Under the pieces are notes generated by a model. That model did no database searches and had not been told where the DNA came from. It worked only from the letters and a program-made list of their open reading frames with translations. The position numbers and the translations under genes were made by a program. From an uncultured Erysipelotrichaceae bacterium (GTDB lineage: Bacteria; Bacillota_I; Bacilli_A; RF39; UBA660), in the NCBI GenBank assembly GCA_902788735.1, contig CADALJ010000001.1:4005-68004 (forward strand): DNA of 64,000 nucleotides. The letters are read 5' to 3'. Of this stretch, positions 1 to 64,000 are shown piece after piece. How positions within the stretch are numbered: the first letter of the stretch is position 1; each line of letters opens with the position of its first letter.

Positions 1-1037
1 GACAAAAAGGTTGTAATGATATTTATGGAAGAGAGGCTAAAGTATGGAAGTATGTAGATACTGTAATTGATGCTTTAATGGAAAAGTATAATTATAATTA
101 TATTCGTACACCAATATTTGAAGCTACTGAATTATTCCATAGAGGTATGGGCGAAACTACAGATGTCGTTACTAAAGAAAGTTATGACTTTGAAGATAAG
201 GGTGGAAGAAAAATAACACTTCGTCCTGAAGGAACTGCTGGAGTAGTACGTTCATTCATAGAAAATAAAATGTATGGAGATCCTAACCAACCAGTAAAAG
301 TTTACTATAATGGAACAATGTATCGTTATGAAAGACCACAAAGTGGAAGAGATAGAGAATTAACTCAATTTGGTATGGAAATACTAGGTAGTGATGACCC
401 ACTAAGTGATGCAGAAATAATTTCTGCTGCAGTTAATCTATATAAAATGTTAGGTTTAAAAGAAATAAAAGTTAATTTAAATACTTTAGGAGATAATGAA
501 TCAAGAAATAAGTATAGAGAAGAATTAATTAAGTACTTCAAACCACATATAAAAGATTTTTGTGAAGACTGTAGGGAAAGATTAGAAAAGAATCCTCTAA
601 GAATCTTAGATTGTAAAGTAGATAAAGATAATGAAATCTTAAAGAATGCTCCTAAGACATTAGATTATTTAAATGATGAATCAAGAGATAGATTTGAGAA
701 AGTTCAAGAATACTTAGATATTATGCAAATTAAGTATGAAATCAATCCTAATATCGTAAGAGGATTAGATTATTATAATCACACAGTATTCGAAATAGAA
801 GCTAAAGTAGAAGGATTTGGATCTAATAATGTAATAGGTGCAGGAGGTCGTTACAACGGGCTTGTTAACCAATTAGATGGTCCAGAAACACCATGCGTAG
901 GATTTGCTTCAGGTATTGGTAGAATAGTAATGGCACTAGACAGCATACTTAACTCAAGAATTAAGATTAGCAGGTTTCATTGTAGAAACAGAATATACAG
1001 GTCGTGGACTAAAAGGTCAATTCAAACAAGCAGATAG
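1..1037 (+). CDS. hisS: histidine--tRNA ligase, 5'-partial (catalytic core); reading frame breaks near 940
   Basis: Translation from the window edge gives QKG..YIRTPIFEATELFHRG..RPEGTAGVVRSF..YRYERPQSGRDRE..GGRYNGLV..GFASGIGRIVMALD, the class II HisRS motifs. The frame ends at 1037 after an aberrant tail (SILNSRIKISRFHCRNR...). Confidence 0.8.
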   Translation, partial: QKGCNDIYGREAKVWKYVDTVIDALMEKYNYNYIRTPIFEATELFHRGMGETTDVVTKESYDFEDKGGRKITLRPEGTAGVVRSFIENKMYGDPNQPVKVYYNGTMYRYERPQSGRDRELTQFGMEILGSDDPLSDAEIISAAVNLYKMLGLKEIKVNLNTLGDNESRNKYREELIKYFKPHIKDFCEDCRERLEKNPLRILDCKVDKDNEILKNAPKTLDYLNDESRDRFEKVQEYLDIMQIKYEINPNIVRGLDYYNHTVFEIEAKVEGFGSNNVIGAGGRYNGLVNQLDGPETPCVGFASGIGRIVMALDSILNSRIKISRFHCRNRIYRSWTKRSIQTSR

Positions 1038-1356
1038 ATTAAATGCTAAATTTACTTGTATCTTAAATAGTGAAGACTTGAATAATAATGAAGTTAAAAT
1101 CAAAAACAATAAAACAAAAGAAGAAGAAATCATTAGCCTTGATGTATTAATCTATTATTTAGATGAAAAGATTAATGCAGGCGGGGAAGACGAATGTGAC
1201 TGTGGAGAACACTGTCACTGTGATGAAGATTGCGACTGTGGATGTAAGTCAGGTCAATCATGTACTTGCGGATGCGGTGATAAATGTGAATGCGATGATG
1301 ACTGCGACTGTGGATGCAAGTCAGGCCAATCATGTACATGCCATGAAGGGAAGTAA
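940..1356 (+). other. hisS: remainder of HisS anticodon-binding domain in +1 frame (TAYLTQELRLAGFIVETEYTGRGLKGQFKQADRLNAKF..EVKIKNNKTKEEE) fused to 55-aa Cys/Asp-rich tail
   Basis: Hand translation of frame 1 from 940 matches the C-terminal anticodon-binding domain of Bacillus HisS. About 26 aa of the domain start are missing relative to the canonical protein. The tail is GGEDECDCGEHCHCDEDCDCGCKSGQSCTCGCGDKCECDDDCDCGCKSGQSCTCHEGK. Confidence 0.55.
1201..1338 (+). repeat. 78-bp tandem duplication encoding the repeated Cys-rich unit (C-x-C-D-[ED]-D-CDCGCKSGQSCTC)
   Basis: Two near-identical DNA copies: gattgcgactgtggatgtaagtcaggtcaatcatgtacttgc and gactgcgactgtggatgcaagtcaggccaatcatgtacatgc. 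Confidence 0.7.
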
Positions 1357-1360
1357 TAAA

Positions 1361-2674
1361 ATGAATATAAGTGTTAATGAATTAAATAAACATATTGGAG
1401 AAGATTTAGTATTCCAAGGATTTATTGATGCCATTAGAGATAAAAAATGGGTAATGTTTGTAATTCTTAGAGATGCTACAGGAAAAGTACAAATGACCAT
1501 TGAAAAGAGTGAAGAAGCTAATGCATCACTATTAGAAATAATGTCTAATACAAAAGTAGAATCAACTATTAAAGTAACTGGTAAAGTTGTAGAGAATGAA
1601 GCTGTTAAATTAGGTGGTATTGAAATAATCCCAACTAATATTGAAATAACTTCTAAGGCTGAAGACTTACCATTCGATTTTAATAATCTAGATGGTGTTA
1701 ATATTGATACTAGAATGGACTATAGATGGATTGATATGAGAAATCCAAGAAATACTTTAGTAAGACAAGTAGAATCTTGCTTAACTGAAGGTATGAGAGA
1801 ATTCTTATATAAAAATAACTTTACTGAAATACATTCACCTAAATTAATAGGTGCAGCATCTGAGTCTGGCTCTGATGTATTTGAAGTTAAATACTTCGAT
1901 AGAAAAGCATATTTAGCTCAATCTCCACAATTCTATAAACAAATGGCTTTAGCTGGTGGACTTGATAAAGTGTTTGAAGTAGGACCAGTATTCCGTGCAG
2001 AAAACTCTAATACAAATCGTCATGCTACAGAGTTTACTGGATTTGACTTGGAGTTTGCTTATATTAATTCATATGAAGATGTAATGAGTTTAGAAGAAGA
2101 CTTACTTATCGCTGCTTTAACTAAAGTAAAAGAAAAATATGGTGATAAGATTCTTGAAGTATTTGGTAAAGAAGTAATAATCCCAACTAAACCATTTCCA
2201 AGAATTAAATTAAAAGATTTATATGAAAAACTACATGAGAAATATGGATTTGATATTCCTAAAGAAGATGTAGGAGATATGAATGCAGAAGCAGAAAAAT
2301 TAACTTATAAGTTAGCTTTAGAAGAGTATAATTCAGAATTTATGTTTATAGTAGATTATGCAGCTACAAAAAGACCTTTCTATCATATGAGAGATGAGTC
2401 TGGTAAATTACAAGGATATGATCTTATTTGGAGAGGAACAGAAATCACAAGTGGTGCACAACGTGAACACAGATACGAAGAATTATGTAAAAATGCTAAA
2501 GAAAAAGGTTTAGGAAAAGACGTAGAATTCTATCTTCAATTCTTTAAATATGGTTGTCCACCACATGGAGGATTTGGAATAGGTCTAGATAGATTAGTAA
2601 TGTTATTATTAGGATTATCAGGAATAAAAGAAACTCAATTCTTATTCCGTGGACCTAATAGACTTAATCCGTAA
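1361..2674 (+). CDS. aspS: aspartate--tRNA ligase, archaeal/type-2 (short, about 437 aa; likely non-discriminating AspRS)
   Basis: Motifs FRAE, GFDLE and GGFGIGLDRLVM are present with an N-terminal OB fold. ATG at 1361 with GAAGGGA RBS. The ORF-track start at 1163 runs through the hisS tail in another frame and was rejected. Confidence 0.85.
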   Translation: MNISVNELNKHIGEDLVFQGFIDAIRDKKWVMFVILRDATGKVQMTIEKSEEANASLLEIMSNTKVESTIKVTGKVVENEAVKLGGIEIIPTNIEITSKAEDLPFDFNNLDGVNIDTRMDYRWIDMRNPRNTLVRQVESCLTEGMREFLYKNNFTEIHSPKLIGAASESGSDVFEVKYFDRKAYLAQSPQFYKQMALAGGLDKVFEVGPVFRAENSNTNRHATEFTGFDLEFAYINSYEDVMSLEEDLLIAALTKVKEKYGDKILEVFGKEVIIPTKPFPRIKLKDLYEKLHEKYGFDIPKEDVGDMNAEAEKLTYKLALEEYNSEFMFIVDYAATKRPFYHMRDESGKLQGYDLIWRGTEITSGAQREHRYEELCKNAKEKGLGKDVEFYLQFFKYGCPPHGGFGIGLDRLVMLLLGLSGIKETQFLFRGPNRLNP

Positions 2675-2685
2675 ATATATGTAAA

Positions 2686-2721
2686 TAAAGTATAGGTTCA
2701 TCCTATACTTTTTATTTTTTA
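2686..2721 (+). terminator. intrinsic terminator after aspS
   Basis: Hairpin aagtatagg-ttcat-cctatactt followed by a T-run. Confidence 0.6.
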
Positions 2722-2754
2722 TGATATACTATAACTAGTATAGTAGGTGGTATC

Positions 2755-3306
2755 ATGAAAAATAAATTTGATATAGCTAAAGAACTAAAAGAACATGAAA
2801 AAAAATATACAATTATATTAGTTTTAATATTTGTATTTTTAATTCTTTTTACTGGATATTGCATACTGTCAATCGATAATAAAGAATTAAAAAGTATTAA
2901 TAAAAATATAAATTATAGATATTCTTCGTTATCAAGTACATATCAATTAATAACTTTAACTAATAAATCTATATTAACTGATAAAGAGGGATTAAATACT
3001 AATAAAATTACTATTCATATAGAAAATACTACCGATAATAAATATGACTATAAAATAGTATTAAAAAAAGATAATAGAATAACTAAAACATGTGGTTGTA
3101 TAAATAATGTAGATGATTATAAACATATTAAATATTCAGTAGACGGAAATATCTTAACATTAAATTCTGATATGGTAATATACAAAGGATCATTAAAGAG
3201 AAATGAAGAAAAAGATATACAAGTAAATATATGGTTAGATGAAAATACTAATAGTAATTATCACTACCATGGATATTTCAGTATAGAAAAAATAAATCAA
3301 GAATAA
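2755..3306 (+). CDS. hypothetical membrane-anchored protein (one N-terminal TM)
   Basis: ORF with AGGTGG RBS and a hydrophobic segment ILVLIFVFLILFTGYCIL. No recognisable family. Confidence 0.55.
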   Translation: MKNKFDIAKELKEHEKKYTIILVLIFVFLILFTGYCILSIDNKELKSINKNINYRYSSLSSTYQLITLTNKSILTDKEGLNTNKITIHIENTTDNKYDYKIVLKKDNRITKTCGCINNVDDYKHIKYSVDGNILTLNSDMVIYKGSLKRNEEKDIQVNIWLDENTNSNYHYHGYFSIEKINQE

Positions 3307-3317
3307 ATCTTGATTTT

Positions 3318-4070
3318 TTATTTTAAATATTTTTCTAATATCTTATTTGTTAAATAAGGGTAATCTAAATATGAAAAGTGAGTAGAATTTTTATATATAA
3401 TTAATGCTGAATTTTTTATTATTTTATTTAAGTATAAAGCATCTTTTAAAGGAGTATCTAAATCTTTATCTCCCCATATAATTAGTGTTTCGCTACTAAT
3501 CTGTCTATAATATTTTCTTAAATCTTCTTTTATTATATTTTGAAAAGTTTTCTTCATAATAAGTGGTATATTTAAATAATCATTAGAAGAAAACTTTAAT
3601 AATAGCTTATTTTTTGCTTTTTCTTGTATACATTTTGGTAATAGAAAAACTAATTTTTTTAATAATTTGTATAATTTTGTTTTAAAAAATAATTTTATAT
3701 TAAATCTTTTGATTCCAGCAACATCAAAAAGTATTAATTTACTTACTTTCAATTTATATTTACTAATTAGTATAGAAGATATTCTTCCTCCAAATGAATG
3801 AGCTATTATTATTGGATTATTTATTTTATTATCTTTTATAAAATTATATATTAAGAGAGTGTAATCATATATAGTTAATTCCTTATTAGGTATAGGGCTA
3901 CTACCAAAAAATGGATAATCTATAATGTATATTTTATATTTATCTTTTAATAAATTAATTATATTATTAAATGTTTCTCTAGTATTTCCCCAACCAGGTA
4001 ATATTAAAATACTTTTATTACTGTTTCCATAAGTTTCATAATATATAGATATATTTTTATAGTTATACAT
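3318..4070 (-). CDS. alpha/beta-fold hydrolase (esterase/lipase-like)
   Basis: Nucleophile elbow AHSFGG and a typical alpha/beta hydrolase length. Confidence 0.7.
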   Translation of the reverse strand: MYNYKNISIYYETYGNSNKSILILPGWGNTRETFNNIINLLKDKYKIYIIDYPFFGSSPIPNKELTIYDYTLLIYNFIKDNKINNPIIIAHSFGGRISSILISKYKLKVSKLILFDVAGIKRFNIKLFFKTKLYKLLKKLVFLLPKCIQEKAKNKLLLKFSSNDYLNIPLIMKKTFQNIIKEDLRKYYRQISSETLIIWGDKDLDTPLKDALYLNKIIKNSALIIYKNSTHFSYLDYPYLTNKILEKYLK

Positions 4071-4154
4071 ATCTTCACCTATAGTAATTTATGAAAAAAC
4101 TAAATTAGTGTGAAATACTTGTCTAATTATTATTTAGTATAGTATAATAGAATT

Positions 4155-4337
4155 GTCAGAGAGATACGAACAGGCACATACAAAACCGACTATAATAACG
4201 ATACGGGAGTTCGGATCAGTTACCCGTGTTGAATGCCTATCTTGTATAGGAATCCTAAAGGTAGCGTATGGACACCCACCTGGTCATAAGATTAGGTTTT
4301 TATCGTTCGCCCAAGACGGTCTCGCTGACTTTTTTTT
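4155..4337 (+). ncRNA. ssrS: candidate 6S RNA (SsrS-like), about 183 nt
   Basis: TATAAT at 4144-4149. Long terminal helix: 5' GUCAG-GAGA...CGAAC pairs with 3' GUUCG...UCUC-CUGAC, followed by U8. In B. subtilis 6S-1 (bsrA) lies between aspS and yrvM/tcdA; here tcdA is 0.9 kb downstream. No coding potential with an RBS. Confidence 0.45.
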
Positions 4338-4401
4338 ATTGATTTTTAATAGTAGTTATGATATTATAATTTACGCCTATCAAGGTGAAGAGGTGATAGA
4401 T

Positions 4402-5262
4402 ATGTTGATACTACCGATTGTTAATAGAAATCGTGTTATGAACGTTGAAATTAGACTTAGAAATGCAAGAAAAATTAAAACTAACTTCTTCTCAGACAAT
4501 ACTAATGAAAGTGATATTATTGTAAATAGAGAAAAGTTTTCAAATTCAATATTTAAAGATAGTAGGGAAGAAAATGCTCCAACTGATTTCATTAGAGCTA
4601 AATCAATTCTTTATCCAAGAAACTTCTTAGTAACTACAAAAACAAGAACTGATTCAAGTAATTATGATGTATATGAAGTTTCTCAACCTCCAAGAAAAGT
4701 TAATACTTGCTTAGATAAGTTATATGGAAAAGCAATAACTGATTTAAGAAAGAAAATTCCAGGAGTAGAAAATAGAGGAAGATATGTATCATTTGAAAAA
4801 TTAGGAATGGATGAATATCTAACCGATGAAAAAATTGCTAAACTTCAAAGAGTAGTAAAAGAAGAACGTGACCAATCAAAATGGCCTGAAATATTTGAAA
4901 AAGAAGGTATAGCTGACATTGGTAATACCCTAGACTTTATAAATAATTTTGAATGCACAGTAGTAAGTGATACAACTATTCCAGAAGAAAGTATTCAAAA
5001 TACATTAAAATCTTTAGAAATTATAAAAACAAGAGATTATAAAAATTTGAATAATTATTATAAAATGGCAAAAAGAAATGCTGATATATATACAAAAATA
5101 TCTTATATAAATAAGATTATGTATGATGAACCATTAACTTTAATTCAATCAGAAAGACAAAAACAATTAGTCAAAAAGAAGAATGAAGTCCATAAGAAAA
5201 CAGATACAGAAAAACTAATTAGTTTATTAAGTGGAGCTTTAGATGAAAGAAAAGCAGCTTAA
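4402..5262 (+). CDS. hypothetical protein (286 aa), translationally coupled to tcdA
   Basis: GAGGTGA RBS then ATG at 4402. Charged, Lys/Glu-rich, no known motif. The stop overlaps the tcdA start. The ORF-track extension to 4153 covers the ncRNA and was rejected. Confidence 0.55.
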   Translation: MLILPIVNRNRVMNVEIRLRNARKIKTNFFSDNTNESDIIVNREKFSNSIFKDSREENAPTDFIRAKSILYPRNFLVTTKTRTDSSNYDVYEVSQPPRKVNTCLDKLYGKAITDLRKKIPGVENRGRYVSFEKLGMDEYLTDEKIAKLQRVVKEERDQSKWPEIFEKEGIADIGNTLDFINNFECTVVSDTTIPEESIQNTLKSLEIIKTRDYKNLNNYYKMAKRNADIYTKISYINKIMYDEPLTLIQSERQKQLVKKKNEVHKKTDTEKLISLLSGALDERKAA

Positions 5263-5938
5263 GTTTAGTAGATTAGAAAAAGTAATAGGCTCTGATAACT
5301 TAAATAATCTAAATAATAAAACAGTACTTGTGCTAGGAGTAGGAGGAGTAGGAGGCTATGTAGTCGAATCCTTAGCTCGTAGTAACATAGGAACACTTAT
5401 TATAGTAGATTATGATAAAGTAGAAGAATCTAATATAAATAGACAAATAATAGCTCTAAACTCTACTATTGGTAAATCTAAAGTAGATGTGTTAGAGGCG
5501 CGAATTAAAGATATAAATAGTGGTTGTAAAGTAATAAAAATAGATAAGTTTATAGATAATAATAATTTCAATGAATTATTTGATAATCATATAGATTACT
5601 TTGTAGATGCATGTGATACAGTATTAGTCAAAAAATTAGTAATAAAAGAATGTTTAAAAAGAAATATTCCTTTTATTAGCTCTATGGGTACAGGAAATAA
5701 ATTAGATCCAAGTAAACTAGAAATAATAGACATAAGAAAAACAGTTAATGATCCATTAGCCCGTATATTAAGAAAGTTTGTTAAAGATGAAAAAATTAAT
5801 AAAAAGGTTATGGTGTTATCAAGTACTGAACTCCCTATAAAAACAGGTGATAGAACACCAGGATCTACAGCATTTGTACCACCTAGTGCAGGACTTCTAA
5901 TTGCTAGTTACATAGTAAGAAGTTTTATAGATAAATAA
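5243..5938 (+). CDS. tcdA: tRNA threonylcarbamoyladenosine dehydratase (ThiF/MoeB E1-like)
   Basis: Rossmann motif VLVLGVGGVGGYVVESLARSNIGTLIIVDYDKVEESNINRQ, typical of TcdA/CsdL (YrvM). Confidence 0.8.
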   Translation: MKEKQLKFSRLEKVIGSDNLNNLNNKTVLVLGVGGVGGYVVESLARSNIGTLIIVDYDKVEESNINRQIIALNSTIGKSKVDVLEARIKDINSGCKVIKIDKFIDNNNFNELFDNHIDYFVDACDTVLVKKLVIKECLKRNIPFISSMGTGNKLDPSKLEIIDIRKTVNDPLARILRKFVKDEKINKKVMVLSSTELPIKTGDRTPGSTAFVPPSAGLLIASYIVRSFIDK

Positions 5939-5969
5939 AAAGAACTAATTTAATTTAGTTCTTTTATTA

Positions 5970-6587
5970 TTATAATTTTCTATATAATCCAATTACTTTA
6001 CCTAGAATAGTACATTCTTTTAATATAATTGGTTCCATTGTATCATTTTCAGGTTGTAGTCTGAAATAACCATCTTCTTTATAGAATGTTTTAACAGTAG
6101 CTTCGTTGTTTTCATTCATTGCAACAACTGTTTCCCCGTTTCTTGCAGTATTTCTTCTTTCTACTATTAATATATCTCCATCATATATACCAACATTAAT
6201 CATTGATTCACCACTAACTGTTAATGTAAATACATCATTTTTAGTAGTAATTAAATTAGCTGGTAATGAGAATAACTCTTCAGGATTTTCAATAGCTTCT
6301 ATTGGAGTACCTGCAGTTACTTTTCCAAGTAGTGGAACTTCAACTACATCATCCTCTTGTTTTAAATACTCATTAGGTACTAATATTTCTAATGTTCTGT
6401 TTTTATTGTCATCTTTTTTGATATATCCTTTTTCTTCCAACTTTTTTAAATGAAAGTGGATAGTAGCAGGACTTGATAGATGAGCTTCTTCTCCAATTTC
6501 TCTAACAGTAGGTGGATATCCATTCTTAGCAATTAATTTCTTTAATATTTGTAATATAACATTTTGCTTATCTGTAAGTTTTTCCAT
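5970..6587 (-). CDS. lexA: LexA repressor
   Basis: N-terminal winged HTH and a C-terminal S24 peptidase domain with GESM and the catalytic Lys region (ATVKTF). Start MEKLTDK with AAGGAGTG RBS. The ORF-track start at 6620 lacks an RBS. Confidence 0.9.
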   Translation of the reverse strand: MEKLTDKQNVILQILKKLIAKNGYPPTVREIGEEAHLSSPATIHFHLKKLEEKGYIKKDDNKNRTLEILVPNEYLKQEDDVVEVPLLGKVTAGTPIEAIENPEELFSLPANLITTKNDVFTLTVSGESMINVGIYDGDILIVERRNTARNGETVVAMNENNEATVKTFYKEDGYFRLQPENDTMEPIILKECTILGKVIGLYRKL

Positions 6588-6665
6588 AATATCACTCCTT
6601 TGATAAATTAAGTTTAACACACTATGTGTAAAATGTCAAACAAATGTTTTAATTATATATTGACA

Positions 6666-6679
6666 CGAACAAATATTCG
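6666..6679. promoter_or_regulatory. candidate LexA (Cheo) box CGAACAAATATTCG in the lexA divergent promoter region; a second half-palindrome AAACAAATGTTT lies at 6638-6649
   Basis: Near match to the Gram-positive consensus CGAACnnnnGTTCG (one mismatch). It overlaps a TTGACA -35-like hexamer. Confidence 0.5.
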
Positions 6680-6717
6680 TAGTAAGATTGACTTATCAAA
6701 TGAAAGGAGTGGATATT

Positions 6718-6867
6718 ATGAAAAATATTATTAAGAAAGGAATTATTATTATAGGAATTTACTTGGTGTTTGCAGCATACATCCTAATAGCATCAAATAG
6801 AATTGAACGATTAGATAAAAATGATAATACCGAAAAAGTAAATGTTTCATTAAAGTTTAGTGAATAA
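6718..6867 (+). CDS. small membrane protein (49 aa) divergent from lexA; candidate SOS-induced cell-division inhibitor (YneA/SosA-type position)
   Basis: Not in the ORF track. AAAGGAGTGG RBS then ATG at 6718. Single TM GIIIIGIYLVFAAYILIA. Sits just downstream of the LexA box. Confidence 0.45.
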   Translation: MKNIIKKGIIIIGIYLVFAAYILIASNRIERLDKNDNTEKVNVSLKFSE

Positions 6868-6903
6868 TTAAGTTTTATGGTATACTAAATCTAGGTGATT
6901 AAT

Positions 6904-9510
6904 TTGAAAAAAATAATTCTAGTAGATGGTAACAACTTATTATTTAGAAGTTTCTATGCAACAGCATACCAAGGAGTAATCATGAAAAATTCTAAAGGTT
7001 TTCCAACAAATGCTCTTTATGGATTCATTAATATGATGAATAAAATAATTAGTGAAGAAAAACCTAATTACATATTAGTAGCATTTGATAAAGGTAAAAC
7101 CTTTAGACATGATAAATATGCTGATTATAAAGCAGGAAGAATGGCTATGCCAGATGAATTAAAATTACAATTTCCAAAAGCCAAAGAAGTACTTGAAACT
7201 ATGGGTATTAAATACTTTGAAATTGAAAATTACGAAGCAGATGACATAATCGGAACTCTTTCTAGAATAGTAGACGAAGAAGATGAATTTATTGGAACTA
7301 TTATTAGTAGTGATAAAGACCTACTTCAATTAATAAGTGATGAAGTAACAGTTAAATTACTTAAACAATCTGGTCACATAATGATGGATAAAGAAGAATT
7401 TAAAAAGACTTATGGAACAGATCCAATTAGAATGATAGATTTAAAAGCACTTATGGGTGATCCTAGTGATAATATTCCTGGAGTAAAAGGAATAGGTGAA
7501 AAGACTGCTATTAGTTTAATCAGTAAATATGGTAGTTTAGATGGTGTTTATGAACATATAGATGAAATATCAGGAAAGACTAAAGAAAAACTATTAGAAG
7601 ATAAAGAAAATGCTTATAAGAGTTTTGATATTGCCACTATCTATAGAGAGGTACCATTAGGATTTACTTTAGATGATTGTAAATATAATGGTTATAAACC
7701 TGATGAATTTAAGAAATGCTTAGAAGAATTAGAATTTTATTCATTACTTAAGAAACTAGATTTTACCAATGTGGAAGAAAAAGAAGAAGAGAAGAAAGAA
7801 GAAAAAATAGAAATAAAAGATATATCTAGTTTTAAAGAAAAAGAGTTTTCTTTCTATTTAGAAACTAGAGGTAGTGTTTACTCAAAAAGTGAAATCTTAG
7901 GAGTAGGTATTTATGATGGAGAGAATGGATACTTTATTTCTAAAGATGAATTAGTAAACTACAAAGATTTATTTGCTAGTAATATAGAAAAATATACATA
8001 TGACTTAAAGAAAAATATTGTAGTATTAAATGATTTAGGTATAAAGATTAATAATTGTACATTTGATACTATGATAGCTACATATCTACTTGATTATGTA
8101 GTAAAAGATGATATTAGTTTTGTAGCTAGAAGTTTTGATTGTGAAATTCCTGATTATGAAACACTTTATGGTACAGATAAACGTCCTAAAGAAATAGATG
8201 AAGAATCTTTAAAAGAAGTATGTATAAAAAAAGCAAAATTTATATACGAAACAAAAGATAATATATTATCTAAACTAAAAGAAGAAGAAGAAATAGATTT
8301 ATTTAATAATATAGAAATGCCTTTAGCCAGTGTTCTAGCCGATATGGAATTAACTGGTATTAAGGTGGATTGTAACTACTTGTCCGAAGTAGAAAAAGAT
8401 TTAGAAGAAAAGATGAAAACTCTTGAAAAAGATATTTATAAAGATGCAGGAATAGAATTTAACATCATGTCTCCTGCTCAACTAGCTAAAGTGTTGTTTG
8501 TTGATTTAGCTATTAAATATCCAAAAAGAGTTAAAGATAATAAATATTCCACAAGTAAAGATATCTTAGATAAACTTATTAATGTTCATCCAATAATAGC
8601 TAAGATATTAGAGTACAGAACACTTGCAAAATTATATACAAATTATGCAGTAGGATTACGTGAAGAAGTAAGAAGTGATGGAAGAATCCATACAATATTT
8701 ACTCAAACACTAACACGTACAGGACGTCTTTCTAGTATTAGTCCTAATCTACAAAATATTCCAGCTAGAAGTGAGTATTCTAAACTAATTAGAAAAGCAT
8801 TTGTACCAGACGAGGATAGTGTAATTTTATCAAGTGATTACTCACAAGTTGAACTAAGAGTATTTGCCTCAATGTCACATGTTAAAAATTTAATAGAAGC
8901 ATTTAAAGAAGATAAAGATATTCATGCTAAAACAGCATCTGATATATTCCATGTACCATTAGATAAAGTAACTAAAGACATGCGTCGTAATGCTAAAGCG
9001 GTTAACTTTGGTATACTTTATGGTATTAGTAGTTTTGGTCTTTCTGAAGACTTAGGAATAGATATTAATACAGCTAAAAAATTTATTGATAATTACTTAG
9101 AAACATATCCAGAAATATCTGAATATATGGAATCTAAGAAGGCTGAAGCTTATAAGTATGGTTATGTTAAAACATTAATGAATAGAAAAAGAGTTATTGA
9201 AGAATTAAATAATAAAAACTATTTAATTAGAAGTAGTGGAGAGAGAATGGCTCTTAATACTCCTATTCAAGGAACTGCTGCTGACATTCTAAAGAAAGCA
9301 ATGGTAGAAATATTTAATGAGTTTAATCGCCGTAATTTAAAAAGTAAAATGTTAATTCAAGTACACGATGAATTGGTATTTAATGTACTTAATTCTGAAT
9401 TAGAAGAAGTTAAAGAAATAGTAAGAGATATTATGGAAAATACATTTAAACTAGAAGTACCTCTAAAAGTAGATATTGAATATGGTACTAACTGGTATGA
9501 AGCAAAGTAG
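6904..9510 (+). CDS. polA: DNA polymerase I (5'-3' exonuclease, 3'-5' exo-like and polymerase domains)
   Basis: ILVDGNNLLFRSFYA N-terminus; polymerase motifs RRNAKAVNFGILYGIS and QVHDELVF. TTG at 6904 with AGGTGA RBS preferred over GTG at 6895. Confidence 0.9.
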   Translation: MKKIILVDGNNLLFRSFYATAYQGVIMKNSKGFPTNALYGFINMMNKIISEEKPNYILVAFDKGKTFRHDKYADYKAGRMAMPDELKLQFPKAKEVLETMGIKYFEIENYEADDIIGTLSRIVDEEDEFIGTIISSDKDLLQLISDEVTVKLLKQSGHIMMDKEEFKKTYGTDPIRMIDLKALMGDPSDNIPGVKGIGEKTAISLISKYGSLDGVYEHIDEISGKTKEKLLEDKENAYKSFDIATIYREVPLGFTLDDCKYNGYKPDEFKKCLEELEFYSLLKKLDFTNVEEKEEEKKEEKIEIKDISSFKEKEFSFYLETRGSVYSKSEILGVGIYDGENGYFISKDELVNYKDLFASNIEKYTYDLKKNIVVLNDLGIKINNCTFDTMIATYLLDYVVKDDISFVARSFDCEIPDYETLYGTDKRPKEIDEESLKEVCIKKAKFIYETKDNILSKLKEEEEIDLFNNIEMPLASVLADMELTGIKVDCNYLSEVEKDLEEKMKTLEKDIYKDAGIEFNIMSPAQLAKVLFVDLAIKYPKRVKDNKYSTSKDILDKLINVHPIIAKILEYRTLAKLYTNYAVGLREEVRSDGRIHTIFTQTLTRTGRLSSISPNLQNIPARSEYSKLIRKAFVPDEDSVILSSDYSQVELRVFASMSHVKNLIEAFKEDKDIHAKTASDIFHVPLDKVTKDMRRNAKAVNFGILYGISSFGLSEDLGIDINTAKKFIDNYLETYPEISEYMESKKAEAYKYGYVKTLMNRKRVIEELNNKNYLIRSSGERMALNTPIQGTAADILKKAMVEIFNEFNRRNLKSKMLIQVHDELVFNVLNSELEEVKEIVRDIMENTFKLEVPLKVDIEYGTNWYEAK

Positions 9511-9518
9511 GTGAAGTT

Positions 9519-10340
9519 ATGCCCGAAAAACCAGAAGTCATCACAGTAGTAAATAATTTAAAAGAAAGAATTATTGGTAAAAAGATAGTAGGATGTAATA
9601 TCTATTGGGATAATATAATTGCATATCCTACTACTAATGAATTCAAAAAAGAAATAATAAATCAAAAGATAAATACAATAAGTACGCGTGGTAAATTTAT
9701 TGTAATTGGTTTAGATGATTATTCATTATTAATTCATTTAAGGATGGAAGGAAAGTTCTTCTTTAGAGGCAAGAATGATTCCATAAATAAACATGAACAT
9801 GTAGAATTAATATTTTCTGATGATACTAGTTTTAGATATCATGATACTAGAAAATTTGGAAAGATGTATTTAATACCTATAGAAGATACTTATAAGGTAA
9901 AACCATTATCTATGCTAGGATTAGAGTATAATGATAAAAATCTAACTAAAGAATATTTATATAATAAAATTCATAATAAAAGTCTACCTATAAAAACAGT
10001 TTTATTAGATCAATCTATAATAACTGGTATTGGTAATATTTATGACGATGAAGTATTATTCTTAAGTGGTATTAATCCTAATAGAAAAGCAAATAAAGTA
10101 ACTTTAGATGAATGTGAAAAGATAATCACAAATACTAATAAGGTTCTTGATAAAGCTATTAAATTAGGAGGAACTACAATTAAATCTTTCACATCTAGTG
10201 AAGGAGTTCATGGATTATTTCAAAATTGCTTATTAGTTCATGGAAAGAGTGGAGAACCTTGCCCTAAATGTAATACAATACTAGAAAAAACAAGAATAGG
10301 TGGACGAGGAACAAGTTATTGTAAAAAATGCCAAAAGTAA
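9519..10340 (+). CDS. mutM: formamidopyrimidine-DNA glycosylase
   Basis: N-terminal MPEKPEV (catalytic Pro2/Glu3), H2TH, and a C-terminal zinc finger CPKC..CKKC. Confidence 0.9.
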   Translation: MPEKPEVITVVNNLKERIIGKKIVGCNIYWDNIIAYPTTNEFKKEIINQKINTISTRGKFIVIGLDDYSLLIHLRMEGKFFFRGKNDSINKHEHVELIFSDDTSFRYHDTRKFGKMYLIPIEDTYKVKPLSMLGLEYNDKNLTKEYLYNKIHNKSLPIKTVLLDQSIITGIGNIYDDEVLFLSGINPNRKANKVTLDECEKIITNTNKVLDKAIKLGGTTIKSFTSSEGVHGLFQNCLLVHGKSGEPCPKCNTILEKTRIGGRGTSYCKKCQK

Positions 10341-10368
10341 GTTGAAAAACTTACTTTTTTTGTTGTAT
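10336..10368 (+). terminator. intrinsic terminator after mutM
   Basis: Hairpin gtaagtt-gaaaa-aacttac followed by T7. Confidence 0.6.
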
Positions 10369-10397
10369 CTTAGTAGTATACATGCTATAATATATAT

Positions 10398-10528
10398 GTA
10401 TTAATTAACTAGCCAAGCGTTAATATGACAATTCGGGACGCTAGGGTTTGTTTACTTAGGGCTAGGAGTAAACTTGCATGCTGCGGGATATCCCTTTCAA
10501 TAGGATGAAGGGGGTATCCCGTTTTTTG
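10398..10528 (+). ncRNA. unclassified structured sRNA / 5' leader (about 130 nt) with its own sigma-A promoter and strong intrinsic terminator, upstream of the Fic-domain gene
   Basis: TTGTAT-17-TATAAT at 10363-10391. Internal stems (gtttac/gtaaac; ctagc../..gctag). Terminator cgggatatccc/gggggtatcccg plus U-run at 10484-10527. No RBS-led ORF. Confidence 0.4.
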
Positions 10529-10606
10529 TTTTTAGGAGGTGATTAATTCAAGGTGTTATATGCAAGTTTCTAATTAATCAAAAGAAAAAAATAGGAGGTT
10601 TTAAAA

Positions 10607-11539
10607 ATGAAAAATGAAATATTAATATTTGAAAATGAAGAAATTAAATTAGAAGTAAATATGAAAGGAGATACAGTATGGCTAACACAAGCACAAATGG
10701 CTGAACTATTTGGAAAGGCTAAATCAACAATTAATGAGCATATTAATAAGATATATAAGAGTAAAGAATTATTAGAAAATGATACTATGACAAAATTCGG
10801 AAATTCCGAATTTGCTGATAAACCAACAAATTATTATAATCTTGATATGGTTATAAGTGTAGGATATCGTGTTAATAGTAAAAAGGGTATTGCTTTTAGA
10901 AGATGGGCAACTAAAGTATTAAAAGAGCACTTAATAAAAGGATATACTATTAATCAAAAAAGATTAGAGTATTTAGAAAAAACAGTTCAATTAATAGATA
11001 TTGCTACTCGTGCTAATGATAGACTAGAAGGTAATGACGCTAAAGAAGTATTAAAAGTAATTGGAAATTATTCTAAGGCATTAGATTTATTAGATGATTA
11101 TGATCATAGAAAAATAGAAAAACCTAAAGGTATTAATAGTGATATTAAGATTAGTTATGATGAATGTATGTCTATTATTTCTATGTTAAGATTTAATGAA
11201 GAAAGTGATATATTTGCGATAGAAAGAAATAGAGGATTAGAATCAATAATAAATAATATCTATCAAACATTTGATAATTGTGATGTATATAAAAGTATAG
11301 AAGAAAAAGCATCTAACTTTCTATATATGATTATAAAAAATCATGTATTTATAGATGGCAATAAAAGAATAGCTGCAACTTTATTTATCTATTTTCTGCA
11401 TTCATATGATATTCTTTATAGAAATGATAAACAAGTAATTGATAATAATACATTAGCTGCATTAACTTTATTAATTGCTGAATCTAATCCTAAAGAAAAA
11501 GAAATAATAATAGATTTAGTAATGAATTTCTTAATTTAA
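10607..11539 (+). CDS. Fic/Doc-family protein with RhuM-like N-terminal domain
   Basis: C-terminal degenerate Fic motif HVFIDGNKRIAA; the N-terminal half resembles the RhuM virulence-protein family; strong AGGAGG RBS. Confidence 0.7.
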   Translation: MKNEILIFENEEIKLEVNMKGDTVWLTQAQMAELFGKAKSTINEHINKIYKSKELLENDTMTKFGNSEFADKPTNYYNLDMVISVGYRVNSKKGIAFRRWATKVLKEHLIKGYTINQKRLEYLEKTVQLIDIATRANDRLEGNDAKEVLKVIGNYSKALDLLDDYDHRKIEKPKGINSDIKISYDECMSIISMLRFNEESDIFAIERNRGLESIINNIYQTFDNCDVYKSIEEKASNFLYMIIKNHVFIDGNKRIAATLFIYFLHSYDILYRNDKQVIDNNTLAALTLLIAESNPKEKEIIIDLVMNFLI

Positions 11540-11541
11540 CA

Positions 11542-11569
11542 AAATAGTAGTTTCAAAACTACTTTTTTT
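11542..11569 (+). terminator. intrinsic terminator
   Basis: Hairpin agtagttt-caaa-actact followed by T7. Confidence 0.6.
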
Positions 11570-11605
11570 ATTGTATAATGTAAGAGAATAAGGTTGGCGA
11601 TGTAG

Positions 11606-13009
11606 ATGAAAAAAACTAAAATTATATGTAGTATAGGGCCTGCAAGTAATAACGTAGAAGTAATGAGACAAATGGCACTAAAGGGAATGAATTGTGTAAG
11701 AATTAATCTTTCCCATGCTACAGAAGAAAGTGCACTAAGCGTTATAGATAATGTTCGTGAAGTAAGAAGATTAACTAATTTACCTATAGCTGTTATGTAT
11801 GATACAAAAGGTCCTGAATTTAGAACATTAGAATTTATAAATGGTGGAGTAAAATTAAAAACTGGGGAACTTATTAAGATGACTAAAAGACAAACTCTTG
11901 GTAATAACTTTGAATTTAGTGTAAATCATCCAGAAGCAATAGATCAAATCCGAGTAGGAGATAAAGTATTAGTAGATAATGCTTTATTTGAATTAGAAGT
12001 AGTTAATAAGAATAGTGAAGAAGTATTATTAAAAGCATTAAATGACGGAGAAATAAAAAATCATAAAACTATAAATGTTCCAGGTGTTGATTTACATCTA
12101 CCATTCATTAGTGATACAGATTATAAAGATATAGTTTTTGCTGCAACTCATTCATGTGATTATCTAGCATTATCATTCGTTAATTGTAAAGAAGATGTTT
12201 TTAAAGCAAGAGATATAATTACATCATCAGGTGGAGATGCAAAAATAATTTCTAAAATAGAAAGCCAAAAGGGTATAGAAAATTTAGATGAAATTATAGA
12301 TGCCAGTGATGGTATAATGGTAGCTCGTGGAGACTTAGGAGTAGAAGTACCACTTGAAAAATTACCAATGTTCCAAAAAGAAATAATTAAAAGATGTAGA
12401 GAACAAGGAAAATTTGCAATTGTTGCTACAGAAATGCTTGCTTCAATGTATACTTCATCTCGCCCAACTAGAGCTGAAGTTACTGATATTGCTAATGCTG
12501 TTTTAGATGGTACTGACTGTGTAATGCTATCTGGAGAAACTACTATAGGTAAATTTCCAATAGATGCTGTAGGCTATATGAGTAAAATATGTGAAGAGGC
12601 CGAAAGAAACATTGATTATTCTAAACATATGCTTTATAAGAAAAAAATAAAAGTAACTGATACTATAGCTAAATTAGTAGTAGATGCAGTAGAGTATGAT
12701 AATATAAGATTAATAGTTACTCCTACAATGACAGGTTATACTGCAAGAAAAATAAGTAACTTAAGACCAAATTGTCCAATACTTGCATGTTGTCCTACAT
12801 CACATATTGCTGAAAAAGTATCACTTAACTTTGGAGTAAAACCAGTAACTACAGAGATGTATGATAATCTAGATGAAATGATTGAAAAAATAAAAGCCAT
12901 TGCTATAAATGAATTTAATCTATTAGAAGGTGACTTAATCATAATAACTGGAGGATTCCCACTAGGTAGAACTCATACAACAAACAATATTAGAATAGTA
13001 GAAATATAA
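11606..13009 (+). CDS. pyk: pyruvate kinase
   Basis: TKIICSIGPAS..MNCVRINLSH..MVARGDLGVE..GETTIGKFP motifs; 467 aa. Confidence 0.9.
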   Translation: MKKTKIICSIGPASNNVEVMRQMALKGMNCVRINLSHATEESALSVIDNVREVRRLTNLPIAVMYDTKGPEFRTLEFINGGVKLKTGELIKMTKRQTLGNNFEFSVNHPEAIDQIRVGDKVLVDNALFELEVVNKNSEEVLLKALNDGEIKNHKTINVPGVDLHLPFISDTDYKDIVFAATHSCDYLALSFVNCKEDVFKARDIITSSGGDAKIISKIESQKGIENLDEIIDASDGIMVARGDLGVEVPLEKLPMFQKEIIKRCREQGKFAIVATEMLASMYTSSRPTRAEVTDIANAVLDGTDCVMLSGETTIGKFPIDAVGYMSKICEEAERNIDYSKHMLYKKKIKVTDTIAKLVVDAVEYDNIRLIVTPTMTGYTARKISNLRPNCPILACCPTSHIAEKVSLNFGVKPVTTEMYDNLDEMIEKIKAIAINEFNLLEGDLIIITGGFPLGRTHTTNNIRIVEI

Positions 13010-13036
13010 AAAAGAATTACTTTTTAGTAATTCTTT
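13010..13036. terminator. bidirectional terminator between convergent pyk and the minus-strand membrane-protein gene
   Basis: Hairpin aaagaattac-ttttt-agtaattcttt with flanking A/T runs. Confidence 0.55.
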
Positions 13037-13322
13037 TATTTTGTAAATAATAATCATATAATTTTTGAACATTATTTTCTAAATAATAATAATGAAAAAT
13101 ATAAGGTATAAATAAACATAATAATAAAATAAATAATACAAATACTAATATATTTTCAGTTATTAAAAATCCTATAAAAAATAATACCATTGCGATTCCT
13201 ACAAAAAATGTAACTATCAAATGAACTAATCTTTCATGTTGGAAGAATATAATATAATTAATATCTATTTTTTCTTTTCCTTCATCTAAAGATTTAATAT
13301 ATTCATGTAATTTCATTTTCAT
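13017..13322 (-). CDS. small integral membrane protein (2 TM)
   Basis: Hydrophobic segments; overlaps the gmk start (operon). Confidence 0.5.
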   Translation of the reverse strand: MKMKLHEYIKSLDEGKEKIDINYIIFFQHERLVHLIVTFFVGIAMVLFFIGFLITENILVFVLFILLLCLFIPYIFHYYYLENNVQKLYDYYLQNKRITKK

Positions 13323-13999
13323 ATTTTTTCTCCTAAACCGTCATTATCAAAATCATCGTTCATAAGTATCTCATGGATTTCTTCTTCTTTAGTATCTAGA
13401 TATACTTCTTCAATTCTATCAACTCTGCATTTCTCAGCCTTTAGAATAGATTCAACTTTATCAACAGCTTCATCTAATTTATCATTAACTACTACATAGT
13501 TATATTTTGTAACTTCATTAACTTCTTTATATGTTGCGTGAAATCTTTTAATAATTTTTTCATTTGTCTCAGTACCACGTGCTTTAAGTCTTCTAACTAA
13601 TTCCTTTAATGAAGGAGGCATAATAAATATAAATATTGCTTCAGGAACTAATTTTTTAATATTAGAAGCTCCTTCAATTTCAATGATTAATATAACATCA
13701 ATACCTTTATCTAGTTTTTCTTTAATATACTTTTTAGGAGTACCATAATAATTTCCTGCATAATTAGTATATTCTAAGAAGAATCCTTCTTCAATTCTCT
13801 TTTCAAATTCTTCTTTACTTAAATAATAATAGTCAACACCTTCTTTTTCCCCTTCACGAGGAGCTCTAGAAGTAGCTGATACAGATACCCAAAGATTATT
13901 CCCATCTCTCTTCATTAATTCTTTTACTACAGTATCTTTACCAGCACCACTAGGTGCACTAATAACTATTAATTGTCCTGACTTTTTACTCTTTATCAT
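13319..13999 (-). CDS. gmk: guanylate kinase
   Basis: P-loop SAPSGAGKDT plus SATSRAPREGE..GVDYYYLSKEEF..LEYTNYAGNYYGTP. Confidence 0.85.
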   Translation of the reverse strand: MIKSKKSGQLIVISAPSGAGKDTVVKELMKRDGNNLWVSVSATSRAPREGEKEGVDYYYLSKEEFEKRIEEGFFLEYTNYAGNYYGTPKKYIKEKLDKGIDVILIIEIEGASNIKKLVPEAIFIFIMPPSLKELVRRLKARGTETNEKIIKRFHATYKEVNEVTKYNYVVVNDKLDEAVDKVESILKAEKCRVDRIEEVYLDTKEEEIHEILMNDDFDNDGLGEKI

Positions 14000-15131
14000 A
14001 ATTACCTCCTATATAAATTAACTTTTCTTCTTCCTTCTTATAAGAATTGTTTTTTAAATTATAAATATTAGTAGTTTGTAGTTCAAACTCTAACATAGGA
14101 TCCTTTTCTTTAGTAATTTTACTAATTATAGGAATAGATATATCCTTTTTAATAGAGTTCAAGTAACTTTTACCAGTATCATTGAAACCCAGTATTCTAA
14201 TATAGCTTATATCTTTGAAAAGGTTAGCTTTTTCTTTAGTAAAATTACATAGAATATGTAAAAGCATTCTACTTATTTTATTATAAGTATATCTCTTAGT
14301 TTTAACTAATTTAATTAATTCATCATAGGTGTTAGCCTTATTAATATGTTTCTTTAATAACTTATCTATTCCTTCTTCAACAGTTTGATAAATATCTAAA
14401 TCTTCTGTCATAATTTTATATTTTAATATATCAAAATAATCATTTATAAAATGTAAGTTACTATAATAATTAATTGTATCTTTAGGTACCACAGAAGATA
14501 TATCAATATTATTTTTTAATGCTTCACGAATAGCTGAAGCAGACGATAAGTTATCACTTAGCTCTAATTCATGATAATTATTAGTTCTTTTTATTGTTTC
14601 GTATTTAATTTTATAATTATTTTTTAATATAGTTTTTATATAACTAATTCCAAGTAAATCATTAGGTTCATCTATTTTTTTATGAGTTAAATCAGATAAA
14701 GCTAATGATAAAGCAGTAGGGTAATTATTACCGAATTTAGAATATATTTTAACAAGTCTATCGAATTCAGGATTATCTATTTGTGTTTTAGCAATCAATT
14801 CTAAAGAAGATACATCATCAGATTCACTACCAAAAACTATTTTTTCTACATTTAGTTTTTCAAGTAATGTAACTGCACCATATGCAAAAAAGTCAGCACT
14901 TTGTGTAGCAAAAGGATAAGGAAGTTCAACTACTAAATCTATTCCATGTTTAAGAGCAATCTCACTTCTTTTCCACTTATCAATAATGGCACAATCACCA
15001 CGTTCAGTAAAATTACCAGTCATAACTAAAATAATAGAATAATCTTTATATTTTTCTTTTATTTTATTTATATGATATAAATGACCATTATGAAATGGAT
15101 TGTATTCAGCTATAATACCAATTGATTTCAT
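13986..15131 (-). CDS. tmcAL: tRNA(Met) cytidine acetate ligase / nucleotidyltransferase (UPF0348, YlbM-like)
   Basis: N-terminus MKSIGIIAEYNPFHNGHLYH (HxGH motif). Start moved to MKSIG behind a GAGGGA RBS. Confidence 0.75.
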   Translation of the reverse strand: MKSIGIIAEYNPFHNGHLYHINKIKEKYKDYSIILVMTGNFTERGDCAIIDKWKRSEIALKHGIDLVVELPYPFATQSADFFAYGAVTLLEKLNVEKIVFGSESDDVSSLELIAKTQIDNPEFDRLVKIYSKFGNNYPTALSLALSDLTHKKIDEPNDLLGISYIKTILKNNYKIKYETIKRTNNYHELELSDNLSSASAIREALKNNIDISSVVPKDTINYYSNLHFINDYFDILKYKIMTEDLDIYQTVEEGIDKLLKKHINKANTYDELIKLVKTKRYTYNKISRMLLHILCNFTKEKANLFKDISYIRILGFNDTGKSYLNSIKKDISIPIISKITKEKDPMLEFELQTTNIYNLKNNSYKKEEEKLIYIGGNYDKE

Positions 15132-15298
15132 AACATCCCTCATTTCTTTTTTTGTATTTTAACATAAAACATTTATTTATACAATCGTCATAATAATAAA
15201 ACAATAAGAATAATATTATGTAAAGTAGATGGAATTTGATGTAAATACTATAAAAAGTAGTGTAAATTATGATATAATTTTGTAAATGGAGTGATAGT

Positions 15299-16375
15299 AT
15301 GAAAGCAATTATTGTTGCAGGAGGTACTGGTGGACATATCTATCCAGCTATTGCGATTATTAATAAAATTAAAGAAAAAGAACCTAAAAGTAAATTTTTA
15401 TATATAGGTACTAGTGATAGAATGGAAAAAGATATTATCCCAAAATTAGGTATAGATTTTGTTGGTATTGAAATGAGTGGACTATCAAGAAAAAATATTT
15501 TTTCTAATGGCACTGTAATAAAGAAGTTTTTTAAAGCTGTTAAAAAAGCAAAAGAAGAAATAAGAAAGTTTTCTCCTGATATAGTAATAGGTGCTGGAGG
15601 TTATATTACTGCACCAGTTTTATATGCAGCACATAAATTAAAAGTTCCAACTTTGATTCATGAACAAAACTCTATCCCAGGTATATCAAATAAATTTATT
15701 GGTAGTTTTGCTGATAGAATTTGTGTATCACTTCCAAATAGTATTAATTTATTTCCTAAAAAGAAAACCGTTTATACAGGAAATCCTAGAAGTGAAGAGA
15801 TAATTTCTGTTAAAAAGAAAAGTAAAAAAAGTTTAGGATTTGATGAAAATAAAAAATTAGTTGTCTTTGTTATGGGTAGTTTAGGTAGTACTACTATGAC
15901 AGAAAAACTAAAAGAATTAATTCCAATGTTTAAAGATAAGGCCTATCAAGTACTTATTATTACTGGTAAAAACTATTTTGATAATTATAAAGATATAGAA
16001 TTAAGTAAAAATGTTAAAGTAGTACCATTTATGGAAGACTTGATTAATTTGCTTAAAGATAGTGATTTAATAGTATCACGTGCTGGAGCTTCAACAATAG
16101 CTGAAATAACTGCGATAGGGCTTCCTGCTATATTAGTTCCAAGCCCATATGTTACTAATAATCATCAATATAAGAATGCCAAAGAATTAGAAGATAATGG
16201 AGCTTGTCATATAATCGAAGAAAAAGACTTTACTGCACTAAAAGTAATAAATGAAATAGATAAAGTCTTTGATAATAAAACTTCATATGAAAAAATGAAA
16301 GAAAATAGTAAAAAATTAGGAATAGTAGATTCTGCTACTAGAATTTATGAAGAATCAAGAAAGATAATAGGGTGA
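15299..16375 (+). CDS. murG: UDP-GlcNAc:undecaprenyl-PP-MurNAc-pentapeptide GlcNAc transferase
   Basis: MKAIIVAGGTGGHIYPAIAI and GAGGYITAP motifs. Confidence 0.9.
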   Translation: MKAIIVAGGTGGHIYPAIAIINKIKEKEPKSKFLYIGTSDRMEKDIIPKLGIDFVGIEMSGLSRKNIFSNGTVIKKFFKAVKKAKEEIRKFSPDIVIGAGGYITAPVLYAAHKLKVPTLIHEQNSIPGISNKFIGSFADRICVSLPNSINLFPKKKTVYTGNPRSEEIISVKKKSKKSLGFDENKKLVVFVMGSLGSTTMTEKLKELIPMFKDKAYQVLIITGKNYFDNYKDIELSKNVKVVPFMEDLINLLKDSDLIVSRAGASTIAEITAIGLPAILVPSPYVTNNHQYKNAKELEDNGACHIIEEKDFTALKVINEIDKVFDNKTSYEKMKENSKKLGIVDSATRIYEESRKIIG

Positions 16376-16379
16376 TATT

Positions 16380-17279
16380 ATGCTAGATGAACTTGAGAAA
16401 TTAAATATAGGTAAAATTGAAACTAATGTTTCCCTAAAAAAGTGTACTACTTATAGAGTTGGAGGAAATGCTAAATATATAGCGTATCCTAAAAATGTTA
16501 ATTCTTTAGTAAAACTAATTAAATATTTAAAAAATAAAAATATTAAATATAAAGTACTAGGTAATGGATCTAATTTATTATTTAGTGAAAAAGAATATGA
16601 TGGAGTATTAATTAAATTAAGTGAATTTAATTGCCTTACATTCATTGGCAAAACCAAATTAAGAGTAGGAGCAGGATTTAATTTAATAAAACTAAGTTTA
16701 GTAACAGCTAAGAAAGGACTTACTGGATTAGAGTTTGCCTCAGGTATCCCAGGTACAGTAGGTGGTAGTGTGTTTATGAATGCTGGTGCCTATAAAAGTG
16801 ATATGGGTTATGTAGTAGAAAGTGTTAAAGTATTAACACCAGATGAAAAAATAATTAATTTAGAAAATAAAGAAATGAATTTCCATTATCGAACATCTTT
16901 CTTAAAGACACACCCTGGATATATTTGCTTAGAAGTAATTATAAAGCTTCAAAAAGGTAAGAAAGAAGCAATAGAAGCATTAATTAAAGATAGACGTGAA
17001 AGAAGATTATCTTCTCAGCCTCTAGAGTACCCAAGTGCTGGTAGTGTATTCCGAAATCCTACAGATAACTTTGCTGGTAAATTAATAGAAGATAGTGGAT
17101 TAAAAGGGCAAAAACATGGTGGAGCTATGATTAGTTCTAAACATGCTAATTTCATAGTCAATTACAAAAATGCAACAGCTGACGATATTAAGTATTTAAT
17201 AGAACTTGCCCATGATAAAGTAAAAGAAAACTATAATATAGATCTTAAAATAGAACAAGAATTTGTTAATTGGGAGTAA
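16380..17279 (+). CDS. murB: UDP-N-acetylenolpyruvoylglucosamine reductase
   Basis: FAD-binding RVGGNAKY and a C-terminal SAGSVFRNP motif. Confidence 0.9.
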   Translation: MLDELEKLNIGKIETNVSLKKCTTYRVGGNAKYIAYPKNVNSLVKLIKYLKNKNIKYKVLGNGSNLLFSEKEYDGVLIKLSEFNCLTFIGKTKLRVGAGFNLIKLSLVTAKKGLTGLEFASGIPGTVGGSVFMNAGAYKSDMGYVVESVKVLTPDEKIINLENKEMNFHYRTSFLKTHPGYICLEVIIKLQKGKKEAIEALIKDRRERRLSSQPLEYPSAGSVFRNPTDNFAGKLIEDSGLKGQKHGGAMISSKHANFIVNYKNATADDIKYLIELAHDKVKENYNIDLKIEQEFVNWE

Positions 17280-17281
17280 AT

Positions 17282-17971
17282 ATGCCAAAAAAGATAGTTG
17301 AAAAAAGAAAAATAAAATTATTACCATTCTTAATATTTTTATTAGTACTTTGCGTACTATCTTTTTCTGTTTATTTTGCCCTTCAAATTAGAGTAAAAAA
17401 CCTAATAGTTATAGGTAATAACTATATACCAGATGATGTGATTTTAGAAAAAGCAAAAGTAATAAATTATCCTAAATTCTTATTAACCACCAATTATAGT
17501 GTTAGAAAAAATTTAGAAAAATATCCATATATTAAAAAAGCTACTCTAATAAAAAAACATCCTCTTACTTTTGAAATAAAAATAGAAGAAGCAAGATCAT
17601 TATTCTATAATATGAATAATAATAGTTACATATTAGATAATGATAAAGAAATCAAAGAGAAAAAATCAGAATATAATTTTAGAGTACCTAGATTATTAAA
17701 TTATGTCCCAGATAAAAAATATGAATCATTTAAAGAAAATATGGCTAAAGTAAATGGTGACGTACTATCTAAAATAAGTGATATAGAGTATCAACCAAAT
17801 GATTATGATAAAGATAGATTTTTACTATATATGGATGATGGTAATATGGTATATCTTACATTAACTAAATTTAAAATGATTAATCACTATAATGAAGTGT
17901 TAAAACAATTAGAAAATCATAAAGGAATACTTTATTTAGATAATGGTAATCACTTTAAAATTATGGAATAA
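17282..17971 (+). CDS. ftsQ: cell division protein FtsQ/DivIB (POTRA domain)
   Basis: Short cytoplasmic N-terminus, one TM, POTRA-like (IRVKNLIVIGNNYI); position between murB and ftsA. ATG at 17282 with GGGAG RBS. Confidence 0.7.
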   Translation: MPKKIVEKRKIKLLPFLIFLLVLCVLSFSVYFALQIRVKNLIVIGNNYIPDDVILEKAKVINYPKFLLTTNYSVRKNLEKYPYIKKATLIKKHPLTFEIKIEEARSLFYNMNNNSYILDNDKEIKEKKSEYNFRVPRLLNYVPDKKYESFKENMAKVNGDVLSKISDIEYQPNDYDKDRFLLYMDDGNMVYLTLTKFKMINHYNEVLKQLENHKGILYLDNGNHFKIME

Positions 17972-17998
17972 AGAGTTTTAACTCTTTATTTTTTTATG
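17972..17998 (+). terminator. intrinsic terminator after ftsQ
   Basis: Hairpin aagagtttt-aactcttt followed by T-run. Confidence 0.5.
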
Positions 17999-18020
17999 CT
18001 ATACTTTATATGGTGATAAT

Positions 18021-19322
18021 ATGAAAAAGATTTATAAGTATTTGTTATTTATATTTTTATTTATATTCTTTCTAGTATTTAATCTTACAGTAAGCCAATT
18101 AACTTTAGATGAAATATGGAGTTATGGATTTAGTTATAATATAGTTAATGGGCTTATTCCATACAAAGACTTCAATATGGTAATAACACCATTTTATAGT
18201 ATATTGATGGCTATACCTATGTATATTAATAATAATTTACTAGTATTTCATATAGAAAATACAATTATTATTACTTTATTTGTATTTATAACTTACAAAT
18301 TAATAAAAGAAAAAGTATTTTTAATATTACCAATATTAATATTTCCTCTAAATATAACATTCCCTAATTATAATTTCTTTATTTTATTTTTATTCATTTT
18401 ATTAATCTATTTAGAAAAGAATAATAAAAGTGATTTACTAATAGGAATAATAATTAGTTTAATATTTCTTACTAAACAATCTATTGGACTATTCTTAATA
18501 CCAGTATCTTTATATTACATAGGTAAGAAGAAAAATTTAAAAAGATTTATAGGCTTTATTATACCTAATATTATATTTATAATTTATTTATTAATTACAA
18601 ATAGTTATAAAGAATTTATTAATTTATGTTTTTTAGGATTATTAGATTTTGGCAAAGGTAATAGTAATTTTAATATATTCTTTATATTTACAATACTACT
18701 AGTATTATTAATACTATATTTAGTAAAAAAACATAAGAAAATAGATTATTACTATTTATTAGGATTTACTAGTATATGTATACCATTATTTGATTTATAC
18801 CATTTCATGATATATCTAATAGCTTGTTTAATAGTGTTTTATAAAAATGATTTATTATATATTTTTAAACCTAGATTAGTAGGTATATCTTTATTTATAG
18901 GATTAGCATTTATTCATATAACTAAAAGTAATTTTAATACTAAATACTATCCAAATGAATTAAATTTATTTGAATATAGATACATTGAAAAAAAAGGCAT
19001 AGATAATACTAATAAAGTTTTAAATTATATGAATAAATATAATAATAAAGTTATGTTTATAGGACCTAGTGCGTATTTCTATAAATTAATTAATAATCAA
19101 AAGATAACTGACTTAGATTTAATAAATACAGGTAATTATGGATATAATGGATCTAACAGACTATTAAAGAAAGTGAAGAGCCTAGATAAAGAATATGTTT
19201 TCTTTGTAGAGAAAGATGAATTAGGACTAGGTAAACAAACAGATCAAAAACTATATAAATATATAATTAAAAAGTATCAAAAGATAGGAGAAATAGGCAA
19301 TTTTATTATATATAAGAAATAA
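18021..19322 (+). CDS. polytopic membrane protein (about 11 TM) inserted between ftsQ and ftsA; possible glycosyltransferase-C/O-antigen-polymerase-like
   Basis: 433 aa and extremely hydrophobic. No diagnostic catalytic motif recognised. Confidence 0.55.
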   Translation: MKKIYKYLLFIFLFIFFLVFNLTVSQLTLDEIWSYGFSYNIVNGLIPYKDFNMVITPFYSILMAIPMYINNNLLVFHIENTIIITLFVFITYKLIKEKVFLILPILIFPLNITFPNYNFFILFLFILLIYLEKNNKSDLLIGIIISLIFLTKQSIGLFLIPVSLYYIGKKKNLKRFIGFIIPNIIFIIYLLITNSYKEFINLCFLGLLDFGKGNSNFNIFFIFTILLVLLILYLVKKHKKIDYYYLLGFTSICIPLFDLYHFMIYLIACLIVFYKNDLLYIFKPRLVGISLFIGLAFIHITKSNFNTKYYPNELNLFEYRYIEKKGIDNTNKVLNYMNKYNNKVMFIGPSAYFYKLINNQKITDLDLINTGNYGYNGSNRLLKKVKSLDKEYVFFVEKDELGLGKQTDQKLYKYIIKKYQKIGEIGNFIIYKK

Positions 19323-19391
19323 AGAAATTAGTTTTTTCTTTATTTTTTATTTTATACATAGTATAATTAAATAAGAGTATAGGAGGACATT

Positions 19392-20627
19392 ATGGGAGAT
19401 ATTTATACAGGAATAGACTTAGGTACTGATAGTATAAAAGTAGTAGTTACTGAAAAAATAAATGATAAATTTCAAGTATTAGCATCAATTAGTAGTCCTT
19501 CTAATGGTATTAAAAATGGATATATTATAGATACTAAACTAGCTATTAATAGTGTTAAGACTGCTATGAAAAAGATAAATGAACAACTAGGTATAAAAAT
19601 TACTAAAGTAATAGCTGCTATTCCACCTACAAATGCTAGAATGGATATTGTTTTAGGAACTACAAATATATTAGATTATAATGAAATAACAGGTATAGAT
19701 GTTAGTAATGTATTATTAGATGCTCTAAAAGGAATAGATTTTCATAATGAAGAACTAGTAACAGCTATGCCAATAAGTTTTACTGTAGATGATAAACCAA
19801 ATATAAAAGATCCTAAGGGTATGAAAGGCAGTGTTCTTGAAAGTAGAGTAGTAATATCTCTTGTACCTAAAGAACCATTATATAGGATACTTGAAGTATT
19901 AAAATTAAGTGGAATTGAAACAGTAGATATATCATTTACTTCAGTAGGTGATTACTATACAATCAAAACACGTAAATATGATGAGTTAGTAGGAGCTATT
20001 ATTAATATAGGAGAGAACTCTACAAATATTAGTATTTTCAATAAAGGAATACAAATAAAGAATAGTACTATCCCTGTAGGAAGCAGTTATGTAGATAAAG
20101 ATTTAACGTATGCATTTAAATCAAGTTTATCTGAGTCTCGCAAAATAAAAGAAAACTTTGCAGTAGCTATATCTAGCTATGCAGATCCTAATGATACTTT
20201 TGAAATAAAAATAGATAAAGATAACATAAAAACAATTAATAATGTAAATGCCTCAAAAGTAGTAGAAGCAAGAATAAGAGAAATCTTAAAACTTGCTAAA
20301 AATGAGATAAAAAACTTAACAAACAGAGAAATACGTTATATAATTGTTACAGGTGGTATAACGGAAATTAATTCTTTTTCTGCTATTGTAGAACAAGAAT
20401 TTGGATTCGTTGCTAAGGTATGTAATATTAATGCTATGGGTATTAGACATAATAAGTTTAGTAGTAGTTATGGTATTACTAAATATTTTGATGATAAATT
20501 ATCTCTTAGAGGTAAAACATATGAAATGATCACAAAAGAAGAGAAAGATACAATGCTATCAATTGATTCAAATATAACTAATGAAAATATGCTAAGTAAA
20601 GTGTTTGGACACTTTCTCGACGTATAA
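19392..20627 (+). CDS. ftsA: cell division protein FtsA
   Basis: Actin-like ATPase; GIDLGTDSIKVVV start. Confidence 0.9.
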   Translation: MGDIYTGIDLGTDSIKVVVTEKINDKFQVLASISSPSNGIKNGYIIDTKLAINSVKTAMKKINEQLGIKITKVIAAIPPTNARMDIVLGTTNILDYNEITGIDVSNVLLDALKGIDFHNEELVTAMPISFTVDDKPNIKDPKGMKGSVLESRVVISLVPKEPLYRILEVLKLSGIETVDISFTSVGDYYTIKTRKYDELVGAIINIGENSTNISIFNKGIQIKNSTIPVGSSYVDKDLTYAFKSSLSESRKIKENFAVAISSYADPNDTFEIKIDKDNIKTINNVNASKVVEARIREILKLAKNEIKNLTNREIRYIIVTGGITEINSFSAIVEQEFGFVAKVCNINAMGIRHNKFSSSYGITKYFDDKLSLRGKTYEMITKEEKDTMLSIDSNITNENMLSKVFGHFLDV

Positions 20628-20639
20628 GGAGGAAAAGGT

Positions 20640-21773
20640 ATGATAGGCGGATTAGAAATGGATCAGTTAGCGAAAATCAAAGTCATCGGTTTAGGTGGTG
20701 GCGGAGGTAACGCTATAAATAGAATGGTAGAATCTGGTGTAAAAGGTGTTGAATTCATCGCAGCTAATACAGATCTACAAGTATTAAATACTAGTAAAGC
20801 AGATGTAAAAATTCAAATAGGTGCTGAATTAACTGACGGATTAGGAGCAGGTGGAAAACCTGAAGTTGGAAAAGAATCAGCAGTTGAATCTAAAAAAGAA
20901 ATAGAAGAAGCCCTAACAGGAGCAGACATGGTATTTATAACTGCTGGTATGGGTGGAGGAACTGGAACTGGAGCTGCTGCAATTGTTGCAGAAATTGCTC
21001 AAGGATTAGGTGCTCTAACAGTAGCTATAGTTACTAAACCATTCTCATTTGAAGGAAAAAGAAGAATGGAAAATGCTCTTCAAGGTATTGAAGAATTAAG
21101 AAAACATGTAGATACATTAATTGTAATTCCAAATGATAGATTAAGAGAAATTATTGATAAATCAACTCCAATGTTAGAAGCATTCAAAGAAGTTGATAAC
21201 GTATTAAGAAGAGGTGTACAATCTATCTCAGACTTAATCGCTGTAGTAGGACTTGTTAACCTTGACTTTGCTGATGTTAAAGCAGTAATGGAAAAAAGTG
21301 GTCGAGCTATTATTGGTATTGGTATTGGTATGGGTGAAGATAGAGCACTTGAAGCTGCTAAACAAGCTGTATCAAGTCCACTTCTTGAAACATCTATTGA
21401 AGGAGCAACTGATGCAATTATTAATATCACAGGTGGTGTTAACTTAACATTATTTGAAGCAGAACAAGCTGCTGAAGTAGTAAGAAGTGCTGCTAATACT
21501 GATATTAATACAATATTTGGTTCAGTTATTAATGAAAACTTAAATGATGAAGTAATTGTTACAGTAATTGCTACTGGATTTGATAAATCAAAAAAACAAC
21601 AAGAAGCAAAACAAGAACCACAATTTACTAATCCACAACCAACTAGAAGATTACCATCAAGAGAAGATTATTCATATCAACCTGAAGTATTAGATAATAA
21701 TAATGATGATGGTGAAGGTGGAAGAGGCGTTGATATTGAAATGCCTTCATTCCTAAGAGATAGAAATTTTTAA
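20640..21773 (+). CDS. ftsZ: cell division GTPase FtsZ
   Basis: [13 protein letters not shown] and T7 loop NLDFADVK; AGGAGG RBS. Confidence 0.95.
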
Positions 21774-21790
21774 TAAAAAATAAGTAAAAA

Positions 21791-21819
21791 AAGAAGTAAA
21801 AATATACTTCTTTTTATTT
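21791..21819 (+). terminator. intrinsic terminator after ftsZ
   Basis: Hairpin aagaagtaaaaatatacttctt followed by TTTTATTT. Confidence 0.6.
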
Positions 21820-21900
21820 GACGTAAACTAATGTAAAAGTAAAGAAAAACACAATAAATTTCTTTACTTTTTTTATGTATTTAGGTATTATTATAGTAGG

Positions 21901-21928
21901 TAGTGGTTGATAGTGGTGAAAAGTGGGG
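21901..21928 (+). promoter_or_regulatory. three direct AGTGG(T/G) repeats at 10-bp spacing, a candidate MraZ operator upstream of mraZ
   Basis: tAGTGGttgatAGTGGtgaaaAGTGGggg; known MraZ sites are GTGGG direct repeats with a 10-nt period. Confidence 0.5.
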
Positions 21929-21936
21929 GATGAAAT

Positions 21937-22374
21937 ATGTTTATAGGAGAATATCATCATACAATTGATGAAAAAGGCAGAATTATAATTCCTGCTAAAT
22001 TCCGTGAGGAATTAGGAAACAACTTTATTATTACAAGAGGAATTGAAAACTGCTTATTTGTTTATTCGAAAGAAAACTGGGCAAAAATTACCGATAAACT
22101 TAGTTCATTACCATTCACCAAAAAAGATGCGAGAACATTTAATCGTTTCTTCATGTCAGGCGCTACAGACGTAGAATTAGATAAACAGGGACGAGTTAAT
22201 ATCTCTAAGCCATTAATCGACTATGCATCTCTTTCAAAGGATTGTGTAATAATTGGAACTGGAGATAGACTTGAGGTTTGGTCACAAGAGTCTTGGGATA
22301 GTTTCTTTGATTCTACAAAGGACAGTATGTCAGACATAGCTGAAAATCTATTTAATGAAAGTGTGAACTTATGA
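21937..22374 (+). CDS. mraZ: transcriptional regulator MraZ
   Basis: MFIGEYHHTIDEKGRIIIPAKFR; two DxxxR repeats. Confidence 0.9.
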   Translation: MFIGEYHHTIDEKGRIIIPAKFREELGNNFIITRGIENCLFVYSKENWAKITDKLSSLPFTKKDARTFNRFFMSGATDVELDKQGRVNISKPLIDYASLSKDCVIIGTGDRLEVWSQESWDSFFDSTKDSMSDIAENLFNESVNL

Positions 22375-23303
22375 TAGAAAAACACATTAGCGTATTACTA
22401 AATGAATCTATTTCCTCCCTAAATTTAAAAGAAAATAGTATCATAGTTGATGCGACGTTAGGCTATGGAGGACACAGTAGTAGCATCTTAGATAGAATAA
22501 AAAAGGGTTATTTATTCGCCTTTGACCAAGATAGTGAAGCAATTCGGCATAGTACCGATCGTCTCTCTAAGATCGGTACTAACTTCACTATCATAAAAAG
22601 CAATTTTAAAAACATGAAAGAAGAACTTAATAAAAGAAATATCTATAAGGTAGATGGAGTCCTATTTGACTTAGGAGTTTCATCACCACAACTAGATGAA
22701 AAAGAAAGAGGCTTCTCCTTTCATGAAGATGCTCCACTTGATATGAGAATGGATAGGGAACAAAAATTAACTGCTTATGATGTAGTTAATACTTATAGTA
22801 AAGAAGAATTATCTAAAATATTTTTTAAATATGGCGAAGATAAATTTTCAAATAACATTGCAAAAAAGATCGTAGAGTATAGAAGTACTAAACCTATAGA
22901 AACAACATTAGAATTAGTAGAAATAATAAAAACAGCTGTACCTATGAAATTTAGAATAGATAAACATCCTGCAAGACAAATATTTCAAGCAATAAGAATT
23001 GAAGTAAATCATGAATTGGATGTAATAGAACCTGCAATTAACCAAGCATTAGAAATGTTAAATGTAGGTGGAAGAGTAGCAGTCATCACATTTCACTCTT
23101 TAGAAGATAGATTAGTAAAAAATATTTTTAGAGAGAAATGTAAGATAGATGAAAAATTAAAAGGTCTTCCTAATATTCCGGAAGAGTATCTACCAGACTT
23201 CAGATTGGTAGAAAATAAAGCAATAGTTCCATCTGAGGAGGAACTAAAAAGAAATCCTCGAGCAAGAAGTTCAAAATTAAGAGTAATTGAAAGAATTAAA
23301 TAA
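22371..23303 (+). CDS. rsmH: 16S rRNA (cytosine1402-N4)-methyltransferase
   Basis: SAM-binding DATLGYGGHS and FDLGVSSPQLD motifs. Confidence 0.9.
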   Translation: MIEKHISVLLNESISSLNLKENSIIVDATLGYGGHSSSILDRIKKGYLFAFDQDSEAIRHSTDRLSKIGTNFTIIKSNFKNMKEELNKRNIYKVDGVLFDLGVSSPQLDEKERGFSFHEDAPLDMRMDREQKLTAYDVVNTYSKEELSKIFFKYGEDKFSNNIAKKIVEYRSTKPIETTLELVEIIKTAVPMKFRIDKHPARQIFQAIRIEVNHELDVIEPAINQALEMLNVGGRVAVITFHSLEDRLVKNIFREKCKIDEKLKGLPNIPEEYLPDFRLVENKAIVPSEEELKRNPRARSSKLRVIERIK

Positions 23304-23311
23304 ATGGAGAG

Positions 23312-23617
23312 ATGAATATGAAAAAGATGAGAAAACGTGTTAAAATATCAAAATTTGAAAGACTAATTTATACATTAGCCTTATTCCTACTTGTAATAGC
23401 ACCAGTATCAATAGTCTTTTCAAAAGCAACTCTTGCAAAAGTAAACTTTGAAGTAGAAAAAGAGAAAAAAGAAATTGCTGTTCAAAAGAAAACTAATGAA
23501 TCTATAGGAATGACAATTGATGAATTAGCATCACTTACAAAGATTCAACAAGTTGCAGAAGAACAAGGATTGAGTTATAATAATAATAATATAAAATCAG
23601 TTAGTGAAGACAACTAA
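23312..23617 (+). CDS. ftsL: cell division protein FtsL-like (bitopic, coiled coil)
   Basis: Position after rsmH; one TM. Confidence 0.55.
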   Translation: MNMKKMRKRVKISKFERLIYTLALFLLVIAPVSIVFSKATLAKVNFEVEKEKKEIAVQKKTNESIGMTIDELASLTKIQQVAEEQGLSYNNNNIKSVSEDN

Positions 23618-23634
23618 TATAAGGAGTGATACTC

Positions 23635-25770
23635 TTGAAAACAAAGAAGAGAAAAAATAATATTAAATATTCTAAGATATTTATATTTATATCTCTTCTT
23701 TTATTTTGTCTAATGATTTTTAGAGTAATAGAGTTAGGAATGAGTGAAGAAATAGATGGAATCAATTTAAAAAACCTAGCAGCTAATAGAACGACAAGAA
23801 CTGATGTTGAAGAAGCAAAAAGAGGAACAATTTATTCACTTAATGGCGATGTTTTAGCACAAAATGTATCTTCATATAAACTTATTGCTTATTTAGATTC
23901 AAAAAGAACTACTAATCCTAAAAGACCACAACACGTAGTTGATAAAGAAACTACTGCTGAAAAACTATCTCCTATCTTAGGAATGGAAAAAGATGAAATA
24001 CTTGGATATTTAAATAAAGAAAACTTATATCAAACAGAGTTTGGTACTAAAGGTAAAGGATTAAATGAAATAGAAAAGAAACAAATAGAGGATTTAGATT
24101 TACCAGGATTAGACTTTATTGAAAGTTTTAAAAGATATTATCCAAAGGGTAATTTTGCATCATATATAATAGGTTATACTAAGACAGATGATGAAGGTAT
24201 TACTCAAGGTGAAATGGGTATAGAAAAACAGTATAATGATATTCTAAAAGGAGAAAATGGTTATACTACATATCAAAAAGACTTAAAAGGATATAAAATA
24301 GCTAATACACCTGAAATTAAAGTAGATGCTATTCAAGGAAAAGATATTTATTTAACAATTGATGAAAATATCCAATTCTTTGTAGAACAAGCAATGACTA
24401 ACTCTGATAAAAACTATGATTGGGAATGGTTCACAATAACTATAATGGATGCTAAAACAGGAGCAATTTTAGCTACTAGTTCATCTCCAAGTTTTGATCC
24501 TAATAAAAGAGATATTTCCAATTATATGGATTTATTTTCACAAACTCCATATGAACCTGGAAGTACTATGAAAACATTTACCTATATGGCTGCCATGGAA
24601 AATGGTGTATATGATGGTAATGAAACATATAAATCAGGAGTATTTGAAACAAGTGATGGTACGATAATTGGTGACTGGGACCGTGCCGGTTGGGGAGTCA
24701 TTAACTATGATAAAGGATATGCCCTAAGTAGTAACGTTGGGGTTATTAATATAATAGATAGACATATGAATAGCTTAATGTTAAGACAATACTTTAGACG
24801 CTTAGGGTTTGGCAGAAAAACAGGAATAGAATTACCTAATGAAAATAAAGGAAATCTAGAATTTAAATATGAAACAGAAATATTTAATGCTGGATTTGGT
24901 CAAGGTATAACAACAACACCAGTTCAAAATGTAAAAGCATTAACTCCATTAACAAATGATGGAATGCTACTTAAACCATATATAGTATCTAAAATAGTAG
25001 ATTCTACAACGGGCGAAGTAATCTTAGAAAATAAGAAAGAAGAACTTGATCGTGTTGCTTCAACAGCTACAGTTCAAAAAATGATTAGTCTAATGGATGA
25101 TTGTGTTAATGGCTATGGTAATACAGGTAGTGGATATCGTGTTGAAGGAGGAGAACTTGTAGGTAAAACAGGTACTGCTCAAATTGCAGAAAATGGTAGA
25201 GGTTACTTATCAGGTATAGAAAACACTATTTCATCTTTTGCAGGAATTTATCCAAAGAGTAATCCTCAAATAATAATCTATGCATCAGCCAAAAAAACTA
25301 GTGGAGGTAGTCAAAAACCAGTAAGTAATGCTGTTAAAGAAATAGTTACAAATGTATCAAAATATTATGGAAATGATGATACTAAAGCCCAACCACTAGA
25401 AATAAAAGATTATGAAGTACCAAACTTTAAAAATAAAAAACTAGATAAGGTAAAACAAACATTAGAAACTAATAAAATAAGTTATGAAATAATAGGAGAA
25501 GGAGATAAAGTAATAGAACAATCTCCAAATCCAAAGGACATAATAACTACAAATGATAAAGTATATCTAATAACAAATAAAGAAAAGAAAATGCCTAATC
25601 TAATAGGTAAATCTTCTAAAGTAGCCAAAGATATATTAGTTAAACTAGGAATTAAAACTAAATTAGAAGGTGTAGGCTATGTAACAGAACAATCTATAAG
25701 TGAATCTACACCTATAGAAGAAAATATGGAAATAGAATTAAAATTATCCCCTAAGTTTAATGGAGAATAG
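23635..25770 (+). CDS. penicillin-binding protein 2B-type transpeptidase with two C-terminal PASTA domains
   Basis: SxxK (STMK), SxN and KTG(T) motifs; two PASTA repeats at the C-terminus. TTG at 23635 behind AAGGAGTG preferred over GTG at 23626. Confidence 0.85.
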   Translation: MKTKKRKNNIKYSKIFIFISLLLFCLMIFRVIELGMSEEIDGINLKNLAANRTTRTDVEEAKRGTIYSLNGDVLAQNVSSYKLIAYLDSKRTTNPKRPQHVVDKETTAEKLSPILGMEKDEILGYLNKENLYQTEFGTKGKGLNEIEKKQIEDLDLPGLDFIESFKRYYPKGNFASYIIGYTKTDDEGITQGEMGIEKQYNDILKGENGYTTYQKDLKGYKIANTPEIKVDAIQGKDIYLTIDENIQFFVEQAMTNSDKNYDWEWFTITIMDAKTGAILATSSSPSFDPNKRDISNYMDLFSQTPYEPGSTMKTFTYMAAMENGVYDGNETYKSGVFETSDGTIIGDWDRAGWGVINYDKGYALSSNVGVINIIDRHMNSLMLRQYFRRLGFGRKTGIELPNENKGNLEFKYETEIFNAGFGQGITTTPVQNVKALTPLTNDGMLLKPYIVSKIVDSTTGEVILENKKEELDRVASTATVQKMISLMDDCVNGYGNTGSGYRVEGGELVGKTGTAQIAENGRGYLSGIENTISSFAGIYPKSNPQIIIYASAKKTSGGSQKPVSNAVKEIVTNVSKYYGNDDTKAQPLEIKDYEVPNFKNKKLDKVKQTLETNKISYEIIGEGDKVIEQSPNPKDIITTNDKVYLITNKEKKMPNLIGKSSKVAKDILVKLGIKTKLEGVGYVTEQSISESTPIEENMEIELKLSPKFNGE

Positions 25771-25780
25771 GATGGTGTAA

Positions 25781-26302
25781 ATGAAAAAACTAATTAATAT
25801 AAGAAATAGTGTAATAATAATTCTTTGTATTACAATAATATGCATGGCTATAGGTTTTATTGTCATCTCAGTAGAATATACAAAGAAAACAAAAGAAAAC
25901 TTAGTATATAATGTAGTATTTACTAAAGTAAAAAAACTATCTTCAGTAAAAGGATCTAATACTGAACCAAAAGGAGAAGTAAAAATAAATGATAATTTAT
26001 CTGAAATAGAAATGAACATTACATTAGAATCTCCTCATGATGAATTATCATTCCTAGCTACAATAGAAAATGAAGGTACAGTTCCAATAGAAATAGTAGA
26101 TATAATGGAAAGCCCTGATTATAAATTAGATAGTTTTAAAAAATTAATTAATCCAGTTACAATAACACTATCTGACATAGAAGGAAAAGTAATAGAACCA
26201 AATGAAACATTAGATTTAAAAATAGTATTTTATTATAATGGAACCGCATCTGGAACTAAAACATTTGATTATAAGTTAGGATTAATTACTAAAACAAAAT
26301 AA
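25781..26302 (+). CDS. hypothetical membrane-anchored protein (N-terminal TM, beta-rich ectodomain)
   Basis: ORF with a TM segment; no family assignment. Confidence 0.5.
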   Translation: MKKLINIRNSVIIILCITIICMAIGFIVISVEYTKKTKENLVYNVVFTKVKKLSSVKGSNTEPKGEVKINDNLSEIEMNITLESPHDELSFLATIENEGTVPIEIVDIMESPDYKLDSFKKLINPVTITLSDIEGKVIEPNETLDLKIVFYYNGTASGTKTFDYKLGLITKTK

Positions 26303-26330
26303 AGAACATTTAGTTCTTTTTTCTTTTATT
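26303..26330 (+). terminator. intrinsic terminator
   Basis: Hairpin aaagaac-attt-agttcttt followed by T-run. Confidence 0.5.
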
Positions 26331-26375
26331 GACAAAATATTATGTTTTTTCTATAATCATTTTAGGGTGTAGTAA

Positions 26376-27707
26376 ATGAAAAAAACAAAGATAGTATTAT
26401 TGATATTTTTAATAATAATAATTGCTTCAACAATATGTATAAGCATTGGATTATATTTAAATAGAATAAGTAAACCAAATTATATTTTTTCTAAGGGAAT
26501 AGATATTATAAGAAATAAATTAAATAATTATAATAGTGTTTCATCTGATTTAGACTTAAAAGATAAATTTAGTATTAAAGGAAATATAGAATTTGATTTA
26601 GAAAGTGAATATTATAAAAAATCAAATAATCCTGAAGATATGAAAATATATAATTTAATCAATAATTTAGATAATATGGATACTAGTTTTAAAATTCAAA
26701 AAAATCAATCTAAAAAGATTGGTTATATTGAAATAAATGAAAAAATTGGTAAAGAAGATATACTTGATTTTAAATATTGTATAGATAATTCTACAAAATA
26801 CTATTTTGTTAAGGATATAGTAGATAACTATATAAATGATGGTAGTTGTAATTTCTTTGAAAATATTAATGCAAATACTACAGAAAAAGAAACTATAGAA
26901 TATATATATAATTTTATAATTGATTCATTAAAAAATAATTTAAAAGATGAATACTTTACTAGTAAAGAAGAAAAAGATAAATATGTGGTTAGTCTTAAAA
27001 TAAATAATGATAATTTAATAGATATATTAAATGGAATAATAAAAGATTTAAAAAATGATAAAAAAGCAAGAAGAATATTAGATAATATAGATAAAAAAAT
27101 ACTAAAAACAAAAATAAAAAATAATAAAGAATATTTAGAAAAAGGGGAGTATTATAAAATTTCAATATATACTAGTAAAATACTTTATAAGCCAATAAAA
27201 TATGAAGTAGAAAGATTTACTAATAATGATATAGAAAAATTTATTTATGAAGGAAATGATAAAAAAGGGACATTATATTATTTAGTTAATGAAAAAGAAA
27301 AATATACTATTCCAGTAGAATTTAAAAAAGATTTAATTAAAGCAAAAATAAAAAATTCCGAAGAAAAAACAATAGGTGAATTTAAACTAGATAAGAATAA
27401 TTATAATACAGTTATTAATTATACTTTAAATGATAATAATGAGAAAATAGATTTAATATATTCATCAAAATATTCTAAAGTAAATAAAAATAATAGCTAT
27501 ACTAATAAAAAGAATTTATCATTCAAATATATAGTAAATAAAGAAACTAAATTAAGTGGAGAAGTTAATGTTAGTTTAGATGTAAGTAATAAATTTAGTA
27601 TTATTACTGATATAACTGAAGCTAAATTAAAATCAAATGTAACAGAAGAAGAAAAAGAAAAATTAGATAATCTATATAAAGATATTAAAAATAGATTAGA
27701 AAGATAG
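26376..27707 (+). CDS. hypothetical N-terminally anchored, Lys/Asn-rich protein (443 aa)
   Basis: TM at the N-terminus, low complexity, no motif. Confidence 0.5.
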   Translation: MKKTKIVLLIFLIIIIASTICISIGLYLNRISKPNYIFSKGIDIIRNKLNNYNSVSSDLDLKDKFSIKGNIEFDLESEYYKKSNNPEDMKIYNLINNLDNMDTSFKIQKNQSKKIGYIEINEKIGKEDILDFKYCIDNSTKYYFVKDIVDNYINDGSCNFFENINANTTEKETIEYIYNFIIDSLKNNLKDEYFTSKEEKDKYVVSLKINNDNLIDILNGIIKDLKNDKKARRILDNIDKKILKTKIKNNKEYLEKGEYYKISIYTSKILYKPIKYEVERFTNNDIEKFIYEGNDKKGTLYYLVNEKEKYTIPVEFKKDLIKAKIKNSEEKTIGEFKLDKNNYNTVINYTLNDNNEKIDLIYSSKYSKVNKNNSYTNKKNLSFKYIVNKETKLSGEVNVSLDVSNKFSIITDITEAKLKSNVTEEEKEKLDNLYKDIKNRLER

Positions 27708-27714
27708 GAATAAT

Positions 27715-28215
27715 ATGAAAAAGAAAAACAAAAAGACAACAGAAGATTTACTAAATTCTACTAAAAAATTAATGATAGTATTTATACTATTATTAATATT
27801 AGTTGTGTTTTTATTTGTTTTATGTGTTATAAAATATAAAGAATCCAAAGAAAATGAATTTGCTAATATGATAATACCAGTATATGAACTTAATACTAAT
27901 TATGAATTTAGTATTAATGCAAAAATATTAAGTGAAGTAGATGAATATACATTTAAAATAGTAAATTATAAAAAGAAAGAAATAAACAAAGAAGAAATTC
28001 CATATAAAATAGAAATAAAAAATAATACAAAATCTACTATTAAAGTTACTAAAAACGATGATAAAAAAGATTTGATGAATAATGAAAAAGAAACAATTAT
28101 AGATGAAGTAACTTTAAAAAAAGAAGAAAAAGAAAACATATATTATCATATAAAAATAACTAAATCAAAAGATTTGACAAAAGATGATTTGATATATGTA
28201 AAAATAATGAATTAG
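27715..28215 (+). CDS. hypothetical membrane-anchored protein (166 aa)
   Basis: N-terminal TM; 8-nt gap from the upstream gene (operon). Confidence 0.5.
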   Translation: MKKKNKKTTEDLLNSTKKLMIVFILLLILVVFLFVLCVIKYKESKENEFANMIIPVYELNTNYEFSINAKILSEVDEYTFKIVNYKKKEINKEEIPYKIEIKNNTKSTIKVTKNDDKKDLMNNEKETIIDEVTLKKEEKENIYYHIKITKSKDLTKDDLIYVKIMN

Positions 28216-28293
28216 AGAGGCTATAAGAGGCCTTTTTTCTTTACTTTTAGTGTCAAATTTGATAAACTAAAGTAGAAGAGTGGAGGGACGTTA

Positions 28294-28581
28294 ATGAGAC
28301 TAATGAGATTTGATGTTGACAATGAAAAAATCGTAATTGAAAAAGAAAACGAAGTAGTGGAGTATGACATTCTATTCACATTCGATTGTGAAGCAAATAA
28401 AAAATCATATGTAGGATATTCTGATAATAAATTAGCGACAAATGGGAGAAAAACAATTTATGTTTCATCGTATAATCCACTAAGTAAAGAAGTTGAATTA
28501 GAAGATATAACTGATCCAAAAGAATTAGAAATGATCCAAAATGTATTAAATAAAATAGATAGTGAAGCTACTGATAATTAG
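28294..28581 (+). CDS. DUF1292 / UPF0473 family protein (YrzB-like)
   Basis: YDILFTFDCEANKKSYVGY and a C-terminal acidic ELEMIQNVL, matching the YrzB family signature LFTFxSEEFGKSYV. Confidence 0.6.
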   Translation: MRLMRFDVDNEKIVIEKENEVVEYDILFTFDCEANKKSYVGYSDNKLATNGRKTIYVSSYNPLSKEVELEDITDPKELEMIQNVLNKIDSEATDN

Positions 28582-28592
28582 GAGGAAATAAT

Positions 28593-30353
28593 ATGAATGA
28601 AGATTTAGAAAGGTTAAAACAAGAATTAGAATCATTAAAAGCAGTAAGAAATAAATTATCAGTAAAAGAAGAAAACAAAAAAGAAGAATCTTCTACTGAT
28701 ATAAGTAAAAATTTTAAAGAAGAATTAAAAGAAATAGAAGAAGAAATAAAAGAATTTGAAAATGATATAAAAGAAACAGCTAAAGAATACGAAAAATCAT
28801 ATCAAAGAATTAAATCTATAATTGATGAACATGAAGAAATTATAGAAAACACAAATTTATTATCAGAAGAAGAAATCAATGAACTAAGAGAAAAATATGA
28901 AACACAAAAATTAGAAGAAAATGAGATGTCTAATAAAATAAAAAGAAGATTAGATGATCAAAAGAAAATTTTAAGATCAATCAATAGACATAAAACACAA
29001 ATGTTAAATAACATAAAAGCAGCAGAGGCTTTAGAATTAACATATGAAGAATATAAAGATGTAACGTCAACACTAAGAAAAACAAAAATTATGCATGCTA
29101 TTTTAGAAGAAAAAGGGTTACTATCTATTATAGAAAAGAAATATAGTGAAAGAACAAAAGAAGAAAAAGCTGCATTTAAAAATGCCAAAGCTGAAATTAT
29201 AAATGAAATTAGTGAATTAAAGAAAGAACATGATGATTATTCAGTATTAGATGCTATAGAAGCTCTATATTCATTAAATACAACATATATAAGAGTAGAA
29301 AAACCAAAACAAACTACATTCCAATTAAGAGAATTAATGATTATAGAAGAAAATTCACATAGATTGTCATATAGAGTAGTAAATCCTAATACAAAGGTAA
29401 ATACTAATATAGTAGAAGAAGCTCCAAAGGATATGGAAAATGCTACAGCAAATGAAAAAGTAGATATAAATGAATTAAAACCTGCTTCAGAAAAAGTTAC
29501 TATATTTAAAGATGATGATACATATTATGTAAGAAGATATGCCATTGATAGATTTAAATTAAAATCTGCTGATTTAGACAGTGAAGTTAAAATAAATGGA
29601 AGTATGTGTTATAAAATTAGTGAAAAAGATGTAGAAAAAATAAAAGAAAATGCAAACAATACATTCTCACCATTTGTTGCAGATATAAAAGAAATTAATT
29701 TAGATAAGGAAGCTACTAAGAAAGAAGAAACATCTCTTATGGTAGTACCACAAGAAGAAATAGAAAATAAAGAAGAAATAGAAGAAAGTAATAATATTGA
29801 AAAAATCACAATCTTTAAAGAAGAAAATGATAGATATTATGCAAATGAATATACTATAGATAGATTTAAATTAAAATCTGCAAATAAGGAAGAAGAAATT
29901 AGAATTGATGGAGCTCTTTATTATGAAATTAGTGAAGAAGATGCATATAAACTAGTAGAGAATAAAGATAACTCATTTTCACCATATGAAGTATATATAG
30001 AAGAAGTAGAAGAAAAAGAAGATGATATTACACATGATGAAACAAATGACATTATAGAAGAAATACCTGAAGAAGAAATTAATGATATCGTAGAAGAAAA
30101 TATAGAATCAGATAAAAAAGAAAAACTAATAGAAGATTTAGTTGCAAGTAATATTGTAGTAAATAAAGAATTTAAAAAAGAACTAAAAATAGGAGAAACT
30201 CTATATAATATATATCATTCTATACCAAGAGGAATTAAAAAAGTATATAAAGCAGTAAAAGAAGCAATAAAAGAAGCAGATGATTTTCTAGGAGGCTTAA
30301 TAGAAGGACCAATAAAAGACAACCCAGAAGAAGAAATTTCAAAAACAAGATAG
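28593..30353 (+). CDS. large coiled-coil protein with two tandem about-100-aa globular repeats (586 aa)
   Basis: N-terminal 300 aa is heptad-rich. The repeats are VTIFKDDDTYYVRRYAIDRFKLKSA...FSPF and ITIFKEENDRYYANEYTIDRFKLKSA...FSPY. Overlapping start/stop with DUF1292. Confidence 0.6.
   Translation: MNEDLERLKQELESLKAVRNKLSVKEENKKEESSTDISKNFKEELKEIEEEIKEFENDIKETAKEYEKSYQRIKSIIDEHEEIIENTNLLSEEEINELREKYETQKLEENEMSNKIKRRLDDQKKILRSINRHKTQMLNNIKAAEALELTYEEYKDVTSTLRKTKIMHAILEEKGLLSIIEKKYSERTKEEKAAFKNAKAEIINEISELKKEHDDYSVLDAIEALYSLNTTYIRVEKPKQTTFQLRELMIIEENSHRLSYRVVNPNTKVNTNIVEEAPKDMENATANEKVDINELKPASEKVTIFKDDDTYYVRRYAIDRFKLKSADLDSEVKINGSMCYKISEKDVEKIKENANNTFSPFVADIKEINLDKEATKKEETSLMVVPQEEIENKEEIEESNNIEKITIFKEENDRYYANEYTIDRFKLKSANKEEEIRIDGALYYEISEEDAYKLVENKDNSFSPYEVYIEEVEEKEDDITHDETNDIIEEIPEEEINDIVEENIESDKKEKLIEDLVASNIVVNKEFKKELKIGETLYNIYHSIPRGIKKVYKAVKEAIKEADDFLGGLIEGPIKDNPEEEISKTR
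29490..30010 (+). repeat. intragenic tandem duplication (about 310-bp unit, two copies)
   Basis: Shared gatagatttaaattaaaatctgc core and a parallel protein repeat. Confidence 0.5.
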
Positions 30354-30441
30354 GTTTTACCTATCTTTTCTTTATAAATAAAAATTATATAATTTGACTT
30401 TTTTATAAAGACAACATATAATAAGCCCTGAGGCGATTAAT

Positions 30442-31320
30442 ATGAATATGGATTATAATTTATATAAAATATTTTTATATTTATATGAAGAGAGAAGCAT
30501 TTCAAAAACTGCCAGTAAATTATATGTATCTCAACCGGCAATAAGTTATAGTCTAAAAGAATTAGAAAACTCTTTAGGTTACACTTTATTCACTAGAAAC
30601 TCTAAAGGTATAGAGCCTACCTTAGAAGCTACTGAATTATATAATTATATCTCAACAGCATTTGATATATTAAAAGATGCCGAAGAACATGTAAAAAACT
30701 TAAACAATTTAAATGTTGGTACTATAAGAATAGGATCACCATCCCATATAGGAGCACTATACCTAACTAAATATATAGATAAATTTAGTAAAAATTATCC
30801 AAATATTAAATTTGAAATCATATCTAAATCAATGCCTGAAATGGTAGAAATGTTAGAAACAAGAAAACTAGATATGCTAATAGGTATACTTCCTATTAAT
30901 ACTGAAAAAAAATTATCAAAAGTAAATTTAAATGAAGTATATAATTGTTTTGCTTATAATAAAAAACTACTTCCTAATTTAAAAATAAAAAAATGTCTTG
31001 ATTTATTAAAGTATCCTTTAATATTACCAAGGAGTAAAACACCATATAGAAATAAATTAGATGATTATATGGAAACAAGAAATATAAGATTAGAACCATA
31101 TATAGAAGTGTCTACTACTGAAGTAGGATTAGAAATGGTAAGAAAAGGAATGGGTATAGGTTACTTTATAATAGATTCAATTACATCCCAACCTGATAAA
31201 GAAGATTATGAAATAATAGTATTTGATGACTTACCAACCATAGATATATCACTTGTATATATAGATGAATATACTTCTATCGCAGCTAAAAAATTTATAG
31301 ATTCAATTAAAAAAAGTTAG
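30442..31320 (+). CDS. LysR-family transcriptional regulator
   Basis: N-terminal HTH ISKTASKLYVSQPAISYSLKELE plus a substrate-binding domain. Confidence 0.8.
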   Translation: MNMDYNLYKIFLYLYEERSISKTASKLYVSQPAISYSLKELENSLGYTLFTRNSKGIEPTLEATELYNYISTAFDILKDAEEHVKNLNNLNVGTIRIGSPSHIGALYLTKYIDKFSKNYPNIKFEIISKSMPEMVEMLETRKLDMLIGILPINTEKKLSKVNLNEVYNCFAYNKKLLPNLKIKKCLDLLKYPLILPRSKTPYRNKLDDYMETRNIRLEPYIEVSTTEVGLEMVRKGMGIGYFIIDSITSQPDKEDYEIIVFDDLPTIDISLVYIDEYTSIAAKKFIDSIKKS

Positions 31321-31370
31321 AAAAAGTTATTCTTTTTCTTTTTTTTTCATAATTTTTAAAGAGGTGTATT

Positions 31371-33272
31371 ATGTTTATAAAAGAAATAGATAAACGAATA
31401 AAAATATTATTTTTATTAGGATTAATACCATTAATACTAGTAATAATAAAAGTATTCTATATTCAAGTATTTGATTATAAAAACTTAAAAACATCAGCAA
31501 ATGACTTATGGAGTAGAAATCTAAGTATTGAAGCAGATAGAGGTAAAATATTAGATAGAAATGGAAATGTTTTAGCGGACAATCTTACTACTACATCATT
31601 AGTTTTAATTCCTAATCAGATTAAAGATAAAGAAAAAACGACTCGTGAATTAGCTAAAATATTAAATATAAGCTATGATGAAATGAAACCACATGTCTAT
31701 AAAAAAACATCTATTGAGAGAGTTCATCCAGAAGGTAGAAGACTATCATTTGAAATAGCTGATAAAATAAATAATTTAAAACTAGATGGTGTATATTTAG
31801 TAAAAGAATCAAAAAGATTCTATCCATATAAAGATTTATTATCACATACTCTAGGATATGTAGGAATAGATAATCAAGGACTCTCAGGATTAGAACTACA
31901 ATATGATAAATATTTAACAGGTAAAAATGGGGCTATAAAATATTTTAGTGATGCCCATGGAAATAATTTAAATAAAAAAGAAAGTTATGTAGCCCCAACA
32001 AGTGGTATGGATATTACTCTAACTATAGATTTAGATATTCAAAAATCATTAGAAAGAGAAATGAATAATATAGTAGATATGTTTGAACCAGATATGGCAC
32101 TAGCTATTGTAGTAGATCCTAAAACTGGAGAAATACTAGGAATGAGTGCAACTCCTGATTTTGATCCTAATAACTATAAAAAATATGATATAGAAACATT
32201 AAATAGAAATCTTCCTATTTGGTCTTCATATGAACCAGGAAGTACCTTTAAAATAGTAACAATGGCTAGTGCTGTAGAAGAAAAAGTAGTAGATATATTT
32301 AATGATCATTTTTATGATTCAGGTAAAGTAAACGTAGATGGTAGTGTTATAAAATGTTGGAAAGCTCATGGTCATGGTGATCAAACATATCTTGAAGTAC
32401 TACAAAATTCATGTAACCCAGGTTTTGTATCATTAGGTCAAAAACTAGGTAAAGAAAGATTATTTAGTTATATTAATAAATTTGGTTTTGGAGAAAAAAC
32501 AGGCGTTGATTTAAATGGAGAAGGAACAGGAATAGTCTTTCCATTAGAGAAAGTAGGAAATGTAGAATTAGCAACTTCAGCTTTTGGACAAGGACCTAGT
32601 GTAACACCAATTCAACAAGTAATGGCTGTATCAGCAGTAGTAAATGGAGGATATTTATATAAACCATATATTGTAAAAGCAATATCAGATAATACTAACA
32701 CAGTAATATTTGAAAATAAGAAAACATTAAGAAGAAAAGTAATTAGTAAAGAAACTTCAGCTATTATGAGAGTAGCTTTAGAACATGTAGTAGCAAAAGG
32801 AGGAGGAAAAGCTGCGTATATAGAAGGATATAGAATAGGAGGTAAAACTGGAACTGCCCAAAAGCAAGAAAATGGACACTACTTAGTAAATAACTATATA
32901 ATGAGCTTTATGGCTGTAGTACCTTCAAATAACCCTGAAGCAGTGCTATATGTTGCTATAGATAATCCTAAACATACCGCTATGTTATCAAGCTATACCA
33001 CAACACCAATTGCTAGAAGAATAATTTTAGATATAATAGATACACTTCATATAGAAAAACAAAATAATGAATTAGCTAAAGATTTAGAATGGACTGATAA
33101 AGTAACTTATGAAGTACCTAATGTCGTAGGTATGAGTCTAGAAGAAGCAAAAAAAGAATTGTTTAATTTTCAAATAATAGTAGAAGGAGATGGAAATACA
33201 GTATTTACTCAATCACCTAAAGCAAAAGAAAAATTAGAAGACCAAAGTAAGGTACGTATATATTTAAAATAA
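31371..33272 (+). CDS. penicillin-binding protein (FtsI/SpoVD-type transpeptidase) with one C-terminal PASTA domain
   Basis: STFK, SCN and KTGT motifs; N-terminal TM; PASTA at the C-terminus. Confidence 0.85.
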   Translation: MFIKEIDKRIKILFLLGLIPLILVIIKVFYIQVFDYKNLKTSANDLWSRNLSIEADRGKILDRNGNVLADNLTTTSLVLIPNQIKDKEKTTRELAKILNISYDEMKPHVYKKTSIERVHPEGRRLSFEIADKINNLKLDGVYLVKESKRFYPYKDLLSHTLGYVGIDNQGLSGLELQYDKYLTGKNGAIKYFSDAHGNNLNKKESYVAPTSGMDITLTIDLDIQKSLEREMNNIVDMFEPDMALAIVVDPKTGEILGMSATPDFDPNNYKKYDIETLNRNLPIWSSYEPGSTFKIVTMASAVEEKVVDIFNDHFYDSGKVNVDGSVIKCWKAHGHGDQTYLEVLQNSCNPGFVSLGQKLGKERLFSYINKFGFGEKTGVDLNGEGTGIVFPLEKVGNVELATSAFGQGPSVTPIQQVMAVSAVVNGGYLYKPYIVKAISDNTNTVIFENKKTLRRKVISKETSAIMRVALEHVVAKGGGKAAYIEGYRIGGKTGTAQKQENGHYLVNNYIMSFMAVVPSNNPEAVLYVAIDNPKHTAMLSSYTTTPIARRIILDIIDTLHIEKQNNELAKDLEWTDKVTYEVPNVVGMSLEEAKKELFNFQIIVEGDGNTVFTQSPKAKEKLEDQSKVRIYLK

Positions 33273-33362
33273 AAAATGTAAATAAATGTAAAAATAATTC
33301 AAATTGTCATATTATTGACGTAATTATGATATAATGTTTCAAGAGAGATGAGGAGTGATTTA

Positions 33363-34343
33363 ATGTTACTACTTACTAAAGCAATTTTTGCTATTATGAT
33401 AGGTTTTTTAGCATCAGCCTTACTAGGATTGATACTAATACCAATACTTAAGAAATTGCGTATAGGACAAAAAATTTCAATATTTGTAGGAGAAGCACAT
33501 AGAAAAAAAGAAGGAACTCCTACTATGGGTGGATTAATATTCATAATTCCAACTATAGCTGCTACCTTAGGTTTAATAATAACTGGAAAAGTAAGTTATA
33601 CATCTAACTTAGGAATAGTTTTATTAGTTTTTATAGGATATGCATGTATAGGATTTTTAGATGATTTCCTATCTATTAGAAAAGGAAACAATGAAGGATT
33701 AACTACATATCAAAAACTATTTATGCAAGTATTAATTGCCTTAGGATTTTTCTATATATATATGAGAAGTGGAGGACAAACTTCATGGGTAGTAGGTACA
33801 CTTCATATTGATATAGAATTTGGTTGGTTATATGGACTTGTCATATTATTTATATTAGTAGGTTCTAGTAATGCTGTTAACCTAACAGATGGTCTTGATG
33901 GGCTAGCCGGAGGACTTTCCGCAATTGCCTTCATTGCCTTTGCATTAATTTCTCTTTCAGTTGGTTTTGAAGATATTGGAATATTCAGTTTAATATTAGT
34001 AGGAAGTTTAGTAGGATTCTTAATATTTAATACACATCCAGCTAAAGTAATAATGGGAGATACAGGATCTCTTGCTTTAGGTGCAGTAATGGGAGCTATC
34101 GCAATACTTACCCATAGAGAATTAACGCTATTAGTAGTAGCTAGTGTATTTGTAATAGAAACATTAAGCGTTATTCTTCAAACATTCTGGGTTCAAGTAT
34201 TCCATAAAAAATTATTCTTAATGACACCAATACATCATCACTTTGAAAAGCTAGGATGGGCTGAAACAGATATAGTTAAATTGTTTTGGGTAATAGGATT
34301 AATTCTTTCTATGGCAGGAATAATATTTGGAGTATGGGTATAA
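33363..34343 (+). CDS. mraY: phospho-N-acetylmuramoyl-pentapeptide transferase
   Basis: NAVNLTDGLDGLA and HHHFE motifs. ATG at 33363 behind GAGGAG preferred over 33348. Confidence 0.9.
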   Translation: MLLLTKAIFAIMIGFLASALLGLILIPILKKLRIGQKISIFVGEAHRKKEGTPTMGGLIFIIPTIAATLGLIITGKVSYTSNLGIVLLVFIGYACIGFLDDFLSIRKGNNEGLTTYQKLFMQVLIALGFFYIYMRSGGQTSWVVGTLHIDIEFGWLYGLVILFILVGSSNAVNLTDGLDGLAGGLSAIAFIAFALISLSVGFEDIGIFSLILVGSLVGFLIFNTHPAKVIMGDTGSLALGAVMGAIAILTHRELTLLVVASVFVIETLSVILQTFWVQVFHKKLFLMTPIHHHFEKLGWAETDIVKLFWVIGLILSMAGIIFGVWV

Positions 34344-34395
34344 ATACTTGTAAAAAATACTAATATTTAGTAAAATAAAACACAAGGAGGATATT

Positions 34396-34605
34396 ATGTT
34401 ACAAGATATATTATTAGTAGTAGTAGGTTTAATATTTGGTATAGTAATTGGATTCTTCGGAGCAAGATTATTTATGAAGAAGTATCTAAAGAAAAATCCC
34501 CCAATTAATGAAGATATGATTAAAGCATTAATGAGTCAAATGGGAAGAAAACCAAATCAAAAACAAATTAATCAAATGATGAAACAAATGGAGAAATATC
34601 AATAG
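34396..34605 (+). CDS. yneF: UPF0154 family small membrane protein (YneF-like)
   Basis: TM followed by [26 protein letters not shown], the family signature. Confidence 0.7.
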
Positions 34606-34652
34606 ATATTTCTTTTTTATGATATAATTATCTTATTAATGGAGGTGGCAAT

Positions 34653-36413
34653 ATGAAAGACTTTAAAGAAAAACTAGCATTAGTTCCTACAAAACCAGGT
34701 AGTTACCAAATGAAAAATAAAGATGGTGTAATTATATATGTAGGTAAAGCAAAAAATCTTCAAAGAAGACTTAGAAGTTATTTCACAAGAACAGTAACAG
34801 GTAAAACTAAAATGTTAGTAGAAGATATAGATGACTTTGAATATATTGTTACCGACTCAGAACTTGAAAGTTTAATTTTAGAAATAACTTTAATAAAGAA
34901 ATACGATCCTAAATATAATATATTATTAAGAGATGACAAATCTTATCCATATATTGAATTAACTAATGATAAATATCCTACTTTAAAAGTAGTAAGAAAT
35001 GTTAAAAGAAAGAAAAATAAAAATTATTTATATGGACCATATCCTAATGTTTCCGCAGCAAGAAGTACTGTTAATATGATTAATAGAATATATCCATTAA
35101 GAAAATGTGATCCAATAAAAAAAGACTTATGTCTTTACTATCATATAAATGAATGTTTAGGATACTGTAAAAAAGAAATAGACCCTAATCTAATAGAAGA
35201 AATGAAAAAAGAAATTATTACATTTTTAAAAGGAGATGCTACATTAATTACTAAAAAGATTAATGAAGAAATGGAAAAAGCAAGTAATAATTTAAATTAT
35301 GAAAAAGCCTTAGAATTAAAGAAAATGCTAGATGATATAAATGTTGTTCTTAATAAACAAAAAATAGATTTAAATAATAATTATAACTTTGATATAGTAA
35401 ATTATTATTCAGATAATAATTATTTAAGTATAGAAATATTCTTTATAAGAAATGGATTACTATTTGGTAGACATAATGAAATAATAAATTCATTAGAAGA
35501 TACTCCTAATGAAGTATTAGAATATTTAATTAAATTCTATGATAAATCTTTACTACCTCATGAGCTATTAGTACCAAATGACTTAGATAAGGAATTAATT
35601 AGTAATTACTTTGATATTAAAGTAACAACTCCAGAAAGAGGTAAATTAAAAAGTCTATTAGACTTATGTTATTCTAATGCTAAAGAACAAATGTCACTTA
35701 AAGAAGAAACTTTAAAGAAAGATGATGATGAAAGAATCCATGCATTAGAAGAATTAAAAGAATTATTAGGATTAAAAGAACTACATAGAATGGAATCATT
35801 TGATAACTCTCATTTGTTTGGTACTTTCTATGTAGGTGGTATGGTTGTATTTGATGATTTTTTACCTAATAAAGATCTATATAGAAAATATAAAATATCA
35901 ACTGATGTTAAAGATGATTTATCTGCTATGAAAGAAGTAGTATATAGAAGATATTTTAAAACAATTATGGAAGAATCCTATAAACCAGATTTAATTGTAA
36001 TGGATGGGGGAAAATTACAAGTAGAAGCTTGTAAAGAAGTACTAAACTCCCTTAATTTATATATTCCAATAATAGGATTAGTAAAAGATAAAAATCATAG
36101 AACAAGTTATATAATAAATGAAAATTATGATATACTAAATGTAGATAAAGATTCACGTCTTTTCTTATTCTTAACTAGAATACAAGATGAAGTTCATAGA
36201 TTTGCGATTAACTATCATAGAAACATTAAATCTAAAGGAGCATTATCTAGTATGTTAGATGTTATTCCAGGAATAGGAGAAACTAGAAAAAAAGAACTAT
36301 TAAAGACGTTTGGCTCTTTAAAGAAAATGAAATTAGCTTCCACAGAAGAATTATCTAAAATAGTAGGTAAGGATGTAGCTAATAAATTATATGAATATTT
36401 GAAAGAGGTATAA
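34653..36413 (+). CDS. uvrC: excinuclease ABC subunit C
   Basis: GIY-YIG (PGSYQMKNKDGVIIYVGKAKNLQRR), UvrBC interaction region and a C-terminal HhH. Confidence 0.9.
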   Translation: MKDFKEKLALVPTKPGSYQMKNKDGVIIYVGKAKNLQRRLRSYFTRTVTGKTKMLVEDIDDFEYIVTDSELESLILEITLIKKYDPKYNILLRDDKSYPYIELTNDKYPTLKVVRNVKRKKNKNYLYGPYPNVSAARSTVNMINRIYPLRKCDPIKKDLCLYYHINECLGYCKKEIDPNLIEEMKKEIITFLKGDATLITKKINEEMEKASNNLNYEKALELKKMLDDINVVLNKQKIDLNNNYNFDIVNYYSDNNYLSIEIFFIRNGLLFGRHNEIINSLEDTPNEVLEYLIKFYDKSLLPHELLVPNDLDKELISNYFDIKVTTPERGKLKSLLDLCYSNAKEQMSLKEETLKKDDDERIHALEELKELLGLKELHRMESFDNSHLFGTFYVGGMVVFDDFLPNKDLYRKYKISTDVKDDLSAMKEVVYRRYFKTIMEESYKPDLIVMDGGKLQVEACKEVLNSLNLYIPIIGLVKDKNHRTSYIINENYDILNVDKDSRLFLFLTRIQDEVHRFAINYHRNIKSKGALSSMLDVIPGIGETRKKELLKTFGSLKKMKLASTEELSKIVGKDVANKLYEYLKEV

Positions 36414-36415
36414 AT

Positions 36416-36826
36416 ATGAAGAATAATAAAGGATTTACATTAGTAGAAATAATGTCAGTAGTAGTAATACTAGGTATAATAGCTATAACTGCAGTAGTAG
36501 CATACAATAAGTATTTAAATGATACAAGAAATAAAGATTATGATTTTATGGCTAAATCAGCATCTAATGCAGCAGCAGAATATGCAATGGATCATATAGG
36601 AATAAGAACAGTAACATTTCAAGAACTATATGAGAAAGAATACTTAGAATATCCACAAGATCCATCGAATCAGGGAAAAATGTGTAGTGGTAAAGTAGTA
36701 ATAAAAAATACTGAAAATTATGATGGATTAGATACAGAAAAATATGATGTAACAGTATGTTGTGCTAATTTTAGTTATATATATCATTTCCCAGGAGGAA
36801 GTAGACAATTAACCACATGTGAATAG
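36416..36826 (+). CDS. type IV prepilin-like protein (ComGC/pseudopilin-like), solitary
   Basis: MKNNKGFTLVEIMSVVVILGIIAI: class III signal peptide with G/F cleavage site and Glu+5. The start is 3 nt after the uvrC stop. Confidence 0.65.
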   Translation: MKNNKGFTLVEIMSVVVILGIIAITAVVAYNKYLNDTRNKDYDFMAKSASNAAAEYAMDHIGIRTVTFQELYEKEYLEYPQDPSNQGKMCSGKVVIKNTENYDGLDTEKYDVTVCCANFSYIYHFPGGSRQLTTCE

Positions 36827-36835
36827 GGTGAAATT

Positions 36836-38602
36836 ATGAGTAAAATAAAAGTAATGGACGAAGTTTTAGCTAATAAGATAGCTGCAGGAGAAGTAGTTGA
36901 AAAAACTATGAATGTAGTAAAAGAATTAGTTGAAAACTCAATAGATGCAGAAAGTACAGAAATAACAGTTAAATTAATAGATTCAGGTGTTAAAGAAATA
37001 GAAGTATCAGATAACGGAATAGGTATGGATAGGGATGATGCAACTCTTGCATTTTCTCGTCATGCTACTTCTAAATTAAAAAGTCTAGATGATTTATTTT
37101 ATATAGAATCATTAGGATTTCGTGGAGAAGCTCTTCCATCAATAGCTAGTGTATCAAATGTTAAACTTAAGACTAGCAATAAAGAGAAAGGCACATTAGT
37201 TACTATTAATGGAGGAAAAGACTTAAAAGTAGAAAATAGTGATCTTCAAACAGGAACAACTATCACAGTCTCTGATTTATTTTATAATACTCCGGTAAGA
37301 TTAAAATATCTAAAGAACTTATATACAGAACTTGCCTATATTGTAGAGTATATGAATAAAATGGCTTTAAGCTATCCAAACATCAAATTTACTTTAATTA
37401 ATAATGATAAAGTATTATTAAAAACTGATGGAAGTGGAGATTTATTAAAAGTAATATATGAAATATATGGAGTAGATATTACTAAGAAAATGATTCCAAT
37501 CGATGGAGAAAATGATGATTACTATATACATGGTTATATTTCATATCCAGAAGTTACTAAGGCTAATAGGAATTCTATTACTACTCTAGTAAATGGAAGA
37601 GTAATTAAAAATAATGAGCTTAATAAGTGTATAGTAGATTGTTATCACACATATATACATAAAGATAGATATCCAGTAATTATATTAAATATCGATGTCG
37701 ATCCAATACTAATAGATATTAATATACATCCAACTAAAATGGATATAAAATTCTCTAAGATGGATACATTAAAAAGCTTAATAGAAAAACTAATAACTGA
37801 AAAATTAGAAAATATTTCTTTAATTCCAGAAGTATCAGTAAGAGATAGTTATTCTATAAGTGAAGTATCACGTCAAATTCATAAACAAGAAGAAAAAGAA
37901 GAAGTAATAGATAAACCTAAATATGAAGAAATAAAATTAGATTTTGAAGTAAAAGAAGAAGAAAAAAAATATAATGAAGAAATAAAAGAAAGTTTACCAT
38001 TTGAAGTAGAACCATCTCCTAGAGTAAAGAAAATGTATCCAATAGGAGTAGTTATGAAAACTTATATAGTTGCAGAAAATGAAGATGGAATGTACTTAAT
38101 AGACCAACATGCTGCAGCAGAGAGAATTAACTTTGAAAAAATAATGAAACAAATGAAAGAAAAACCAATTATTATTGATTTATTAGTACCAATAAGAATA
38201 GAACTAAGAAAAGATGAATTTATTCTAGCTAAAGAAAGATTTTCTTTATTAGAAGAATATGGTTTTTCAATTGATGAATTTGGAGAAAATACCATTATAG
38301 TAAGAAGCCATCCTAATTGGATACCAGAAGAAAAATCTGAAGAAATAATTAGAAAACTAATAGATATAATTATAGATAAAGGTAAATTTGATTTCGAAAA
38401 GTTTATCTGGAGAATAGCAGCTACTACTGCTTGTAGAATGTCAGTAATGGCAGGAGATTATATTTCTAAAGAAGAAATGGAATGGATTCTAGAAAACATT
38501 AGATATTGTGATAATCCATTTACTTGTCCTCATGGAAGACCTTCTATTATTACTTATACTAAGTACGAATTAGAAAAACTATTTAAACGTCAATTAGATT
38601 AG
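36836..38602 (+). CDS. mutL: DNA mismatch repair protein MutL
   Basis: GHKL ATPase motifs (ELVENSIDA, DNGIGM) and a C-terminal endonuclease motif region. Confidence 0.9.
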   Translation: MSKIKVMDEVLANKIAAGEVVEKTMNVVKELVENSIDAESTEITVKLIDSGVKEIEVSDNGIGMDRDDATLAFSRHATSKLKSLDDLFYIESLGFRGEALPSIASVSNVKLKTSNKEKGTLVTINGGKDLKVENSDLQTGTTITVSDLFYNTPVRLKYLKNLYTELAYIVEYMNKMALSYPNIKFTLINNDKVLLKTDGSGDLLKVIYEIYGVDITKKMIPIDGENDDYYIHGYISYPEVTKANRNSITTLVNGRVIKNNELNKCIVDCYHTYIHKDRYPVIILNIDVDPILIDINIHPTKMDIKFSKMDTLKSLIEKLITEKLENISLIPEVSVRDSYSISEVSRQIHKQEEKEEVIDKPKYEEIKLDFEVKEEEKKYNEEIKESLPFEVEPSPRVKKMYPIGVVMKTYIVAENEDGMYLIDQHAAAERINFEKIMKQMKEKPIIIDLLVPIRIELRKDEFILAKERFSLLEEYGFSIDEFGENTIIVRSHPNWIPEEKSEEIIRKLIDIIIDKGKFDFEKFIWRIAATTACRMSVMAGDYISKEEMEWILENIRYCDNPFTCPHGRPSIITYTKYELEKLFKRQLD

Positions 38603-38630
38603 AAGTAGAAATACTTCTTTTCTTATGCTA
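38603..38630 (+). terminator. intrinsic terminator after mutL
   Basis: Hairpin agaagta-gaaa-tacttct followed by T-run. Confidence 0.5.
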
Positions 38631-38651
38631 TAATATGTCCGAGGGGATATT

Positions 38652-39530
38652 ATGGAAAGTATAATTGTAATAGTAGGACCTACTGGAGTAGGTAAAACTA
38701 AAATGAGTATAGAATTAGCTAAAAGACTAGATGCCGAGATTATTAATGGAGACTCTGTAGCTATTTATAAAGATTTGAATATAGGTAGCGCTAAACCAAC
38801 TATTGAAGAGCGAGAAGGTATACCACATCACTTAATAGACATTAAAGAAGTAACAGATGACTATTCAGTATATGATTACCAAATAGATTGCCGTAAAGCT
38901 ATAGATGATATAACTAATAGAGGTAAAAGAGTAATTATAGTAGGTGGTACTGGTCTTTATATAAAAGCAGCTTTATATGATTATAATTTTACTAAAGGTA
39001 CTACAAATAAAGCATATGAAAACTTAACTAACGAAGAGATATTAGATAAGATTAGTAAATATGATTTATATCTATCTAGCACATTAGAAGTAAATAATAG
39101 ACAAAGATTAGTAAGAGTATTAAATAAATTAGAAAATAAAGAAGTATTTACTAATAATAAAGATAAATTATTATATCCTATTAAAGTAATTGGATTAACT
39201 ACTGATAGAGACTATTTATATGAAAGAATAAATAAACGTGTAGATATAATGATTAACAATGGATTATTAGATGAAATTAATAGTCTTAAAGATAAATATA
39301 AAAGTTCTAGAATACTTAATAGTGGAATAGGGTATAAAGAGTTTTATGATTACTTATTTAATTCTAAAGATTTAGATAGTGTTATAGAAAGTATAAAACA
39401 AGACTCTCGTAGATTTGCTAAAAGACAATACACTTTCTTCAATCATCAATTTGATACTAAATGGATAGAAGTAGATTTTAGTAATTTTAATAATACAATA
39501 GAAGAAGTAATGAATTACATAAAAAAATAG
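38652..39530 (+). CDS. miaA: tRNA dimethylallyltransferase
   Basis: P-loop GPTGVGKT and DSVAIYKDLNIGSAKP motifs. Confidence 0.9.
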   Translation: MESIIVIVGPTGVGKTKMSIELAKRLDAEIINGDSVAIYKDLNIGSAKPTIEEREGIPHHLIDIKEVTDDYSVYDYQIDCRKAIDDITNRGKRVIIVGGTGLYIKAALYDYNFTKGTTNKAYENLTNEEILDKISKYDLYLSSTLEVNNRQRLVRVLNKLENKEVFTNNKDKLLYPIKVIGLTTDRDYLYERINKRVDIMINNGLLDEINSLKDKYKSSRILNSGIGYKEFYDYLFNSKDLDSVIESIKQDSRRFAKRQYTFFNHQFDTKWIEVDFSNFNNTIEEVMNYIKK

Positions 39531-39556
39531 AAGTTAACATTAGTTAACTTCTTTTA
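39531..39556. terminator. bidirectional terminator between miaA and the convergent transglutaminase-like gene
   Basis: Hairpin gaagttaac-atta-gttaacttc with flanking T-run. Confidence 0.55.
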
Positions 39557-40472
39557 CTTCTATAAAAATATTTTGATCAAAATTATGTTGTGACTTTTCT
39601 AATTCCAATAACTTTTTAGTATCAATTAACATATAATCATGAAGAACATCATCAGTACCATCACTTAATACAGGATCATCCCAAGTAAGATCTATATGAT
39701 ACCATTTATCTTTAATTTTAACTACATTCCATATATGTAAATAAGAAGACACACGATAACTTTTTAATCCCATCTTTTCAAAAAATAATTCCATTAAATC
39801 AGTATATCCACCACATATTGCATATCCTTCAAAAAGTGGTCCATATGCTGTATCAGATTTATATTTAACAATATTTTTATCACTTCTATCTGAATCATAT
39901 TTAGTATTTTCTACAATATAATCATGGAATGCTTTTATATTGTCTTGAACTGATATATTATCATTATAAATTTCTTTATATATTTCATCAATTTTCTTAT
40001 TAATTTTTTCAATATCACTCTTACTATAATGTCTTTCAATACTAATAGTAACTTTTCCCAAATTATCAAATTCAGTTTCTATATGTGAAAAAGAATTATA
40101 TGGATGAACATAATTATTTATATTAGATAATAGAGTTTGATTATTTGCAATATTTTCAACATCATCTATACAATTTTCATACTCATTTCTAGGACAATAA
40201 AAAGTGAATTCATCAACACCAGAATTAATAACAGTATAATAAACATTTAATAAATCTTGATAATTACTAGGTACCTTATTAGATATATTCTGTACAAATT
40301 TAAAGTCATAATTTCTATAATATTCATTAACATCAGTAATACTAACTTTAGCATTATTAGAAGAAAAATGAGTATTAAATAAAGTAATAATACTATCTTT
40401 TCTAATTAAAATAACACCAGTAAGTATCATTAATAAACCAATTGTAAATACTAGTCTAGCTACTTTCTTCAT
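39540..40472 (-). CDS. membrane-anchored transglutaminase-like cysteine protease domain protein
   Basis: N-terminal TM; Cys-His-Asp core ICGGYTDLM..YHIDLTWDD. Confidence 0.65.
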   Translation of the reverse strand: MKKVARLVFTIGLLMILTGVILIRKDSIITLFNTHFSSNNAKVSITDVNEYYRNYDFKFVQNISNKVPSNYQDLLNVYYTVINSGVDEFTFYCPRNEYENCIDDVENIANNQTLLSNINNYVHPYNSFSHIETEFDNLGKVTISIERHYSKSDIEKINKKIDEIYKEIYNDNISVQDNIKAFHDYIVENTKYDSDRSDKNIVKYKSDTAYGPLFEGYAICGGYTDLMELFFEKMGLKSYRVSSYLHIWNVVKIKDKWYHIDLTWDDPVLSDGTDDVLHDYMLIDTKKLLELEKSQHNFDQNIFIEVKEVN

Positions 40473-40551
40473 ATATATTATCCTCTAGTATCATTTTATT
40501 ATAAATAATAATTAAAGTAAATAAAAAAACCAATTATTTATAATTGATTTT

Positions 40552-40815
40552 TTATTCCATATTATTCTTCATTTTAGTTAATCTAGATTTTAATCTAGCT
40601 GCTTTATTTTTATGAATTTTTCCACTAGCGCAAGCTTTATCAACTCTTTGAACAGCTATATTTAAATTGTTACTAGCAGCTTCTTTGTTTCCGGCTTTAA
40701 CTTCTTTCTCGAATTTTTTAACTGCAGTCTTCATGCTAGCAGTAATTAATGTATTAACATCTGCTTTTTTAGCATTAGAACGCATTCTCTTTTTAGCACT
40801 TTTAATATTTGGCAT
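40552..40815 (-). CDS. rpsT: 30S ribosomal protein S20
   Basis: MPNIKSAKKRMRSNAKK; 87 aa. Confidence 0.9.
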   Translation of the reverse strand: MPNIKSAKKRMRSNAKKADVNTLITASMKTAVKKFEKEVKAGNKEAASNNLNIAVQRVDKACASGKIHKNKAARLKSRLTKMKNNME

Positions 40816-40945
40816 AATCTCACCTCACTTTTGTAAACAAGATAATTCTATCAAAAAATAAAGAAAAATGCAAACATTTTATATAAAAAAACATATTTCT
40901 ACAAAATAAACTAATATTTAGAATTATATTAATCATGGTGATTAT

Positions 40946-41833
40946 ATGAAAAAAAAGAATAAATTAAAGAAATTATTTATCATTTCAATGATTACTATAG
41001 GTATTATTATTAGTTATAAAAGAGTAGAATCATCTAAAATAAAAATAAGTAATAAGGATTTTACTGATTTAATAATAAATAATACCTACACATATAAAGA
41101 TGAAAATATAGTATTAAAAACAATAAATACTGTAATAAATAAAAACAATCCAATAAAATTAATGAATACTGATTATAAAAAGTATTTAAGTAATACAACA
41201 GAACCCGTAATAACAGAAGAAACCCTTCCTTTAATATATTTATATAATTCTCACCAAACAGAAGAATATAAGGCATCTAACTATGCAGAATTTAGTGTTA
41301 ATCCAACAATTATTATGAATGATTATATCCTAGAAGATATATTTAATAAAAATGGATATAAAACTATAGTAGAGGAAAGATCTATAAAAGAAATATTAAA
41401 TAAAAATAATTGGAATTATACATATAGTTATAAAGCAAGTAGACAATTACTAGAAGAAAGTATTATTAAATATCCAAGTTTAAAATACTTTATAGATATA
41501 CATAGAGATAGCTTACCTCACGATAAAACAATAGTTAGTATAAACGGAAAAGACTACGCCAAAGTAATATTCTTAATAGGATTAGAAAATGAGAATTATC
41601 AAAAAAATTTAGAATTTACAGAAAAAATTAATAATAAAATGAATGAATTATATCCTAATTTAAGTAAAGGTATATATAAAAAAGGAGGACCAGGAGTAAA
41701 TGGAGTATATAATCAAGACTTTTCTCCATATACAATACTAATAGAAGTAGGGGGATATGAAAATACTACTAATGAAGTATTAAATACCATAATAGCTTTT
41801 TCTAAATGTTTTATGGAGGTTATTAATGAATAA
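40946..41833 (+). CDS. spoIIP: stage II sporulation protein P (SpoIIP amidase/peptidase)
   Basis: N-terminal TM; IYLYNSHQTEEY; FIDIHRD; ILIEVGGYENTTNE. Adjacent to rpsT as in Bacillus. Confidence 0.75.
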   Translation: MKKKNKLKKLFIISMITIGIIISYKRVESSKIKISNKDFTDLIINNTYTYKDENIVLKTINTVINKNNPIKLMNTDYKKYLSNTTEPVITEETLPLIYLYNSHQTEEYKASNYAEFSVNPTIIMNDYILEDIFNKNGYKTIVEERSIKEILNKNNWNYTYSYKASRQLLEESIIKYPSLKYFIDIHRDSLPHDKTIVSINGKDYAKVIFLIGLENENYQKNLEFTEKINNKMNELYPNLSKGIYKKGGPGVNGVYNQDFSPYTILIEVGGYENTTNEVLNTIIAFSKCFMEVINE

Positions 41834-42116
41834 TATAATTAAAGTAATACTAGTAGTAATTATAATACTATTCTTATCATTATACTTTAGTAATTATAAT
41901 AATGATTACTATCAATCAAAAACATATCTAACAGAAGAAGCTATTAAAAAGTATGAAAAAGATTTAAAAGAAGGTAAAAATATAACTATAAAAAACTATA
42001 TACCCAAAGAAAAAGACTATAATAATAAAGTCTCTGAATTAGGAATAAAAACATCTAATTTTATAGATAAAATGATTAATAAAAGTCTTAAGTATTTAGC
42101 AAAATACCTTGAGTAA
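41826..42116 (+). CDS. small membrane-anchored protein (96 aa), overlaps the spoIIP stop
   Basis: ORF with an N-terminal TM. Confidence 0.4.
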   Translation: MNNIIKVILVVIIILFLSLYFSNYNNDYYQSKTYLTEEAIKKYEKDLKEGKNITIKNYIPKEKDYNNKVSELGIKTSNFIDKMINKSLKYLAKYLE

Positions 42117-42172
42117 TTTGAAAATAAAGGCTATTTATGATATAATTGATATATCTGTGAGGGGGATATCTT

Positions 42173-43513
42173 ATGGAAATGTTAATTAATGTTAAAGAGT
42201 TAAATGAAGTATGTGCACTACCTGATCGAAAGTATTCAACAGAAACACACTTTAATTTAGCAAATAGAGAAATGGTTCATGAAGTATTTAGATATCAAAA
42301 ATTTCAAGATGATTTTGCTGATAATATTAGATATGTATATAATACTAATGATAATAGCTTTATAGGTACATTTAAACCAAGTTATGATGAATTCTTAAGA
42401 ACTATTATAAAAACATTAAATTTAAAATCTAAAAGAGGTTTTATTGATAATGAAGAATTAACAAAAGTATTACTTGAAAGAGTAGATTTATTAAGTGGAT
42501 TACAAGATAGAACAGAATTACGTGGAGAATTTCCAGAATTAAATAAAATGTTAACTAAAGCCCAAGAATACTGGGATGAAATAGAAATGCATAAATCTAA
42601 TCCAATATATAAAGAAGAATATGGAAAAGAAGGAGATGGACAAGAACATTACTTTTTCCAATGTGGACTAAGGGCTAAAGGGATAAGAAAAGGTTTTGAT
42701 GGATTTGTTCCAACTCAAACAGAAATATATAAAAGATTTGTAACTAGAAGAGAACAATATAAGAAATTAGTAGAAAATTATAGTTATGATAATTTTATAA
42801 AAGAAAACTATGATATAAATAAATTAGCTATGTACATGGCTCATAAATATTTAACTATTTGTGAAAATACTCCTGATAGTAGAAGAGCATTAACTAGATA
42901 TAATAAAATATTAGAAAAGTATATAAATGAATCTAGTTATGACAAAGAAACACATATAAAAATAAATGGTGAATATATTACTTATAACAATATAATGGAA
43001 AGATATAACCATTTACAAGAAAGAATTAACAATCTATATGCTAAAGTACCATGGATAATTGCTCCTGAAGGTAAATTAGATAGATATGTAAGAAGAGGAC
43101 TTGACCCAATAAGTTATATTTTAACAGAAGAAGAATTAGAAAACATGAGACAAGCAAGACAAGATAAAGTAGACTTCTATAGTAAAAATGAACCATTATT
43201 AAAAGTATATGGAGTAGAAGAATTTAAAGGGTATATTGCTTATATCTATAAAAATGGAGAAGTATTATTAGATACAGCAACAGCAAAAGGTAATGCAATA
43301 TATCATATTCCAGCAAGATACTTTGAAATGGTTAGTGGGCTTGATAAACAGAAACTAATGCATCATCCAGCTGCAAAAAGAATAATTCATGCAGGTAACT
43401 GGCAAAGCCGTGCTCAAAAAGTTATTGATCAAGAAGGAACTTTAGAAGAACAACTTCAAGCAAAAAACTTAGTAGATAGAATAATTGAAGACAATGAAAA
43501 AAGAACTAAATAA
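42173..43513 (+). CDS. hypothetical soluble protein (446 aa), conserved-looking, unknown function
   Basis: Promoter TTGAAA-17-TATAAT at 42118-42146; GAGGGGGA RBS; no recognisable motif. Confidence 0.55.
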   Translation: MEMLINVKELNEVCALPDRKYSTETHFNLANREMVHEVFRYQKFQDDFADNIRYVYNTNDNSFIGTFKPSYDEFLRTIIKTLNLKSKRGFIDNEELTKVLLERVDLLSGLQDRTELRGEFPELNKMLTKAQEYWDEIEMHKSNPIYKEEYGKEGDGQEHYFFQCGLRAKGIRKGFDGFVPTQTEIYKRFVTRREQYKKLVENYSYDNFIKENYDINKLAMYMAHKYLTICENTPDSRRALTRYNKILEKYINESSYDKETHIKINGEYITYNNIMERYNHLQERINNLYAKVPWIIAPEGKLDRYVRRGLDPISYILTEEELENMRQARQDKVDFYSKNEPLLKVYGVEEFKGYIAYIYKNGEVLLDTATAKGNAIYHIPARYFEMVSGLDKQKLMHHPAAKRIIHAGNWQSRAQKVIDQEGTLEEQLQAKNLVDRIIEDNEKRTK

Positions 43514-43523
43514 TAGTTCTTTT

Positions 43524-44387
43524 TTATTGATATAATTCTTTTTTAATACTTTCTAAATTATCTTTCATAATAGAAATATAATCTTTCTTTTCACTTCGTT
43601 CTTGATCAGTAATATTATCTAATTTATGAAGTTCTGAAGTATTAATTGAATAGTTTTCCATAATAGCTTTTGCATTTTCAGAAAGTTCTTCACCATTAAA
43701 TTTAAATATATAACTAACTCCACCAGAATAAATGATATTTTCAGCATCAGAAAGTGTTTTTTGACTAGCATTATCATCTATACAAATAACATTAAGTCCA
43801 AACTTTTCTAAATAATTTAGTGCACTATTAGCAACTATAATAGTTCTATTATTAGTAGACTCACTAGCTAATCTATATTCAGCATCTAATTCTGATAAAT
43901 TAATTTTTAATTCATTATAAGCTTCATCTATATCTTTCTTTAAGTAAGCACTAGATGCATATTCTTTTAAACTACGTCTAACATTTTGACTCATCATAAG
44001 TAATGAACTAGGATTCAACCATAACTCTTCAGGAGAGTATTCAGTCTCTAATACATATGCGGTATCTATTATTTTTAATTCAGGATTAATCGCAAGTAAT
44101 TCTAATGCAAGATTTCTTTCTTTGTCAATTAATCCATTATATACAAATAAATCACTTCTAGCATATTCATTCTTTTGTTTTTTACTAATCTTATAATTAT
44201 CAATTAATATACCATCAGGATATATTGAAGTAATAGTAGAGTGCTTATCATATAAACTTCTAACTATATATTCGTTTGCATAATTAGTAACAACAATATC
44301 TATCTCATCCATAGAGTCATTTGCACAACCACTAACTATAAATGGAATAATTAATATAATTAATAAAAATAATATTTTCTTTTTCAT
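43524..44387 (-). CDS. lipoprotein (substrate-binding-like fold)
   Basis: Lipobox IVSGC after the signal peptide. Confidence 0.6.
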   Translation of the reverse strand: MKKKILFLLIILIIPFIVSGCANDSMDEIDIVVTNYANEYIVRSLYDKHSTITSIYPDGILIDNYKISKKQKNEYARSDLFVYNGLIDKERNLALELLAINPELKIIDTAYVLETEYSPEELWLNPSSLLMMSQNVRRSLKEYASSAYLKKDIDEAYNELKINLSELDAEYRLASESTNNRTIIVANSALNYLEKFGLNVICIDDNASQKTLSDAENIIYSGGVSYIFKFNGEELSENAKAIMENYSINTSELHKLDNITDQERSEKKDYISIMKDNLESIKKELYQ

Positions 44388-44399
44388 AAATTCTCCTTT

Positions 44400-44618
44400 T
44401 TATTTATCTTTTTTTGGTACTGGATCATATATGTTTTTACTTAATGGGTTACATCTCATAATTCTTTTAATTCCCATATAAGTTCCTTTAAATGATCCAT
44501 ATTCTTTAATTGCTTCTTTAGTATACTCTGAACAAGTAGGAATAAACCTACATTGTTTGTGTGAAGAAAATGGAATTTTTTGATATAAATTGATTAGTGA
44601 AATAAGTATCCATTTCAT
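44400..44618 (-). CDS. yidD: membrane protein insertion efficiency factor YidD
   Basis: CRFIPTCSEY and GIKRIMRCNP motifs. Confidence 0.8.
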   Translation of the reverse strand: MKWILISLINLYQKIPFSSHKQCRFIPTCSEYTKEAIKEYGSFKGTYMGIKRIMRCNPLSKNIYDPVPKKDK

Positions 44619-44697
44619 ATTATCACCAAATTAATTTTACTATTATTCATCTTTTTTTTCAAGACTAATAATGTTATAATGAAAGAGGTGAGACAAA

Positions 44698-45221
44698 TGG
44701 AATTAATAAAAGAAACAGATTTACGTAATGAAATTAATAATATTATATTAAAAGATGAACAAAAACTATTAAAGATGTATTACGCAGGTAATGGAGATTT
44801 ATATATGTCTATGAGTGATGGAAAAAGACTAGATAGAGAATATGGTGGATCTATTTTCATGGATATAAGAGAAGAAGATGGTAGTATATATGACGCTACA
44901 TATAATCTATATAGTAGAATTATGGATGAAAATAAAATTAATCCTAGAAATATAATAGATGAAGATAATAATGTAGTATGGTTAGATGATGATAGACAAG
45001 AAAATGAAGCAGATAAATTTATGATTCAAAATTATGGAGAAGTAATAAGATTAAAATTCGTTAGAATAGGTGATAATAAATTATTTAATCGTAAAAATTC
45101 AAGATGCATTACTATTAGATTTAGTATGGATGGTTCTAGATACCATGAATATGCTAATGAATTTGCTACATTTTATAGAGATTTAAATGAAATAGAAAAA
45201 GGAAAACAATATAGAAAATAG
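44698..45221 (+). CDS. hypothetical protein (174 aa)
   Basis: AGAGGTGA RBS then ATG at 44698; no motif. Confidence 0.5.
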
Positions 45222-45229
45222 GTGATACT

Positions 45230-45889
45230 ATGGAAGAATTATTTAATAAATTAGGAATAACTCCTAAAGATATTAATCTTTATAAAACAGCTTTTTCTCA
45301 TAGTTCATATGTTAATGAACATAAAGTAAAAAATGATTATGAAAGATTAGAGTTTGTTGGAGATGCAGTACTAGACTTAGTAATTGCAGATTATTTATAT
45401 AATAAATATAGGGAAACTGAAGGAGAAATGACTAAGATAAGAGCTAGTTATGTATGTGAAAATGCTAACTACTGTTATTCTGAAGGGTTAGGTCTAGAAA
45501 ACTATATATTAGTAGGTAATGGAGAAAAAGAATCAGGACTAAAGAAAGCAATTGTTGCTGATATATTTGAAGCATTAATGGGAGCAATATATATAGATTT
45601 AGGATATGCTACTGCAAGAAATACTATATTAAGAATAATAGTTCCATATATAGAAGATCCTAATGTAAATTTCTTTAGTGATTATAAATCTTCACTTCAA
45701 GAAATGGTGCAAACTTCTCAAAAGTCACTTGAATATAACTTAGTAAATGAAGAAGGACCTGCTCATGACAAAAGATTTACTGTAGAAGTAAAAATAGATG
45801 ATATAGTATATGGAGTAGGTAATGGAACTACTAAAAAAGAAGCAGAGCAAGAAGCAGCTAAAGTTGCTTTAGAAAAAATGGCTAAATAA
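45230..45889 (+). CDS. rnc: ribonuclease III
   Basis: RNase III signature ERLEFVGDAVLDLV plus a C-terminal dsRBD. Confidence 0.9.
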   Translation: MEELFNKLGITPKDINLYKTAFSHSSYVNEHKVKNDYERLEFVGDAVLDLVIADYLYNKYRETEGEMTKIRASYVCENANYCYSEGLGLENYILVGNGEKESGLKKAIVADIFEALMGAIYIDLGYATARNTILRIIVPYIEDPNVNFFSDYKSSLQEMVQTSQKSLEYNLVNEEGPAHDKRFTVEVKIDDIVYGVGNGTTKKEAEQEAAKVALEKMAK

Positions 45890-45967
45890 TAATTAGTCTT
45901 TTTTTTTATAAAGAAATATGTTATAATGATAATGCTGTTTATCCGTAATATTATGAAAGGAGAAATT

Positions 45968-47620
45968 ATGAGTAAAATTAAAATATTCGCTTTAGGCGGA
46001 TTAAATGAAAATGGAAAGAATATGTATGTTGTCAATGTAGACAATGACATATTTGTATTTGATGCCGGGTTAAAATATGATAATGATATTAATTTAGGAA
46101 TTGATTATATAATTCCAAACTTTGATTATTTAATTAAAAATAGAAAGAATGTAAAAGGTATATTTTTAACACATGGACATGAAGGTAATATGGGAGCTAT
46201 TCCTGATATATTAGAAAAATTACCTGAAATACCAGTATATGGTACTAAATTAACTTTAGAAATAGTAAAAAGAGATATGACTCTTGAATCTATTAAGAAA
46301 AGTCATTTAATAGAAATAAAACCCCATGTAAAACAATCTTTTGGAAAAAATTCAATATTTCCAATTAGTGTAACACATTCTATTCCAGATGCAGTATGTT
46401 ATGTATTATATACTGAAGATGGAGCAATAGTTTATACAGGAGATTTCACATTTGATTCTACAATGACAGGATCATATAAAACGGATATAGGTAAACTTGC
46501 TTATGTAGGAAAACAAGGTGTTTTATGTTTAATGGCTGAATCATTCTATGCAGATAGAACAGGTCATACATCACCTAATAATAGATGTGAAGCATTTATA
46601 AGAGAAGTATTAAACAAAAGTAAAAATAGAATAATAGCTACTATTACAACAGCACATTTCTATCGTATACAAGAAATATTTAATGAAGTAAGTACAACAC
46701 ACAGAAAAATAGTAATTATGGGTAAACAACTACAAGAAACAATAAATTCAGCAATTGCTGAAGGATACTTACAAATTAATAAAGAAAAGATAGGAACATT
46801 AGCTGACTTAGAAAGTGATAATGTATTAGTATTAATCTCAGATGAAAAAGAAAAGCCATTTGCTAACTTAGAAAGAATTATAAAAGGATTTGATAAGTTT
46901 ATTAGTATTAAAGATACTGATACAATATTTATTACTGAACCAAGTTATCCAGGTATTGAAAGACGTCTAGCCTTACTTATGGATGAAATAGCTATGCTAG
47001 GAGCAGATGCAGTATGCTTATCTCAAAAGAAGCATTTACTACATCATGCATCAGGAGAAGACTTAATGTTATTAATTGACTTGATGCAACCTAAATACTA
47101 TTTCCCAGTAAAAGGTGAATATAGAAATCAATACGTTAATGCAGAAATAGCAGAATCAGTTGGAATACCTAAAGAAAATATTATTTTAAAACTAAATGGT
47201 GATGTTTTTGAAATGGATAATGGAGAACAAGTTGAAACATTTGAACATATTGATACAGACCAAATCTTAATAGATGGAAATAATAGTGGAGATATTGGTG
47301 ATTTAGTATTAAAAGATAGAGAAATGTTAGCTTCAAATGGTATTGTTATTATTAGTTGTACTCTTGATAAAGAAACTAAAAAGATTCTAGGTGGACCAGA
47401 AATTCTAACACGTGGATTTATCTATGTTAAAGAAAGCCAAGATCTATTAGAAGAAACTAAGAGATTAGCAAGAGAAGTTATAGAAGAAAATATAGAAGAA
47501 AATCAAAAAAGAATTGATTACTCTAAAATAAAAAATGATGTTAGAGATGTTCTAGGTAAATTCTTCTATCAAGAAACAGAAGCTAAACCAATGGTTATCA
47601 CAGTAATACAAGAAGTATAA
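45968..47620 (+). CDS. rnj: ribonuclease J (metallo-beta-lactamase/beta-CASP)
   Basis: HGHEGNMGA motif and beta-CASP domains. ATG at 45968 behind GAAAGGAGA preferred over the longer ORF-track start. Confidence 0.9.
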   Translation: MSKIKIFALGGLNENGKNMYVVNVDNDIFVFDAGLKYDNDINLGIDYIIPNFDYLIKNRKNVKGIFLTHGHEGNMGAIPDILEKLPEIPVYGTKLTLEIVKRDMTLESIKKSHLIEIKPHVKQSFGKNSIFPISVTHSIPDAVCYVLYTEDGAIVYTGDFTFDSTMTGSYKTDIGKLAYVGKQGVLCLMAESFYADRTGHTSPNNRCEAFIREVLNKSKNRIIATITTAHFYRIQEIFNEVSTTHRKIVIMGKQLQETINSAIAEGYLQINKEKIGTLADLESDNVLVLISDEKEKPFANLERIIKGFDKFISIKDTDTIFITEPSYPGIERRLALLMDEIAMLGADAVCLSQKKHLLHHASGEDLMLLIDLMQPKYYFPVKGEYRNQYVNAEIAESVGIPKENIILKLNGDVFEMDNGEQVETFEHIDTDQILIDGNNSGDIGDLVLKDREMLASNGIVIISCTLDKETKKILGGPEILTRGFIYVKESQDLLEETKRLAREVIEENIEENQKRIDYSKIKNDVRDVLGKFFYQETEAKPMVITVIQEV

Positions 47621-47638
47621 TTTTATACTTCTTTATAT

Positions 47639-47715
47639 GTATCCGTAGCTCAGTAGGATAGAGCAGTCGCCTCCTAAGCGACAGGTCATGAGTTCAATTC
47701 TCGTCGGGTACACCA
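47639..47715 (+). tRNA. tRNA-Arg (anticodon CCT)
   Basis: Cloverleaf folded by hand: acceptor GTATCCG/CGGGTAC, D-arm GCTC..GAGC, anticodon loop CU-CCU-AA, T-arm ATGAG-TTCAATT-CTCGT, encoded CCA. Confidence 0.85.
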
Positions 47716-47724
47716 TTATAAAGA

Positions 47725-47757
47725 TAAAAGATTATGAAATTTATAATCTTTTTTTGC
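47725..47757 (+). terminator. intrinsic terminator after tRNA-Arg
   Basis: Hairpin aaagattat-gaaattt-ataatcttt followed by T6. Confidence 0.6.
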
Positions 47758-48109
47758 TGTATTAAAAATAATTGATTGTTAGAGCCTATTTTAGTAAGAC
47801 CTGAACGTAATGACTAGATATGAGATAATATCAGGTCATAGAAGAGTGTATGTGTTAAATAGAATAGGTATTAAAAATTTAAATGTATAATAAAAAAAAT
47901 ATCAAATGATCAAGCAATTATAGAGATGGTAGATTTCAATATTAAAAGAGAACGTATCTTCCAAAAATAAATATGTATCTCAACAATATATTTTAGTTAA
48001 TATAAATATCCAAAAACAGTAAAGAAGAGTATAATGTACACAACGTGGCTACTAGCCTATGTATTTTATGTAATATATAAATCAAAATATATATAAGCTG
48101 GTGGTTTAT

Positions 48110-48379
48110 ATGATAGAATATGCAAAAGAAGGTAAAAATGTAAATGAGTATATGATTCATGATGATGAATATTATTACAAAAGACTGAGAAAAAATATTA
48201 GATGTTATAGAAAAACAAAGCAATTGACACAACAAGAATTGGCGGACATTGCAGAATTAACAAGAGAATACATTTGCGATATAGAAAATGAAAAGCGTAA
48301 TAAACATCCATCTATTGCGGTAATTGGCAGAATAGCAGATGCACTAGAAGTTGATATAATTATGCTATTTAAAGAATAA
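48110..48379 (+). CDS. XRE-family helix-turn-helix transcriptional regulator (89 aa)
   Basis: HTH QLTQQELADIAELTREYICDIENEKRNKHPSIAVIGRIADAL. GGTGG RBS then ATG at 48110. Confidence 0.65.
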   Translation: MIEYAKEGKNVNEYMIHDDEYYYKRLRKNIRCYRKTKQLTQQELADIAELTREYICDIENEKRNKHPSIAVIGRIADALEVDIIMLFKE

Positions 48380-48719
48380 TTAGGTAGTCTTGTAAAAAGA
48401 TGATGAGAAAAGTGGTGAATAATTAAAAAGTACTATAGCATCATATTTGACTCAATAAAATATGCAAAAAAATTGCATATTTTTTTTATGAAAAAAGCAA
48501 ACGTACATATATAGTTTACTTGCCAAAAAATGTCAAAATTAGTCATAAAAATACGGAAAAAGGAAAAAATACTACCATTCGCGGAAAAAGTGTAGAATTT
48601 TACTACTTATATTATATAATATGTCCCCAAAAAAAATTTATATACATTAAAACGACCAAAATAGCCAAAAAATAGAAAGTATATAAATTAGTGTAGGGGG
48701 AAATGAAAATATACATAAT

Positions 48720-49205
48720 TTGTATATTAATAAAGTTATGAAAACCAGAAATAGAATGATTTTTGAATCAATTAATGAAATAGAAGAAGATCCTGATAAG
48801 TTTAATAGCTATTACACAAAATTATATGAAGTATGTAATGATTTACCATACGACTTTAGATCTAGATTAAGATATTTGCGTGAATGTATGGGATATACAC
48901 GTGAAAAATTAGAAGAAAAATCAAATATTAGTGTTCAAACAATAAAACAAATAGAAATAAATTCAAATAGAGGGTACACGGTAAGTACCATTTTAGCATT
49001 ATGCATTGGTATGAACTTACCTCCAGAACTTAGCTTTGAATTGATGAGGAAAAGTGATTATAACATTGAAACCAGTAGTTCAATATGTAATTGTGTGTAT
49101 TGTTATGTATTAAGAAATATGTATGATCTTAGTATAAATGATGTAAATAATTTTTTAAATAATATTGGTATAGAACCTTTAACAGGTGATAATTTAAGGA
49201 AATAA
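48720..49205 (+). CDS. XRE-like HTH domain protein (161 aa)
   Basis: Central HTH-like MGYTREKLEEKSNISVQTIKQIE..VSTILALCIGMNL. Start uncertain (48720 or 48738). Confidence 0.5.
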   Translation: MYINKVMKTRNRMIFESINEIEEDPDKFNSYYTKLYEVCNDLPYDFRSRLRYLRECMGYTREKLEEKSNISVQTIKQIEINSNRGYTVSTILALCIGMNLPPELSFELMRKSDYNIETSSSICNCVYCYVLRNMYDLSINDVNNFLNNIGIEPLTGDNLRK

Positions 49206-49363
49206 CAGTTGTTCCATTTCTATAATTAAAAAAGGTATCTTTGGCGTACTTTTAGTTAGTAATTAACTATGAGAAATTGATTATAGAAATGGAGGTGAAT
49301 CGATATTATTTAAAAAGTTATTTCTTTATGTACATATTAATAATTAATATAAAAGGAAATTAT

Positions 49364-49675
49364 ATGAATTATATTATTAATTACTCAGCATTAATAACAA
49401 TTATATGTACAATTGCAACATCATTGATTGCTTTTCTATCGTATAAAAATAATAATAAGTCCAAAAATAATCAAGATATTACTGAAAGAGTAAAACGAGA
49501 TACTGAAATATCTACAAAATTAGATATGATGATAACGAGTACATCAGAAGTAAAAGTTGAAATGAAAAGTTTAAATAATAAATTTGATGAGATGAGTGAA
49601 CGAATCGCAAAATGCGAGGAAAGCACTAAGCAAGCTCATGATAGAATTGACAAAATAGAGTTCAGATTAAATTAG
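49364..49675 (+). CDS. small membrane protein with C-terminal coiled coil (lysis-cassette accessory, XhlA-like architecture)
   Basis: AAAGGAA RBS then ATG at 49364; one N-terminal TM then a heptad-rich tail. The ORF-track start at 49277 lacks an RBS. Confidence 0.45.
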   Translation: MNYIINYSALITIICTIATSLIAFLSYKNNNKSKNNQDITERVKRDTEISTKLDMMITSTSEVKVEMKSLNNKFDEMSERIAKCEESTKQAHDRIDKIEFRLN

Positions 49676-49686
49676 AGGTGATGATT

Positions 49687-49899
49687 ATGAAAAAATTCAA
49701 AAAGGGATTAATTAAGTTTTTAAAAAAGCCAAAAGTTGAAAGGGCAATAAAGACTTTTATTGAAGCATTTTCATCATATGTTGCCGTTAAGATTGTAACA
49801 GTTGATGTAACAGATAAAACAGCATTATATGGATTAATTGCCGGAGCTATTGGTAGTGCTATTTCAGTAATTCTTAATGTAAGAACTACGGAGAAGTAA
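49687..49899 (+). CDS. holin-like small membrane protein (70 aa)
   Basis: Amphipathic segment plus a C-terminal TM ALYGLIAGAIGSAISVIL; charged ends; immediately upstream of, and overlapping, the peptidoglycan-hydrolase gene. Confidence 0.45.
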   Translation: MKKFKKGLIKFLKKPKVERAIKTFIEAFSSYVAVKIVTVDVTDKTALYGLIAGAIGSAISVILNVRTTEK

Positions 49900-49900
49900 T

Positions 49901-50842
49901 ATGTTTAAGGGTCAAAAATCAATTAAAGATGGTATAGAAAACTTTCTATGCCCATTTACTGATATGTATATTTCACAAGGTTCAAATGGTGCATATTCAC
50001 ATAAGGGAATATTAGCCCATGATGTTAGAGGACATGTTTCAGGTGTAAGATATCCTTATTTCGCCCCATGTACATGTAAATGTATTAGGACTTACCCTGT
50101 TACAGGACAAGTAATGTGGCAATCAACAAATAAAGTTAGATTTGCTAATGGTAGAATTGACTATGCCACTTTTATGACAGCCCATGATGACACTATGGAT
50201 GCTAAAGTTGGAATGATTGTTCCACAAGGAAATCAATTAGGTAATATGGGAAGAAAAGGTTATTCAAATGTAACTGGTATCCATTGCCACATACAAATAA
50301 GTCAGTCTGCTGATACATCATGGTATAAGAATTCTTATGGTAACTATAAATTTAATAATGAATATGAACCTGAAGATTGTTATTTTGTAGACAATACAAA
50401 TATTATATATGCTTGCAATATTACAAATTGGAAAAAAACAGATAAAATTTCAGTAGACGAAAATATGGAGAAAGAAGTTGTAGATCAAATATTACACGTA
50501 GGTAGTAAAGTAAAATTTGATGGAATATTTAAGGTTGATAGTATAAGACTTCCACTTTCTACAAATCATTTTGGTAATACACAGTTGACCGGTGTAATCC
50601 CAGATGATTATAAAAATGGAAGATGTAGAGATTATCATTGGATTCCTTTAGATGATTGGACTGAAGTTGACCAATATGGAAATTCTCAGGAACAAGATCA
50701 AATTGTCTATAGCGGAGTATCATACGTGTTGAATAAAAATATATACACAGTAATTGGGATTGATATTCCTACCGATTCAGCAAAACTACGAATTAATGGT
50801 CATGATGTTTGGGTTTTTTGTACATATTTATATGAGGTATAA
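49901..50842 (+). CDS. M23-family (lysostaphin/LytM-like) peptidoglycan endopeptidase with C-terminal binding domain; candidate endolysin
   Basis: TAHDD..VGMIVPQGNQLGNMGRKGYSNVTGIHCHIQ aligns to the M23 signature GxxVxxGQxIGxxGxTGxSTGPHLHFE. About 150-aa C-terminal extension. Confidence 0.55.
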   Translation: MFKGQKSIKDGIENFLCPFTDMYISQGSNGAYSHKGILAHDVRGHVSGVRYPYFAPCTCKCIRTYPVTGQVMWQSTNKVRFANGRIDYATFMTAHDDTMDAKVGMIVPQGNQLGNMGRKGYSNVTGIHCHIQISQSADTSWYKNSYGNYKFNNEYEPEDCYFVDNTNIIYACNITNWKKTDKISVDENMEKEVVDQILHVGSKVKFDGIFKVDSIRLPLSTNHFGNTQLTGVIPDDYKNGRCRDYHWIPLDDWTEVDQYGNSQEQDQIVYSGVSYVLNKNIYTVIGIDIPTDSAKLRINGHDVWVFCTYLYEV

Positions 50843-50978
50843 AGAATAAAATAATTAATAAATGTACGTAAGAAATAAATAAAAAATTGCACAGCAATAT
50901 AAATTAGTTTAATATTACTAATTCAACAATTTACCCACAATAAAAATATAAAATAAATAAAGAAAGAAGGAATTAAAA

Positions 50979-51584
50979 ATGTATGATTATATAATTGATG
51001 CTTTTACAAGAGATGGAAATAATACAAATCTTGAAGTAGACAATTTAAATGTAGGATGTATTACATCCAAAAATAATAATTTTGATTTAGATAGTAATGG
51101 TAATTTAACAGTTAATTCAATTACTACTAATAGCATTACAGGGCAGGCACTTGCCAATCTGTTATATCCGATTGGTTCGATTTATATGTCTGTTGATTCA
51201 ACTAGCCCAGCAACATTATTTGGAGGAACATGGCAAAGATTTGCAAATGGACGTGTATTAGTTGGAATAGATGAAAACCAAACTGAGTTTAATACAGTAA
51301 ATAAAACAGGTGGAAGTAAAGACATGCAGAGACATACACATACTCAAAGCAGCTGTACAAATCCTGGCGATCACTCGCACAACACATGGAATTATTTCAC
51401 ATTCCATCATTCAAGTGGTGGTGTAACTACTTCATGCACAGGAGAACCATCAGATGGAAGAGGAAATCCTACTCAAGGAGCTGGAGGACACACTCATACT
51501 ATCACGTTGAATGAAACAGGAACTGGTACAAGCGGAAACTTACAACCATATGTATGTGTATACATTTGGCAAAGAGTAAGTTAG
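50979..51584 (+). CDS. phage tail-collar domain protein (tail fibre-like)
   Basis: LYPIGSIYMSVDSTSPATLFGGTWQR is the hallmark of the phage tail-collar domain. Gly/Thr/His-rich C-terminus. Ends 12 nt before the RHS gene. Confidence 0.65.
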   Translation: MYDYIIDAFTRDGNNTNLEVDNLNVGCITSKNNNFDLDSNGNLTVNSITTNSITGQALANLLYPIGSIYMSVDSTSPATLFGGTWQRFANGRVLVGIDENQTEFNTVNKTGGSKDMQRHTHTQSSCTNPGDHSHNTWNYFTFHHSSGGVTTSCTGEPSDGRGNPTQGAGGHTHTITLNETGTGTSGNLQPYVCVYIWQRVS

Positions 51585-51596
51585 GAGGTTTAAATA

Positions 51597-54500
51597 ATGG
51601 ATCGAATAGAATTAATTGATAAAAGAAAACCTCGTGAAAAACACTTTTTACAAAAAGATGGTACGATTCGTGCTGAAATATTCAATGAAGATGTTCATTA
51701 TCTAAAAGATGGAAAATATGAAGAAATTGATAATACATTAATTGAAAAGAAAGGTTCGATAGTAAATAAAAGTAATGATTATAGAGTCGAATTCAAAGAT
51801 AATTCACATGATTCATTAATGAAAATATCAAAAAATGATTTATTTATTGATTTTAAAATTAAAAATAATAAAGGTATAGAATCAAAAGTAGTAGAAAGAA
51901 AAGTGTCAGAAGAAAAGAAAAATGTTATTTTATCTAAATTAGATGATGATGTTTCAATAGAATATCAAGCATTATCTAATAAAGTAAAAGAAACAATAAT
52001 ATTACAAAGCAACAAATATAGCGAGCTTAGTTTTGAATTAAATACAAATTTAAAACTAAAATCTGAGAATGATGAAATATACGCTATTGATGCTGAAAAT
52101 AGAACTATCTTTAAAATTGAAAAACCATTTATGGTAGATGCAAATGGTGATAAGAATAATAGAATCTATTATTCGCTTGCAGAATATGATGATGCATATA
52201 TATTAAAATTAACATTAGACGATGAATGGCTAATGAATCCAGAAAGAAAATATCCAATATATATAGACCCAACAATATCAAATATAAGTAATAATAATAT
52301 AACACTATATGATACATATATATATCCAGGAGATTCACAAGATGATAGAGATAGTAAACCATATATAAAAGCAGGTACTGAAAGAATAAATGGTCAAGAT
52401 AGAGTAAATAGATCTCTAATCAAATTTGACTTACCAGAAATTGGAACAGGTAGTCATATAGTAAATGCAACACTAATACTTGTACCATATTATGAAGCTT
52501 TTCATGAAGAAGAATCTACATTATCGCGTACAGTAGAAGTAAGAAGAATTACAGAAAGTTGGAATCCATCTACTGCAACATGGTCAACTATGAATGATAA
52601 ATATGATTCAAGAGTTGAAAGTATAACTTTCTTTGAGAGATCTCATATAATAAATAATGTGGTTTATTATGGAACGACTTATTTAGATGTCACAAATTTA
52701 GTAAGAAATTGGTATAGTGGAGTGGCAAACCATGGACTAATGATAAAATCTTGCAATGAAGAATATTATGATGACAATTTTCCAATGTTTTTTTCCACTA
52801 ACAATAATGTCACAGGTGATCCAAAACCAATTATTTCAATTTCTTATGAAAATCAAAATGGTCTAGAAGAGTATTATGATTATAAAAGAATTAGCTGCGT
52901 AGACAGTGATACATTTATCAATACTTATAGCGGCAATATGACATCAGTATTTACAGTTGGAAAAACATTAGGACAGAGATTCCCAGCTAAAGCTACACTC
53001 GTATATAATACTAATGATGCTATTTTAAATAATTCAAGTTCATTTGGAAAAGGATTCAAATTAAACTATGAACAAAAAATAATAGAGGAAAATCAAGATT
53101 TATTATCTTTTATTGATGCTGATGGTACAACCCATTATTTTCATAAAGGAGGAAATGGGCTTAATTCAGATAGAATATTTGATAATACCAAGTATTATGA
53201 TGAAGATGGTTTAAATTTAATAATATCCATAGGACAAAATACATGTACAATGGAAGATTTAGATGGAAATCAAAAGACTTTTGAAAAATATAACAATATA
53301 TATTATTTAAAAAGTATAAAAGATATTAATAATAATAGTGTAACTGTTACATTAGATAATAATCAAAGAATAACAAAAATAAAGGATATTAATAATCAAG
53401 AAATAAACATTACATATAATAATTCAAGTGTTGTATTTAGTTGCACTGCTATGACAGTAACGGCATATAAAACTAACAATCTAATAACATCTATTCAAAC
53501 AATTAATGGTACAACAAATATCACTTATAACAACCTTGATTTAATAGAGATTATTGAAGATCCTAGTGGTACAAAACATAAATATGAGTATTATCAAACA
53601 ATACCGCATAGAATTTCTGAAATAACAATGTATGGTATCAATGATGGAATAGGTGACACAAATACATTTGAATATTATAGCAATAGTACATCAGTTACAA
53701 ATGGACAGGGATTAGTGGAAGTAATAACATTTAATGATAGAGGAAATGCTATTGAAAGAAATTATCAAAATAGTATCAATGATTTATCAGGAGCTTATTC
53801 ATCAACATGCAAATATGGTAATGGAGATAAAACAAATAGATTATTATCTAGCAATATTCCAATAAAGTATACAAAAAACTACATAGGAAATAGTAGTTTT
53901 GAAATGGATACAAACCCATTTATAATAGAAAATGGAATAGTTGCTAGTTTTGATACAAATAGTGCACATTCAGGTAATAGAAGTTTAAAATTAGAAACTA
54001 CATATAATAATAAAAAAGCATCCTCTGGATTTGCGCTAACCGGAAATAAACATTATACATTTAGTGGTTATTTTAAAGGAACAGGAACAGCAAGCATAAC
54101 ACTTTATTATATTCAACATGGAACTCAAGAAATAATAAGTAGTACTCAAGATATTGAACTTTCTAGTGATTTTGAAAGAGAAGATGTAACTTTATATTAT
54201 GGCAATGATGCTAACAGTGATTTAAATGTAATAATTGAATTATCAAACGGAACTTTATATGTCGATGATGTTCAATTAGAAGAAGGTGAGGTGGCAAATT
54301 ATTATAATATAATGGATAATGCGGACTTTAGTAATGGACTATCAGATTGGACATTATATGCGGGTAGTCAAATAGATCCACAAGATCCATATGATTATAT
54401 GAGTGTTGTAACTATAAATTCAAATAATGATACAGCACTTAAAATTGAAATGGATCCAGTAGTGCCGACAGCATTAGTAAAAAAATATGATATTAATGGG

Positions 54501-57500
54501 AAAACTGGTGATGTATATACTATATCATTTTGGTATAAAAATGGTAGCGTAACACCATATATGCCAAATGTAGGTAGTGCAGTAAGTATTTTTTACCAAC
54601 CATATAATAGTGATAATGGTCATTGTATAGTTTCAGAAATTATACCAAATACTGGTGATGAAACATGGCATTATTTTATTCATAAAGAAGTAGCAATTGA
54701 AGATTTCAAATCCATAACTATCAACTTCTCACAAACAGGTACAGCAAATGATTTTTATTTAACTAATATAGCTTTTTATAAAGATGTAACAAGAGGAGAA
54801 TTTGACTATGATAGTAATGGAAATTTAACTAGAATTAGTAATCAATCAAATAATACTAGTCAATTAAGTTATAATACTGATAGTCAGTTGAAAGATATAG
54901 TAAGTCCATCTGGACAAAAGGTAAAATATGAGTATGATAAAAATAAAAAGAGTAGATTAATTAGTTCTATATCAGCTGGCGGTATTGTAACTGAAAGCAA
55001 ATATGACAGTAATGGTAATATATGCAATATTAAAATATCAAATAAGACAATTCAAAATATTGATTCATCTGATTTATATACGATAAGAAATAATGGTACA
55101 GATAAGTATATAAAAGCAGAATTAAATGCGGTTTTATTAGAAACTAATGATTGTAGTAACACAAAATGGAAAATTCAAGAACAAAATAATGGTAAATATA
55201 AAATTATTTATAATGCATGTCCACAATATTCTGTATCTTATTTAAATGAAAATATAATTCTTTCTAATGAAAATATCAATAACCTATTTGAATTAGAACA
55301 AAATGATAATGGTAGTTTTCATATAAAATATATAGAAGAGACAGGTGAAGGTACAGCAATTAGATATTTAAAAGCAAATAATCAATTGATTGAAACAACT
55401 TTATATAGTGGAGAATCTTCAGATATTGAATTTTATATTGAAAAAATTCCAGATCAATTTATTGAAACTGATACAGAGTATACAACTGATGGAAAATATG
55501 AAGAAAAAAATATTAATAGTGATTTAACTGAGGAAGAATATGAATTTAATCCAAATACAGGTTTATTAACTAAATTAATCAATGTAAACGGAATAGAAAC
55601 TACATATTCATATAATTTGATGAATAAGATAAGTGGAATTGCATGTCAAAATAGAACAGTATCCTATAACTACAACACATCTGGATTGTTAAGTTCAGTA
55701 GCTGTTGGAAATAAAAATTATAATTTTGAATATGATGAATTCTTAAATAATACAAAAGTTAAAATAAACAATAACACATTAACCCAAAGTACATATTCAA
55801 ATGGAAAACTGACATCTACCACATATTCAAATGGCTCTAGCATAAACTATTATTATGATACATTAGACAGATTAGAACGTATTCAAAAAGACAATAGTGA
55901 AAACTATTACTTTAAATATAATAACAATGGTAATATTGCAAAAATAATTTCAAATAATGAACAAATAAAATGCTATTATGATGCAAGTAATAGAATCATA
56001 AAGTATAAAAACAATGATTTTAAAATAGATTATGATTATGATATAGATGACAGAAATATTTCAAAAAATTATAAATTAGAAAATCAAAGTCACACTAATG
56101 AATTTGAATTTAATAATGATAATTTAACAAAATTGACTGTAGATAATATAGATTTTAATTATGAATATGATAGTTTAGGCAGAATTACAAATAAAAAAAT
56201 CAATAATAATAATTATATGAATTATGAATATCTTTCAAATGGAAAGAGAACTTCTAACGAAATCGTTAAGATGTATTTAAATGGTGATGAGTATGAATAT
56301 GTTTATGATAAATTAGGAAATATCAATGAAGTTCATAAGAATAATATTCTAATAAATAAGTATTATTATGATGATTTTAGTCAGCTTACTATGAGTGAAG
56401 ATTATGTTGAACATAAGAAATATGAATATACTTATGATACTAACAGTAATTTAATTGAAAAAAAGGTAATTAATACATTAAATAACACTGTAATAGAAGA
56501 TATAATGCTTGGTTATAATAATTCAAGTTGGGAAGATCAGTTATCAACATATAATGGGACAACAATCACTTATGATAGTTTGGGAAATATTACAAGTTAT
56601 GGTAATAATGAATTGTTCACTTGGAACAATGGTAGAGAACTTACTCAATATAGTAATACAAATCAAAATATTACTGCTAATTATGCATATGATATGTCTG
56701 GTATAAGATGTTCAAAAAATATAAATAACATTTTAACAACATATTATACAGAAAATGGTAAAGTAATATATGAAAAAAGAAATAACGATATTATATATTA
56801 TTTATATGATATTCAAGGAATAGCAGGATTAATATATAATGGCAATATATATTACTATGAGAAAAATTTATTGGGAGATATTATAGGTATTTTAAATAGC
56901 CAATATCAAAAAATTGTATCATATCAATATGATGATTGGGGAAAAATTCTTTCAATAAAAGATTCAACTGGACAGGATATTATAAATCCAACTAATATAG
57001 GAATAATAAATCCATTTAGATATAGAGGATACTATTACGATAGTGAAACGGGATTATATTATTTGAATAGTAGATATTATAATCCAGAATGGTGTAGATT
57101 TATTTCCGCAGATGCGTTAATTGCTTCAAATCAAGATTTCCCATCATTTAATTTATATGTATATGCAAGTAATAACCCTATTATGAATACTGATATTTCT
57201 GGATATGGAATACTTAGTTCAATATCAAAAACAGTAAAGAAGGTCGTTAAAAAAGTATCAAAGGCAATAGGGTCTGTTGTAAATTCAGTAGTAAATACGT
57301 TTAAAAAAATAGTAAAAGTAAGTACTACCCAAACACAACACGTAGAAAAATCTTCACAAAATTGGGGTGTAGCAATTTATAGCAAGGGTACTATACAATC
57401 TGCAACAATAGAAACAAATCGCAAAGAAAACAGTATAATAGAAGCAAACCATGAAATTGGTGGTGGTGACTCAATTGGTTTCAATAATCAATTATTTGCG

Positions 57501-57794
57501 ACTTCTATAGCAGTAGATACAACAGGAGTAGATTTTTCTGTAAAAGGAAATACAGGATTTATAGCAAATCAAGAAATTATGTTTGGTATATATGGTGGAG
57601 ATGTATATATCCAACAAAACAGTATGGCAGAGGGTTCAGGTGTTAGTACAGGAACATATAAAAGATTAAGTGTAAATGGAATAGTTGCTGTTATTGTTGT
57701 GTCAGTAGCGACAGTAGTATTATGTAATTTATCAACAACGGCAGGAAAAGGAGTCGCAGCACCAATATTTGCTCCAGCCGTTTCACTTGCATAA
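51597..57794 (+). CDS. RHS/YD-repeat polymorphic toxin (2065 aa) with no N-terminal signal peptide and a C-terminal hydrophobic toxin domain
   Basis: N-terminal DNRLRE-like domain. Many YD repeats (YEYDSLGRI, YYYDTLDRL, YTYDTNSNL). RHS core FRYRGYYYDSETGLYYLNSRYYNPEWCRFISADALI..NLYVYASNNP. Internal CBM-like and ricin-B-like inserts. C-terminal about 195 aa is Lys-rich amphipathic, then Gly-rich, then a hydrophobic helix. Strong AGGAGG RBS. Confidence 0.9.
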   Translation: MDRIELIDKRKPREKHFLQKDGTIRAEIFNEDVHYLKDGKYEEIDNTLIEKKGSIVNKSNDYRVEFKDNSHDSLMKISKNDLFIDFKIKNNKGIESKVVERKVSEEKKNVILSKLDDDVSIEYQALSNKVKETIILQSNKYSELSFELNTNLKLKSENDEIYAIDAENRTIFKIEKPFMVDANGDKNNRIYYSLAEYDDAYILKLTLDDEWLMNPERKYPIYIDPTISNISNNNITLYDTYIYPGDSQDDRDSKPYIKAGTERINGQDRVNRSLIKFDLPEIGTGSHIVNATLILVPYYEAFHEEESTLSRTVEVRRITESWNPSTATWSTMNDKYDSRVESITFFERSHIINNVVYYGTTYLDVTNLVRNWYSGVANHGLMIKSCNEEYYDDNFPMFFSTNNNVTGDPKPIISISYENQNGLEEYYDYKRISCVDSDTFINTYSGNMTSVFTVGKTLGQRFPAKATLVYNTNDAILNNSSSFGKGFKLNYEQKIIEENQDLLSFIDADGTTHYFHKGGNGLNSDRIFDNTKYYDEDGLNLIISIGQNTCTMEDLDGNQKTFEKYNNIYYLKSIKDINNNSVTVTLDNNQRITKIKDINNQEINITYNNSSVVFSCTAMTVTAYKTNNLITSIQTINGTTNITYNNLDLIEIIEDPSGTKHKYEYYQTIPHRISEITMYGINDGIGDTNTFEYYSNSTSVTNGQGLVEVITFNDRGNAIERNYQNSINDLSGAYSSTCKYGNGDKTNRLLSSNIPIKYTKNYIGNSSFEMDTNPFIIENGIVASFDTNSAHSGNRSLKLETTYNNKKASSGFALTGNKHYTFSGYFKGTGTASITLYYIQHGTQEIISSTQDIELSSDFEREDVTLYYGNDANSDLNVIIELSNGTLYVDDVQLEEGEVANYYNIMDNADFSNGLSDWTLYAGSQIDPQDPYDYMSVVTINSNNDTALKIEMDPVVPTALVKKYDINGKTGDVYTISFWYKNGSVTPYMPNVGSAVSIFYQPYNSDNGHCIVSEIIPNTGDETWHYFIHKEVAIEDFKSITINFSQTGTANDFYLTNIAFYKDVTRGEFDYDSNGNLTRISNQSNNTSQLSYNTDSQLKDIVSPSGQKVKYEYDKNKKSRLISSISAGGIVTESKYDSNGNICNIKISNKTIQNIDSSDLYTIRNNGTDKYIKAELNAVLLETNDCSNTKWKIQEQNNGKYKIIYNACPQYSVSYLNENIILSNENINNLFELEQNDNGSFHIKYIEETGEGTAIRYLKANNQLIETTLYSGESSDIEFYIEKIPDQFIETDTEYTTDGKYEEKNINSDLTEEEYEFNPNTGLLTKLINVNGIETTYSYNLMNKISGIACQNRTVSYNYNTSGLLSSVAVGNKNYNFEYDEFLNNTKVKINNNTLTQSTYSNGKLTSTTYSNGSSINYYYDTLDRLERIQKDNSENYYFKYNNNGNIAKIISNNEQIKCYYDASNRIIKYKNNDFKIDYDYDIDDRNISKNYKLENQSHTNEFEFNNDNLTKLTVDNIDFNYEYDSLGRITNKKINNNNYMNYEYLSNGKRTSNEIVKMYLNGDEYEYVYDKLGNINEVHKNNILINKYYYDDFSQLTMSEDYVEHKKYEYTYDTNSNLIEKKVINTLNNTVIEDIMLGYNNSSWEDQLSTYNGTTITYDSLGNITSYGNNELFTWNNGRELTQYSNTNQNITANYAYDMSGIRCSKNINNILTTYYTENGKVIYEKRNNDIIYYLYDIQGIAGLIYNGNIYYYEKNLLGDIIGILNSQYQKIVSYQYDDWGKILSIKDSTGQDIINPTNIGIINPFRYRGYYYDSETGLYYLNSRYYNPEWCRFISADALIASNQDFPSFNLYVYASNNPIMNTDISGYGILSSISKTVKKVVKKVSKAIGSVVNSVVNTFKKIVKVSTTQTQHVEKSSQNWGVAIYSKGTIQSATIETNRKENSIIEANHEIGGGDSIGFNNQLFATSIAVDTTGVDFSVKGNTGFIANQEIMFGIYGGDVYIQQNSMAEGSGVSTGTYKRLSVNGIVAVIVVSVATVVLCNLSTTAGKGVAAPIFAPAVSLA

Positions 57795-57803
57795 CAAAAA
57801 AAT

Positions 57804-57831
57804 AAAAAGCACAAAATATTGTGCTTTTTAA
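57804..57831 (+). terminator. intrinsic terminator after the RHS gene
   Basis: Hairpin aaagcacaa-aatat-tgtgcttttt. Confidence 0.6.
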
Positions 57832-57863
57832 TATATATATGATAAAATTAATTTGGTGATAGT

Positions 57864-58547
57864 ATGAAAATTAAAAAAAATATGAATATACTATTTTGGA
57901 TAACATTAGTTTCATTTGTAGGATGGTTTGTATCTTGGGGATATTTAACTAAAGATCTTCCGGTTGAATTAGCATTTCTTCCGCTAGAATGGGCTAATTG
58001 GATATGGATGATAATCCCGATATATACTATATATTATTCATATAAGAATAGAAAAGTAGGTAAAGCTATTAGAAATATAATAGCTGCAGTTATATTGATT
58101 TTGGTATTAATTCCAGGATTAATTCCAGATAATAAAGTAAAATACAATAATATACATAAATATGAAGAAATACTTAATATAAATTTTCCAAAAACTGGAA
58201 TTTTAATAAATGAAATAGGACTAGATATAGATGACAATAAAGACGATATTAGAATAGAATTAGCATATTATAAAAAAAGTATTGACATTAGCAAATTAGA
58301 AAACCAAATAAAAAAGTCAAAACAATGGACTAAAAAAGAAAATGTAGGCAAAAAATTATATAAAATACTTCCAGATATAGTTAGATTTGATGATGAACAA
58401 TATATATTAGTATACAATAATGATACTAAAGAATATAACACACCTTTAGAGGAAAATAAAATATATGACATATATACCGCTATATATTATAAAAAATATA
58501 GAGCAATATATATATATCATTACCAATATAATAATAAAGAAGAATAA
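57864..58547 (+). CDS. multi-pass membrane protein, candidate cognate immunity protein of the RHS C-terminal toxin
   Basis: 3 N-terminal TM segments plus a soluble Lys/Tyr-rich domain, located immediately 3' of the toxin. Confidence 0.45.
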   Translation: MKIKKNMNILFWITLVSFVGWFVSWGYLTKDLPVELAFLPLEWANWIWMIIPIYTIYYSYKNRKVGKAIRNIIAAVILILVLIPGLIPDNKVKYNNIHKYEEILNINFPKTGILINEIGLDIDDNKDDIRIELAYYKKSIDISKLENQIKKSKQWTKKENVGKKLYKILPDIVRFDDEQYILVYNNDTKEYNTPLEENKIYDIYTAIYYKKYRAIYIYHYQYNNKEE

Positions 58548-58671
58548 AGATGAGAAAACGAATGCTATATAATTAAAGTTATATAATACTCGTTTTTTTT
58601 GGATAAACAAAAATTATACAATTAGTAGAAATTTATTTAATTTGCTTTAAAAAAGAAATGAACGCTATCAA

Positions 58672-58878
58672 ATGATTAAAGATTATTTAGAAGAAGTAAT
58701 AAGAGAAACAATAGACATGAAAGGTTTTACTTCATTAAAAGCATATAATCTATATGAGCAAAGTGAAAAATTAAAAAATAATATTAAATATATTAAAGAA
58801 GCAAATAATAAATTATCTGATGCTATTATAGTAGAAGAAAAATATAAAAAATACACAAAAAATAAGAACAAGCAATAG
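58672..58878 (+). CDS. small hypothetical protein (68 aa)
   Basis: ORF only; weak. Confidence 0.3.
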   Translation: MIKDYLEEVIRETIDMKGFTSLKAYNLYEQSEKLKNNIKYIKEANNKLSDAIIVEEKYKKYTKNKNKQ

Positions 58879-58887
58879 CTTGTTCTT

Positions 58888-59337
58888 TTATTTAATATAT
58901 TTTTTATTTTTCTCTTCAAAAAAATTTTTATTAAGTCTTTTACTGAAAGACTTTCTATTAGCCATACAATATTCATCCCATTTATAATGGACTGGTCCAA
59001 ATGTTTCGCCATACTTAGGAACTCCTTCTATATTAATATCATCATCAATAAAAGGTATAGGATTATTTGAATAAATATTTCTTCTAACTTGTTCTTCTGA
59101 AAAAACTTTATTATTTATCATTGAAGAAGTACGTTCAAATTTATAAGGATCTCTATCACAACATTTTTTATATAATAAATGAAGTTCCATTCCTCTTATA
59201 TTTGAAAGATCACATAAAATAAGTCCCATCATACCATATTTAGTATGCATAAGTTCTAATACAGATGATAGTGCTATAGGATTACCTTGAGACATAGCAA
59301 ATGCCATATTAGTAAGATATATATCTTCTTCTTTCAT
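58888..59337 (-). CDS. hypothetical protein (149 aa), possible orphan immunity-type gene
   Basis: GGGGGAAAA RBS on the minus strand; no motif. Confidence 0.45.
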   Translation of the reverse strand: MKEEDIYLTNMAFAMSQGNPIALSSVLELMHTKYGMMGLILCDLSNIRGMELHLLYKKCCDRDPYKFERTSSMINNKVFSEEQVRRNIYSNNPIPFIDDDINIEGVPKYGETFGPVHYKWDEYCMANRKSFSKRLNKNFFEEKNKKYIK

Positions 59338-59432
59338 AATAATTTTCCCCCCTCTGTAAAGTGTCTAATATAATAACATAAATAATCATTTTTTACAAAT
59401 CTATGTTATAATAAATCTCGGAGGAAAATAAA

Positions 59433-60002
59433 ATGAAAAAAATATTAGGAATAATTAGTATGGCACTAGTTTTAGTATTAGTAACTGGTTGTAGTTTAAT
59501 ACCAGGACAAAAAACAAATGCTAATGGAAATGTATTAGAAAAACCAGCTAAAGGAAATTGTAATGTATTTGAATGTATTAAAAAGATAAATCTTACAGAT
59601 GATTTAGATAAAGTAACAAAAGTTATGGGTTTTGAAGGTAATTTATTAAATGAAGGGTCTACATATAAAACATATAAATGGGTAATTAATCATGATAAAA
59701 ATGAAGCAGTACAAGTAGCATTTAATGCTAATAGTACAGTAATAAGTATTACATTTAGTGATGAAGATATTAAAAATCCTAAAGTAGATTTTTCAAAATA
59801 TGAAGAAATTAAAACTGCATTAAACAATAAAGAAAAATTAACATATAATGATATTAAAACTAAATTTAAAGCTGATGGAACGTTAATTGAAAAATCTACA
59901 TTATCAACTAGATATAGATGGGTTAATGAAAATGGTAGATATATTAATGCTACATTCAGTAATTCTACTGGTGCTTGTACAATGATAATGGGAAGAATTT
60001 AA
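59433..60002 (+). CDS. lipoprotein (paralog A)
   Basis: Lipobox LVTGC. Shares GNCNVFECIKKI..VMGFEG..YKW with the next gene. Confidence 0.6.
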   Translation: MKKILGIISMALVLVLVTGCSLIPGQKTNANGNVLEKPAKGNCNVFECIKKINLTDDLDKVTKVMGFEGNLLNEGSTYKTYKWVINHDKNEAVQVAFNANSTVISITFSDEDIKNPKVDFSKYEEIKTALNNKEKLTYNDIKTKFKADGTLIEKSTLSTRYRWVNENGRYINATFSNSTGACTMIMGRI

Positions 60003-60051
60003 TTTCTTCTCTTTTTATTTTTCAATATAAATGGTATACTAATAATAGTAG

Positions 60052-60582
60052 GTGAAGTATATGAAAAAAGTAGTAAGTTTATTTTTATTTTTATCAGTTA
60101 TATTATTAATAACTGGATGTAGTACAAAGAAAGAAGAAAAAGAAGAAAAATCAAAAGGAAAATGTAAAATAGAAGAATGTATTAAATTGATAGGGCTAAA
60201 TGATAATTTAGAAAAAGTAAATGAAATAGTAGGTTTTGAAGGAACTAAAGAAGATAATACTTATTCTTGGAAATTAACTAGTAAACAAAAACTAGAGATA
60301 GTGTTTAGTGATACTAATAGTATTAAGATTAAAGTATTAGATGAAGAAATAAAGAATAATAAAACAAACTTTTCTAAATACTCTAAATTAGAAAAAGATT
60401 TAAAAGATGGAAAAGAAATAAAAATAGAGGATCTAAATAAAGCATTTAAATCAAATGGAGTATTAATAGAAAAAACATCTACTGAAGAAATATATAAATG
60501 GGTAGATAAAGAAGATTCTTACCTAGAAGCAACTATAAATGCTACTAATGGTAAATGTTATAAAATAAATGGACTAATATAA
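60052..60582 (+). CDS. lipoprotein (paralog B)
   Basis: Lipobox LITGC. KCKIEECIKLI..IVGFEG..YKW is paralogous to the previous gene. Confidence 0.6.
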   Translation: MKYMKKVVSLFLFLSVILLITGCSTKKEEKEEKSKGKCKIEECIKLIGLNDNLEKVNEIVGFEGTKEDNTYSWKLTSKQKLEIVFSDTNSIKIKVLDEEIKNNKTNFSKYSKLEKDLKDGKEIKIEDLNKAFKSNGVLIEKTSTEEIYKWVDKEDSYLEATINATNGKCYKINGLI

Positions 60583-60645
60583 AAAATAAGATATTGATTA
60601 ATATCTTATTTTTATTTATAATAACTAATTATGGGAGGTTCAGCA

Positions 60646-62399
60646 TGAAAAATAATCAAGTCGCAACAGAAGTTATTAAAATACGTTGGTTAGATGCATA
60701 TATATTTGTATGCCATAATGTAGTAACAGGTAATTATGATGAAGAACAAGGAATATTTACTGATATTTATGGCGAAGAATATTGTAATATGATGTCTGGT
60801 GATGCACTTACCACAGATGCTAAAGTAGTCTATAATATAATGGACATGGATAAATTAAAAAAATTAGATGTTAATAAAAATAAAAAAGTAAATGATATTA
60901 TTAGTGAGTATTATAAAGAAGTAGCAACAAAAGCATATGTTATAGGATATACAGATGAATATACTCCATATGTATATGCAATTAAATTAGATTTTTTAAA
61001 AGAAGAAGCAAATAGAATAGAATCAAATGGTTCAAAAAATGTAATTAATCCAAAATCTACAGAAAAATTAGAACAATTAATATTAGATACAATAGATGGT
61101 AAATATACAAAAGAACAATTAAAAGAAATGATAGAAGTTTTAGAAACTACCAAAGATACCATTGATAATACAATTGGTACAATGGAAACTAAAATAAGTG
61201 CTATAGATAGCAATATGAGTTTTAAAGATTATTTAAATGAACAAATAGAAAAAGAAAAAAATATAACAAAACCAGCAACATCTACAAACACTATTACTGA
61301 TATTGCATTAAAGGTAGCAAATGATCGTAAAAAAGAAGAAGAAAAGAAAAAAAATCCTCTTAAAGATCAAACTATCAAAAGAAAAGAATTAAAATATGAT
61401 ATAGAAGAAATATATAATAAAGTAAAAGAAACATTAATTGCTCAAGATGAACCATTAAAAAAAGTAATTACAGAAATAGTAAGAAAAGACATGGATCCTA
61501 GATTAAAAAGACAAGGTATTTTTATTACAGGTGCAACAGGAACAGGTAAAACAGAAATGATGCGTCAACTTGCTATGCAATTAAATAAAAAACTTATTAT
61601 AGTCGATTCATCTCAATTAACTATTGAAGGATATGTAGGAAAAGATATAGAAAAAGAATTATATGATTTATATGAAGCTTGTAATAAAAATATAGAAAAA
61701 ACAGAAGAAGCGATAGTTTTCTTTGATGAAATAGATAAAAAAGGAACAGAAAAACATGATGATCCAAACGGAAGAGGAGTACTAAACTTATTACTTAAGT
61801 TCATTGAAGGAACAACATATGATGCAGCTCCTAATAATAAATCAACAACTATAGTTCCGATAAATACATCTAATATGACAGTAATTTTTGGAGGGGCATT
61901 TACTGATGTATATAATCATTCTATGACAAGCAATATAGGTTTTTCTACAGAACCACAATCTAATAAGAAATATCATGTACCAGAACTAGAAGATTTTGAA
62001 AAATATGGAATGATGCCAAGAGAATTTTTAGGAAGAGTATTACATGTACCATTAAATCCTTTAAGTTTAAATGATTTAAAAAGAATACTATTAGAATCAA
62101 AAGAATCAGCAATAAAAATTCATGAAAAATTATTTAGAGAGTTAGGAGTACATATAATCTTTACTGATCAATTTATAAATAAAGTAGCAGAAAAAGCATA
62201 TTTAAGTAAAACAGGAGCAAGAGGATTAAATGATACGGTAAATGTAGCGACAAGTGAAGCATATGCTAAAGTATATATGGATTGTTATAAAAACTTAAAT
62301 AGTTATAAGGAAGTATTATTAACAGATAAAACAGTAGAGGATAGTTCTAACTATCAATTAGTAAATAGAAGAATAATTAGAAATAAAAATAAGAAGTAA
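60646..62399 (+). CDS. ClpX-like AAA+ ATPase paralog with novel about-300-aa N-terminal domain (no zinc-binding domain) and a retained IGF-type loop
   Basis: Walker A GATGTGKTE, Walker B VFFDEIDK, sensor/arginine finger KTGARGLN; NIGFSTEP aligns to the ClpX IGF loop GIGFGATV. GGGAGG RBS then ATG at 60646. Confidence 0.7.
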
Positions 62400-62401
62400 T
62401 T

Positions 62402-62827
62402 TTACTTCTTATTTTTATTCTTTTCTTCAACTTGTTTAATTAGTTTTTTCCATTCCTTTTTAGGCATGTCATAAGAATATTCTAATTTTTCAGGTTCATA
62501 ATAAATACATTCTGTTTCCTTTTTTATAGAATTTAAAATTTTACTTGCTTCATCATCATTAACTCTGCCAGATAGAGCATTCATAACTTTAAGCATGTTT
62601 TTTTGAACTATTTCGTCACAGTATTTAACTGCTTCCTCTTTAGTTTTTAATATACAACCATCATCTATTTTTATATTTTTATTATCTTTATCTTTATAAA
62701 AATAACCTTTCTTATTAGTATCTTTAGAAACTTTTCTATATACAGGTCTATTTCTAAGCAATACAAAATCATCAGCATAAAGCTTTTTTAATGCACCCTT
62801 ATATATAGTTACACTTCCTATTGCCAT
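62402..62827 (-). CDS. hypothetical protein (141 aa)
   Basis: GGAGGG RBS then ATG (MAIGSVTIY..); no motif. Confidence 0.5.
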   Translation of the reverse strand: MAIGSVTIYKGALKKLYADDFVLLRNRPVYRKVSKDTNKKGYFYKDKDNKNIKIDDGCILKTKEEAVKYCDEIVQKNMLKVMNALSGRVNDDEASKILNSIKKETECIYYEPEKLEYSYDMPKKEWKKLIKQVEEKNKNKK

Positions 62828-62947
62828 CAACTTTTCCCTCCAATGTAACCATATCATAACACCAATTTATTAGAGAGTAAATAAAAATAAATAAAAAAAT
62901 GTTGCATTTTTAAAAGTATTTTGATATTATTAATATGCAACTTATAT

Positions 62948-63024
62948 GGCGCTGTAGCTCAGTTGGCTAGAGCAATCGGTTCATACCCGATAGGTCGTGA
63001 GTTCGAATCTCTCCGGCGCTACCA
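62948..63024 (+). tRNA. tRNA with CAT anticodon (elongator Met or Ile2/lysidine)
   Basis: D-arm GCTCAGTTGGCTAGAGC, anticodon stem-loop ATCGG-TTCATAC-CCGAT, T-loop TTCGAAT, encoded CCA. The acceptor stem has two G.U pairs. Confidence 0.75.
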
Positions 63025-63116
63025 ATAAGTAAATAACTAACAGAAATGTTAGTTTTTTTTATGTATAAATATATGATATAATTAAAGAAATATTAATTAT
63101 AATGGAGATATTAAAA

Positions 63117-63557
63117 ATGAAAAATAAAATCATATATATTATATTAATCATAATAATAATTATTATTACTACAGGATGTAATTATAAAAATAATAATATA
63201 ATGAATAAAACAAAAGAGGTGACTAATAATTTGAAAATAAAAATAGAAGATAAAGAATATATAATTAATTTAGAAGAAAATGAAACAGTTAATGAATTTA
63301 TTAAATTATTACCTATAGAACTTAATATGAATGAATTAAATAATAATGAAAAGTATGCTTATTTAACTAATACTTTAAAAACAAATTCATATAATCCAAA
63401 ACATATAAATAGTGGGGATGTTATGTTATATGGAAATAATTGTTTAGTTATATTTTATAAATCATTTGACACAACATATAGTTATACTAAAATAGGTCAT
63501 ATTGATAATTTACCTGATTTGGGTGATAAAAATATAAATGTAAGAATTGAAAAATGA
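63117..63557 (+). CDS. lipoprotein (146 aa)
   Basis: Lipobox ITTGC; Asn/Lys-rich. Confidence 0.55.
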   Translation: MKNKIIYIILIIIIIIITTGCNYKNNNIMNKTKEVTNNLKIKIEDKEYIINLEENETVNEFIKLLPIELNMNELNNNEKYAYLTNTLKTNSYNPKHINSGDVMLYGNNCLVIFYKSFDTTYSYTKIGHIDNLPDLGDKNINVRIEK

Positions 63558-63619
63558 AATATACCCCCTCATTTACAATTTAAAATGAAATAATTTATAC
63601 TTATAATGGTGGTGATTAA

Positions 63620-63715
63620 ATGAAAGAATGTTGCAAAAAAACTGAAAGAAATGATGAAGAAAAGAAATGTAATTGTGATGAAACGTGTGATTGTGGATGC
63701 CACAATAATAAATAA
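63620..63715 (+). CDS. 31-aa Cys-rich peptide MKECCKKTERNDEEKKCNCDETCDCGCHNNK (metallothionein-like)
   Basis: Not in the ORF track. GGTGGTGA RBS 6 nt upstream; followed by the hairpin aaaggaacgatagttccttttattt. Shares the CxCDExCDCGC motif with the HisS tail. Confidence 0.4.
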   Translation: MKECCKKTERNDEEKKCNCDETCDCGCHNNK

Positions 63716-63745
63716 AGGAACGATAGTTCCTTTTATTTATGGGTT
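63716..63745 (+). terminator. intrinsic terminator after the Cys-rich peptide gene
   Basis: Hairpin aggaac-gata-gttcct followed by TTTTATTT. Confidence 0.5.
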
Positions 63746-63804
63746 GATACTTGAAATAATTAATAATTTAAGGTATTATAAATAACCAAGTAGGAGAATT
63801 ATCA

Positions 63805-64000
63805 TGAAAAATAAAGATGAATTAGTAAAACAAAAAACAAACTTATTGGGAGATATTGAAAAAGAGAAAGAAACACTACAAGATATAATAAATAGATATA
63901 ATGAATTAACTGAACAAATAAATATTTTAGAAAAAGATTTAGAAAAATATCAATATGAATTAGTATTAGGACTAGCACATACTCCAAAAAATGTAGAAGA
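63805..64000 (+). CDS. hypothetical coiled-coil protein, 3'-truncated by the window end
   Basis: AGGAGAA RBS then ATG at 63805; the ORF runs to the window edge. Confidence 0.4.

Follow-up and report, generated by a model that had tools for sequence, protein, structure and literature searches.

How does a very large toxin without an export signal leave the cell that makes it, and how does it reach its target? This question is raised by a 2065-aa RHS protein of a gut bacterium, encoded at 51597-57794 (+) in the window, the 64,000-nt stretch of DNA analyzed here; all data, including those from related genomes, come from uncultured MAGs. To check the domain labels by HMM we obtained Pfam, PHROG and PDB profile matches ORF by ORF. 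The locus consists of eight genes, all on the + strand, which we located in the order given by the sequence-only reading: two XRE regulators, a small membrane/coiled-coil protein, a holin-like protein, an M23 endopeptidase, a phage fibre protein, the RHS toxin and a membrane protein. The reported tRNA genes are present on both flanks, with tRNA-Arg(CCT) at 47639-47715 (+, ARAGORN) marking the left edge of the island and tRNA-Met at 62948-63024, and 5' of tRNA-Arg lie housekeeping genes (RNase III, RNase J, ZnuA, the dcw cluster). An att-like direct repeat was looked for at the island and not found. As had been claimed, no structural phage genes occur among the annotated flanks, which cover about 21.4-47.7 kb up to tRNA-Arg and 58.7-62.9 kb and in which a few genes are without a Pfam match. 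The copy of the module in the window is not a prophage.

The RHS toxin matched RHS_repeat (2.8e-19), YD_repeat_2x, DUF6531 (1.8e-5), DNRLRE and the Rhs-associated core (TIGR03696, 6e-20, aa 1778-1869) as well as TIGR01643, and TEN_YD-shell was among the precomputed Pfam matches. It opens with a beta-sandwich (aa 1-230, 52286 being its last nucleotide from 51597), followed by a DNRLRE/CBM96-type carbohydrate-binding module (aa 239-415, 52311-52841), so that the N-terminal fold is a beta-sandwich plus CBM96, and then by DUF6531, the YD-repeat shell and the Rhs-associated core (aa 441-1869, 52917-57203), all on the + strand. The claim that the protein has no Sec, lipoprotein, LXG or WXG feature was confirmed and extended: in the window protein and in all 61 homologues examined a conserved beta-rich domain begins at the first residue, and none of them has a hydrophobic signal, a lipobox or a helical LXG/WXG-type domain. 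In every one of the 73 RHS N-termini listed (the species loci plus L005-L013) the Kyte-Doolittle maximum of the first 45 aa is at most 1.2, and an earlier start codon in the window is excluded by two in-frame stops upstream. WapA relatives have the same N-terminal layout, but behind a Sec signal (PMC12704120).

At its C-terminus the protein carries an orphan toxin domain (aa 1870-2065, 57204-57794, +) whose N-terminus is amphipathic and which contains a single, strongly hydrophobic helix at aa 2024-2042. No homologues of this domain were found in Pfam, the PDB or databases, the sole matches (34%) being in L005 and L007. Because the domain has no homologues, its activity can be guessed from hydropathy, which suggests that it may act on the membrane. 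Between the toxin gene and the next gene lies a hairpin (GCACAA/TTGTGC between A- and T-runs, 57803-57830, no strand assigned), which probably serves as an intrinsic terminator or as an attenuator, in agreement with the terminator predicted there. It is followed by the candidate immunity gene (57864-58547, +), whose 227-aa product is indeed a membrane protein; hydropathy gives two to three TM segments where three had been counted. Protein-family searches with this candidate gave no match, and homologues are encoded 3' of the RHS gene in L005 (54%), L011, L018 and L052.

Next, we analyzed the gene directly upstream of the RHS gene (50979-51584, +). Its ‘tail-collar’ label had to be dropped, as Pfam Collar was not matched while Gp10_C (PF21939) was, with an E-value of 9e-29, and the family profile matched T4 gp10 (PDB 2FKK) at 4e-13; the product is a fibre-tip protein. 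It consists of a conserved 60-aa N-terminal module (N60) and a variable, receptor-binding-type Gp10_C tip with HxH motifs, and its AF2 monomer model is poor (pLDDT 59). In 61 of 80 species-level matches the fibre-tip gene lies directly 5' of an RHS gene with a homologous N-terminus, encoding a fibre-tip protein of about 200 aa and a WapA-like RHS protein of about 2000 aa; of the remaining 19, some match long tail fibres through the tip alone, others are small ORFs that consist of the tip and have no RHS gene (singly or as tandem copies), and others lie where a contig ends. The gap between the two genes has a median of 12 nt and is at most 40 nt in 49 of 59 cases. The 12-nt gap reported for the window is correct, and here the TAG stop of the fibre-tip gene overlaps the GGAGG Shine-Dalgarno site of the RHS gene. 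The two genes form an obligate, translationally coupled pair. The two parts of the fibre-tip protein behave differently across genomes: tip identity does not correlate with RHS identity (Spearman 0.04-0.07), whereas N60 identity tracks the RHS gene (0.39-0.56), with a partial correlation of only 0.15 between N60 and RHS aa 1-230 when controlling for the rest of the RHS protein. Among the best 80 viral fibre matches N60 is incomplete or missing, as most start after residue 23 and four at residues 9-15. By sequence comparison N60 is specific to RHS-linked proteins.

A phage-type fibre next to the toxin raises the possibility that the toxin is delivered on a particle, N60 docking on the baseplate of a phage or tailocin whose genes lie elsewhere in the genome and the RHS protein riding as a toxin at the tail tip or on a fibre. 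Gp10_C is known as a domain of baseplates and fibres, a longer variant of the fibre-tip protein carries 170-280 aa more as an extra domain at its N-terminus, and the RHS N-terminus weakly matches a virion protein of Bacillus phage Carmen17 that has YD repeats and occupies the Dit position (E 5e-4; phrog_37549, 1e-9; PMC9128512). However, no sheath, tube, tape-measure or baseplate genes were found near the pair, either in the window or in the readable range of the 61 loci (about 10 kb upstream and about 4 kb downstream), so that the earlier suggestion of a tailocin-like particle was not supported. T7SS genes were likewise not found in these loci. Two loci that resembled tail modules were rejected, as the genes concerned are housekeeping genes. 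Furthermore, in phage contig L098 the RHS gene follows the phage's lysis genes and lies outside the structural block, N60 was not found in that phage's own tail fibre, and a siphophage tail offers no known place for an RHS cage of about 230 kDa. We therefore consider particle-borne delivery very unlikely.

The genes at the other end of the locus point to a different route. The first encodes an XRE-family regulator (48110-48379, +; 89 aa from ATG, a call also made in identical contigs) that matches HTH_19 (1.4e-8), HTH_3 and PHROG repressor families. The second XRE-type regulator (48720-49205, +; HTH_3, E 2e-5; phrog_4031, E 3e-20) belongs to a cluster, C10, with which the ‘type A’ lysis cassette of other genomes invariably opens and which lies upstream of XhlA-like, holin and hydrolase genes in nine loci. 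It is followed by an XhlA-like lysis accessory protein (49364-49675 from the likely start, +; 103 aa; phrog_1863, 7e-19) with one TM segment (aa 8-26) and a coiled coil; Pfam XhlA was weakly matched by 5 of the 11 members of its cluster (best E 4e-4). The next product (49687-49899, +; 70 aa) is a putative holin. This call is weak, since its sole support is a match to phrog_443 ‘holin’ (E 3.9e-4), one strong (aa 45-63) and one weak (aa 21-39) hydrophobic segment and the position in the cassette; Pfam holin families gave no match. In 14 loci a holin-like gene lies directly 5' of the hydrolase gene, which in L016 encodes a GH25 enzyme. The endolysin itself (49901-50842, +) has an M23/LytM-type endopeptidase domain, an identity that stands through phi29 gp13 (aa 16-181; PDB 3CSQ, E 1e-20) and not through Pfam, where Peptidase_M23 reached 19 bits, under the 28.7-bit cut-off; phrog_9066 ‘endolysin’ was matched at 2e-15. 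Its C-terminus matched the ScrM model (373 aa) over residues 256-367 (2.5e-6) and is probably a wall-binding domain.

These likenesses also permit another reading, in which the M23/SH3b enzyme is itself part of the weapon and opens the target peptidoglycan from outside for the RHS cage. The catalytic domain resembles gp13, a tail-associated wall-penetrating enzyme, the C-terminus is like that of the fratricin ScrM, and it is unexplained how proteins of WapA size cross peptidoglycan (PMC12704120). However, hydropathy revealed neither a signal peptide nor a TM segment in the enzyme, its gene comes after XhlA-like and holin-like genes, as is classic for cassettes that lyse the cell from within, and the enzymes that take its place elsewhere are endolysins of ordinary types. 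Such a role, which would be compatible with lytic release, seems to us highly improbable.

To what extent lysis genes accompany the pair was evaluated in the 33 loci with enough flank. A same-strand peptidoglycan hydrolase lies less than 4 kb from the pair in 17 of them, and in 16 of these 17 a holin/XhlA-like gene is present as well. The cassette is found upstream of the pair (type A) or downstream (types B-D), and the hydrolases belong to at least five unrelated types (gp13-like M23, GH25, Amidase_2, a CW_7 protein, M23+LysM, PHROG endolysin). Hydrolase gene density is 0.068/kb within 4 kb of the pair versus 0.012/kb further out (about 5.6-fold, binomial p = 6e-4), a near-versus-far comparison that is biased because the seeds used for counting came from genes adjoining the pair. 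In about half of the 33 loci no lysis genes are within reach, the view downstream of the RHS gene being limited to about 3.8 kb; release in these loci would occur by other means or depend on a cassette elsewhere in the genome. In related loci a Sigma70_r4 protein is encoded directly 5' of the pair. The linkage is thus frequent rather than universal, and non-homologous hydrolases take each other's place, as is predicted by holin/endolysin-dependent, T10SS-like release. That part of the earlier proposal fits our data, while its ‘non-lytic’ qualifier does not follow from them; the best-studied analogue is lytic (PMC10847048).

The module is found in an island linked to tRNA genes, on conjugative elements, at other sites in the chromosome and at the end of a prophage. 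The last is seen in phage contigs L097 and L098, which show the order tail fibre, 117-aa protein, 92-aa protein, M23 endolysin, short fibre protein, RHS, immunity; in L098 the short protein and the phage's 650-aa tail fibre share 60% identity in their tips. Since a genuine prophage here ends with relatives of the module, the module is likely to derive from a phage. One could go further and regard the locus as a decayed prophage end, the cassette and fibre tip being late-operon leftovers, RHS-immunity a moron and the lysis genes without a dedicated role in export, so that the toxin would exit through lysis by a resident phage or by some other route. Such a history would explain the gene order in L097/L098, the Gp10_C tip directly 5' of holin and endolysin genes in ordinary phages (T12, Blautia phage NatCom_2932) and the loci that lack adjoining lysis genes. 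However, the pair is intact and full-length in 61 species without structural genes around it, the cassette is retained on either side while the enzyme swaps, which would not result from decay, and N60, judged against the best 80 viral fibre matches, is confined to RHS-linked proteins. We regard this explanation as rather unlikely. The conjugative settings raise the possibility of export by a T4SS or another dedicated transporter, such as nearby ABC transporters: VirB4, VirD4, TrbL and PrgI genes lie directly 5' of the module in seven loci, and ABC transporter genes (cluster c14) occur in seven loci. However, neither kind is present in the window or in most loci, and the module resembles cargo of conjugative elements. 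A folded RHS cage is, moreover, too large for T4SS- or ABC-type channels, and we consider this route extremely improbable.

Taken together, the missing export signal, the constant pairing with a fibre tip and the frequently adjacent phage-type lysis genes suggest that the toxin probably leaves its producer through self-lysis and is directed to rival cells by the fibre tip. We give about an even chance to the full reading, namely that the locus encodes a polymorphic RHS bacteriocin which is released by T10SS-like lysis and finds its targets through a receptor-binding tip borrowed from phages. Accordingly worded as a model, a WapA-like polymorphic toxin with a membrane immunity protein would have lost its Sec signal and gained two phage-derived partners. 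The fibre-tip protein, made from the same transcript and probably a trimer like T4 gp10, would bind the RHS protein and aim it at cells with a matching surface receptor; N60 travels with the RHS gene and the Gp10_C tip is freely exchanged like the receptor-binding tips of phages, while the CBM96 and beta-sandwich may add carbohydrate binding. A domesticated XhlA-holin-endolysin cassette under XRE control would lyse a fraction of the producers and thereby free the folded cytoplasmic toxin complex of about 230 kDa, with no need for a translocon. As its gene comes after the hairpin, the immunity protein is probably expressed separately from the RHS protein and would protect kin. RHS-cocoon Tc toxins without signals are freed by holin/endolysin lysis of a subpopulation (PMC10847048), and the scheme would be the Gram-positive counterpart of this T10SS-dependent release.

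Among known systems, YenLC of Yersinia entomophaga and the T10SS cassettes in Yersinia/Salmonella Tc operons release a huge signal-less RHS-shell toxin by lysing some producers, as is proposed here; the adjacent holin-endolysin cassette is not part of a prophage and has its own regulator (PMC10847048, PMC10847046). In our case, a spanin is unnecessary because the host is Gram-positive, a single WapA-like antibacterial RHS protein with an immunity gene stands in place of TcB/TcC and the TcA injector, a phage fibre tip is the partner, and dependence on the lysis genes is a prediction. Among the WapA-type Rhs toxins of the Bacillota, WapA of S. suis shares with our family an uncharacterized N-terminal domain, DNRLRE, the YD shell, the Rhs core, a polymorphic C-terminal toxin and downstream immunity (PMC12704120). 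WapA of B. subtilis is another toxin of this type. WapA proteins, however, are made with a Sec signal and with LysM or wall-anchoring domains, whereas the RHS family described here has neither and always has a fibre-tip gene 5' of it. The C. difficile PaLoc comprises the sigma factor TcdR, the holin TcdE and the endolysin remnant TcdL. Together with C. perfringens BCN5/UviAB it resembles our locus in linking a signal-less toxin to a holin gene and to a small regulator of the sigma or HTH type (cf. PMC10847048). The toxin class is a different one, and our locus has an intact, exchangeable endolysin and a fibre-tip partner. Phage tail-like bacteriocins (PBSX, monocin, diffocin, R/F pyocins) also use phage-derived receptor-binding tips and XhlA/holin/endolysin release and kill close relatives, but our locus has no tube, sheath, tape-measure or baseplate gene, and killing would be done by an RHS toxin that acts as an enzyme or on membranes instead of by a tail. 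Finally, T4 gp10, gp55 of Streptococcus phage T12 and the Blautia phage tail protein share the C-terminal Gp10_C domain and a fibre gene directly 5' of lysis genes, whereas these phage fibres are 600-700 aa long, without N60 and without an adjoining RHS gene.

The island at 48.1-58.6 kb of the window begins directly after tRNA-Arg(CCT) in a genome with a G+C content of ~26%. Housekeeping genes (ZnuA, YidD, RNase III and RNase J) lie upstream of it, followed farther upstream by a dcw cluster with PASTA-domain PBPs, UvrC, MutL and SpoIIP, and from these genes the host can be identified as a walled member of the Bacillota. Where the window is annotated (~21.4 kb to the island and the island to 62.9 kb) the flanks are housekeeping sequence. 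All eight genes named by the sequence-only reading were found in the order it had given and on the + strand: two XRE regulators, an XhlA-like small membrane/coiled-coil protein, a putative holin, an M23 hydrolase, a fibre protein, the RHS toxin and a 227-aa candidate immunity protein. Some of its labels had to be adjusted. The fibre gene (50979-51584), formerly called 'tail-collar', was reassigned to Pfam Gp10_C (9e-29), the protein scoring 101.6 bits against PF21939 (cut-off 27) over profile positions 2-139 of 139. Because an AF2 model of the fibre protein alone (pLDDT 59) was too poor for a fold search, we used a profile-versus-PDB sequence search instead; the family profile resembles the C-terminal domain of T4 gp10 (PDB 2FKK, 4e-13). 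The M23 call falls under the Pfam threshold but is upheld by a match to the M23/LytM domain of phi29 gp13 (3CSQ, 1e-20) and by a PHROG endolysin match, and the protein lacks a signal peptide, as expected of the cytoplasmic peptidoglycan hydrolase of a type 10 secretion system (T10SS). The putative holin has no Pfam holin match and is called from a weak PHROG match (phrog_443, E 3.9e-4), two hydrophobic segments and its position; the Phage_holin_5-like genes of other loci likewise match weakly. Taken together, the XhlA-like, holin and hydrolase genes resemble the xhlA-xhlB-xlyA lysis cassette of PBSX.

An identical fibre protein with the same surrounding gene order was observed in metagenome assemblies only, and megablast of the island against phage genomes returned no matches. 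Since a search for att-type direct repeats around the island found none and no integrase was noticed in an unsystematic look at its ORFs (three of which have no Pfam match), the window copy is no recognisable integrated element. The stretch between the island and tRNA-Met is occupied by two paralogous lipoprotein genes (59433-60002 and 60052-60582; 73% identical over 102 nt of DNA) and, after them, the gene of a 601-aa AAA+ protein (60594-62399; AAA_2, ClpB_D2-small). A closely related contig (L103) carries a 138-aa Bro-N gene between mutL and miaA (17385-17801) that is absent at ~38602-38652 of the window.

The RHS gene (51597-57794) encodes 2065 aa with shell repeats (PF05593, 2.8e-19; TIGR01643, 2.5e-17; TEN_YD-shell), an Rhs-associated core at aa 1778-1869 (TIGR03696, 6.3e-20) that precedes the toxin region, and a C-terminal extension of 196 aa after the core. 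In homologous loci the shell is 30-70% identical and the C-terminus is conserved in L005 and L007 only (34%); the genes downstream of RHS differ (DUF2691, RDD, DUF5412 and others), and orphan RHS fragments occur in L029, L035, L036, L041 and L086. All three marks of an RHS/YD polymorphic toxin are thus present: the shell, the core, and a variable C-terminus with an immunity gene and orphan cassettes. For the toxin extension, neither the homologue nor the PDB searches returned a match. It contains one strongly hydrophobic helix and the protein of the next gene has 2-3 TM segments, for which reason we guess, and it is only a guess, that the C-terminus might be a membrane-acting toxin. The immunity gene follows a hairpin (57803-57830) and has its own -10-like sequence. 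Between aa 700 and 1300 Pfam shows neither a CBM nor a ricin domain, and no wall-anchoring domain (LysM or similar) was matched in RHS by Pfam/NCBIfam. The start of RHS has no room to shift upstream, because the TAG stop of the fibre gene overlaps a GGAGG site and there is another in-frame stop after it. With no upstream start possible, and since none of the 73 N-termini listed contains a hydrophobic segment within its first 45 aa, the earlier description of RHS as signal-less held. All homologues open with the motif M-x-x-I-E-L-x-K-R-K-x-R-E-K-H-F-L except two (L070, a near variant, and L089, which differs), and the N-terminus is all-beta, hence no helical LXG/WXG-type domain is present.

We compared the locus across genomes in a scan of one genome per species, which returned 80 loci, mostly from MAGs of uncultured gut and rumen 'Bacilli', Erysipelotrichaceae and 'Tenericutes'; all evidence presented here comes from uncultured organisms. 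In 61 of the 80 loci a full-length fibre protein, composed of a 60-aa N-terminal module (N60) and the Gp10_C tip, lies directly before an RHS of ~2000 aa that shows homology to the RHS of the window in aa 1-230 and in the DNRLRE region. The remaining 19 comprise tips within 600-960-aa tail fibres, tip-only small ORFs without RHS (single or tandem) and contig ends. The gap between fibre and RHS has a median of 12 nt and is at most 40 nt in 49 of 59 cases, and the larger gaps contain a ~130-aa gene and accompany a long fibre form. The fibre tip is an obligate, translationally coupled partner of RHS, and the family is reasonably widespread, occurring in at least 61 gut and rumen species. The common frame of the two genes in the window had raised the idea of read-through or fusion, which we dropped since there are two stop codons in between and L008 and L011 do not have the two genes in a common frame. 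In 7 loci VirB4/VirD4/TrbL/PrgI genes precede the module, which appears to be carried there by conjugative elements; it also occurs beside serine recombinases and at unrelated chromosomal sites. Several loci with a low-GC Bacilli-type module (L059, L069; L028, L037, L038, L045, L047) stem from MAGs labelled Bacteroides helcogenes/Muribaculaceae; these labels are probably binning or labelling errors and do not indicate the true hosts.

The fibre protein has ~2,250 database relatives, and in their alignment conservation is higher over the first ~60 residues than over the Gp10_C part. Searched exhaustively with HMMER, N60 by itself yielded 145 clusters at 50% identity, which divide into short proteins carrying the motif at residues ~4-55 and long ones carrying it at ~160-230. 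A few large proteins repeat the motif 10-13 times (13 times in P0160, 1943 aa; 10 times in P0274, 899 aa), which suggests that N60 is a unit of fibrous beta-structure. Among the best 80 Gp10_C matches in viral contigs, all of them tips of long tail proteins, a complete N60 is absent, four matches extend back to residues 9-15 only, and no recognisable RHS gene lies beside a tip; in one viral contig (L104) a DNRLRE-like fragment is located immediately downstream of the tip. For 52 pairs we observed that the identity of the tip does not correlate with that of RHS (Spearman 0.04-0.07), whereas the identity of N60 does (0.39-0.56). On these grounds the tip resembles a receptor-binding module that recombines, and N60 a part that goes with the toxin. 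Mirror-tree analysis of N60 and RHS aa 1-230 gave no co-variation beyond co-inheritance (partial r = 0.15), so that a specific contact between the two is not supported by this comparison.

About one-third of the family has the long fibre form, in which an extension of 170-280 aa with the motif MNL..Q.VSG.NE..L.DSLNA.LL.LK... precedes N60 (L062:9464-10603, L050:9149-10600), and a ~130-aa coiled-coil gene (c16; L047:11534-11938) often separates fibre and RHS; in Pfam and PHROG nothing significant was matched by the extension or by c16 (the latter: phrog_4178, E 0.006). In two loci (L047:9443-11595 and L071:9352-11378) tandem long-form fibre genes are followed by one RHS. The tandem copies of L047 have near-identical N60 and differing tips, and in L071 N60 is recognisable in the first copy only; such tandems look like alternative receptor-binding proteins for one toxin. 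Elsewhere (L064:9408-11317, L065:9408-11332, L072:2-2907 and L091:240-1655) 3-4 tip-only Gp10_C ORFs of ~110-180 aa stand in tandem, without N60 and without RHS nearby, and may be tip cassettes for recombination.

Linkage to lysis genes was counted in the 33 loci with at least 4 kb of sequence upstream and at least 3 kb downstream of the pair. A same-strand hydrolase lies within 4 kb in 17 of these 33 loci, 16 of which also contain a holin or XhlA-like gene. Up to 4 kb from the pair the density of hydrolase genes is 5.6 times that found farther away (p = 6e-4), a figure that carries a bias since the seeds were drawn from genes adjoining the pair. The arrangements can be described as four types: (A) XRE, XhlA-like, holin and M23 genes before fibre, RHS and immunity, which is the order of the window and is found in at least 10 species; (B) regulators, fibre, RHS and one more gene before two holin-like genes and M23; (C) fibre, RHS, immunity and a Phage_holin_5-like gene before a CW_7 protein or an Amidase_2 enzyme; and (D) a sigma-like gene, long fibre, RHS, one more gene and holin-like genes before M23+LysM. 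Further hydrolase variants are a GH25 muramidase (L016) and a PHROG endolysin (L037). As function and position class are kept while unrelated enzymes swap in, the comparison suggests that lysis as such is under selection. The toxin is recurrently linked to exchangeable lysis cassettes, and the cassette of the window lies next to a signal-less cargo and, as judged from the annotated flanks, outside a prophage. In the remaining loci we found housekeeping neighbours, immunity-like genes (DUF2691, RDD, DUF5412) and XRE or Sigma70_r4 regulators, and holins are absent from the commonest families of neighbours. When 300 genes around the pair were surveyed with Pfam and PHROG, the 25 most frequent families listed included no T7SS, capsid, portal or terminase family; weak PHROG matches to 'tape measure' and 'minor head protein' appear in the lysis-positive set with three members each. 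A recurrent regulatory set lies beside the pair in ~15 loci (e.g. L019:6739-9585, L024, L063, L048, L061, L011:19179-20268) and consists of a divergent XRE, an XRE with an apparent membrane anchor (by eye), a secreted protein of ~250 aa and a Sigma70_r4 protein. The place of the sigma-like gene, immediately before the toxin operon, is reminiscent of TcdR/UviA-type control.

Two IMG/VR contigs (L097 and L098) join the type A order of the window to a phage. Both have a genuine siphophage tail block, which comprises a major tail protein, two tail proteins and a fibre of 650 aa with Gp10_C at its end; behind this block come 117-aa and 92-aa genes, an M23-like endolysin, a short fibre protein, RHS and immunity. 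In L098 the tip of the short protein is 60% identical to that of the same phage's fibre, whereas nothing in the fibre significantly matches the short protein's pre-tip region, N60 included. Because ordinary phages (T12, a Blautia phage) likewise carry the Gp10_C tip as the last structural domain before the lysis genes, the most likely birthplace of the module is the right-hand end of a late operon in a prophage. The sequence-only reading had considered delivery with a tailocin-like particle. A fibre/receptor-binding protein, as a tailocin carries, is present (Gp10_C, 9e-29; T4 gp10 match), but no tube/sheath, tape-measure or baseplate genes were found among the annotated window genes or in the 61 loci, and on this basis the system is not a tailocin. 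Tail modules suspected in L030 and L058 from the sizes of upstream genes turned out in PHROG to be ABC-transporter, FabG, HD-phosphohydrolase and RelA-type genes. Behind its tape-measure gene, where Dit would be encoded, Bacillus phage Carmen17 (L094, locus 8977-12150) has the gene of a YD-repeat virion protein, gp38, with a weak match to the RHS N-terminus (E 5e-4), so that in some phages a structural component of the tail can be RHS-like.

RHS is a polymorphic toxin of WapA-like type that lacks a signal and has an immunity gene, and neither tail genes (in the annotated window and the 61 loci) nor T7SS families (among the 25 most frequent neighbour families) accompany it. Of the two earlier interpretations, lysis-dependent release is favoured and the tailocin particle is replaced by a proposed tail-less fibre-tip adaptor. 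We tentatively propose, with less than even confidence, that gut Bacilli carry a widespread class of 'tail-less tailocins', in which a soluble RHS cage would dock a trimeric phage receptor-binding tip via the 60-aa adaptor, tips would be swapped with resident-phage fibres, and a domesticated lysis cassette would kill the producer and free the complex. The exchange of tips would then aim the toxin at the cells that those phages infect. In the mechanism that we favour as the main reading, the operon would be expressed in some cells under XRE control, the fibre-tip/RHS complex would assemble in the cytoplasm, the holin would trigger the endolysin so that the producer lyses, target cells would be bound via the tip and CBM96/beta-sandwich domains, and kin would be protected by the membrane immunity protein. 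Instead of, or in addition to, this release, the freed endolysin may help to breach the wall of the target cell.

The question that this locus addresses is how signal-less, cage-sized Rhs toxins of Gram-positives exit the cell and find their targets; even for WapA the crossing of the cell wall is still unexplained (PMC12704120). Lysis-mediated release combined with a swappable phage receptor-binding tip offers a concrete, testable answer. If it is true, the idea of lytic T10SS release, taken from the insecticidal Tc toxins of Gram-negatives, also applies to conflict between bacteria of the gut microbiota, phage receptor-binding modules are reusable without a tail, and tip, cage and toxin form a modular scaffold for engineered narrow-spectrum antibacterials.

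Neither a Gp10_C-RHS pair nor Gram-positive Rhs toxins linked to lysis cassettes came up in full-text literature searches, and a 2012 survey of polymorphic-toxin trafficking modes includes no such route. The closest functional analogue is the Tc toxin/T10SS system of Yersinia, whose RHS-cocoon Tc toxins are released lytically and have holin/endolysin/spanin cassettes within the toxin operons (PMC10847048). Tc complex features (TcA pentamer, TcB SpvB/beta-propeller N-terminus) gave no Pfam/NCBIfam matches, and the system is neither a T7SS toxin nor a Tc complex. The closest structural relatives of RHS are the WapA proteins, which have a Sec signal and a wall-anchoring domain, whereas the RHS of the window has neither. 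On the 'tail-less tailocin' reading, Gram-positives would possess an antibacterial counterpart of Tc toxins, and their Rhs toxins a third route of delivery beside Sec/WapA and T7SS.

Follow-up and report, generated by a model that had tools for sequence, protein, structure and literature searches.

An RHS protein with a candidate membrane-directed toxin tail and a putative cognate immunity protein, encoded in a phage-derived island of an uncultured gut Bacilli bacterium

The stretch of DNA analyzed here (64,000 nucleotides, hereafter the window) belongs to an uncultured gut Bacilli bacterium and contains, on the plus strand, an ORF (51597-57794) for an RHS protein of 2065 amino acids. The gene lies in a phage-derived island, which measures ∼11.7 kb in the window and about 12-13 kb when the related locus L001 is also considered; in a closely related MAG, the corresponding site is empty. 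The following features were identified:

47758..47961, plus strand: ParB_N-like pseudogene remnant (tblastn with the ParB_N protein of locus L007, 46-70% identity)
48101..48379, plus strand: Xre/CI-type HTH regulator, 92 aa (Pfam HTH_19, 1.4e-8; HTH_3, 8.5e-8; PHROG transcriptional repressor, 1.4e-11)
48720..49205, plus strand: second HTH regulator, 161 aa (phrog_4031, 3e-20; weaker PHROG regulator/repressor matches, 1.2e-6 and 4.4e-5)
49364..49675, plus strand: small protein with N-terminal TM segment and coiled coil (phrog_1863, 3e-19; weak holin-like and spanin-like matches)
49678..49899, plus strand: holin-like membrane protein, 73 aa (phrog_443 'holin', weak, E = 3.9e-4)
49901..50842, plus strand: endolysin-like peptidoglycan hydrolase, 313 aa (phrog_11037, 3.7e-27; phrog_9066 'endolysin', 2.3e-15)
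50979..51584, plus strand: tail-fibre/baseplate-tip-like protein, 201 aa (Pfam Gp10_C, 9e-29; PHROG tail, baseplate and fibre families)
51597..57209, plus strand: RHS body (domain and profile matches; hydrophilic N-terminus)
57803..57830: hairpin with a 12-bp stem, between the RHS stop codon and the next gene (pattern level only)
57864..58547, plus strand: candidate immunity protein, 227 aa, directly after the RHS gene, with two to three N-terminal membrane segments

The ParB_N-like remnant marks the left edge of the island and is also the left breakpoint region of the deletions in loci L005 to L007 (see below). The second HTH regulator is 76% identical to its counterpart in L001, which itself has a weak Pfam HTH_3 match. 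The gene at 49364..49675, 98% identical in L001, is the first of a lysis-type cassette, in which the holin-like gene (97% identical protein in L001) begins two bases past the preceding stop codon and stops one base before the next start. The N-terminal part of the endolysin-like protein resembles M23 peptidases (Peptidase_M23, 1.3e-3, below the Pfam cut-off), its C-terminal part a wall-binding region (C-terminus of the ScrM peptidoglycan hydrolase, 2.5e-6). The tail-fibre-like gene ends 12 nt before the RHS start, and its product shares only 56% identity with the counterpart in L001 and 50% with that in L089. Locus L001 has the same gene order with all of the holin-like, endolysin-like, and Gp10_C genes; the contig of L089 starts within the holin gene and carries its 3′ end, the endolysin gene, and the Gp10_C gene in that order as well. 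The lysis genes are intact and 87-98% conserved between alleles. That they are leftovers of a decayed prophage is a possible alternative, against which both their intactness and this degree of conservation speak.

The RHS protein begins with a hydrophilic N-terminus (MDRIELIDKRKPREKH) lacking a signal peptide, and neither an LXG nor a PAAR domain is present. Its body comprises a DNRLRE/CBM96-like domain (residues 239-415), a DUF6531 plug (441-515), a YD-repeat shell, and the Rhs-associated core (1778-1869). The core includes the degenerate aspartyl-protease site described in the initial annotation: the motif reads DISGY instead of DPxGL, the usual Pro and Leu being missing and both aspartates (D1839 and D1866) being kept, and the tail may be cleaved there. 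The conserved core is closed by NNPIMNTDISGYG (residues 1859-1871; nt 57171-57209). All RHS-core matches, whether to phage records or PDB chains, end at residues 1869-1870, so the variable tail starts exactly at the boundary previously assigned; beginning at residue 1872 (nt 57210) it counts 194 amino acids, in line with the ∼195 proposed. Where the core ends, the identity shared by the window and L001 drops to 27-36%, from 75% before that point. As the protein lacks a signal peptide, LXG, or PAAR domain and adjoins holin-, endolysin-, and fibre-like genes together with Xre-type regulators, lysis is its likeliest way out of the cell; lysis-dependent, bacteriocin-like release as such is given slightly less than an even chance.

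The tail can be divided into three parts:

57210..57311, plus strand: cationic amphipathic helix, Lys-rich (residues about 1872-1905)
57312..57677, plus strand: acidic Gly/Ser/Thr/Asn-rich part, predicted to be rich in β-structure (alignments; low-confidence AF2 model)
57678..57794, plus strand: apolar, Val-rich putative transmembrane segment (residues about 2028-2048), followed by an Ala/Pro-rich stretch and the stop codon

The Lys-rich stretch has a hydrophobic moment of 0.72, compared with 0.44 ± 0.06 for 500 shuffled versions (maximum 0.76), and the first 40 residues of the tail carry a net charge of +9. Two AlphaFold2 predictions, both of low confidence (pLDDT 35-36), agree on a helix in this part, and one of them places β-hairpins in the middle part. 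The latter holds most of the invariant positions (tail numbering: K59, G60, S75, N80, S99, G106, D108, S110, N114, Y133, E141, Y150, and R152); the D, E, R, Y, S, and N residues among them could equally belong to a small enzyme or binding domain. Nowhere in the 2065 residues but in the apolar segment does the Kyte-Doolittle mean over 19 residues reach 1.6 or more (peak 2.5). On an approximate scale, the insertion energy of this segment is 0.4 kcal/mol for the window allele, but a borderline 1.8-1.9 kcal/mol for the other three alleles; being rich in Val, it could also be a buried β-strand. All three parts are present in every homologue, and the cationic amphipathic character and the apolar segment are kept in all alleles. 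Such recurrence, despite only 33-45% identity between allele types, argues against chance composition. The Lys-rich amphipathic stretch, the Gly-rich segments, and the terminal hydrophobic segment (there called a helix) that had been pointed out from the sequence are thus recovered by moment and charge, by hydropathy, and by their recurrence in homologues.

Neither the tail nor the 227-aa protein matched any family in Pfam, NCBIfam, PADLOC, or PDB. In Pfam, no hit went below E = 0.017, and searching PDB sequences with a profile returned only insignificant, compositional hits. A relation of the tail to nuclease, deaminase, or ADP-ribosyltransferase families was not detectable in Pfam, NCBIfam, or PDB sequences, nor was any other enzyme family. 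This agrees with the earlier remark that no nuclease or deaminase motif is visible, and the suggestion of an uncharacterized Rhs-CT family holds as far as novelty is concerned.

The gene directly downstream encodes a protein with a conserved, Tyr/Lys-rich C-terminal domain of ∼140 aa. Two of its segments, residues 9-25 and 71-87, are clearly competent to enter the membrane. The segment between them (about 45-60, WIWMIIPIYTIYYSY) is marginal on both scales used, and the sole argument in favor of three spans is the strongly basic character shared by the N-terminus and the 60-71 loop. The three-TM topology put forward in the initial annotation is therefore better given as two to three spans, and with a marginal second span the C-terminal domain could be cytoplasmic. 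Between the hairpin and this gene lie an AT-rich, −10-like stretch and, as ribosome-binding site, GGTGA (again at the level of patterns only); the hairpin may be an attenuator accompanied by a separate immunity promoter.

Comparison of loci bears on how the two genes are related. In the three full-length alleles (window, L001, and L089), the tails are homologous with 34-45% identity, the core being 62-72% identical, and a co-diverging homologue of the 227-aa gene directly follows each tail. A tail or tail remnant occurs at five loci, at each of which the homologue comes at once; it follows every tail copy (L001, L005, L006, L007, and L089). Identities run broadly in parallel (33-67% for tails, 39-69% for immunity proteins), the closest tail pair also being the closest immunity pair. 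For the window versus L001, dN/dS is 0.56 for the tail, 0.28 for the immunity gene, 0.19 for the RHS body, and 0.09 for the endolysin-like gene; by this measure, evolution is much faster in the tail than elsewhere in the RHS protein. Three independent deletions (L005, L006, and L007) removed the RHS body and kept the 227-aa gene. In L005, with 94-97% identical DNA, a microhomology deletion took out what corresponds to window positions 48023-57304; the intact immunity gene has a dN/dS of 0.17, and the 98-aa tail remnant is drifting at 0.42. In L006 and L007, the breakpoints differ and the ParB_N gene is fused to the RHS 3′ end, L006 retaining a complete tail ORF (P0005) without the shell. Orphan immunity genes reside right after RNase J in L013 and in an unrelated MmeI/NERD context in L004. 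From these ratios, the 227-aa gene is kept under purifying selection after toxin deletion. Constant adjacency, co-divergence, retention after deletion, and orphan copies bear out genetically what had been proposed for the downstream membrane protein, and tail and downstream gene very probably constitute a toxin-immunity pair.

How the tail would act is less certain. The membrane-active reading draws on three features only, namely, the amphipathic cationic helix, the lone apolar segment, and the partner's location in the membrane. That the tail acts at the membrane or envelope is considered somewhat more probable than not; that it specifically forms a pore or depolarizes is a tentative proposal, judged the less probable side of the question. 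A single apolar segment, borderline for insertion in three alleles, speaks against a pore.

Membrane-anchored immunity proteins with a large soluble domain are known for envelope-acting toxins such as TelC (with TipC). The pair may accordingly be genuine and the tail an enzyme or binder, anchored to or associated with the membrane at the outer face of the envelope, whose targets would be, for example, lipid II, teichoic-acid, or peptidoglycan precursors; helix and apolar segment would merely tether it, and the extracytoplasmic domain of the immunity protein would sequester it. The large conserved soluble domain of the immunity protein fits, as does the fact that the best-conserved positions (D108, E141, R152, Y133, Y150, and several Ser/Asn) are in the β-rich middle and not in the helix or apolar segment. 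As no enzyme family was matched in Pfam, NCBIfam, or PDB sequences, conserved His or Cys are absent, and the region spans only about 120 residues of low-complexity, G/S/T/N-rich sequence, this explanation is rated unlikely, albeit the strongest of the alternatives. CDI and Rhs tails commonly combine an N-terminal entry part with a C-terminal toxic part, and by analogy, helix and apolar segment could be the entry module of a cytoplasm-acting toxin of novel fold, entry being blocked by the membrane protein. The shell-less tail ORF of L006 would be expected if the pair doubled as an addiction module. Yet the apolar segment lies at the very C-terminal end, just where one would look for the catalytic part, signatures of nucleases, deaminases, or ARTs were not found, and immunity to such toxins is normally small and soluble but here membrane-embedded in every allele, all of which makes a cytoplasmic target improbable.

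A decaying prophage end, with no antibacterial system at all, would account for the phage-type genes flanking the RHS gene, the large serine recombinase in L001 and L089, and the late-activator-like gene in L001; moreover, in the genome of an Anaeroplasmataceae phage, the gene of a hydrophobic-tailed RHS protein precedes that of a membrane protein. The RHS protein would then be a structural or receptor-binding tail protein with a C-terminal anchor or penetration device, and the 227-aa protein an unrelated prophage membrane protein serving, for example, superinfection exclusion. However, capsid, portal, terminase, tape-measure, and tube genes are absent from the islands of the window and L001 and from 13.7 kb of L089, and superinfection exclusion is unsupported without a phage being present here. 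Because a structural anchor and its neighbor are also not expected to out-evolve the remainder of the protein jointly, nor that neighbor to be kept alone after three independent deletions and as orphans, this explanation has very little probability.

The best explanation overall, somewhat favored over all others combined, is a polymorphic C-terminal toxin of the WapA/Rhs type with cognate immunity, a membrane mechanism, and release by lysis. The ∼20-kD tail would be carried within the RHS shell, possibly to be cut at the degenerate protease site. A fraction of producer cells would lyse and release the RHS protein in a colicin-like or T10SS-like manner, with targets recognized by the fibre-like protein and by lectin-like domains within the RHS protein. 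The tail would reach the cytoplasmic membrane of a Gram-positive cell from outside, where its cationic helix would bind the anionic surface and the Val-rich segment insert; the conserved β-rich middle part would mediate oligomerization or target recognition, leading to permeabilization or depolarization. The immunity protein would block the toxin within the membrane, its conserved C-terminal domain probably facing outward.

Several known systems share parts of this arrangement. Tse5/Tsi5 of the Pseudomonas aeruginosa T6SS likewise combine an RHS shell, an Asp-dependent cleavage site, and an adjoining cognate immunity gene, a pore-forming tail being held inside the Rhs cage (PMC10684867). The Tse5 tail is, as is here predicted from sequence, roughly 150-200 residues long, nonenzymatic, and membrane-directed, and it acts preferentially from outside the cytoplasmic membrane, which is proposed for the present tail, too (PMC10684867). 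In contrast, the tails share no sequence similarity (Tse5 PDB chains match the core only), Tse5 has a PAAR-type N-terminus and a Gram-negative T6SS where a secretion domain is lacking here and the host is Gram-positive with an upstream lysis cassette, and the Tse5 tail is predicted to be helical rather than one helix, a β-rich region, and one apolar segment. WapA of B. subtilis and WapA-CT1 of S. suis (PMC12704120) share the DNRLRE-type domain, DUF6531, YD shell, variable tail, and immunity gene, and WapA systems also leave orphan tail/immunity remnants. They differ by having a Sec signal peptide and an N-terminus that binds the wall or is sortase-linked, both lacking here, by DPxGL in place of DISGY, and by tails that, where known, are nucleases or periplasm-acting domains countered by soluble, not membrane, immunity proteins.

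For release, the Tc toxin of Yersinia entomophaga, an RHS-containing toxin whose TcC part forms the RHS cocoon, depends on a lysis cassette (T10SS; PMC10847048), and the large toxins of C. difficile depend on the holin/endolysin pair TcdE/TcdL (PMC6200909, PMC12485765). As here, very large toxins without export signal are encoded beside phage-derived holin and endolysin genes and dedicated regulators. Those toxins, however, target animal cells and have no immunity gene, whereas here a related bacterium is the presumed target, the operon includes a tail-fibre-like gene, and dependence on the cassette is a prediction from gene content. Zhang et al, 2012 (PMC3482391), predicted Tox-WTIP, a pore-forming domain associated with RHS/PVC, which would likewise be a noncatalytic, membrane-spanning toxin domain ending RHS proteins. 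It occurs in proteobacteria, and its signatures are RxxR and Wx[ST]IP in a pair of membrane helices, whereas the present tail has one apolar segment and, as read from its sequence, neither motif. Pore-forming colicins (A with Cai, E1 with Cei) are released by lysis and countered by polytopic immunity proteins acting within the membrane. Lysis release (proposed for the present system), an immunity gene that probably has a promoter of its own, and a membrane-embedded immunity protein are common to both. Colicins are plasmid-borne, imported via Tol/Ton, and have a ten-helix pore domain and no RHS shell; colicins A and E1 show no homology to either protein studied here.

The tail family is tiny, its members being confined to a single hotspot in the chromosome of a single uncultured Bacilli lineage. 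Judged by these comparisons, the tail and immunity families are new and small, and the kind of system that they form is one already known.

The window ORF at 51597-57794 encodes an RHS protein of 2065 aa, in which the following parts were recognized by domain searches:

Residues 239-415, DNRLRE/CBM96-type domain (3e-8)
Residues 441-515, DUF6531 plug
Residues 1778-1869, Rhs-associated core
Within the 2065-aa protein, RHS/YD repeats (Pfam RHS_repeat, 2.8e-19; TIGR01643, 2.5e-17)

The YD/RHS shell characteristic of Rhs polymorphic toxins is present, and the solved Rhs shells 8h8a and 7q97 also matched. The domain search returned nothing for residues 751-1070; of the insertions once considered CBM/ricin lectins, support was obtained for the DNRLRE/CBM96 region only (RicinB, E = 0.016, fell below the threshold). 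The aspartyl-protease motif NNPIMNTDISGYG (residues 1859-1871) is degenerate compared with the PxxxxDPxGL core ending of Rhs toxins. Every core match, be it in phage records or in solved Rhs, Tc and teneurin structures, ends at residues 1869-1870, and the last 194 residues (1872-2065, the first of which corresponds to coordinate 57210) therefore constitute a separate C-terminal domain (the tail), very close to the tail of about 195 aa proposed in the initial annotation. The N-terminus of the protein (MDRIELIDKRKPREKH...) is hydrophilic, as it is in all three full-length alleles; it carries no signal peptide, and no hydrophobic segment precedes residue 2028. Neither PAAR nor LXG domains were detected with Pfam and NCBIfam, and the N-terminal trafficking domain of known systems (the Sec signal of WapA, PAAR/VgrG for T6SS, LXG/WXG for T7SS) is lacking. 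Apart from this absence, and from the degenerate protease motif, the protein shares the defining features of Rhs/WapA polymorphic toxins.

The surrounding DNA is chromosomal and not that of a phage, as it encodes HisRS, AspRS, PolA, pyruvate kinase, FtsA, PBPs, MraY, SpoIIP and RNase J, the latter placing it in an uncultured lineage of low-GC gut Bacilli known only from MAGs (ruminants, rabbits and humans). One MAG, with an RNase J 93% identical to that of the window, has an empty site: RNase J is directly followed by the lipoprotein and AAA-ATPase genes that correspond to window 59.4-62.4 kb. The window from about 47.65 to 59.4 kb is therefore an inserted island (∼11.7 kb), which comprises:

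47758-47961, ParB_N pseudogene remnant, between RNase J and the island genes
48101-48379 and 48720-49205, two HTH regulators
49364-49675, TM and coiled-coil protein (phrog_1863)
49678-49899, 73-aa holin-like protein (phrog_443, E = 3.9e-4, weak)
49901-50842, endolysin-like hydrolase (phrog_9066, 2.3e-15)
50979-51584, Gp10_C tail-fibre-like protein (9e-29)
51597-57794, RHS gene, starting 12 nt past the end of the fibre-like gene
57864-58547, partner gene (227 aa)

A compact phage-type lysis cassette and the Gp10_C gene (49364-51584) thus lie directly upstream of the RHS gene; besides the fibre gene, no phage structural genes accompany the cassette at this locus. The CcrC match (NCBIfam) of a 132-aa ORF is a coiled-coil artefact. 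Three upstream ORFs of ∼586 aa with PHROG matches are not paralogues, as judged by the lack of mutual BLASTP matches, and two of them have N-termini reminiscent of housekeeping repair proteins (UvrC-like and MutL-like). Beyond the island follow two tandem paralogous lipoproteins (59433-60002 and 60052-60582; 33% identical) and a ClpX/AAA_2-like ATPase (60594-62399), which is much extended at its N-terminus and has IetA-like but weak matches in PADLOC. These genes are considered chromosomal because they are also found at the empty site (L010).

Relatives of the island were found mainly by using the partner as the query and then reading the contigs on which it occurs. Two of these carry full-length RHS alleles, an ENA scaffold (L001; 2062 aa) and a metagenome contig (L089; 2048 aa), and both share with the window the gene order holin, endolysin, Gp10_C, RHS and 227-aa homologue. 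The lysis cassette is complete in L001 and present from the 3′ end of the holin gene onward in L089. Both contigs encode a large serine recombinase further downstream (33% identical to each other; terminal recombinase regions L001 11596-14185 and L089 10672-12372), so the island is, or was, mobile. L001 also carries a late-activator-like gene (phrog_248). The window allele has neither gene and is so probably immobilized; nor did the searches detect any trace of a recombinase in the window. Conservation differed between the encoded proteins:

Identity between the window and L001
TM and coiled-coil protein, holin-like protein: 97-98%
Endolysin-like hydrolase: 87%
RHS body, per 100-aa block: 59-81%
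Gp10_C fibre-like protein: 56%
227-aa partner: 56%
Tail: 27-36%

Between alleles, identity falls from 75% to 27-36% at the end of the core, which demarcates a variable C-terminal domain, as is characteristic of Rhs toxins. Whereas classical Rhs loci exchange unrelated tail cassettes, the tails observed here are diverged homologues. The dN/dS ratio (window versus L001) was highest for the tail (0.56), followed by the partner (0.28), the RHS body (0.19) and the endolysin (0.09), all of which are approximate values because dS is near saturation. Among the four allele types, the identities of the tails (33-67%) and of the partners (39-69%) broadly track each other, and the closest pair of tails is also the closest pair of partners. 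Between alleles, the fibre-like protein (50979-51584) reaches only 50-56% identity, a divergence equal to that of the immunity protein, with its neighbours holin and lysin at 87-98%, which suggests diversifying target recognition.

At other loci, the tail/immunity module, or the partner alone, occurs as an orphan (L005, L006, L007, L013 and L004). L005 matches the window at 94-97% identity except that 48023-57304 is missing, a 9.3-kb deletion whose junction lies in a short AAAAA(C/T)AGTAAA microhomology (window 48011-48023 and 57304-57316 versus L005 923-935). One copy of it is situated within the coding sequence of the amphipathic helix of the tail. What remains are the last 98 tail codons and an intact partner gene (228 aa), with a dN/dS of 0.17 for the partner versus 0.42 for the tail remnant. 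The breakpoints in L006 and L007 are different; there, two separate deletions joined a ParB_N fragment (ParB_N-like gene at L006 1604-1712 and L007 1687-2115), with the reading frame preserved, to the RHS 3′ end; the fusion points are INPFRYR (L006) and PDAMIASNQDF (L007). The tail is complete in the former and broken by a stop in the latter, continuing as a separate ORF of 164 aa; the partner following it is intact in both. L007 and the full-length allele L089 share 98-99% identity in their tail/partner pairs. In L013, the partner stands alone, directly 3′ of RNase J. L004 (981-2069) encodes, in the absence of any RHS gene, a fused 362-aa version (76% identity) with an extra C-terminal extension of ∼135 aa, next to MmeI-type restriction-modification and NERD-domain genes. 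None of 80 species-level genomes from the lineage contained the RHS gene, and the partner was present only in L013. Loss of the toxin with retention of the partner is what one would predict if the toxin were polymorphic and its immunity protein specific and of use even to cells that lack the toxin. The proposal that the downstream gene confers immunity thereby gains comparative evidence, namely, adjacency to the tail in six loci, co-divergence, and retention without the toxin.

That this partner is a protein with three transmembrane segments, as initially annotated, holds only in part: segments 9-25 and 71-87 are clear, and the third, aromatic one (about 45-60) is marginal, being favoured only because the N-terminus and the 60-71 loop are both strongly basic. 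By the positive-inside rule, the conserved domain of ∼140 aa of this predicted membrane-embedded protein would be placed outside the cell. A profile of the immunity protein had no match among viral contigs. The gap of 69 nt between the RHS stop codon and the partner gene contains a hairpin with a perfect 12-bp stem (AAAAAGCACAAAATATTGTGCTTTTT; 57803-57830); 3′ of it come a −10-like stretch rich in A and T and a ribosome-binding site (GGTGA). The hairpin may be an attenuator or terminator ahead of a separate promoter; at the level of pattern, the layout is compatible with an immunity gene that is expressed separately and constitutively.

The tail itself consists of three parts, as had been described (Lys-rich amphipathic, Gly-rich, terminal hydrophobic): a helix with a hydrophobic moment of 0.72 (shuffles, 0.44 ± 0.06) and a charge of +9, an acidic region rich in Gly, Ser, Thr and Asn, and a segment that, alone in the entire RHS protein, is strongly hydrophobic. 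Consistent with the earlier statement that no nuclease or deaminase motif is visible, the tail had no match in Pfam, NCBIfam, PADLOC or the PDB sequences, and family and profile searches revealed no enzyme signature. JMY, DUF643, T7 protein 7.3 and the peptide heymonin, retrieved from Pfam at E ≤ 10 and from PDB profiles at E ≤ 10, are compositional matches on the Lys-rich helix. No match was obtained in a word-indexed search that used just the tail; with the four-sequence tail profile, this search retrieved only the fragments P0005 (the tail ORF of L006), P0006 and P0008. Exhaustive phmmer against 1.84 billion representatives returned only P0005, P0006 and P0007, the latter a low-complexity, eukaryote-like false positive. 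Together, the searches with the tail yielded only fragments of the same type of locus, and a scan of viral and genome contigs with the tail profile yielded no match. The best “phage” RHS match, MT835902 (H1), is a GC-rich contig encoding an RHS protein that possesses a signal peptide, has DPSGE as a normal site and ends in an HNH-like tail; it is therefore uninformative for this tail family. A role in anti-phage defence was considered using PADLOC, which matched none of the RHS, immunity, lysin and fibre proteins.

For a site of action at the membrane speak the cationic amphipathic helix, the character of which is kept in all alleles (moment 0.61-0.72, charge +6 to +9), the apolar C-terminal segment, likewise conserved, the lack of an enzyme signature and the membrane-embedded partner; a membrane target also fits a toxin that needs to act on Gram-positive cells without an injection machine. 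Against it, the tail is best conserved in its beta-rich middle, whose residues may be those of a small enzyme or of a binding domain, and the apolar segment, which is Val-rich and borderline for a membrane segment in three alleles, could be a buried strand. AlphaFold2 models of the tail were poor (pLDDT 35-36), both from a single sequence and from the four-sequence alignment. On the comparative evidence, we consider it likely that the tail and the 227-aa protein are a toxin-immunity pair; weighing the membrane features against the poor models, the borderline segment and the conserved middle part, action of the tail at the membrane or envelope is the slightly favoured assumption, and pore formation or depolarization as the actual mechanism is only tentatively proposed.

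As to how such a protein could leave the cell, lysis genes adjoin a signal-less cargo, as in T10SS-like systems, albeit with a weak holin-like match. The lack of an export signal, the tight packing of the TM/coiled-coil, holin-like and endolysin-like genes, the 12-nt gap between the fibre and RHS genes, and the Xre-type regulators conserved in all three full-length alleles suggest that the RHS protein may be released by lysis of a subpopulation of producers. The island might even be a self-contained, phage-derived “RHS bacteriocin” module of Gram-positive gut bacteria, a view we hold to be possible rather than probable. Xre-type regulators would switch on the holin-endolysin cassette in a few cells, the lysis of which would free the signal-less RHS cocoon of 235 kDa. 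The diversifying tail-fibre-like protein, together with lectin-like domains, would dock the cocoon onto related cells, where the tail, membrane-permeabilizing in a novel manner, would be delivered straight into the exposed cytoplasmic membrane. The co-evolving membrane immunity protein would widely be kept as an orphan by neighbours.

The proposed lysis-dependent release is akin to that of colicins, and resembles the T10SS-mediated exit of the Yersinia Tc toxin (PMC10847048) and the TcdE/TcdL system of C. difficile (PMC6200909). That a pore-forming tail can be carried and delivered by an Rhs cage is known from Tse5 (PMC10684867). Tse5 matches the window protein through shell and core only, the tails being unrelated in sequence, and the tail-family profile matched no Tse5 chain among all PDB sequences; the window pair is likened to Tse5/Tsi5 and to pore-forming colicins in its presumed working mode, not as a member of their tail families. 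Tox-WTIP is defined by two membrane helices with RxxR and Wx[ST]IP, whereas the window tail has one apolar segment, a single Trp (in NWGVA) and no RxxR. The complete genome of the Anaeroplasmataceae phage NatCom_34063 (PV036447.1; L008) encodes, at 8002-14178, an RHS protein of 1836 aa whose tail of ∼200 aa is an unrelated, Gly/Ala-rich, glycine-zipper-like hydrophobic domain. The protein encoded next (214 aa) has membrane segments at its N-terminus, so that the layout parallels that of the window pair. It is thus conceivable that RHS tails directed at membranes recur more broadly on phage-derived elements of low-GC gut bacteria.

The Rhs/WapA toxin type is already known; new are the tail family, the immunity family and the context of delivery. 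Tail and partner have no relatives beyond one locus among about 1.8 billion representative proteins and, if membrane-active, would be a new toxin-immunity pair acting on Gram-positive membranes. Independent loss of the toxin with retention of immunity makes this a clean natural case of immunity “cheating” in an uncultured gut lineage. Rhs toxins are known to travel by T6SS, T7SS or Sec, and none of the literature searched describes a Gram-positive RHS toxin that is coupled to a lysis cassette. A signal-less RHS toxin tied to lysis genes of phage type and to a fibre-like gene is a concrete, testable alternative route of export in Gram-positives which, if true, would mean that Rhs toxins can be delivered between these bacteria independently of a secretion system.

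Follow-up and report, generated by a model that had tools for sequence, protein, structure and literature searches.

Does an AAA+ gene that lies close to an RHS toxin locus, and encodes a ClpX-type motor with an unfamiliar N-terminal half, represent ClpX itself, a relative with other targets, or an accessory factor of the toxin locus? ClpX is among the best-understood degradation motors, and its zinc-binding domain (ZBD) and RKH loops define substrate choice. The gene was examined within a stretch of 64,000 nucleotides from an uncultured Erysipelotrichaceae bacterium, referred to here as the window. Its coding sequence occupies 60645..62399 on the forward strand (stop codon included) and specifies 584 amino acids; an identical protein was found on 9 public contigs. 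The reading frame is open from 60594, and the start was set at the ATG at 60645 because a ribosome-binding site read directly from the sequence, GGGAGG (60633..60638, forward strand), lies 6 nt ahead of it. The first-pass annotation had recognized the same open reading frame, with a start at 60646 that is one nucleotide off.

Domain Architecture of the AAA+ Protein

An AlphaFold2 model of the full-length protein, built from 99 homologues (pLDDT 84.5), and a separate model of the N-terminal part alone (pLDDT 86) divided the protein into four parts, all encoded on the forward strand. The first is a compact alpha/beta domain (residues 1–127; 60645..61025; pLDDT ~85–94), the hallmark of the family. 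The second is a helical hairpin or coiled-coil (residues 136–206; 61050..61262) with helices at 136–150, 156–188, and 193–206 (pLDDT ~80–90) and the conserved pattern LExLIxDxxDGKYSxxELK. It is followed by a disordered, Lys/Glu-rich linker (residues 207–249; 61263..61391), which varies in length, is hypervariable in the alignment, and has pLDDT values below 50 over residues 206–242. The fourth part is a ClpX-type AAA+ module with large and small subdomains (residues 250–575; 61392..62369), identified by NCBIfam, phmmer, and Foldseek. The initial description of the C-terminal 300 residues as a ClpX AAA+ module was thus right in identity and is corrected in extent to about residues 250–575. Likewise, the ZBD has indeed been replaced, but by the alpha/beta domain, hairpin, and linker rather than by a single Lys/Glu-rich domain of about 300 residues.

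The motifs quoted for the module in the first reading (GATGTGKT, GYVG, FFDEIDKK, NIGF at residues 430–433, and KTGARGLN) were all found in the protein. Across the 99 sequences, G296, G299, G301, K302, and T303 of the Walker A motif (GATGTGKT, residues 296–303; 61530..61553) and D361, D364, K365, and K366 of the Walker B motif (FFDEIDKK, residues 359–366; 61719..61742) are invariant. The pore-1 loop GYVG (residues 329–332; 61629..61640) aligns with the GYVG of ClpX and is conserved in the family as GY[VT]G, with G329 and G332 invariant and Y330 present in at least 90%. The arginine finger R464 (62034..62036), within EFLGR (460–464), is invariant and aligned to EFIGR of ClpX, and the sensor II residues G524, A525, and R526 (62214..62222), within KTGARGLN (522–529), are invariant and correspond to KTGARGL of ClpX. 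At the position of the ClpP-docking loop of ClpX lies an IGF tripeptide (residues 431–433; 61935..61943). Its G432 and F433 are invariant among the 99 sequences and still reach at least 90% in 68 representatives at no more than 50% identity, while the loop that bears them (430–440) is flexible in the model (pLDDT <50).

Relation to ClpX and Other AAA+ Unfoldases

Pfam assigned the protein to AAA_2 (residues 292–465, 1.5e-18), AAA, and ClpB_D2-small. The top NCBIfam models were two ClpX equivalogs (TIGR00382 and PRK05342), aligned over residues 224–574, with scores far below the curated cut-offs (171.6 bits against 359, and 148.8 against 370.75). A phmmer search of all PDB sequences returned ClpX first (~1e-34), and the top 50 Foldseek matches of the full model in the PDB were all ClpX chains (E ~1e-23, target TM 0.71–0.82).

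We aligned the protein by MAFFT with four canonical ClpX sequences, from E. coli, two low-GC gut organisms, and one CPR bacterium. The IGF column, pore-1, Walker A and B, the arginine finger, and sensor II were all in register. A hydrophobic-Gly-Phe sequence falls on the canonical IGF column and is conserved family-wide, confirming the IGF-equivalent loop proposed earlier. Other elements of ClpX are missing. The canonical PPQGGRKHPQQEF is replaced in this alignment by a shorter, variable segment without RKH (the loop is 3–4 residues shorter), and the pore-2 loop after Walker B is 5 residues shorter than that of ClpX. Pfam gave no match to zf-C4_ClpX, and the CxxC...CxxC columns of the ZBD are empty. 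Because the protein scores below the curated cut-offs and has neither the ZBD nor the RKH loop, we class it as a member of the ClpX family distinct from ClpX proper.

Family members share 28–37% identity with any canonical ClpX, whereas canonical ClpX sequences, that of the CPR bacterium included, share 48–68% among themselves. The family is no nearer to the ClpX of low-GC gut Firmicutes than to E. coli ClpX. It is a deep or strongly accelerated clade, and its sequence does not suggest a recent origin from Firmicute ClpX.

Compared with canonical ClpX (E. coli ClpXP; PDB 6WRF, 6PO1, and 8E91), the family has in common a single AAA+ module of the ClpX/HslU clade, the GYVG pore loop, and the IGF loop; it differs in having neither the Cys4 ZBD nor RKH, in its shorter pore-2 loop, and in evolving much faster. 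Mitochondrial CLPX and yeast Mcx1 also belong to the ClpX family and have altered N-terminal regions and degron specificity, showing that the ClpX family tolerates remodelling, and PDB 9DVY is among the top structural matches. However, their N-domains are unrelated to the one described here, and Mcx1 lost IGF along with ClpP, whereas our family retains an invariant Gly-Phe. HslU (ClpY), from the sister AAA+ clade, gave weaker phmmer and NCBIfam matches (1e-18), limited to the Walker region. The HslU profile TIGR00390 scored 65.7 bits against a cut-off of 362 and covered only residues 286–352. HslU carries an inserted I-domain, which the AAA+ protein does not have, has no IGF loop, and docks HslV via its C-terminus. 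The ClpX-like ATPases of phages (phrog_4339; IMG/VR loci L084–L163) share the ClpX-type module at 28–38% identity, but the N-domain occurs in none of them.

The N-Terminal Domain

In the family alignment, G29 of the N-domain is invariant, D32, F38, D40, and Y89 are almost invariant, and no cysteine is conserved. A profile of the N-terminal 208 residues matched only coiled-coil noise among PDB sequences, and the domain had no match in Pfam and no Foldseek match in the PDB or BFVD. These results bear out the view that it is a novel N-terminal domain and not a diverged zinc ribbon. When the N-domain profile was run with HMMER exhaustively over 1.84 billion cluster representatives, it retrieved 213 proteins only. 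Almost all of these have 500–600 residues with the domain at residues 1–200, and the short ones resemble fragments. As this exhaustive pass found the domain in no other setting, it is specific to the AAA+ architecture. Literature searches on ClpX in RF39 and on the ClpX zinc-binding domain in Tenericutes returned no earlier description.

Swapped N-domains on AAA+ unfoldases are already a familiar theme. ClpC, ClpE, and ClpL combine a ClpP-docking loop with class-specific N-domains that bind adaptors or substrates; these proteins, however, contain two AAA+ modules and N-domains of known fold, while the family described here pairs a single ClpX-type module with an N-domain that has no match. What is new here is the loss of RKH, a ClpX score below the cut-offs, fast evolution, a recombination tract, and a frequent convergent orphan gene.

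Genomic Context and the RHS Cluster

The first-pass annotation had placed the gene inside an accessory island. The window as a whole is ordinary chromosome, carrying genes for PolA, pyruvate kinase, an aminoacyl-tRNA synthetase (aaRS), FtsA, FtsZ, two PBPs, SpoIIP, S20, ZnuA, RNase III, and RNase J. On either side of a variable segment, it runs collinear with contig L003. At 40552–47620 the proteins are 84–94% identical; at 60052–62857 the identities are 75% for a lipoprotein, 46% for the AAA+ protein, and 35% for the product of the convergent gene. Between these collinear blocks the window contains 12.4 kb and L003 about 2 kb. The extra segment of the window begins directly after tRNA-Arg (47639–47715) and contains genes for an HTH protein, an M23/endolysin-like protein, a Gp10_C baseplate-like protein, and a 2065-residue RHS protein, together with small genes; a search for att-like repeats of the tRNA-Arg was negative. 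In a near-identical strain, homology to the window starts at 58649, which places the end of the variable segment at ~58.65 kb, upstream of the lipoprotein genes.

The RHS gene ends ~2.9 kb upstream of the AAA+ gene, and this proximity favors reading the AAA+ gene as part of an accessory island, with a function linked to the adjacent RHS toxin locus. We regard this reading as very improbable. Contigs L003 and L001 carry the AAA+ gene without the RHS cluster, the variable segment stops before the lipoprotein genes, and one and the same AAA+ allele stands beside two different RHS tips (L289 and L293). The commonest neighbors elsewhere are genes for MurD-like, MurL, and aaRS proteins. The RHS cluster is an independent variable insertion, and its toxin tip changes independently of the AAA+ gene. 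Island membership was rejected on synteny with L003, L001, L287, and L293: contigs without an RHS cluster keep the AAA+ gene, the lipoprotein neighbor, and the convergent partner in collinear order. A function specific to the island is likewise not supported, given the occurrence of the gene in housekeeping synteny in at least 187 species and the different RHS tips beside one allele.

Immediately upstream of the AAA+ gene lies a lipoprotein gene (60061..60582, forward strand; lipobox LITGC) whose product is the one 75% identical to its L003 orthologue. It is preceded by a second lipoprotein gene (59433–60002), and the two are true tandem paralogues, as originally noted. The upstream lipoprotein is a backbone neighbor in close relatives only. 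Downstream, a convergent orphan gene occupies 62402..62827 on the reverse strand (141 residues as called, with an open reading frame that reaches 62857). Profile searches of Pfam and the PDB found no relative of its product.

The suggested check of gene-neighborhood conservation covered ~75 loci and showed recurrent neighbors, with the AAA+ gene set in housekeeping synteny in many species. At 34 of these loci a convergent orphan is encoded on the opposite strand and abuts the AAA+ stop codon (median gap 3 nt), while it is absent from ~20 loci with room for it. Other recurrent neighbors are a class-I aaRS gene ~2 kb downstream (25 loci) and genes for a MurD-like ligase (17) and MurL (16).

Distribution of the Family

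Hundreds of full-length homologues (37–77% identity, 550–605 residues) were recovered from 5.8 billion proteins. The whole family is small, with ~450 proteins at E ≤1e-20, each on no more than 20 contigs. The few named homologues are labelled "AAA family ATPase [Bacilli bacterium]" or "ClpX". Scanning one genome per GTDB species located the family in at least 187 species. We fetched 80 of these 187 relatives, all of which are metagenome-assembled genomes (MAGs) of uncultured Bacilli from gut, rumen, or caecum, with labels such as Clostridium sp. CAG:451, Mycoplasma sp. CAG:877, Ca. Onthousia faecigallinarum, Mollicutes, Tenericutes, and Erysipelotrichaceae. The N-terminal signature opens every full family open reading frame among the fetched relatives. 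The clade occurs only in uncultured, low-GC, walled Bacilli of the gut and rumen, where the AAA+ gene is a single-copy core backbone gene, nearly universal in the lineage.

Evolutionary Rate and Recombination

Between the window and L003, the housekeeping genes changed slowly at the protein level (RNase J, dN 0.044 and dS 0.47; RNase III, dN 0.058 and dS 0.55), compared with dN 0.345 and dS 0.65 for the AAA+ module, dN 0.50 and dS 0.81 for the N-domain, and dN 0.55 and dS 0.71 for the convergent partner. The AAA+ gene therefore evolves ~8 times faster than the neighboring housekeeping genes (dN/dS ~0.5–0.8 against 0.09–0.14). A second comparison, with contig L288, gave dS values of 0.39–0.48, uniform across the lipoprotein genes and the folded regions encoded by the AAA+ gene. 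The linker (dS 1.46) and the partner (0.90) lay above this range, and the 17-codon C-tail (0.13) lay below it. dN/dS varied, with 0.14 in the adjacent lipoprotein, 0.50 in the module, 0.63 in the partner, and 0.79 in the N-domain. For a core protease motor, a value near 0.5 is out of the ordinary.

Sliding nucleotide identity revealed a diverged-allele segment in strain L287 that spans the linker and the AAA+ module (61249..62335, forward strand). L287 matches the window at 97–100% on both sides and falls to 42–84% only across this segment, where its linker and module are 97–98% identical in protein sequence to those of L288. Because L287 matches L288 there and the window elsewhere, we interpret 61249–62335 as an intragenic recombination tract. 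Alleles of the window type and of the L288 type co-occur in metagenome ERZ1029115. The L287 recombinant prompted us to consider co-evolution of the convergent partner with the N-domain, and this was rejected, as a mirror-tree test showed no preferential coupling between the two.

The fast evolution is gene-specific, and together with the allele exchange it suggests that the targets recognized by the AAA+ protein, or whatever targets it, also change quickly; two other, unrelated backbone genes nearby evolve equally fast. An unlikely explanation is a conflict system, for anti-phage defence, counter-defence, or toxin control, in which the protein would serve as the motor and would be locked with its partner in an arms race. 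The high dN/dS of N-domain, module, and partner would fit, and so would the exchange of part of the gene between co-occurring strains and the presence of divergent alleles in one metagenome. However, PADLOC returned only generic AAA matches, the best being IetA with 28.5 bits over the generic AAA region. None of its models (IetA, DolB, mad8, and TRIP13) gave a full-length match, and the partner obtained only a chance-level match of 14.5 bits. The N-domain was found in none of the viral contigs, phage genomes, and plasmids searched (IMG/VR, INPHARED, and PLSDB), the IMG/VR scan yielding generic ClpX-like modules only. The fixed core position among housekeeping genes is unlike that of patchy defence islands, and the equally fast evolution of the two unrelated backbone genes points the same way. 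The defence or anti-defence function raised at the outset thus finds no counterpart in PADLOC membership or in any viral, phage, or plasmid collection searched. A phage or plasmid origin was also considered and rejected, since neither a megablast search with the region nor a tblastn search with the N-domain returned anything from INPHARED or PLSDB.

At a similarly low probability, the family could be a new class of ClpP-coupled unfoldase, forming an intracellular "arms-race" protease fixed on the chromosome. Diversifying selection would then act on its recognition domain, its motor surface, and the convergent partner, with alleles exchanged between co-resident strains. Such a protease would act on rapidly changing targets, for example phage proteins, polymorphic toxins, or their inhibitors, and would be distinct from housekeeping ClpX.

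ClpP and Canonical ClpX in Related Genomes

In ClpX, the IGF loop docks in pockets of ClpP (PMC7547079). We searched the window and flanks of the family loci (1.41 Mb) by tblastn and found no clpP within 10 kb of the ~75 loci and no canonical clpX except at two outgroup loci. No tmRNA from which a degradation tag could be read was found. By a published account, Tenericutes are the only group in which clpP and clpX are missing (PMC7804408). Classical Tenericutes, which have neither gene, are relatives of the family-bearing lineages.

AT-rich clpP genes could be fished from metagenomes. One of them encodes a protein identical to ClpP of Clostridium sp. CAG:302 and of "Bacilli bacterium" MAGs; it occurs on contigs of up to 1.36 Mb, where its gene stands alone. 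At two other fished loci, clpP adjoins a canonical clpX. ClpP, and sometimes canonical ClpX, is therefore present in comparable low-GC gut organisms. The contigs bearing ClpP and those bearing the family had none in common, and for this reason the very prevalent CAG:302 species seems to be without the family.

These observations bear on whether the protein works with ClpP at all. Yeast has no CLPP, and its ClpX orthologue Mcx1 has no IGF (PMC10886707). A chaperone or remodeller comparable to Mcx1 would act independently of ClpP, with the Gly-Phe loop contacting another partner, such as the convergent protein. This is consistent with a clpP that is neither linked to the family nor shown in the same genomes, with Tenericutes that have no clpP, and with a conserved, unexplained partner gene in 34 loci. 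We nevertheless consider it improbable: ClpX homologues in ClpP-less organisms lose IGF, while here the Gly-Phe is invariant at the very column of IGF, within a loop that otherwise varies; the partner gene is absent from ~20 loci with room for it, and the mirror-tree shows no special coupling. That the Gly-Phe is invariant although it lies in a disordered loop, together with the loss of IGF from Mcx1 in yeast without CLPP, argues for ClpP as the partner.

A stronger competitor, possible but in our judgment clearly the less probable reading, is that the protein is the lineage's only ClpX, a vertical descendant in which the ZBD has been replaced and which carries out general ClpXP proteolysis without a paralogue. 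At least 187 species carry the gene as a syntenic, single-copy core gene, no canonical clpX occurs in the 1.4 Mb of family-bearing flanks, related Tenericutes lost canonical clpX, and the motor and docking motifs are all kept. These points are opposed by the uniform 28–37% identity to canonical ClpX, set against 48–68% among canonical sequences, by a dN/dS of 0.5–0.8 compared with ~0.1 in housekeeping neighbors, by the disappearance of the RKH loop, and by the small size of the whole family (~450 proteins in 5.8 billion).

Proposed Mechanism

We therefore favor, as the probable reading, a previously unnamed clade of ClpX-family unfoldases that dock on ClpP and use the N-domain to select substrates or adaptors. 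Within it, we lean slightly toward a specialized unfoldase over the general housekeeping ClpX of the lineage. Several observations weigh against this reading: no clpP turned up within 10 kb of the ~75 family loci, classical Tenericutes have neither clpP nor clpX, the scores fall far under the curated ClpX cut-offs, and dN/dS is near 0.5. In the ClpP-docking model, the AAA+ protein would assemble as a hexamer and engage ClpP heptamers via its IGF loops, and substrates would be threaded through the GYVG pore for degradation. The N-domain and hairpin, tethered above the pore by the linker, may take over the role of the ZBD of ClpX in choosing substrates or adaptors. The loss of RKH and the shorter pore-2 loop would give a degron repertoire unlike ssrA-type recognition, and the convergent partner is a candidate adaptor, regulator, or substrate.

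The family retains the motor and the ClpP-docking loop and exchanges both recognition elements, the new domain having no detectable relative. It does so in poorly known gut bacteria, kin of lineages that lost ClpXP entirely, and so constitutes a natural experiment in the re-targeting of an AAA+ protease, with a new domain family to be named. It is also unusual in that a gene for core proteolysis evolves here at rates resembling those of conflict genes. In current annotation these proteins appear only as "AAA family ATPase" or, wrongly, as plain "ClpX".

Signals Flanking the Gene

Upstream of the AAA+ gene, a promoter-like site, TTGATT-17-TATAAT (60594..60622, forward strand), agrees with the consensus at 10 of 12 positions. 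It is a consensus match only, and such sites are rarer in the region than in shuffles of the region. At the other end, a 16-bp palindrome forms a hairpin (62379..62421, assigned to neither strand) across the stop codons of both convergent genes. The RNA fold of this hairpin has a free energy of -21.2 kcal/mol (z = -5.2), and none of 200 shuffles was equally stable (0/200), making it a plausible bidirectional terminator for the AAA+ gene and the convergent gene. Because the palindrome covers both stop codons, the AAA+ and convergent proteins both end in NKNKK.

Recombination and gene ends at the ClpX-like locus

Comparison of the window with contig L287, which represents a near-identical strain, revealed a recombination tract of approximately 1.1 kb with sharp edges (window 61249-62335; L287 3990-5060). 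The tract coincides exactly with the linker and AAA+ module of the ClpX-like gene, and outside it the L287 strain is 97-100% identical to the window. The donor type of the L287 tract corresponds to another family-bearing contig, L288. Both allele types, window-type and L288-type, were contained in the metagenome ERZ1029115.

The AAA+ gene (60645-62399, plus strand) converges on its orphan partner (62402-62827, minus strand), and a perfect A/U-rich palindrome at 62379-62421 includes the stop codons of both. The AAA+ and partner proteins therefore each end in NKNKK. The palindrome implies overlapping 3' ends and is likely a shared bidirectional terminator.

Divergence and gene content in the surrounding region

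Two backbone genes of unknown function, encoding proteins of 446 aa (42173-43513) and 180 aa (44679-45221), share 33-35% identity with their orthologues in the collinear contig L003, and their dN and dS values are nearly equal (0.66/0.67 and 0.58/0.66, respectively). Since the genes flanking them are 88-94% identical between the window and L003, slowly and very rapidly evolving genes form a mosaic in this part of the chromosome. A lipoprotein gene, single-copy in L003, is tandemly duplicated in the window (59433-60002 and 60052-60582), with 73% identity between the copies over a 102-nt stretch; of the two, the one lying upstream is the faster-evolving (dN/dS 0.40 versus 0.14 downstream).

A variable segment (47639-58650), absent from L003, begins directly after tRNA-Arg(CCT); no att-like direct repeat was found for it. 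It carries an HTH gene (48720), an M23/endolysin-like gene (49901), a Gp10_C baseplate-like gene (50979), a 2065-aa RHS/YD-repeat protein (51597-57794), and small putative immunity genes. The distal tip of the segment is exchanged for genes encoding 273/295-aa and 206-aa (DUF488-N3a-like) proteins in L287 and in L293, also family-bearing, as is typical of polymorphic toxin-tip swapping.

Elsewhere in the window, three ORFs of 586 aa (28593-30353), 586 aa (34653-36413), and 588 aa (36836-38602), the first and third followed by 292-aa ORFs (30442-31320 and 38652-39530), look like a repeated gene module. A Pfam scan, which covered only the first of the three (28593-30353), gave no match at 1e-5, and BLAST gave a short AAA-like match for the 292-aa ORF at 38652.

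Related proteins and clpP arrangement

The N-domain profile also matched three atypically long proteins, P0256 (1082 aa), P0245 (786 aa), and P0265 (704 aa). Five separate stretches of P0256 match the profile (profile positions 27-70), suggesting a repeated β-hairpin element within another architecture.

Two ClpX-like proteins, L079 5375-6931 and L081 7343-8941, form a second, more divergent sub-branch. They are 41% identical to each other and share approximately 30% identity with the main family and 33-37% with canonical ClpX. Their N-terminal signature is degenerate, and the G-F at the IGF position is kept.

In the low-GC metagenome contigs L207 (10459-12353) and L223 (519-2496), a canonical clpX (424-426 aa) comes immediately after clpP, whereas clpP stands alone in the CAG:302-type contigs L284-L286.
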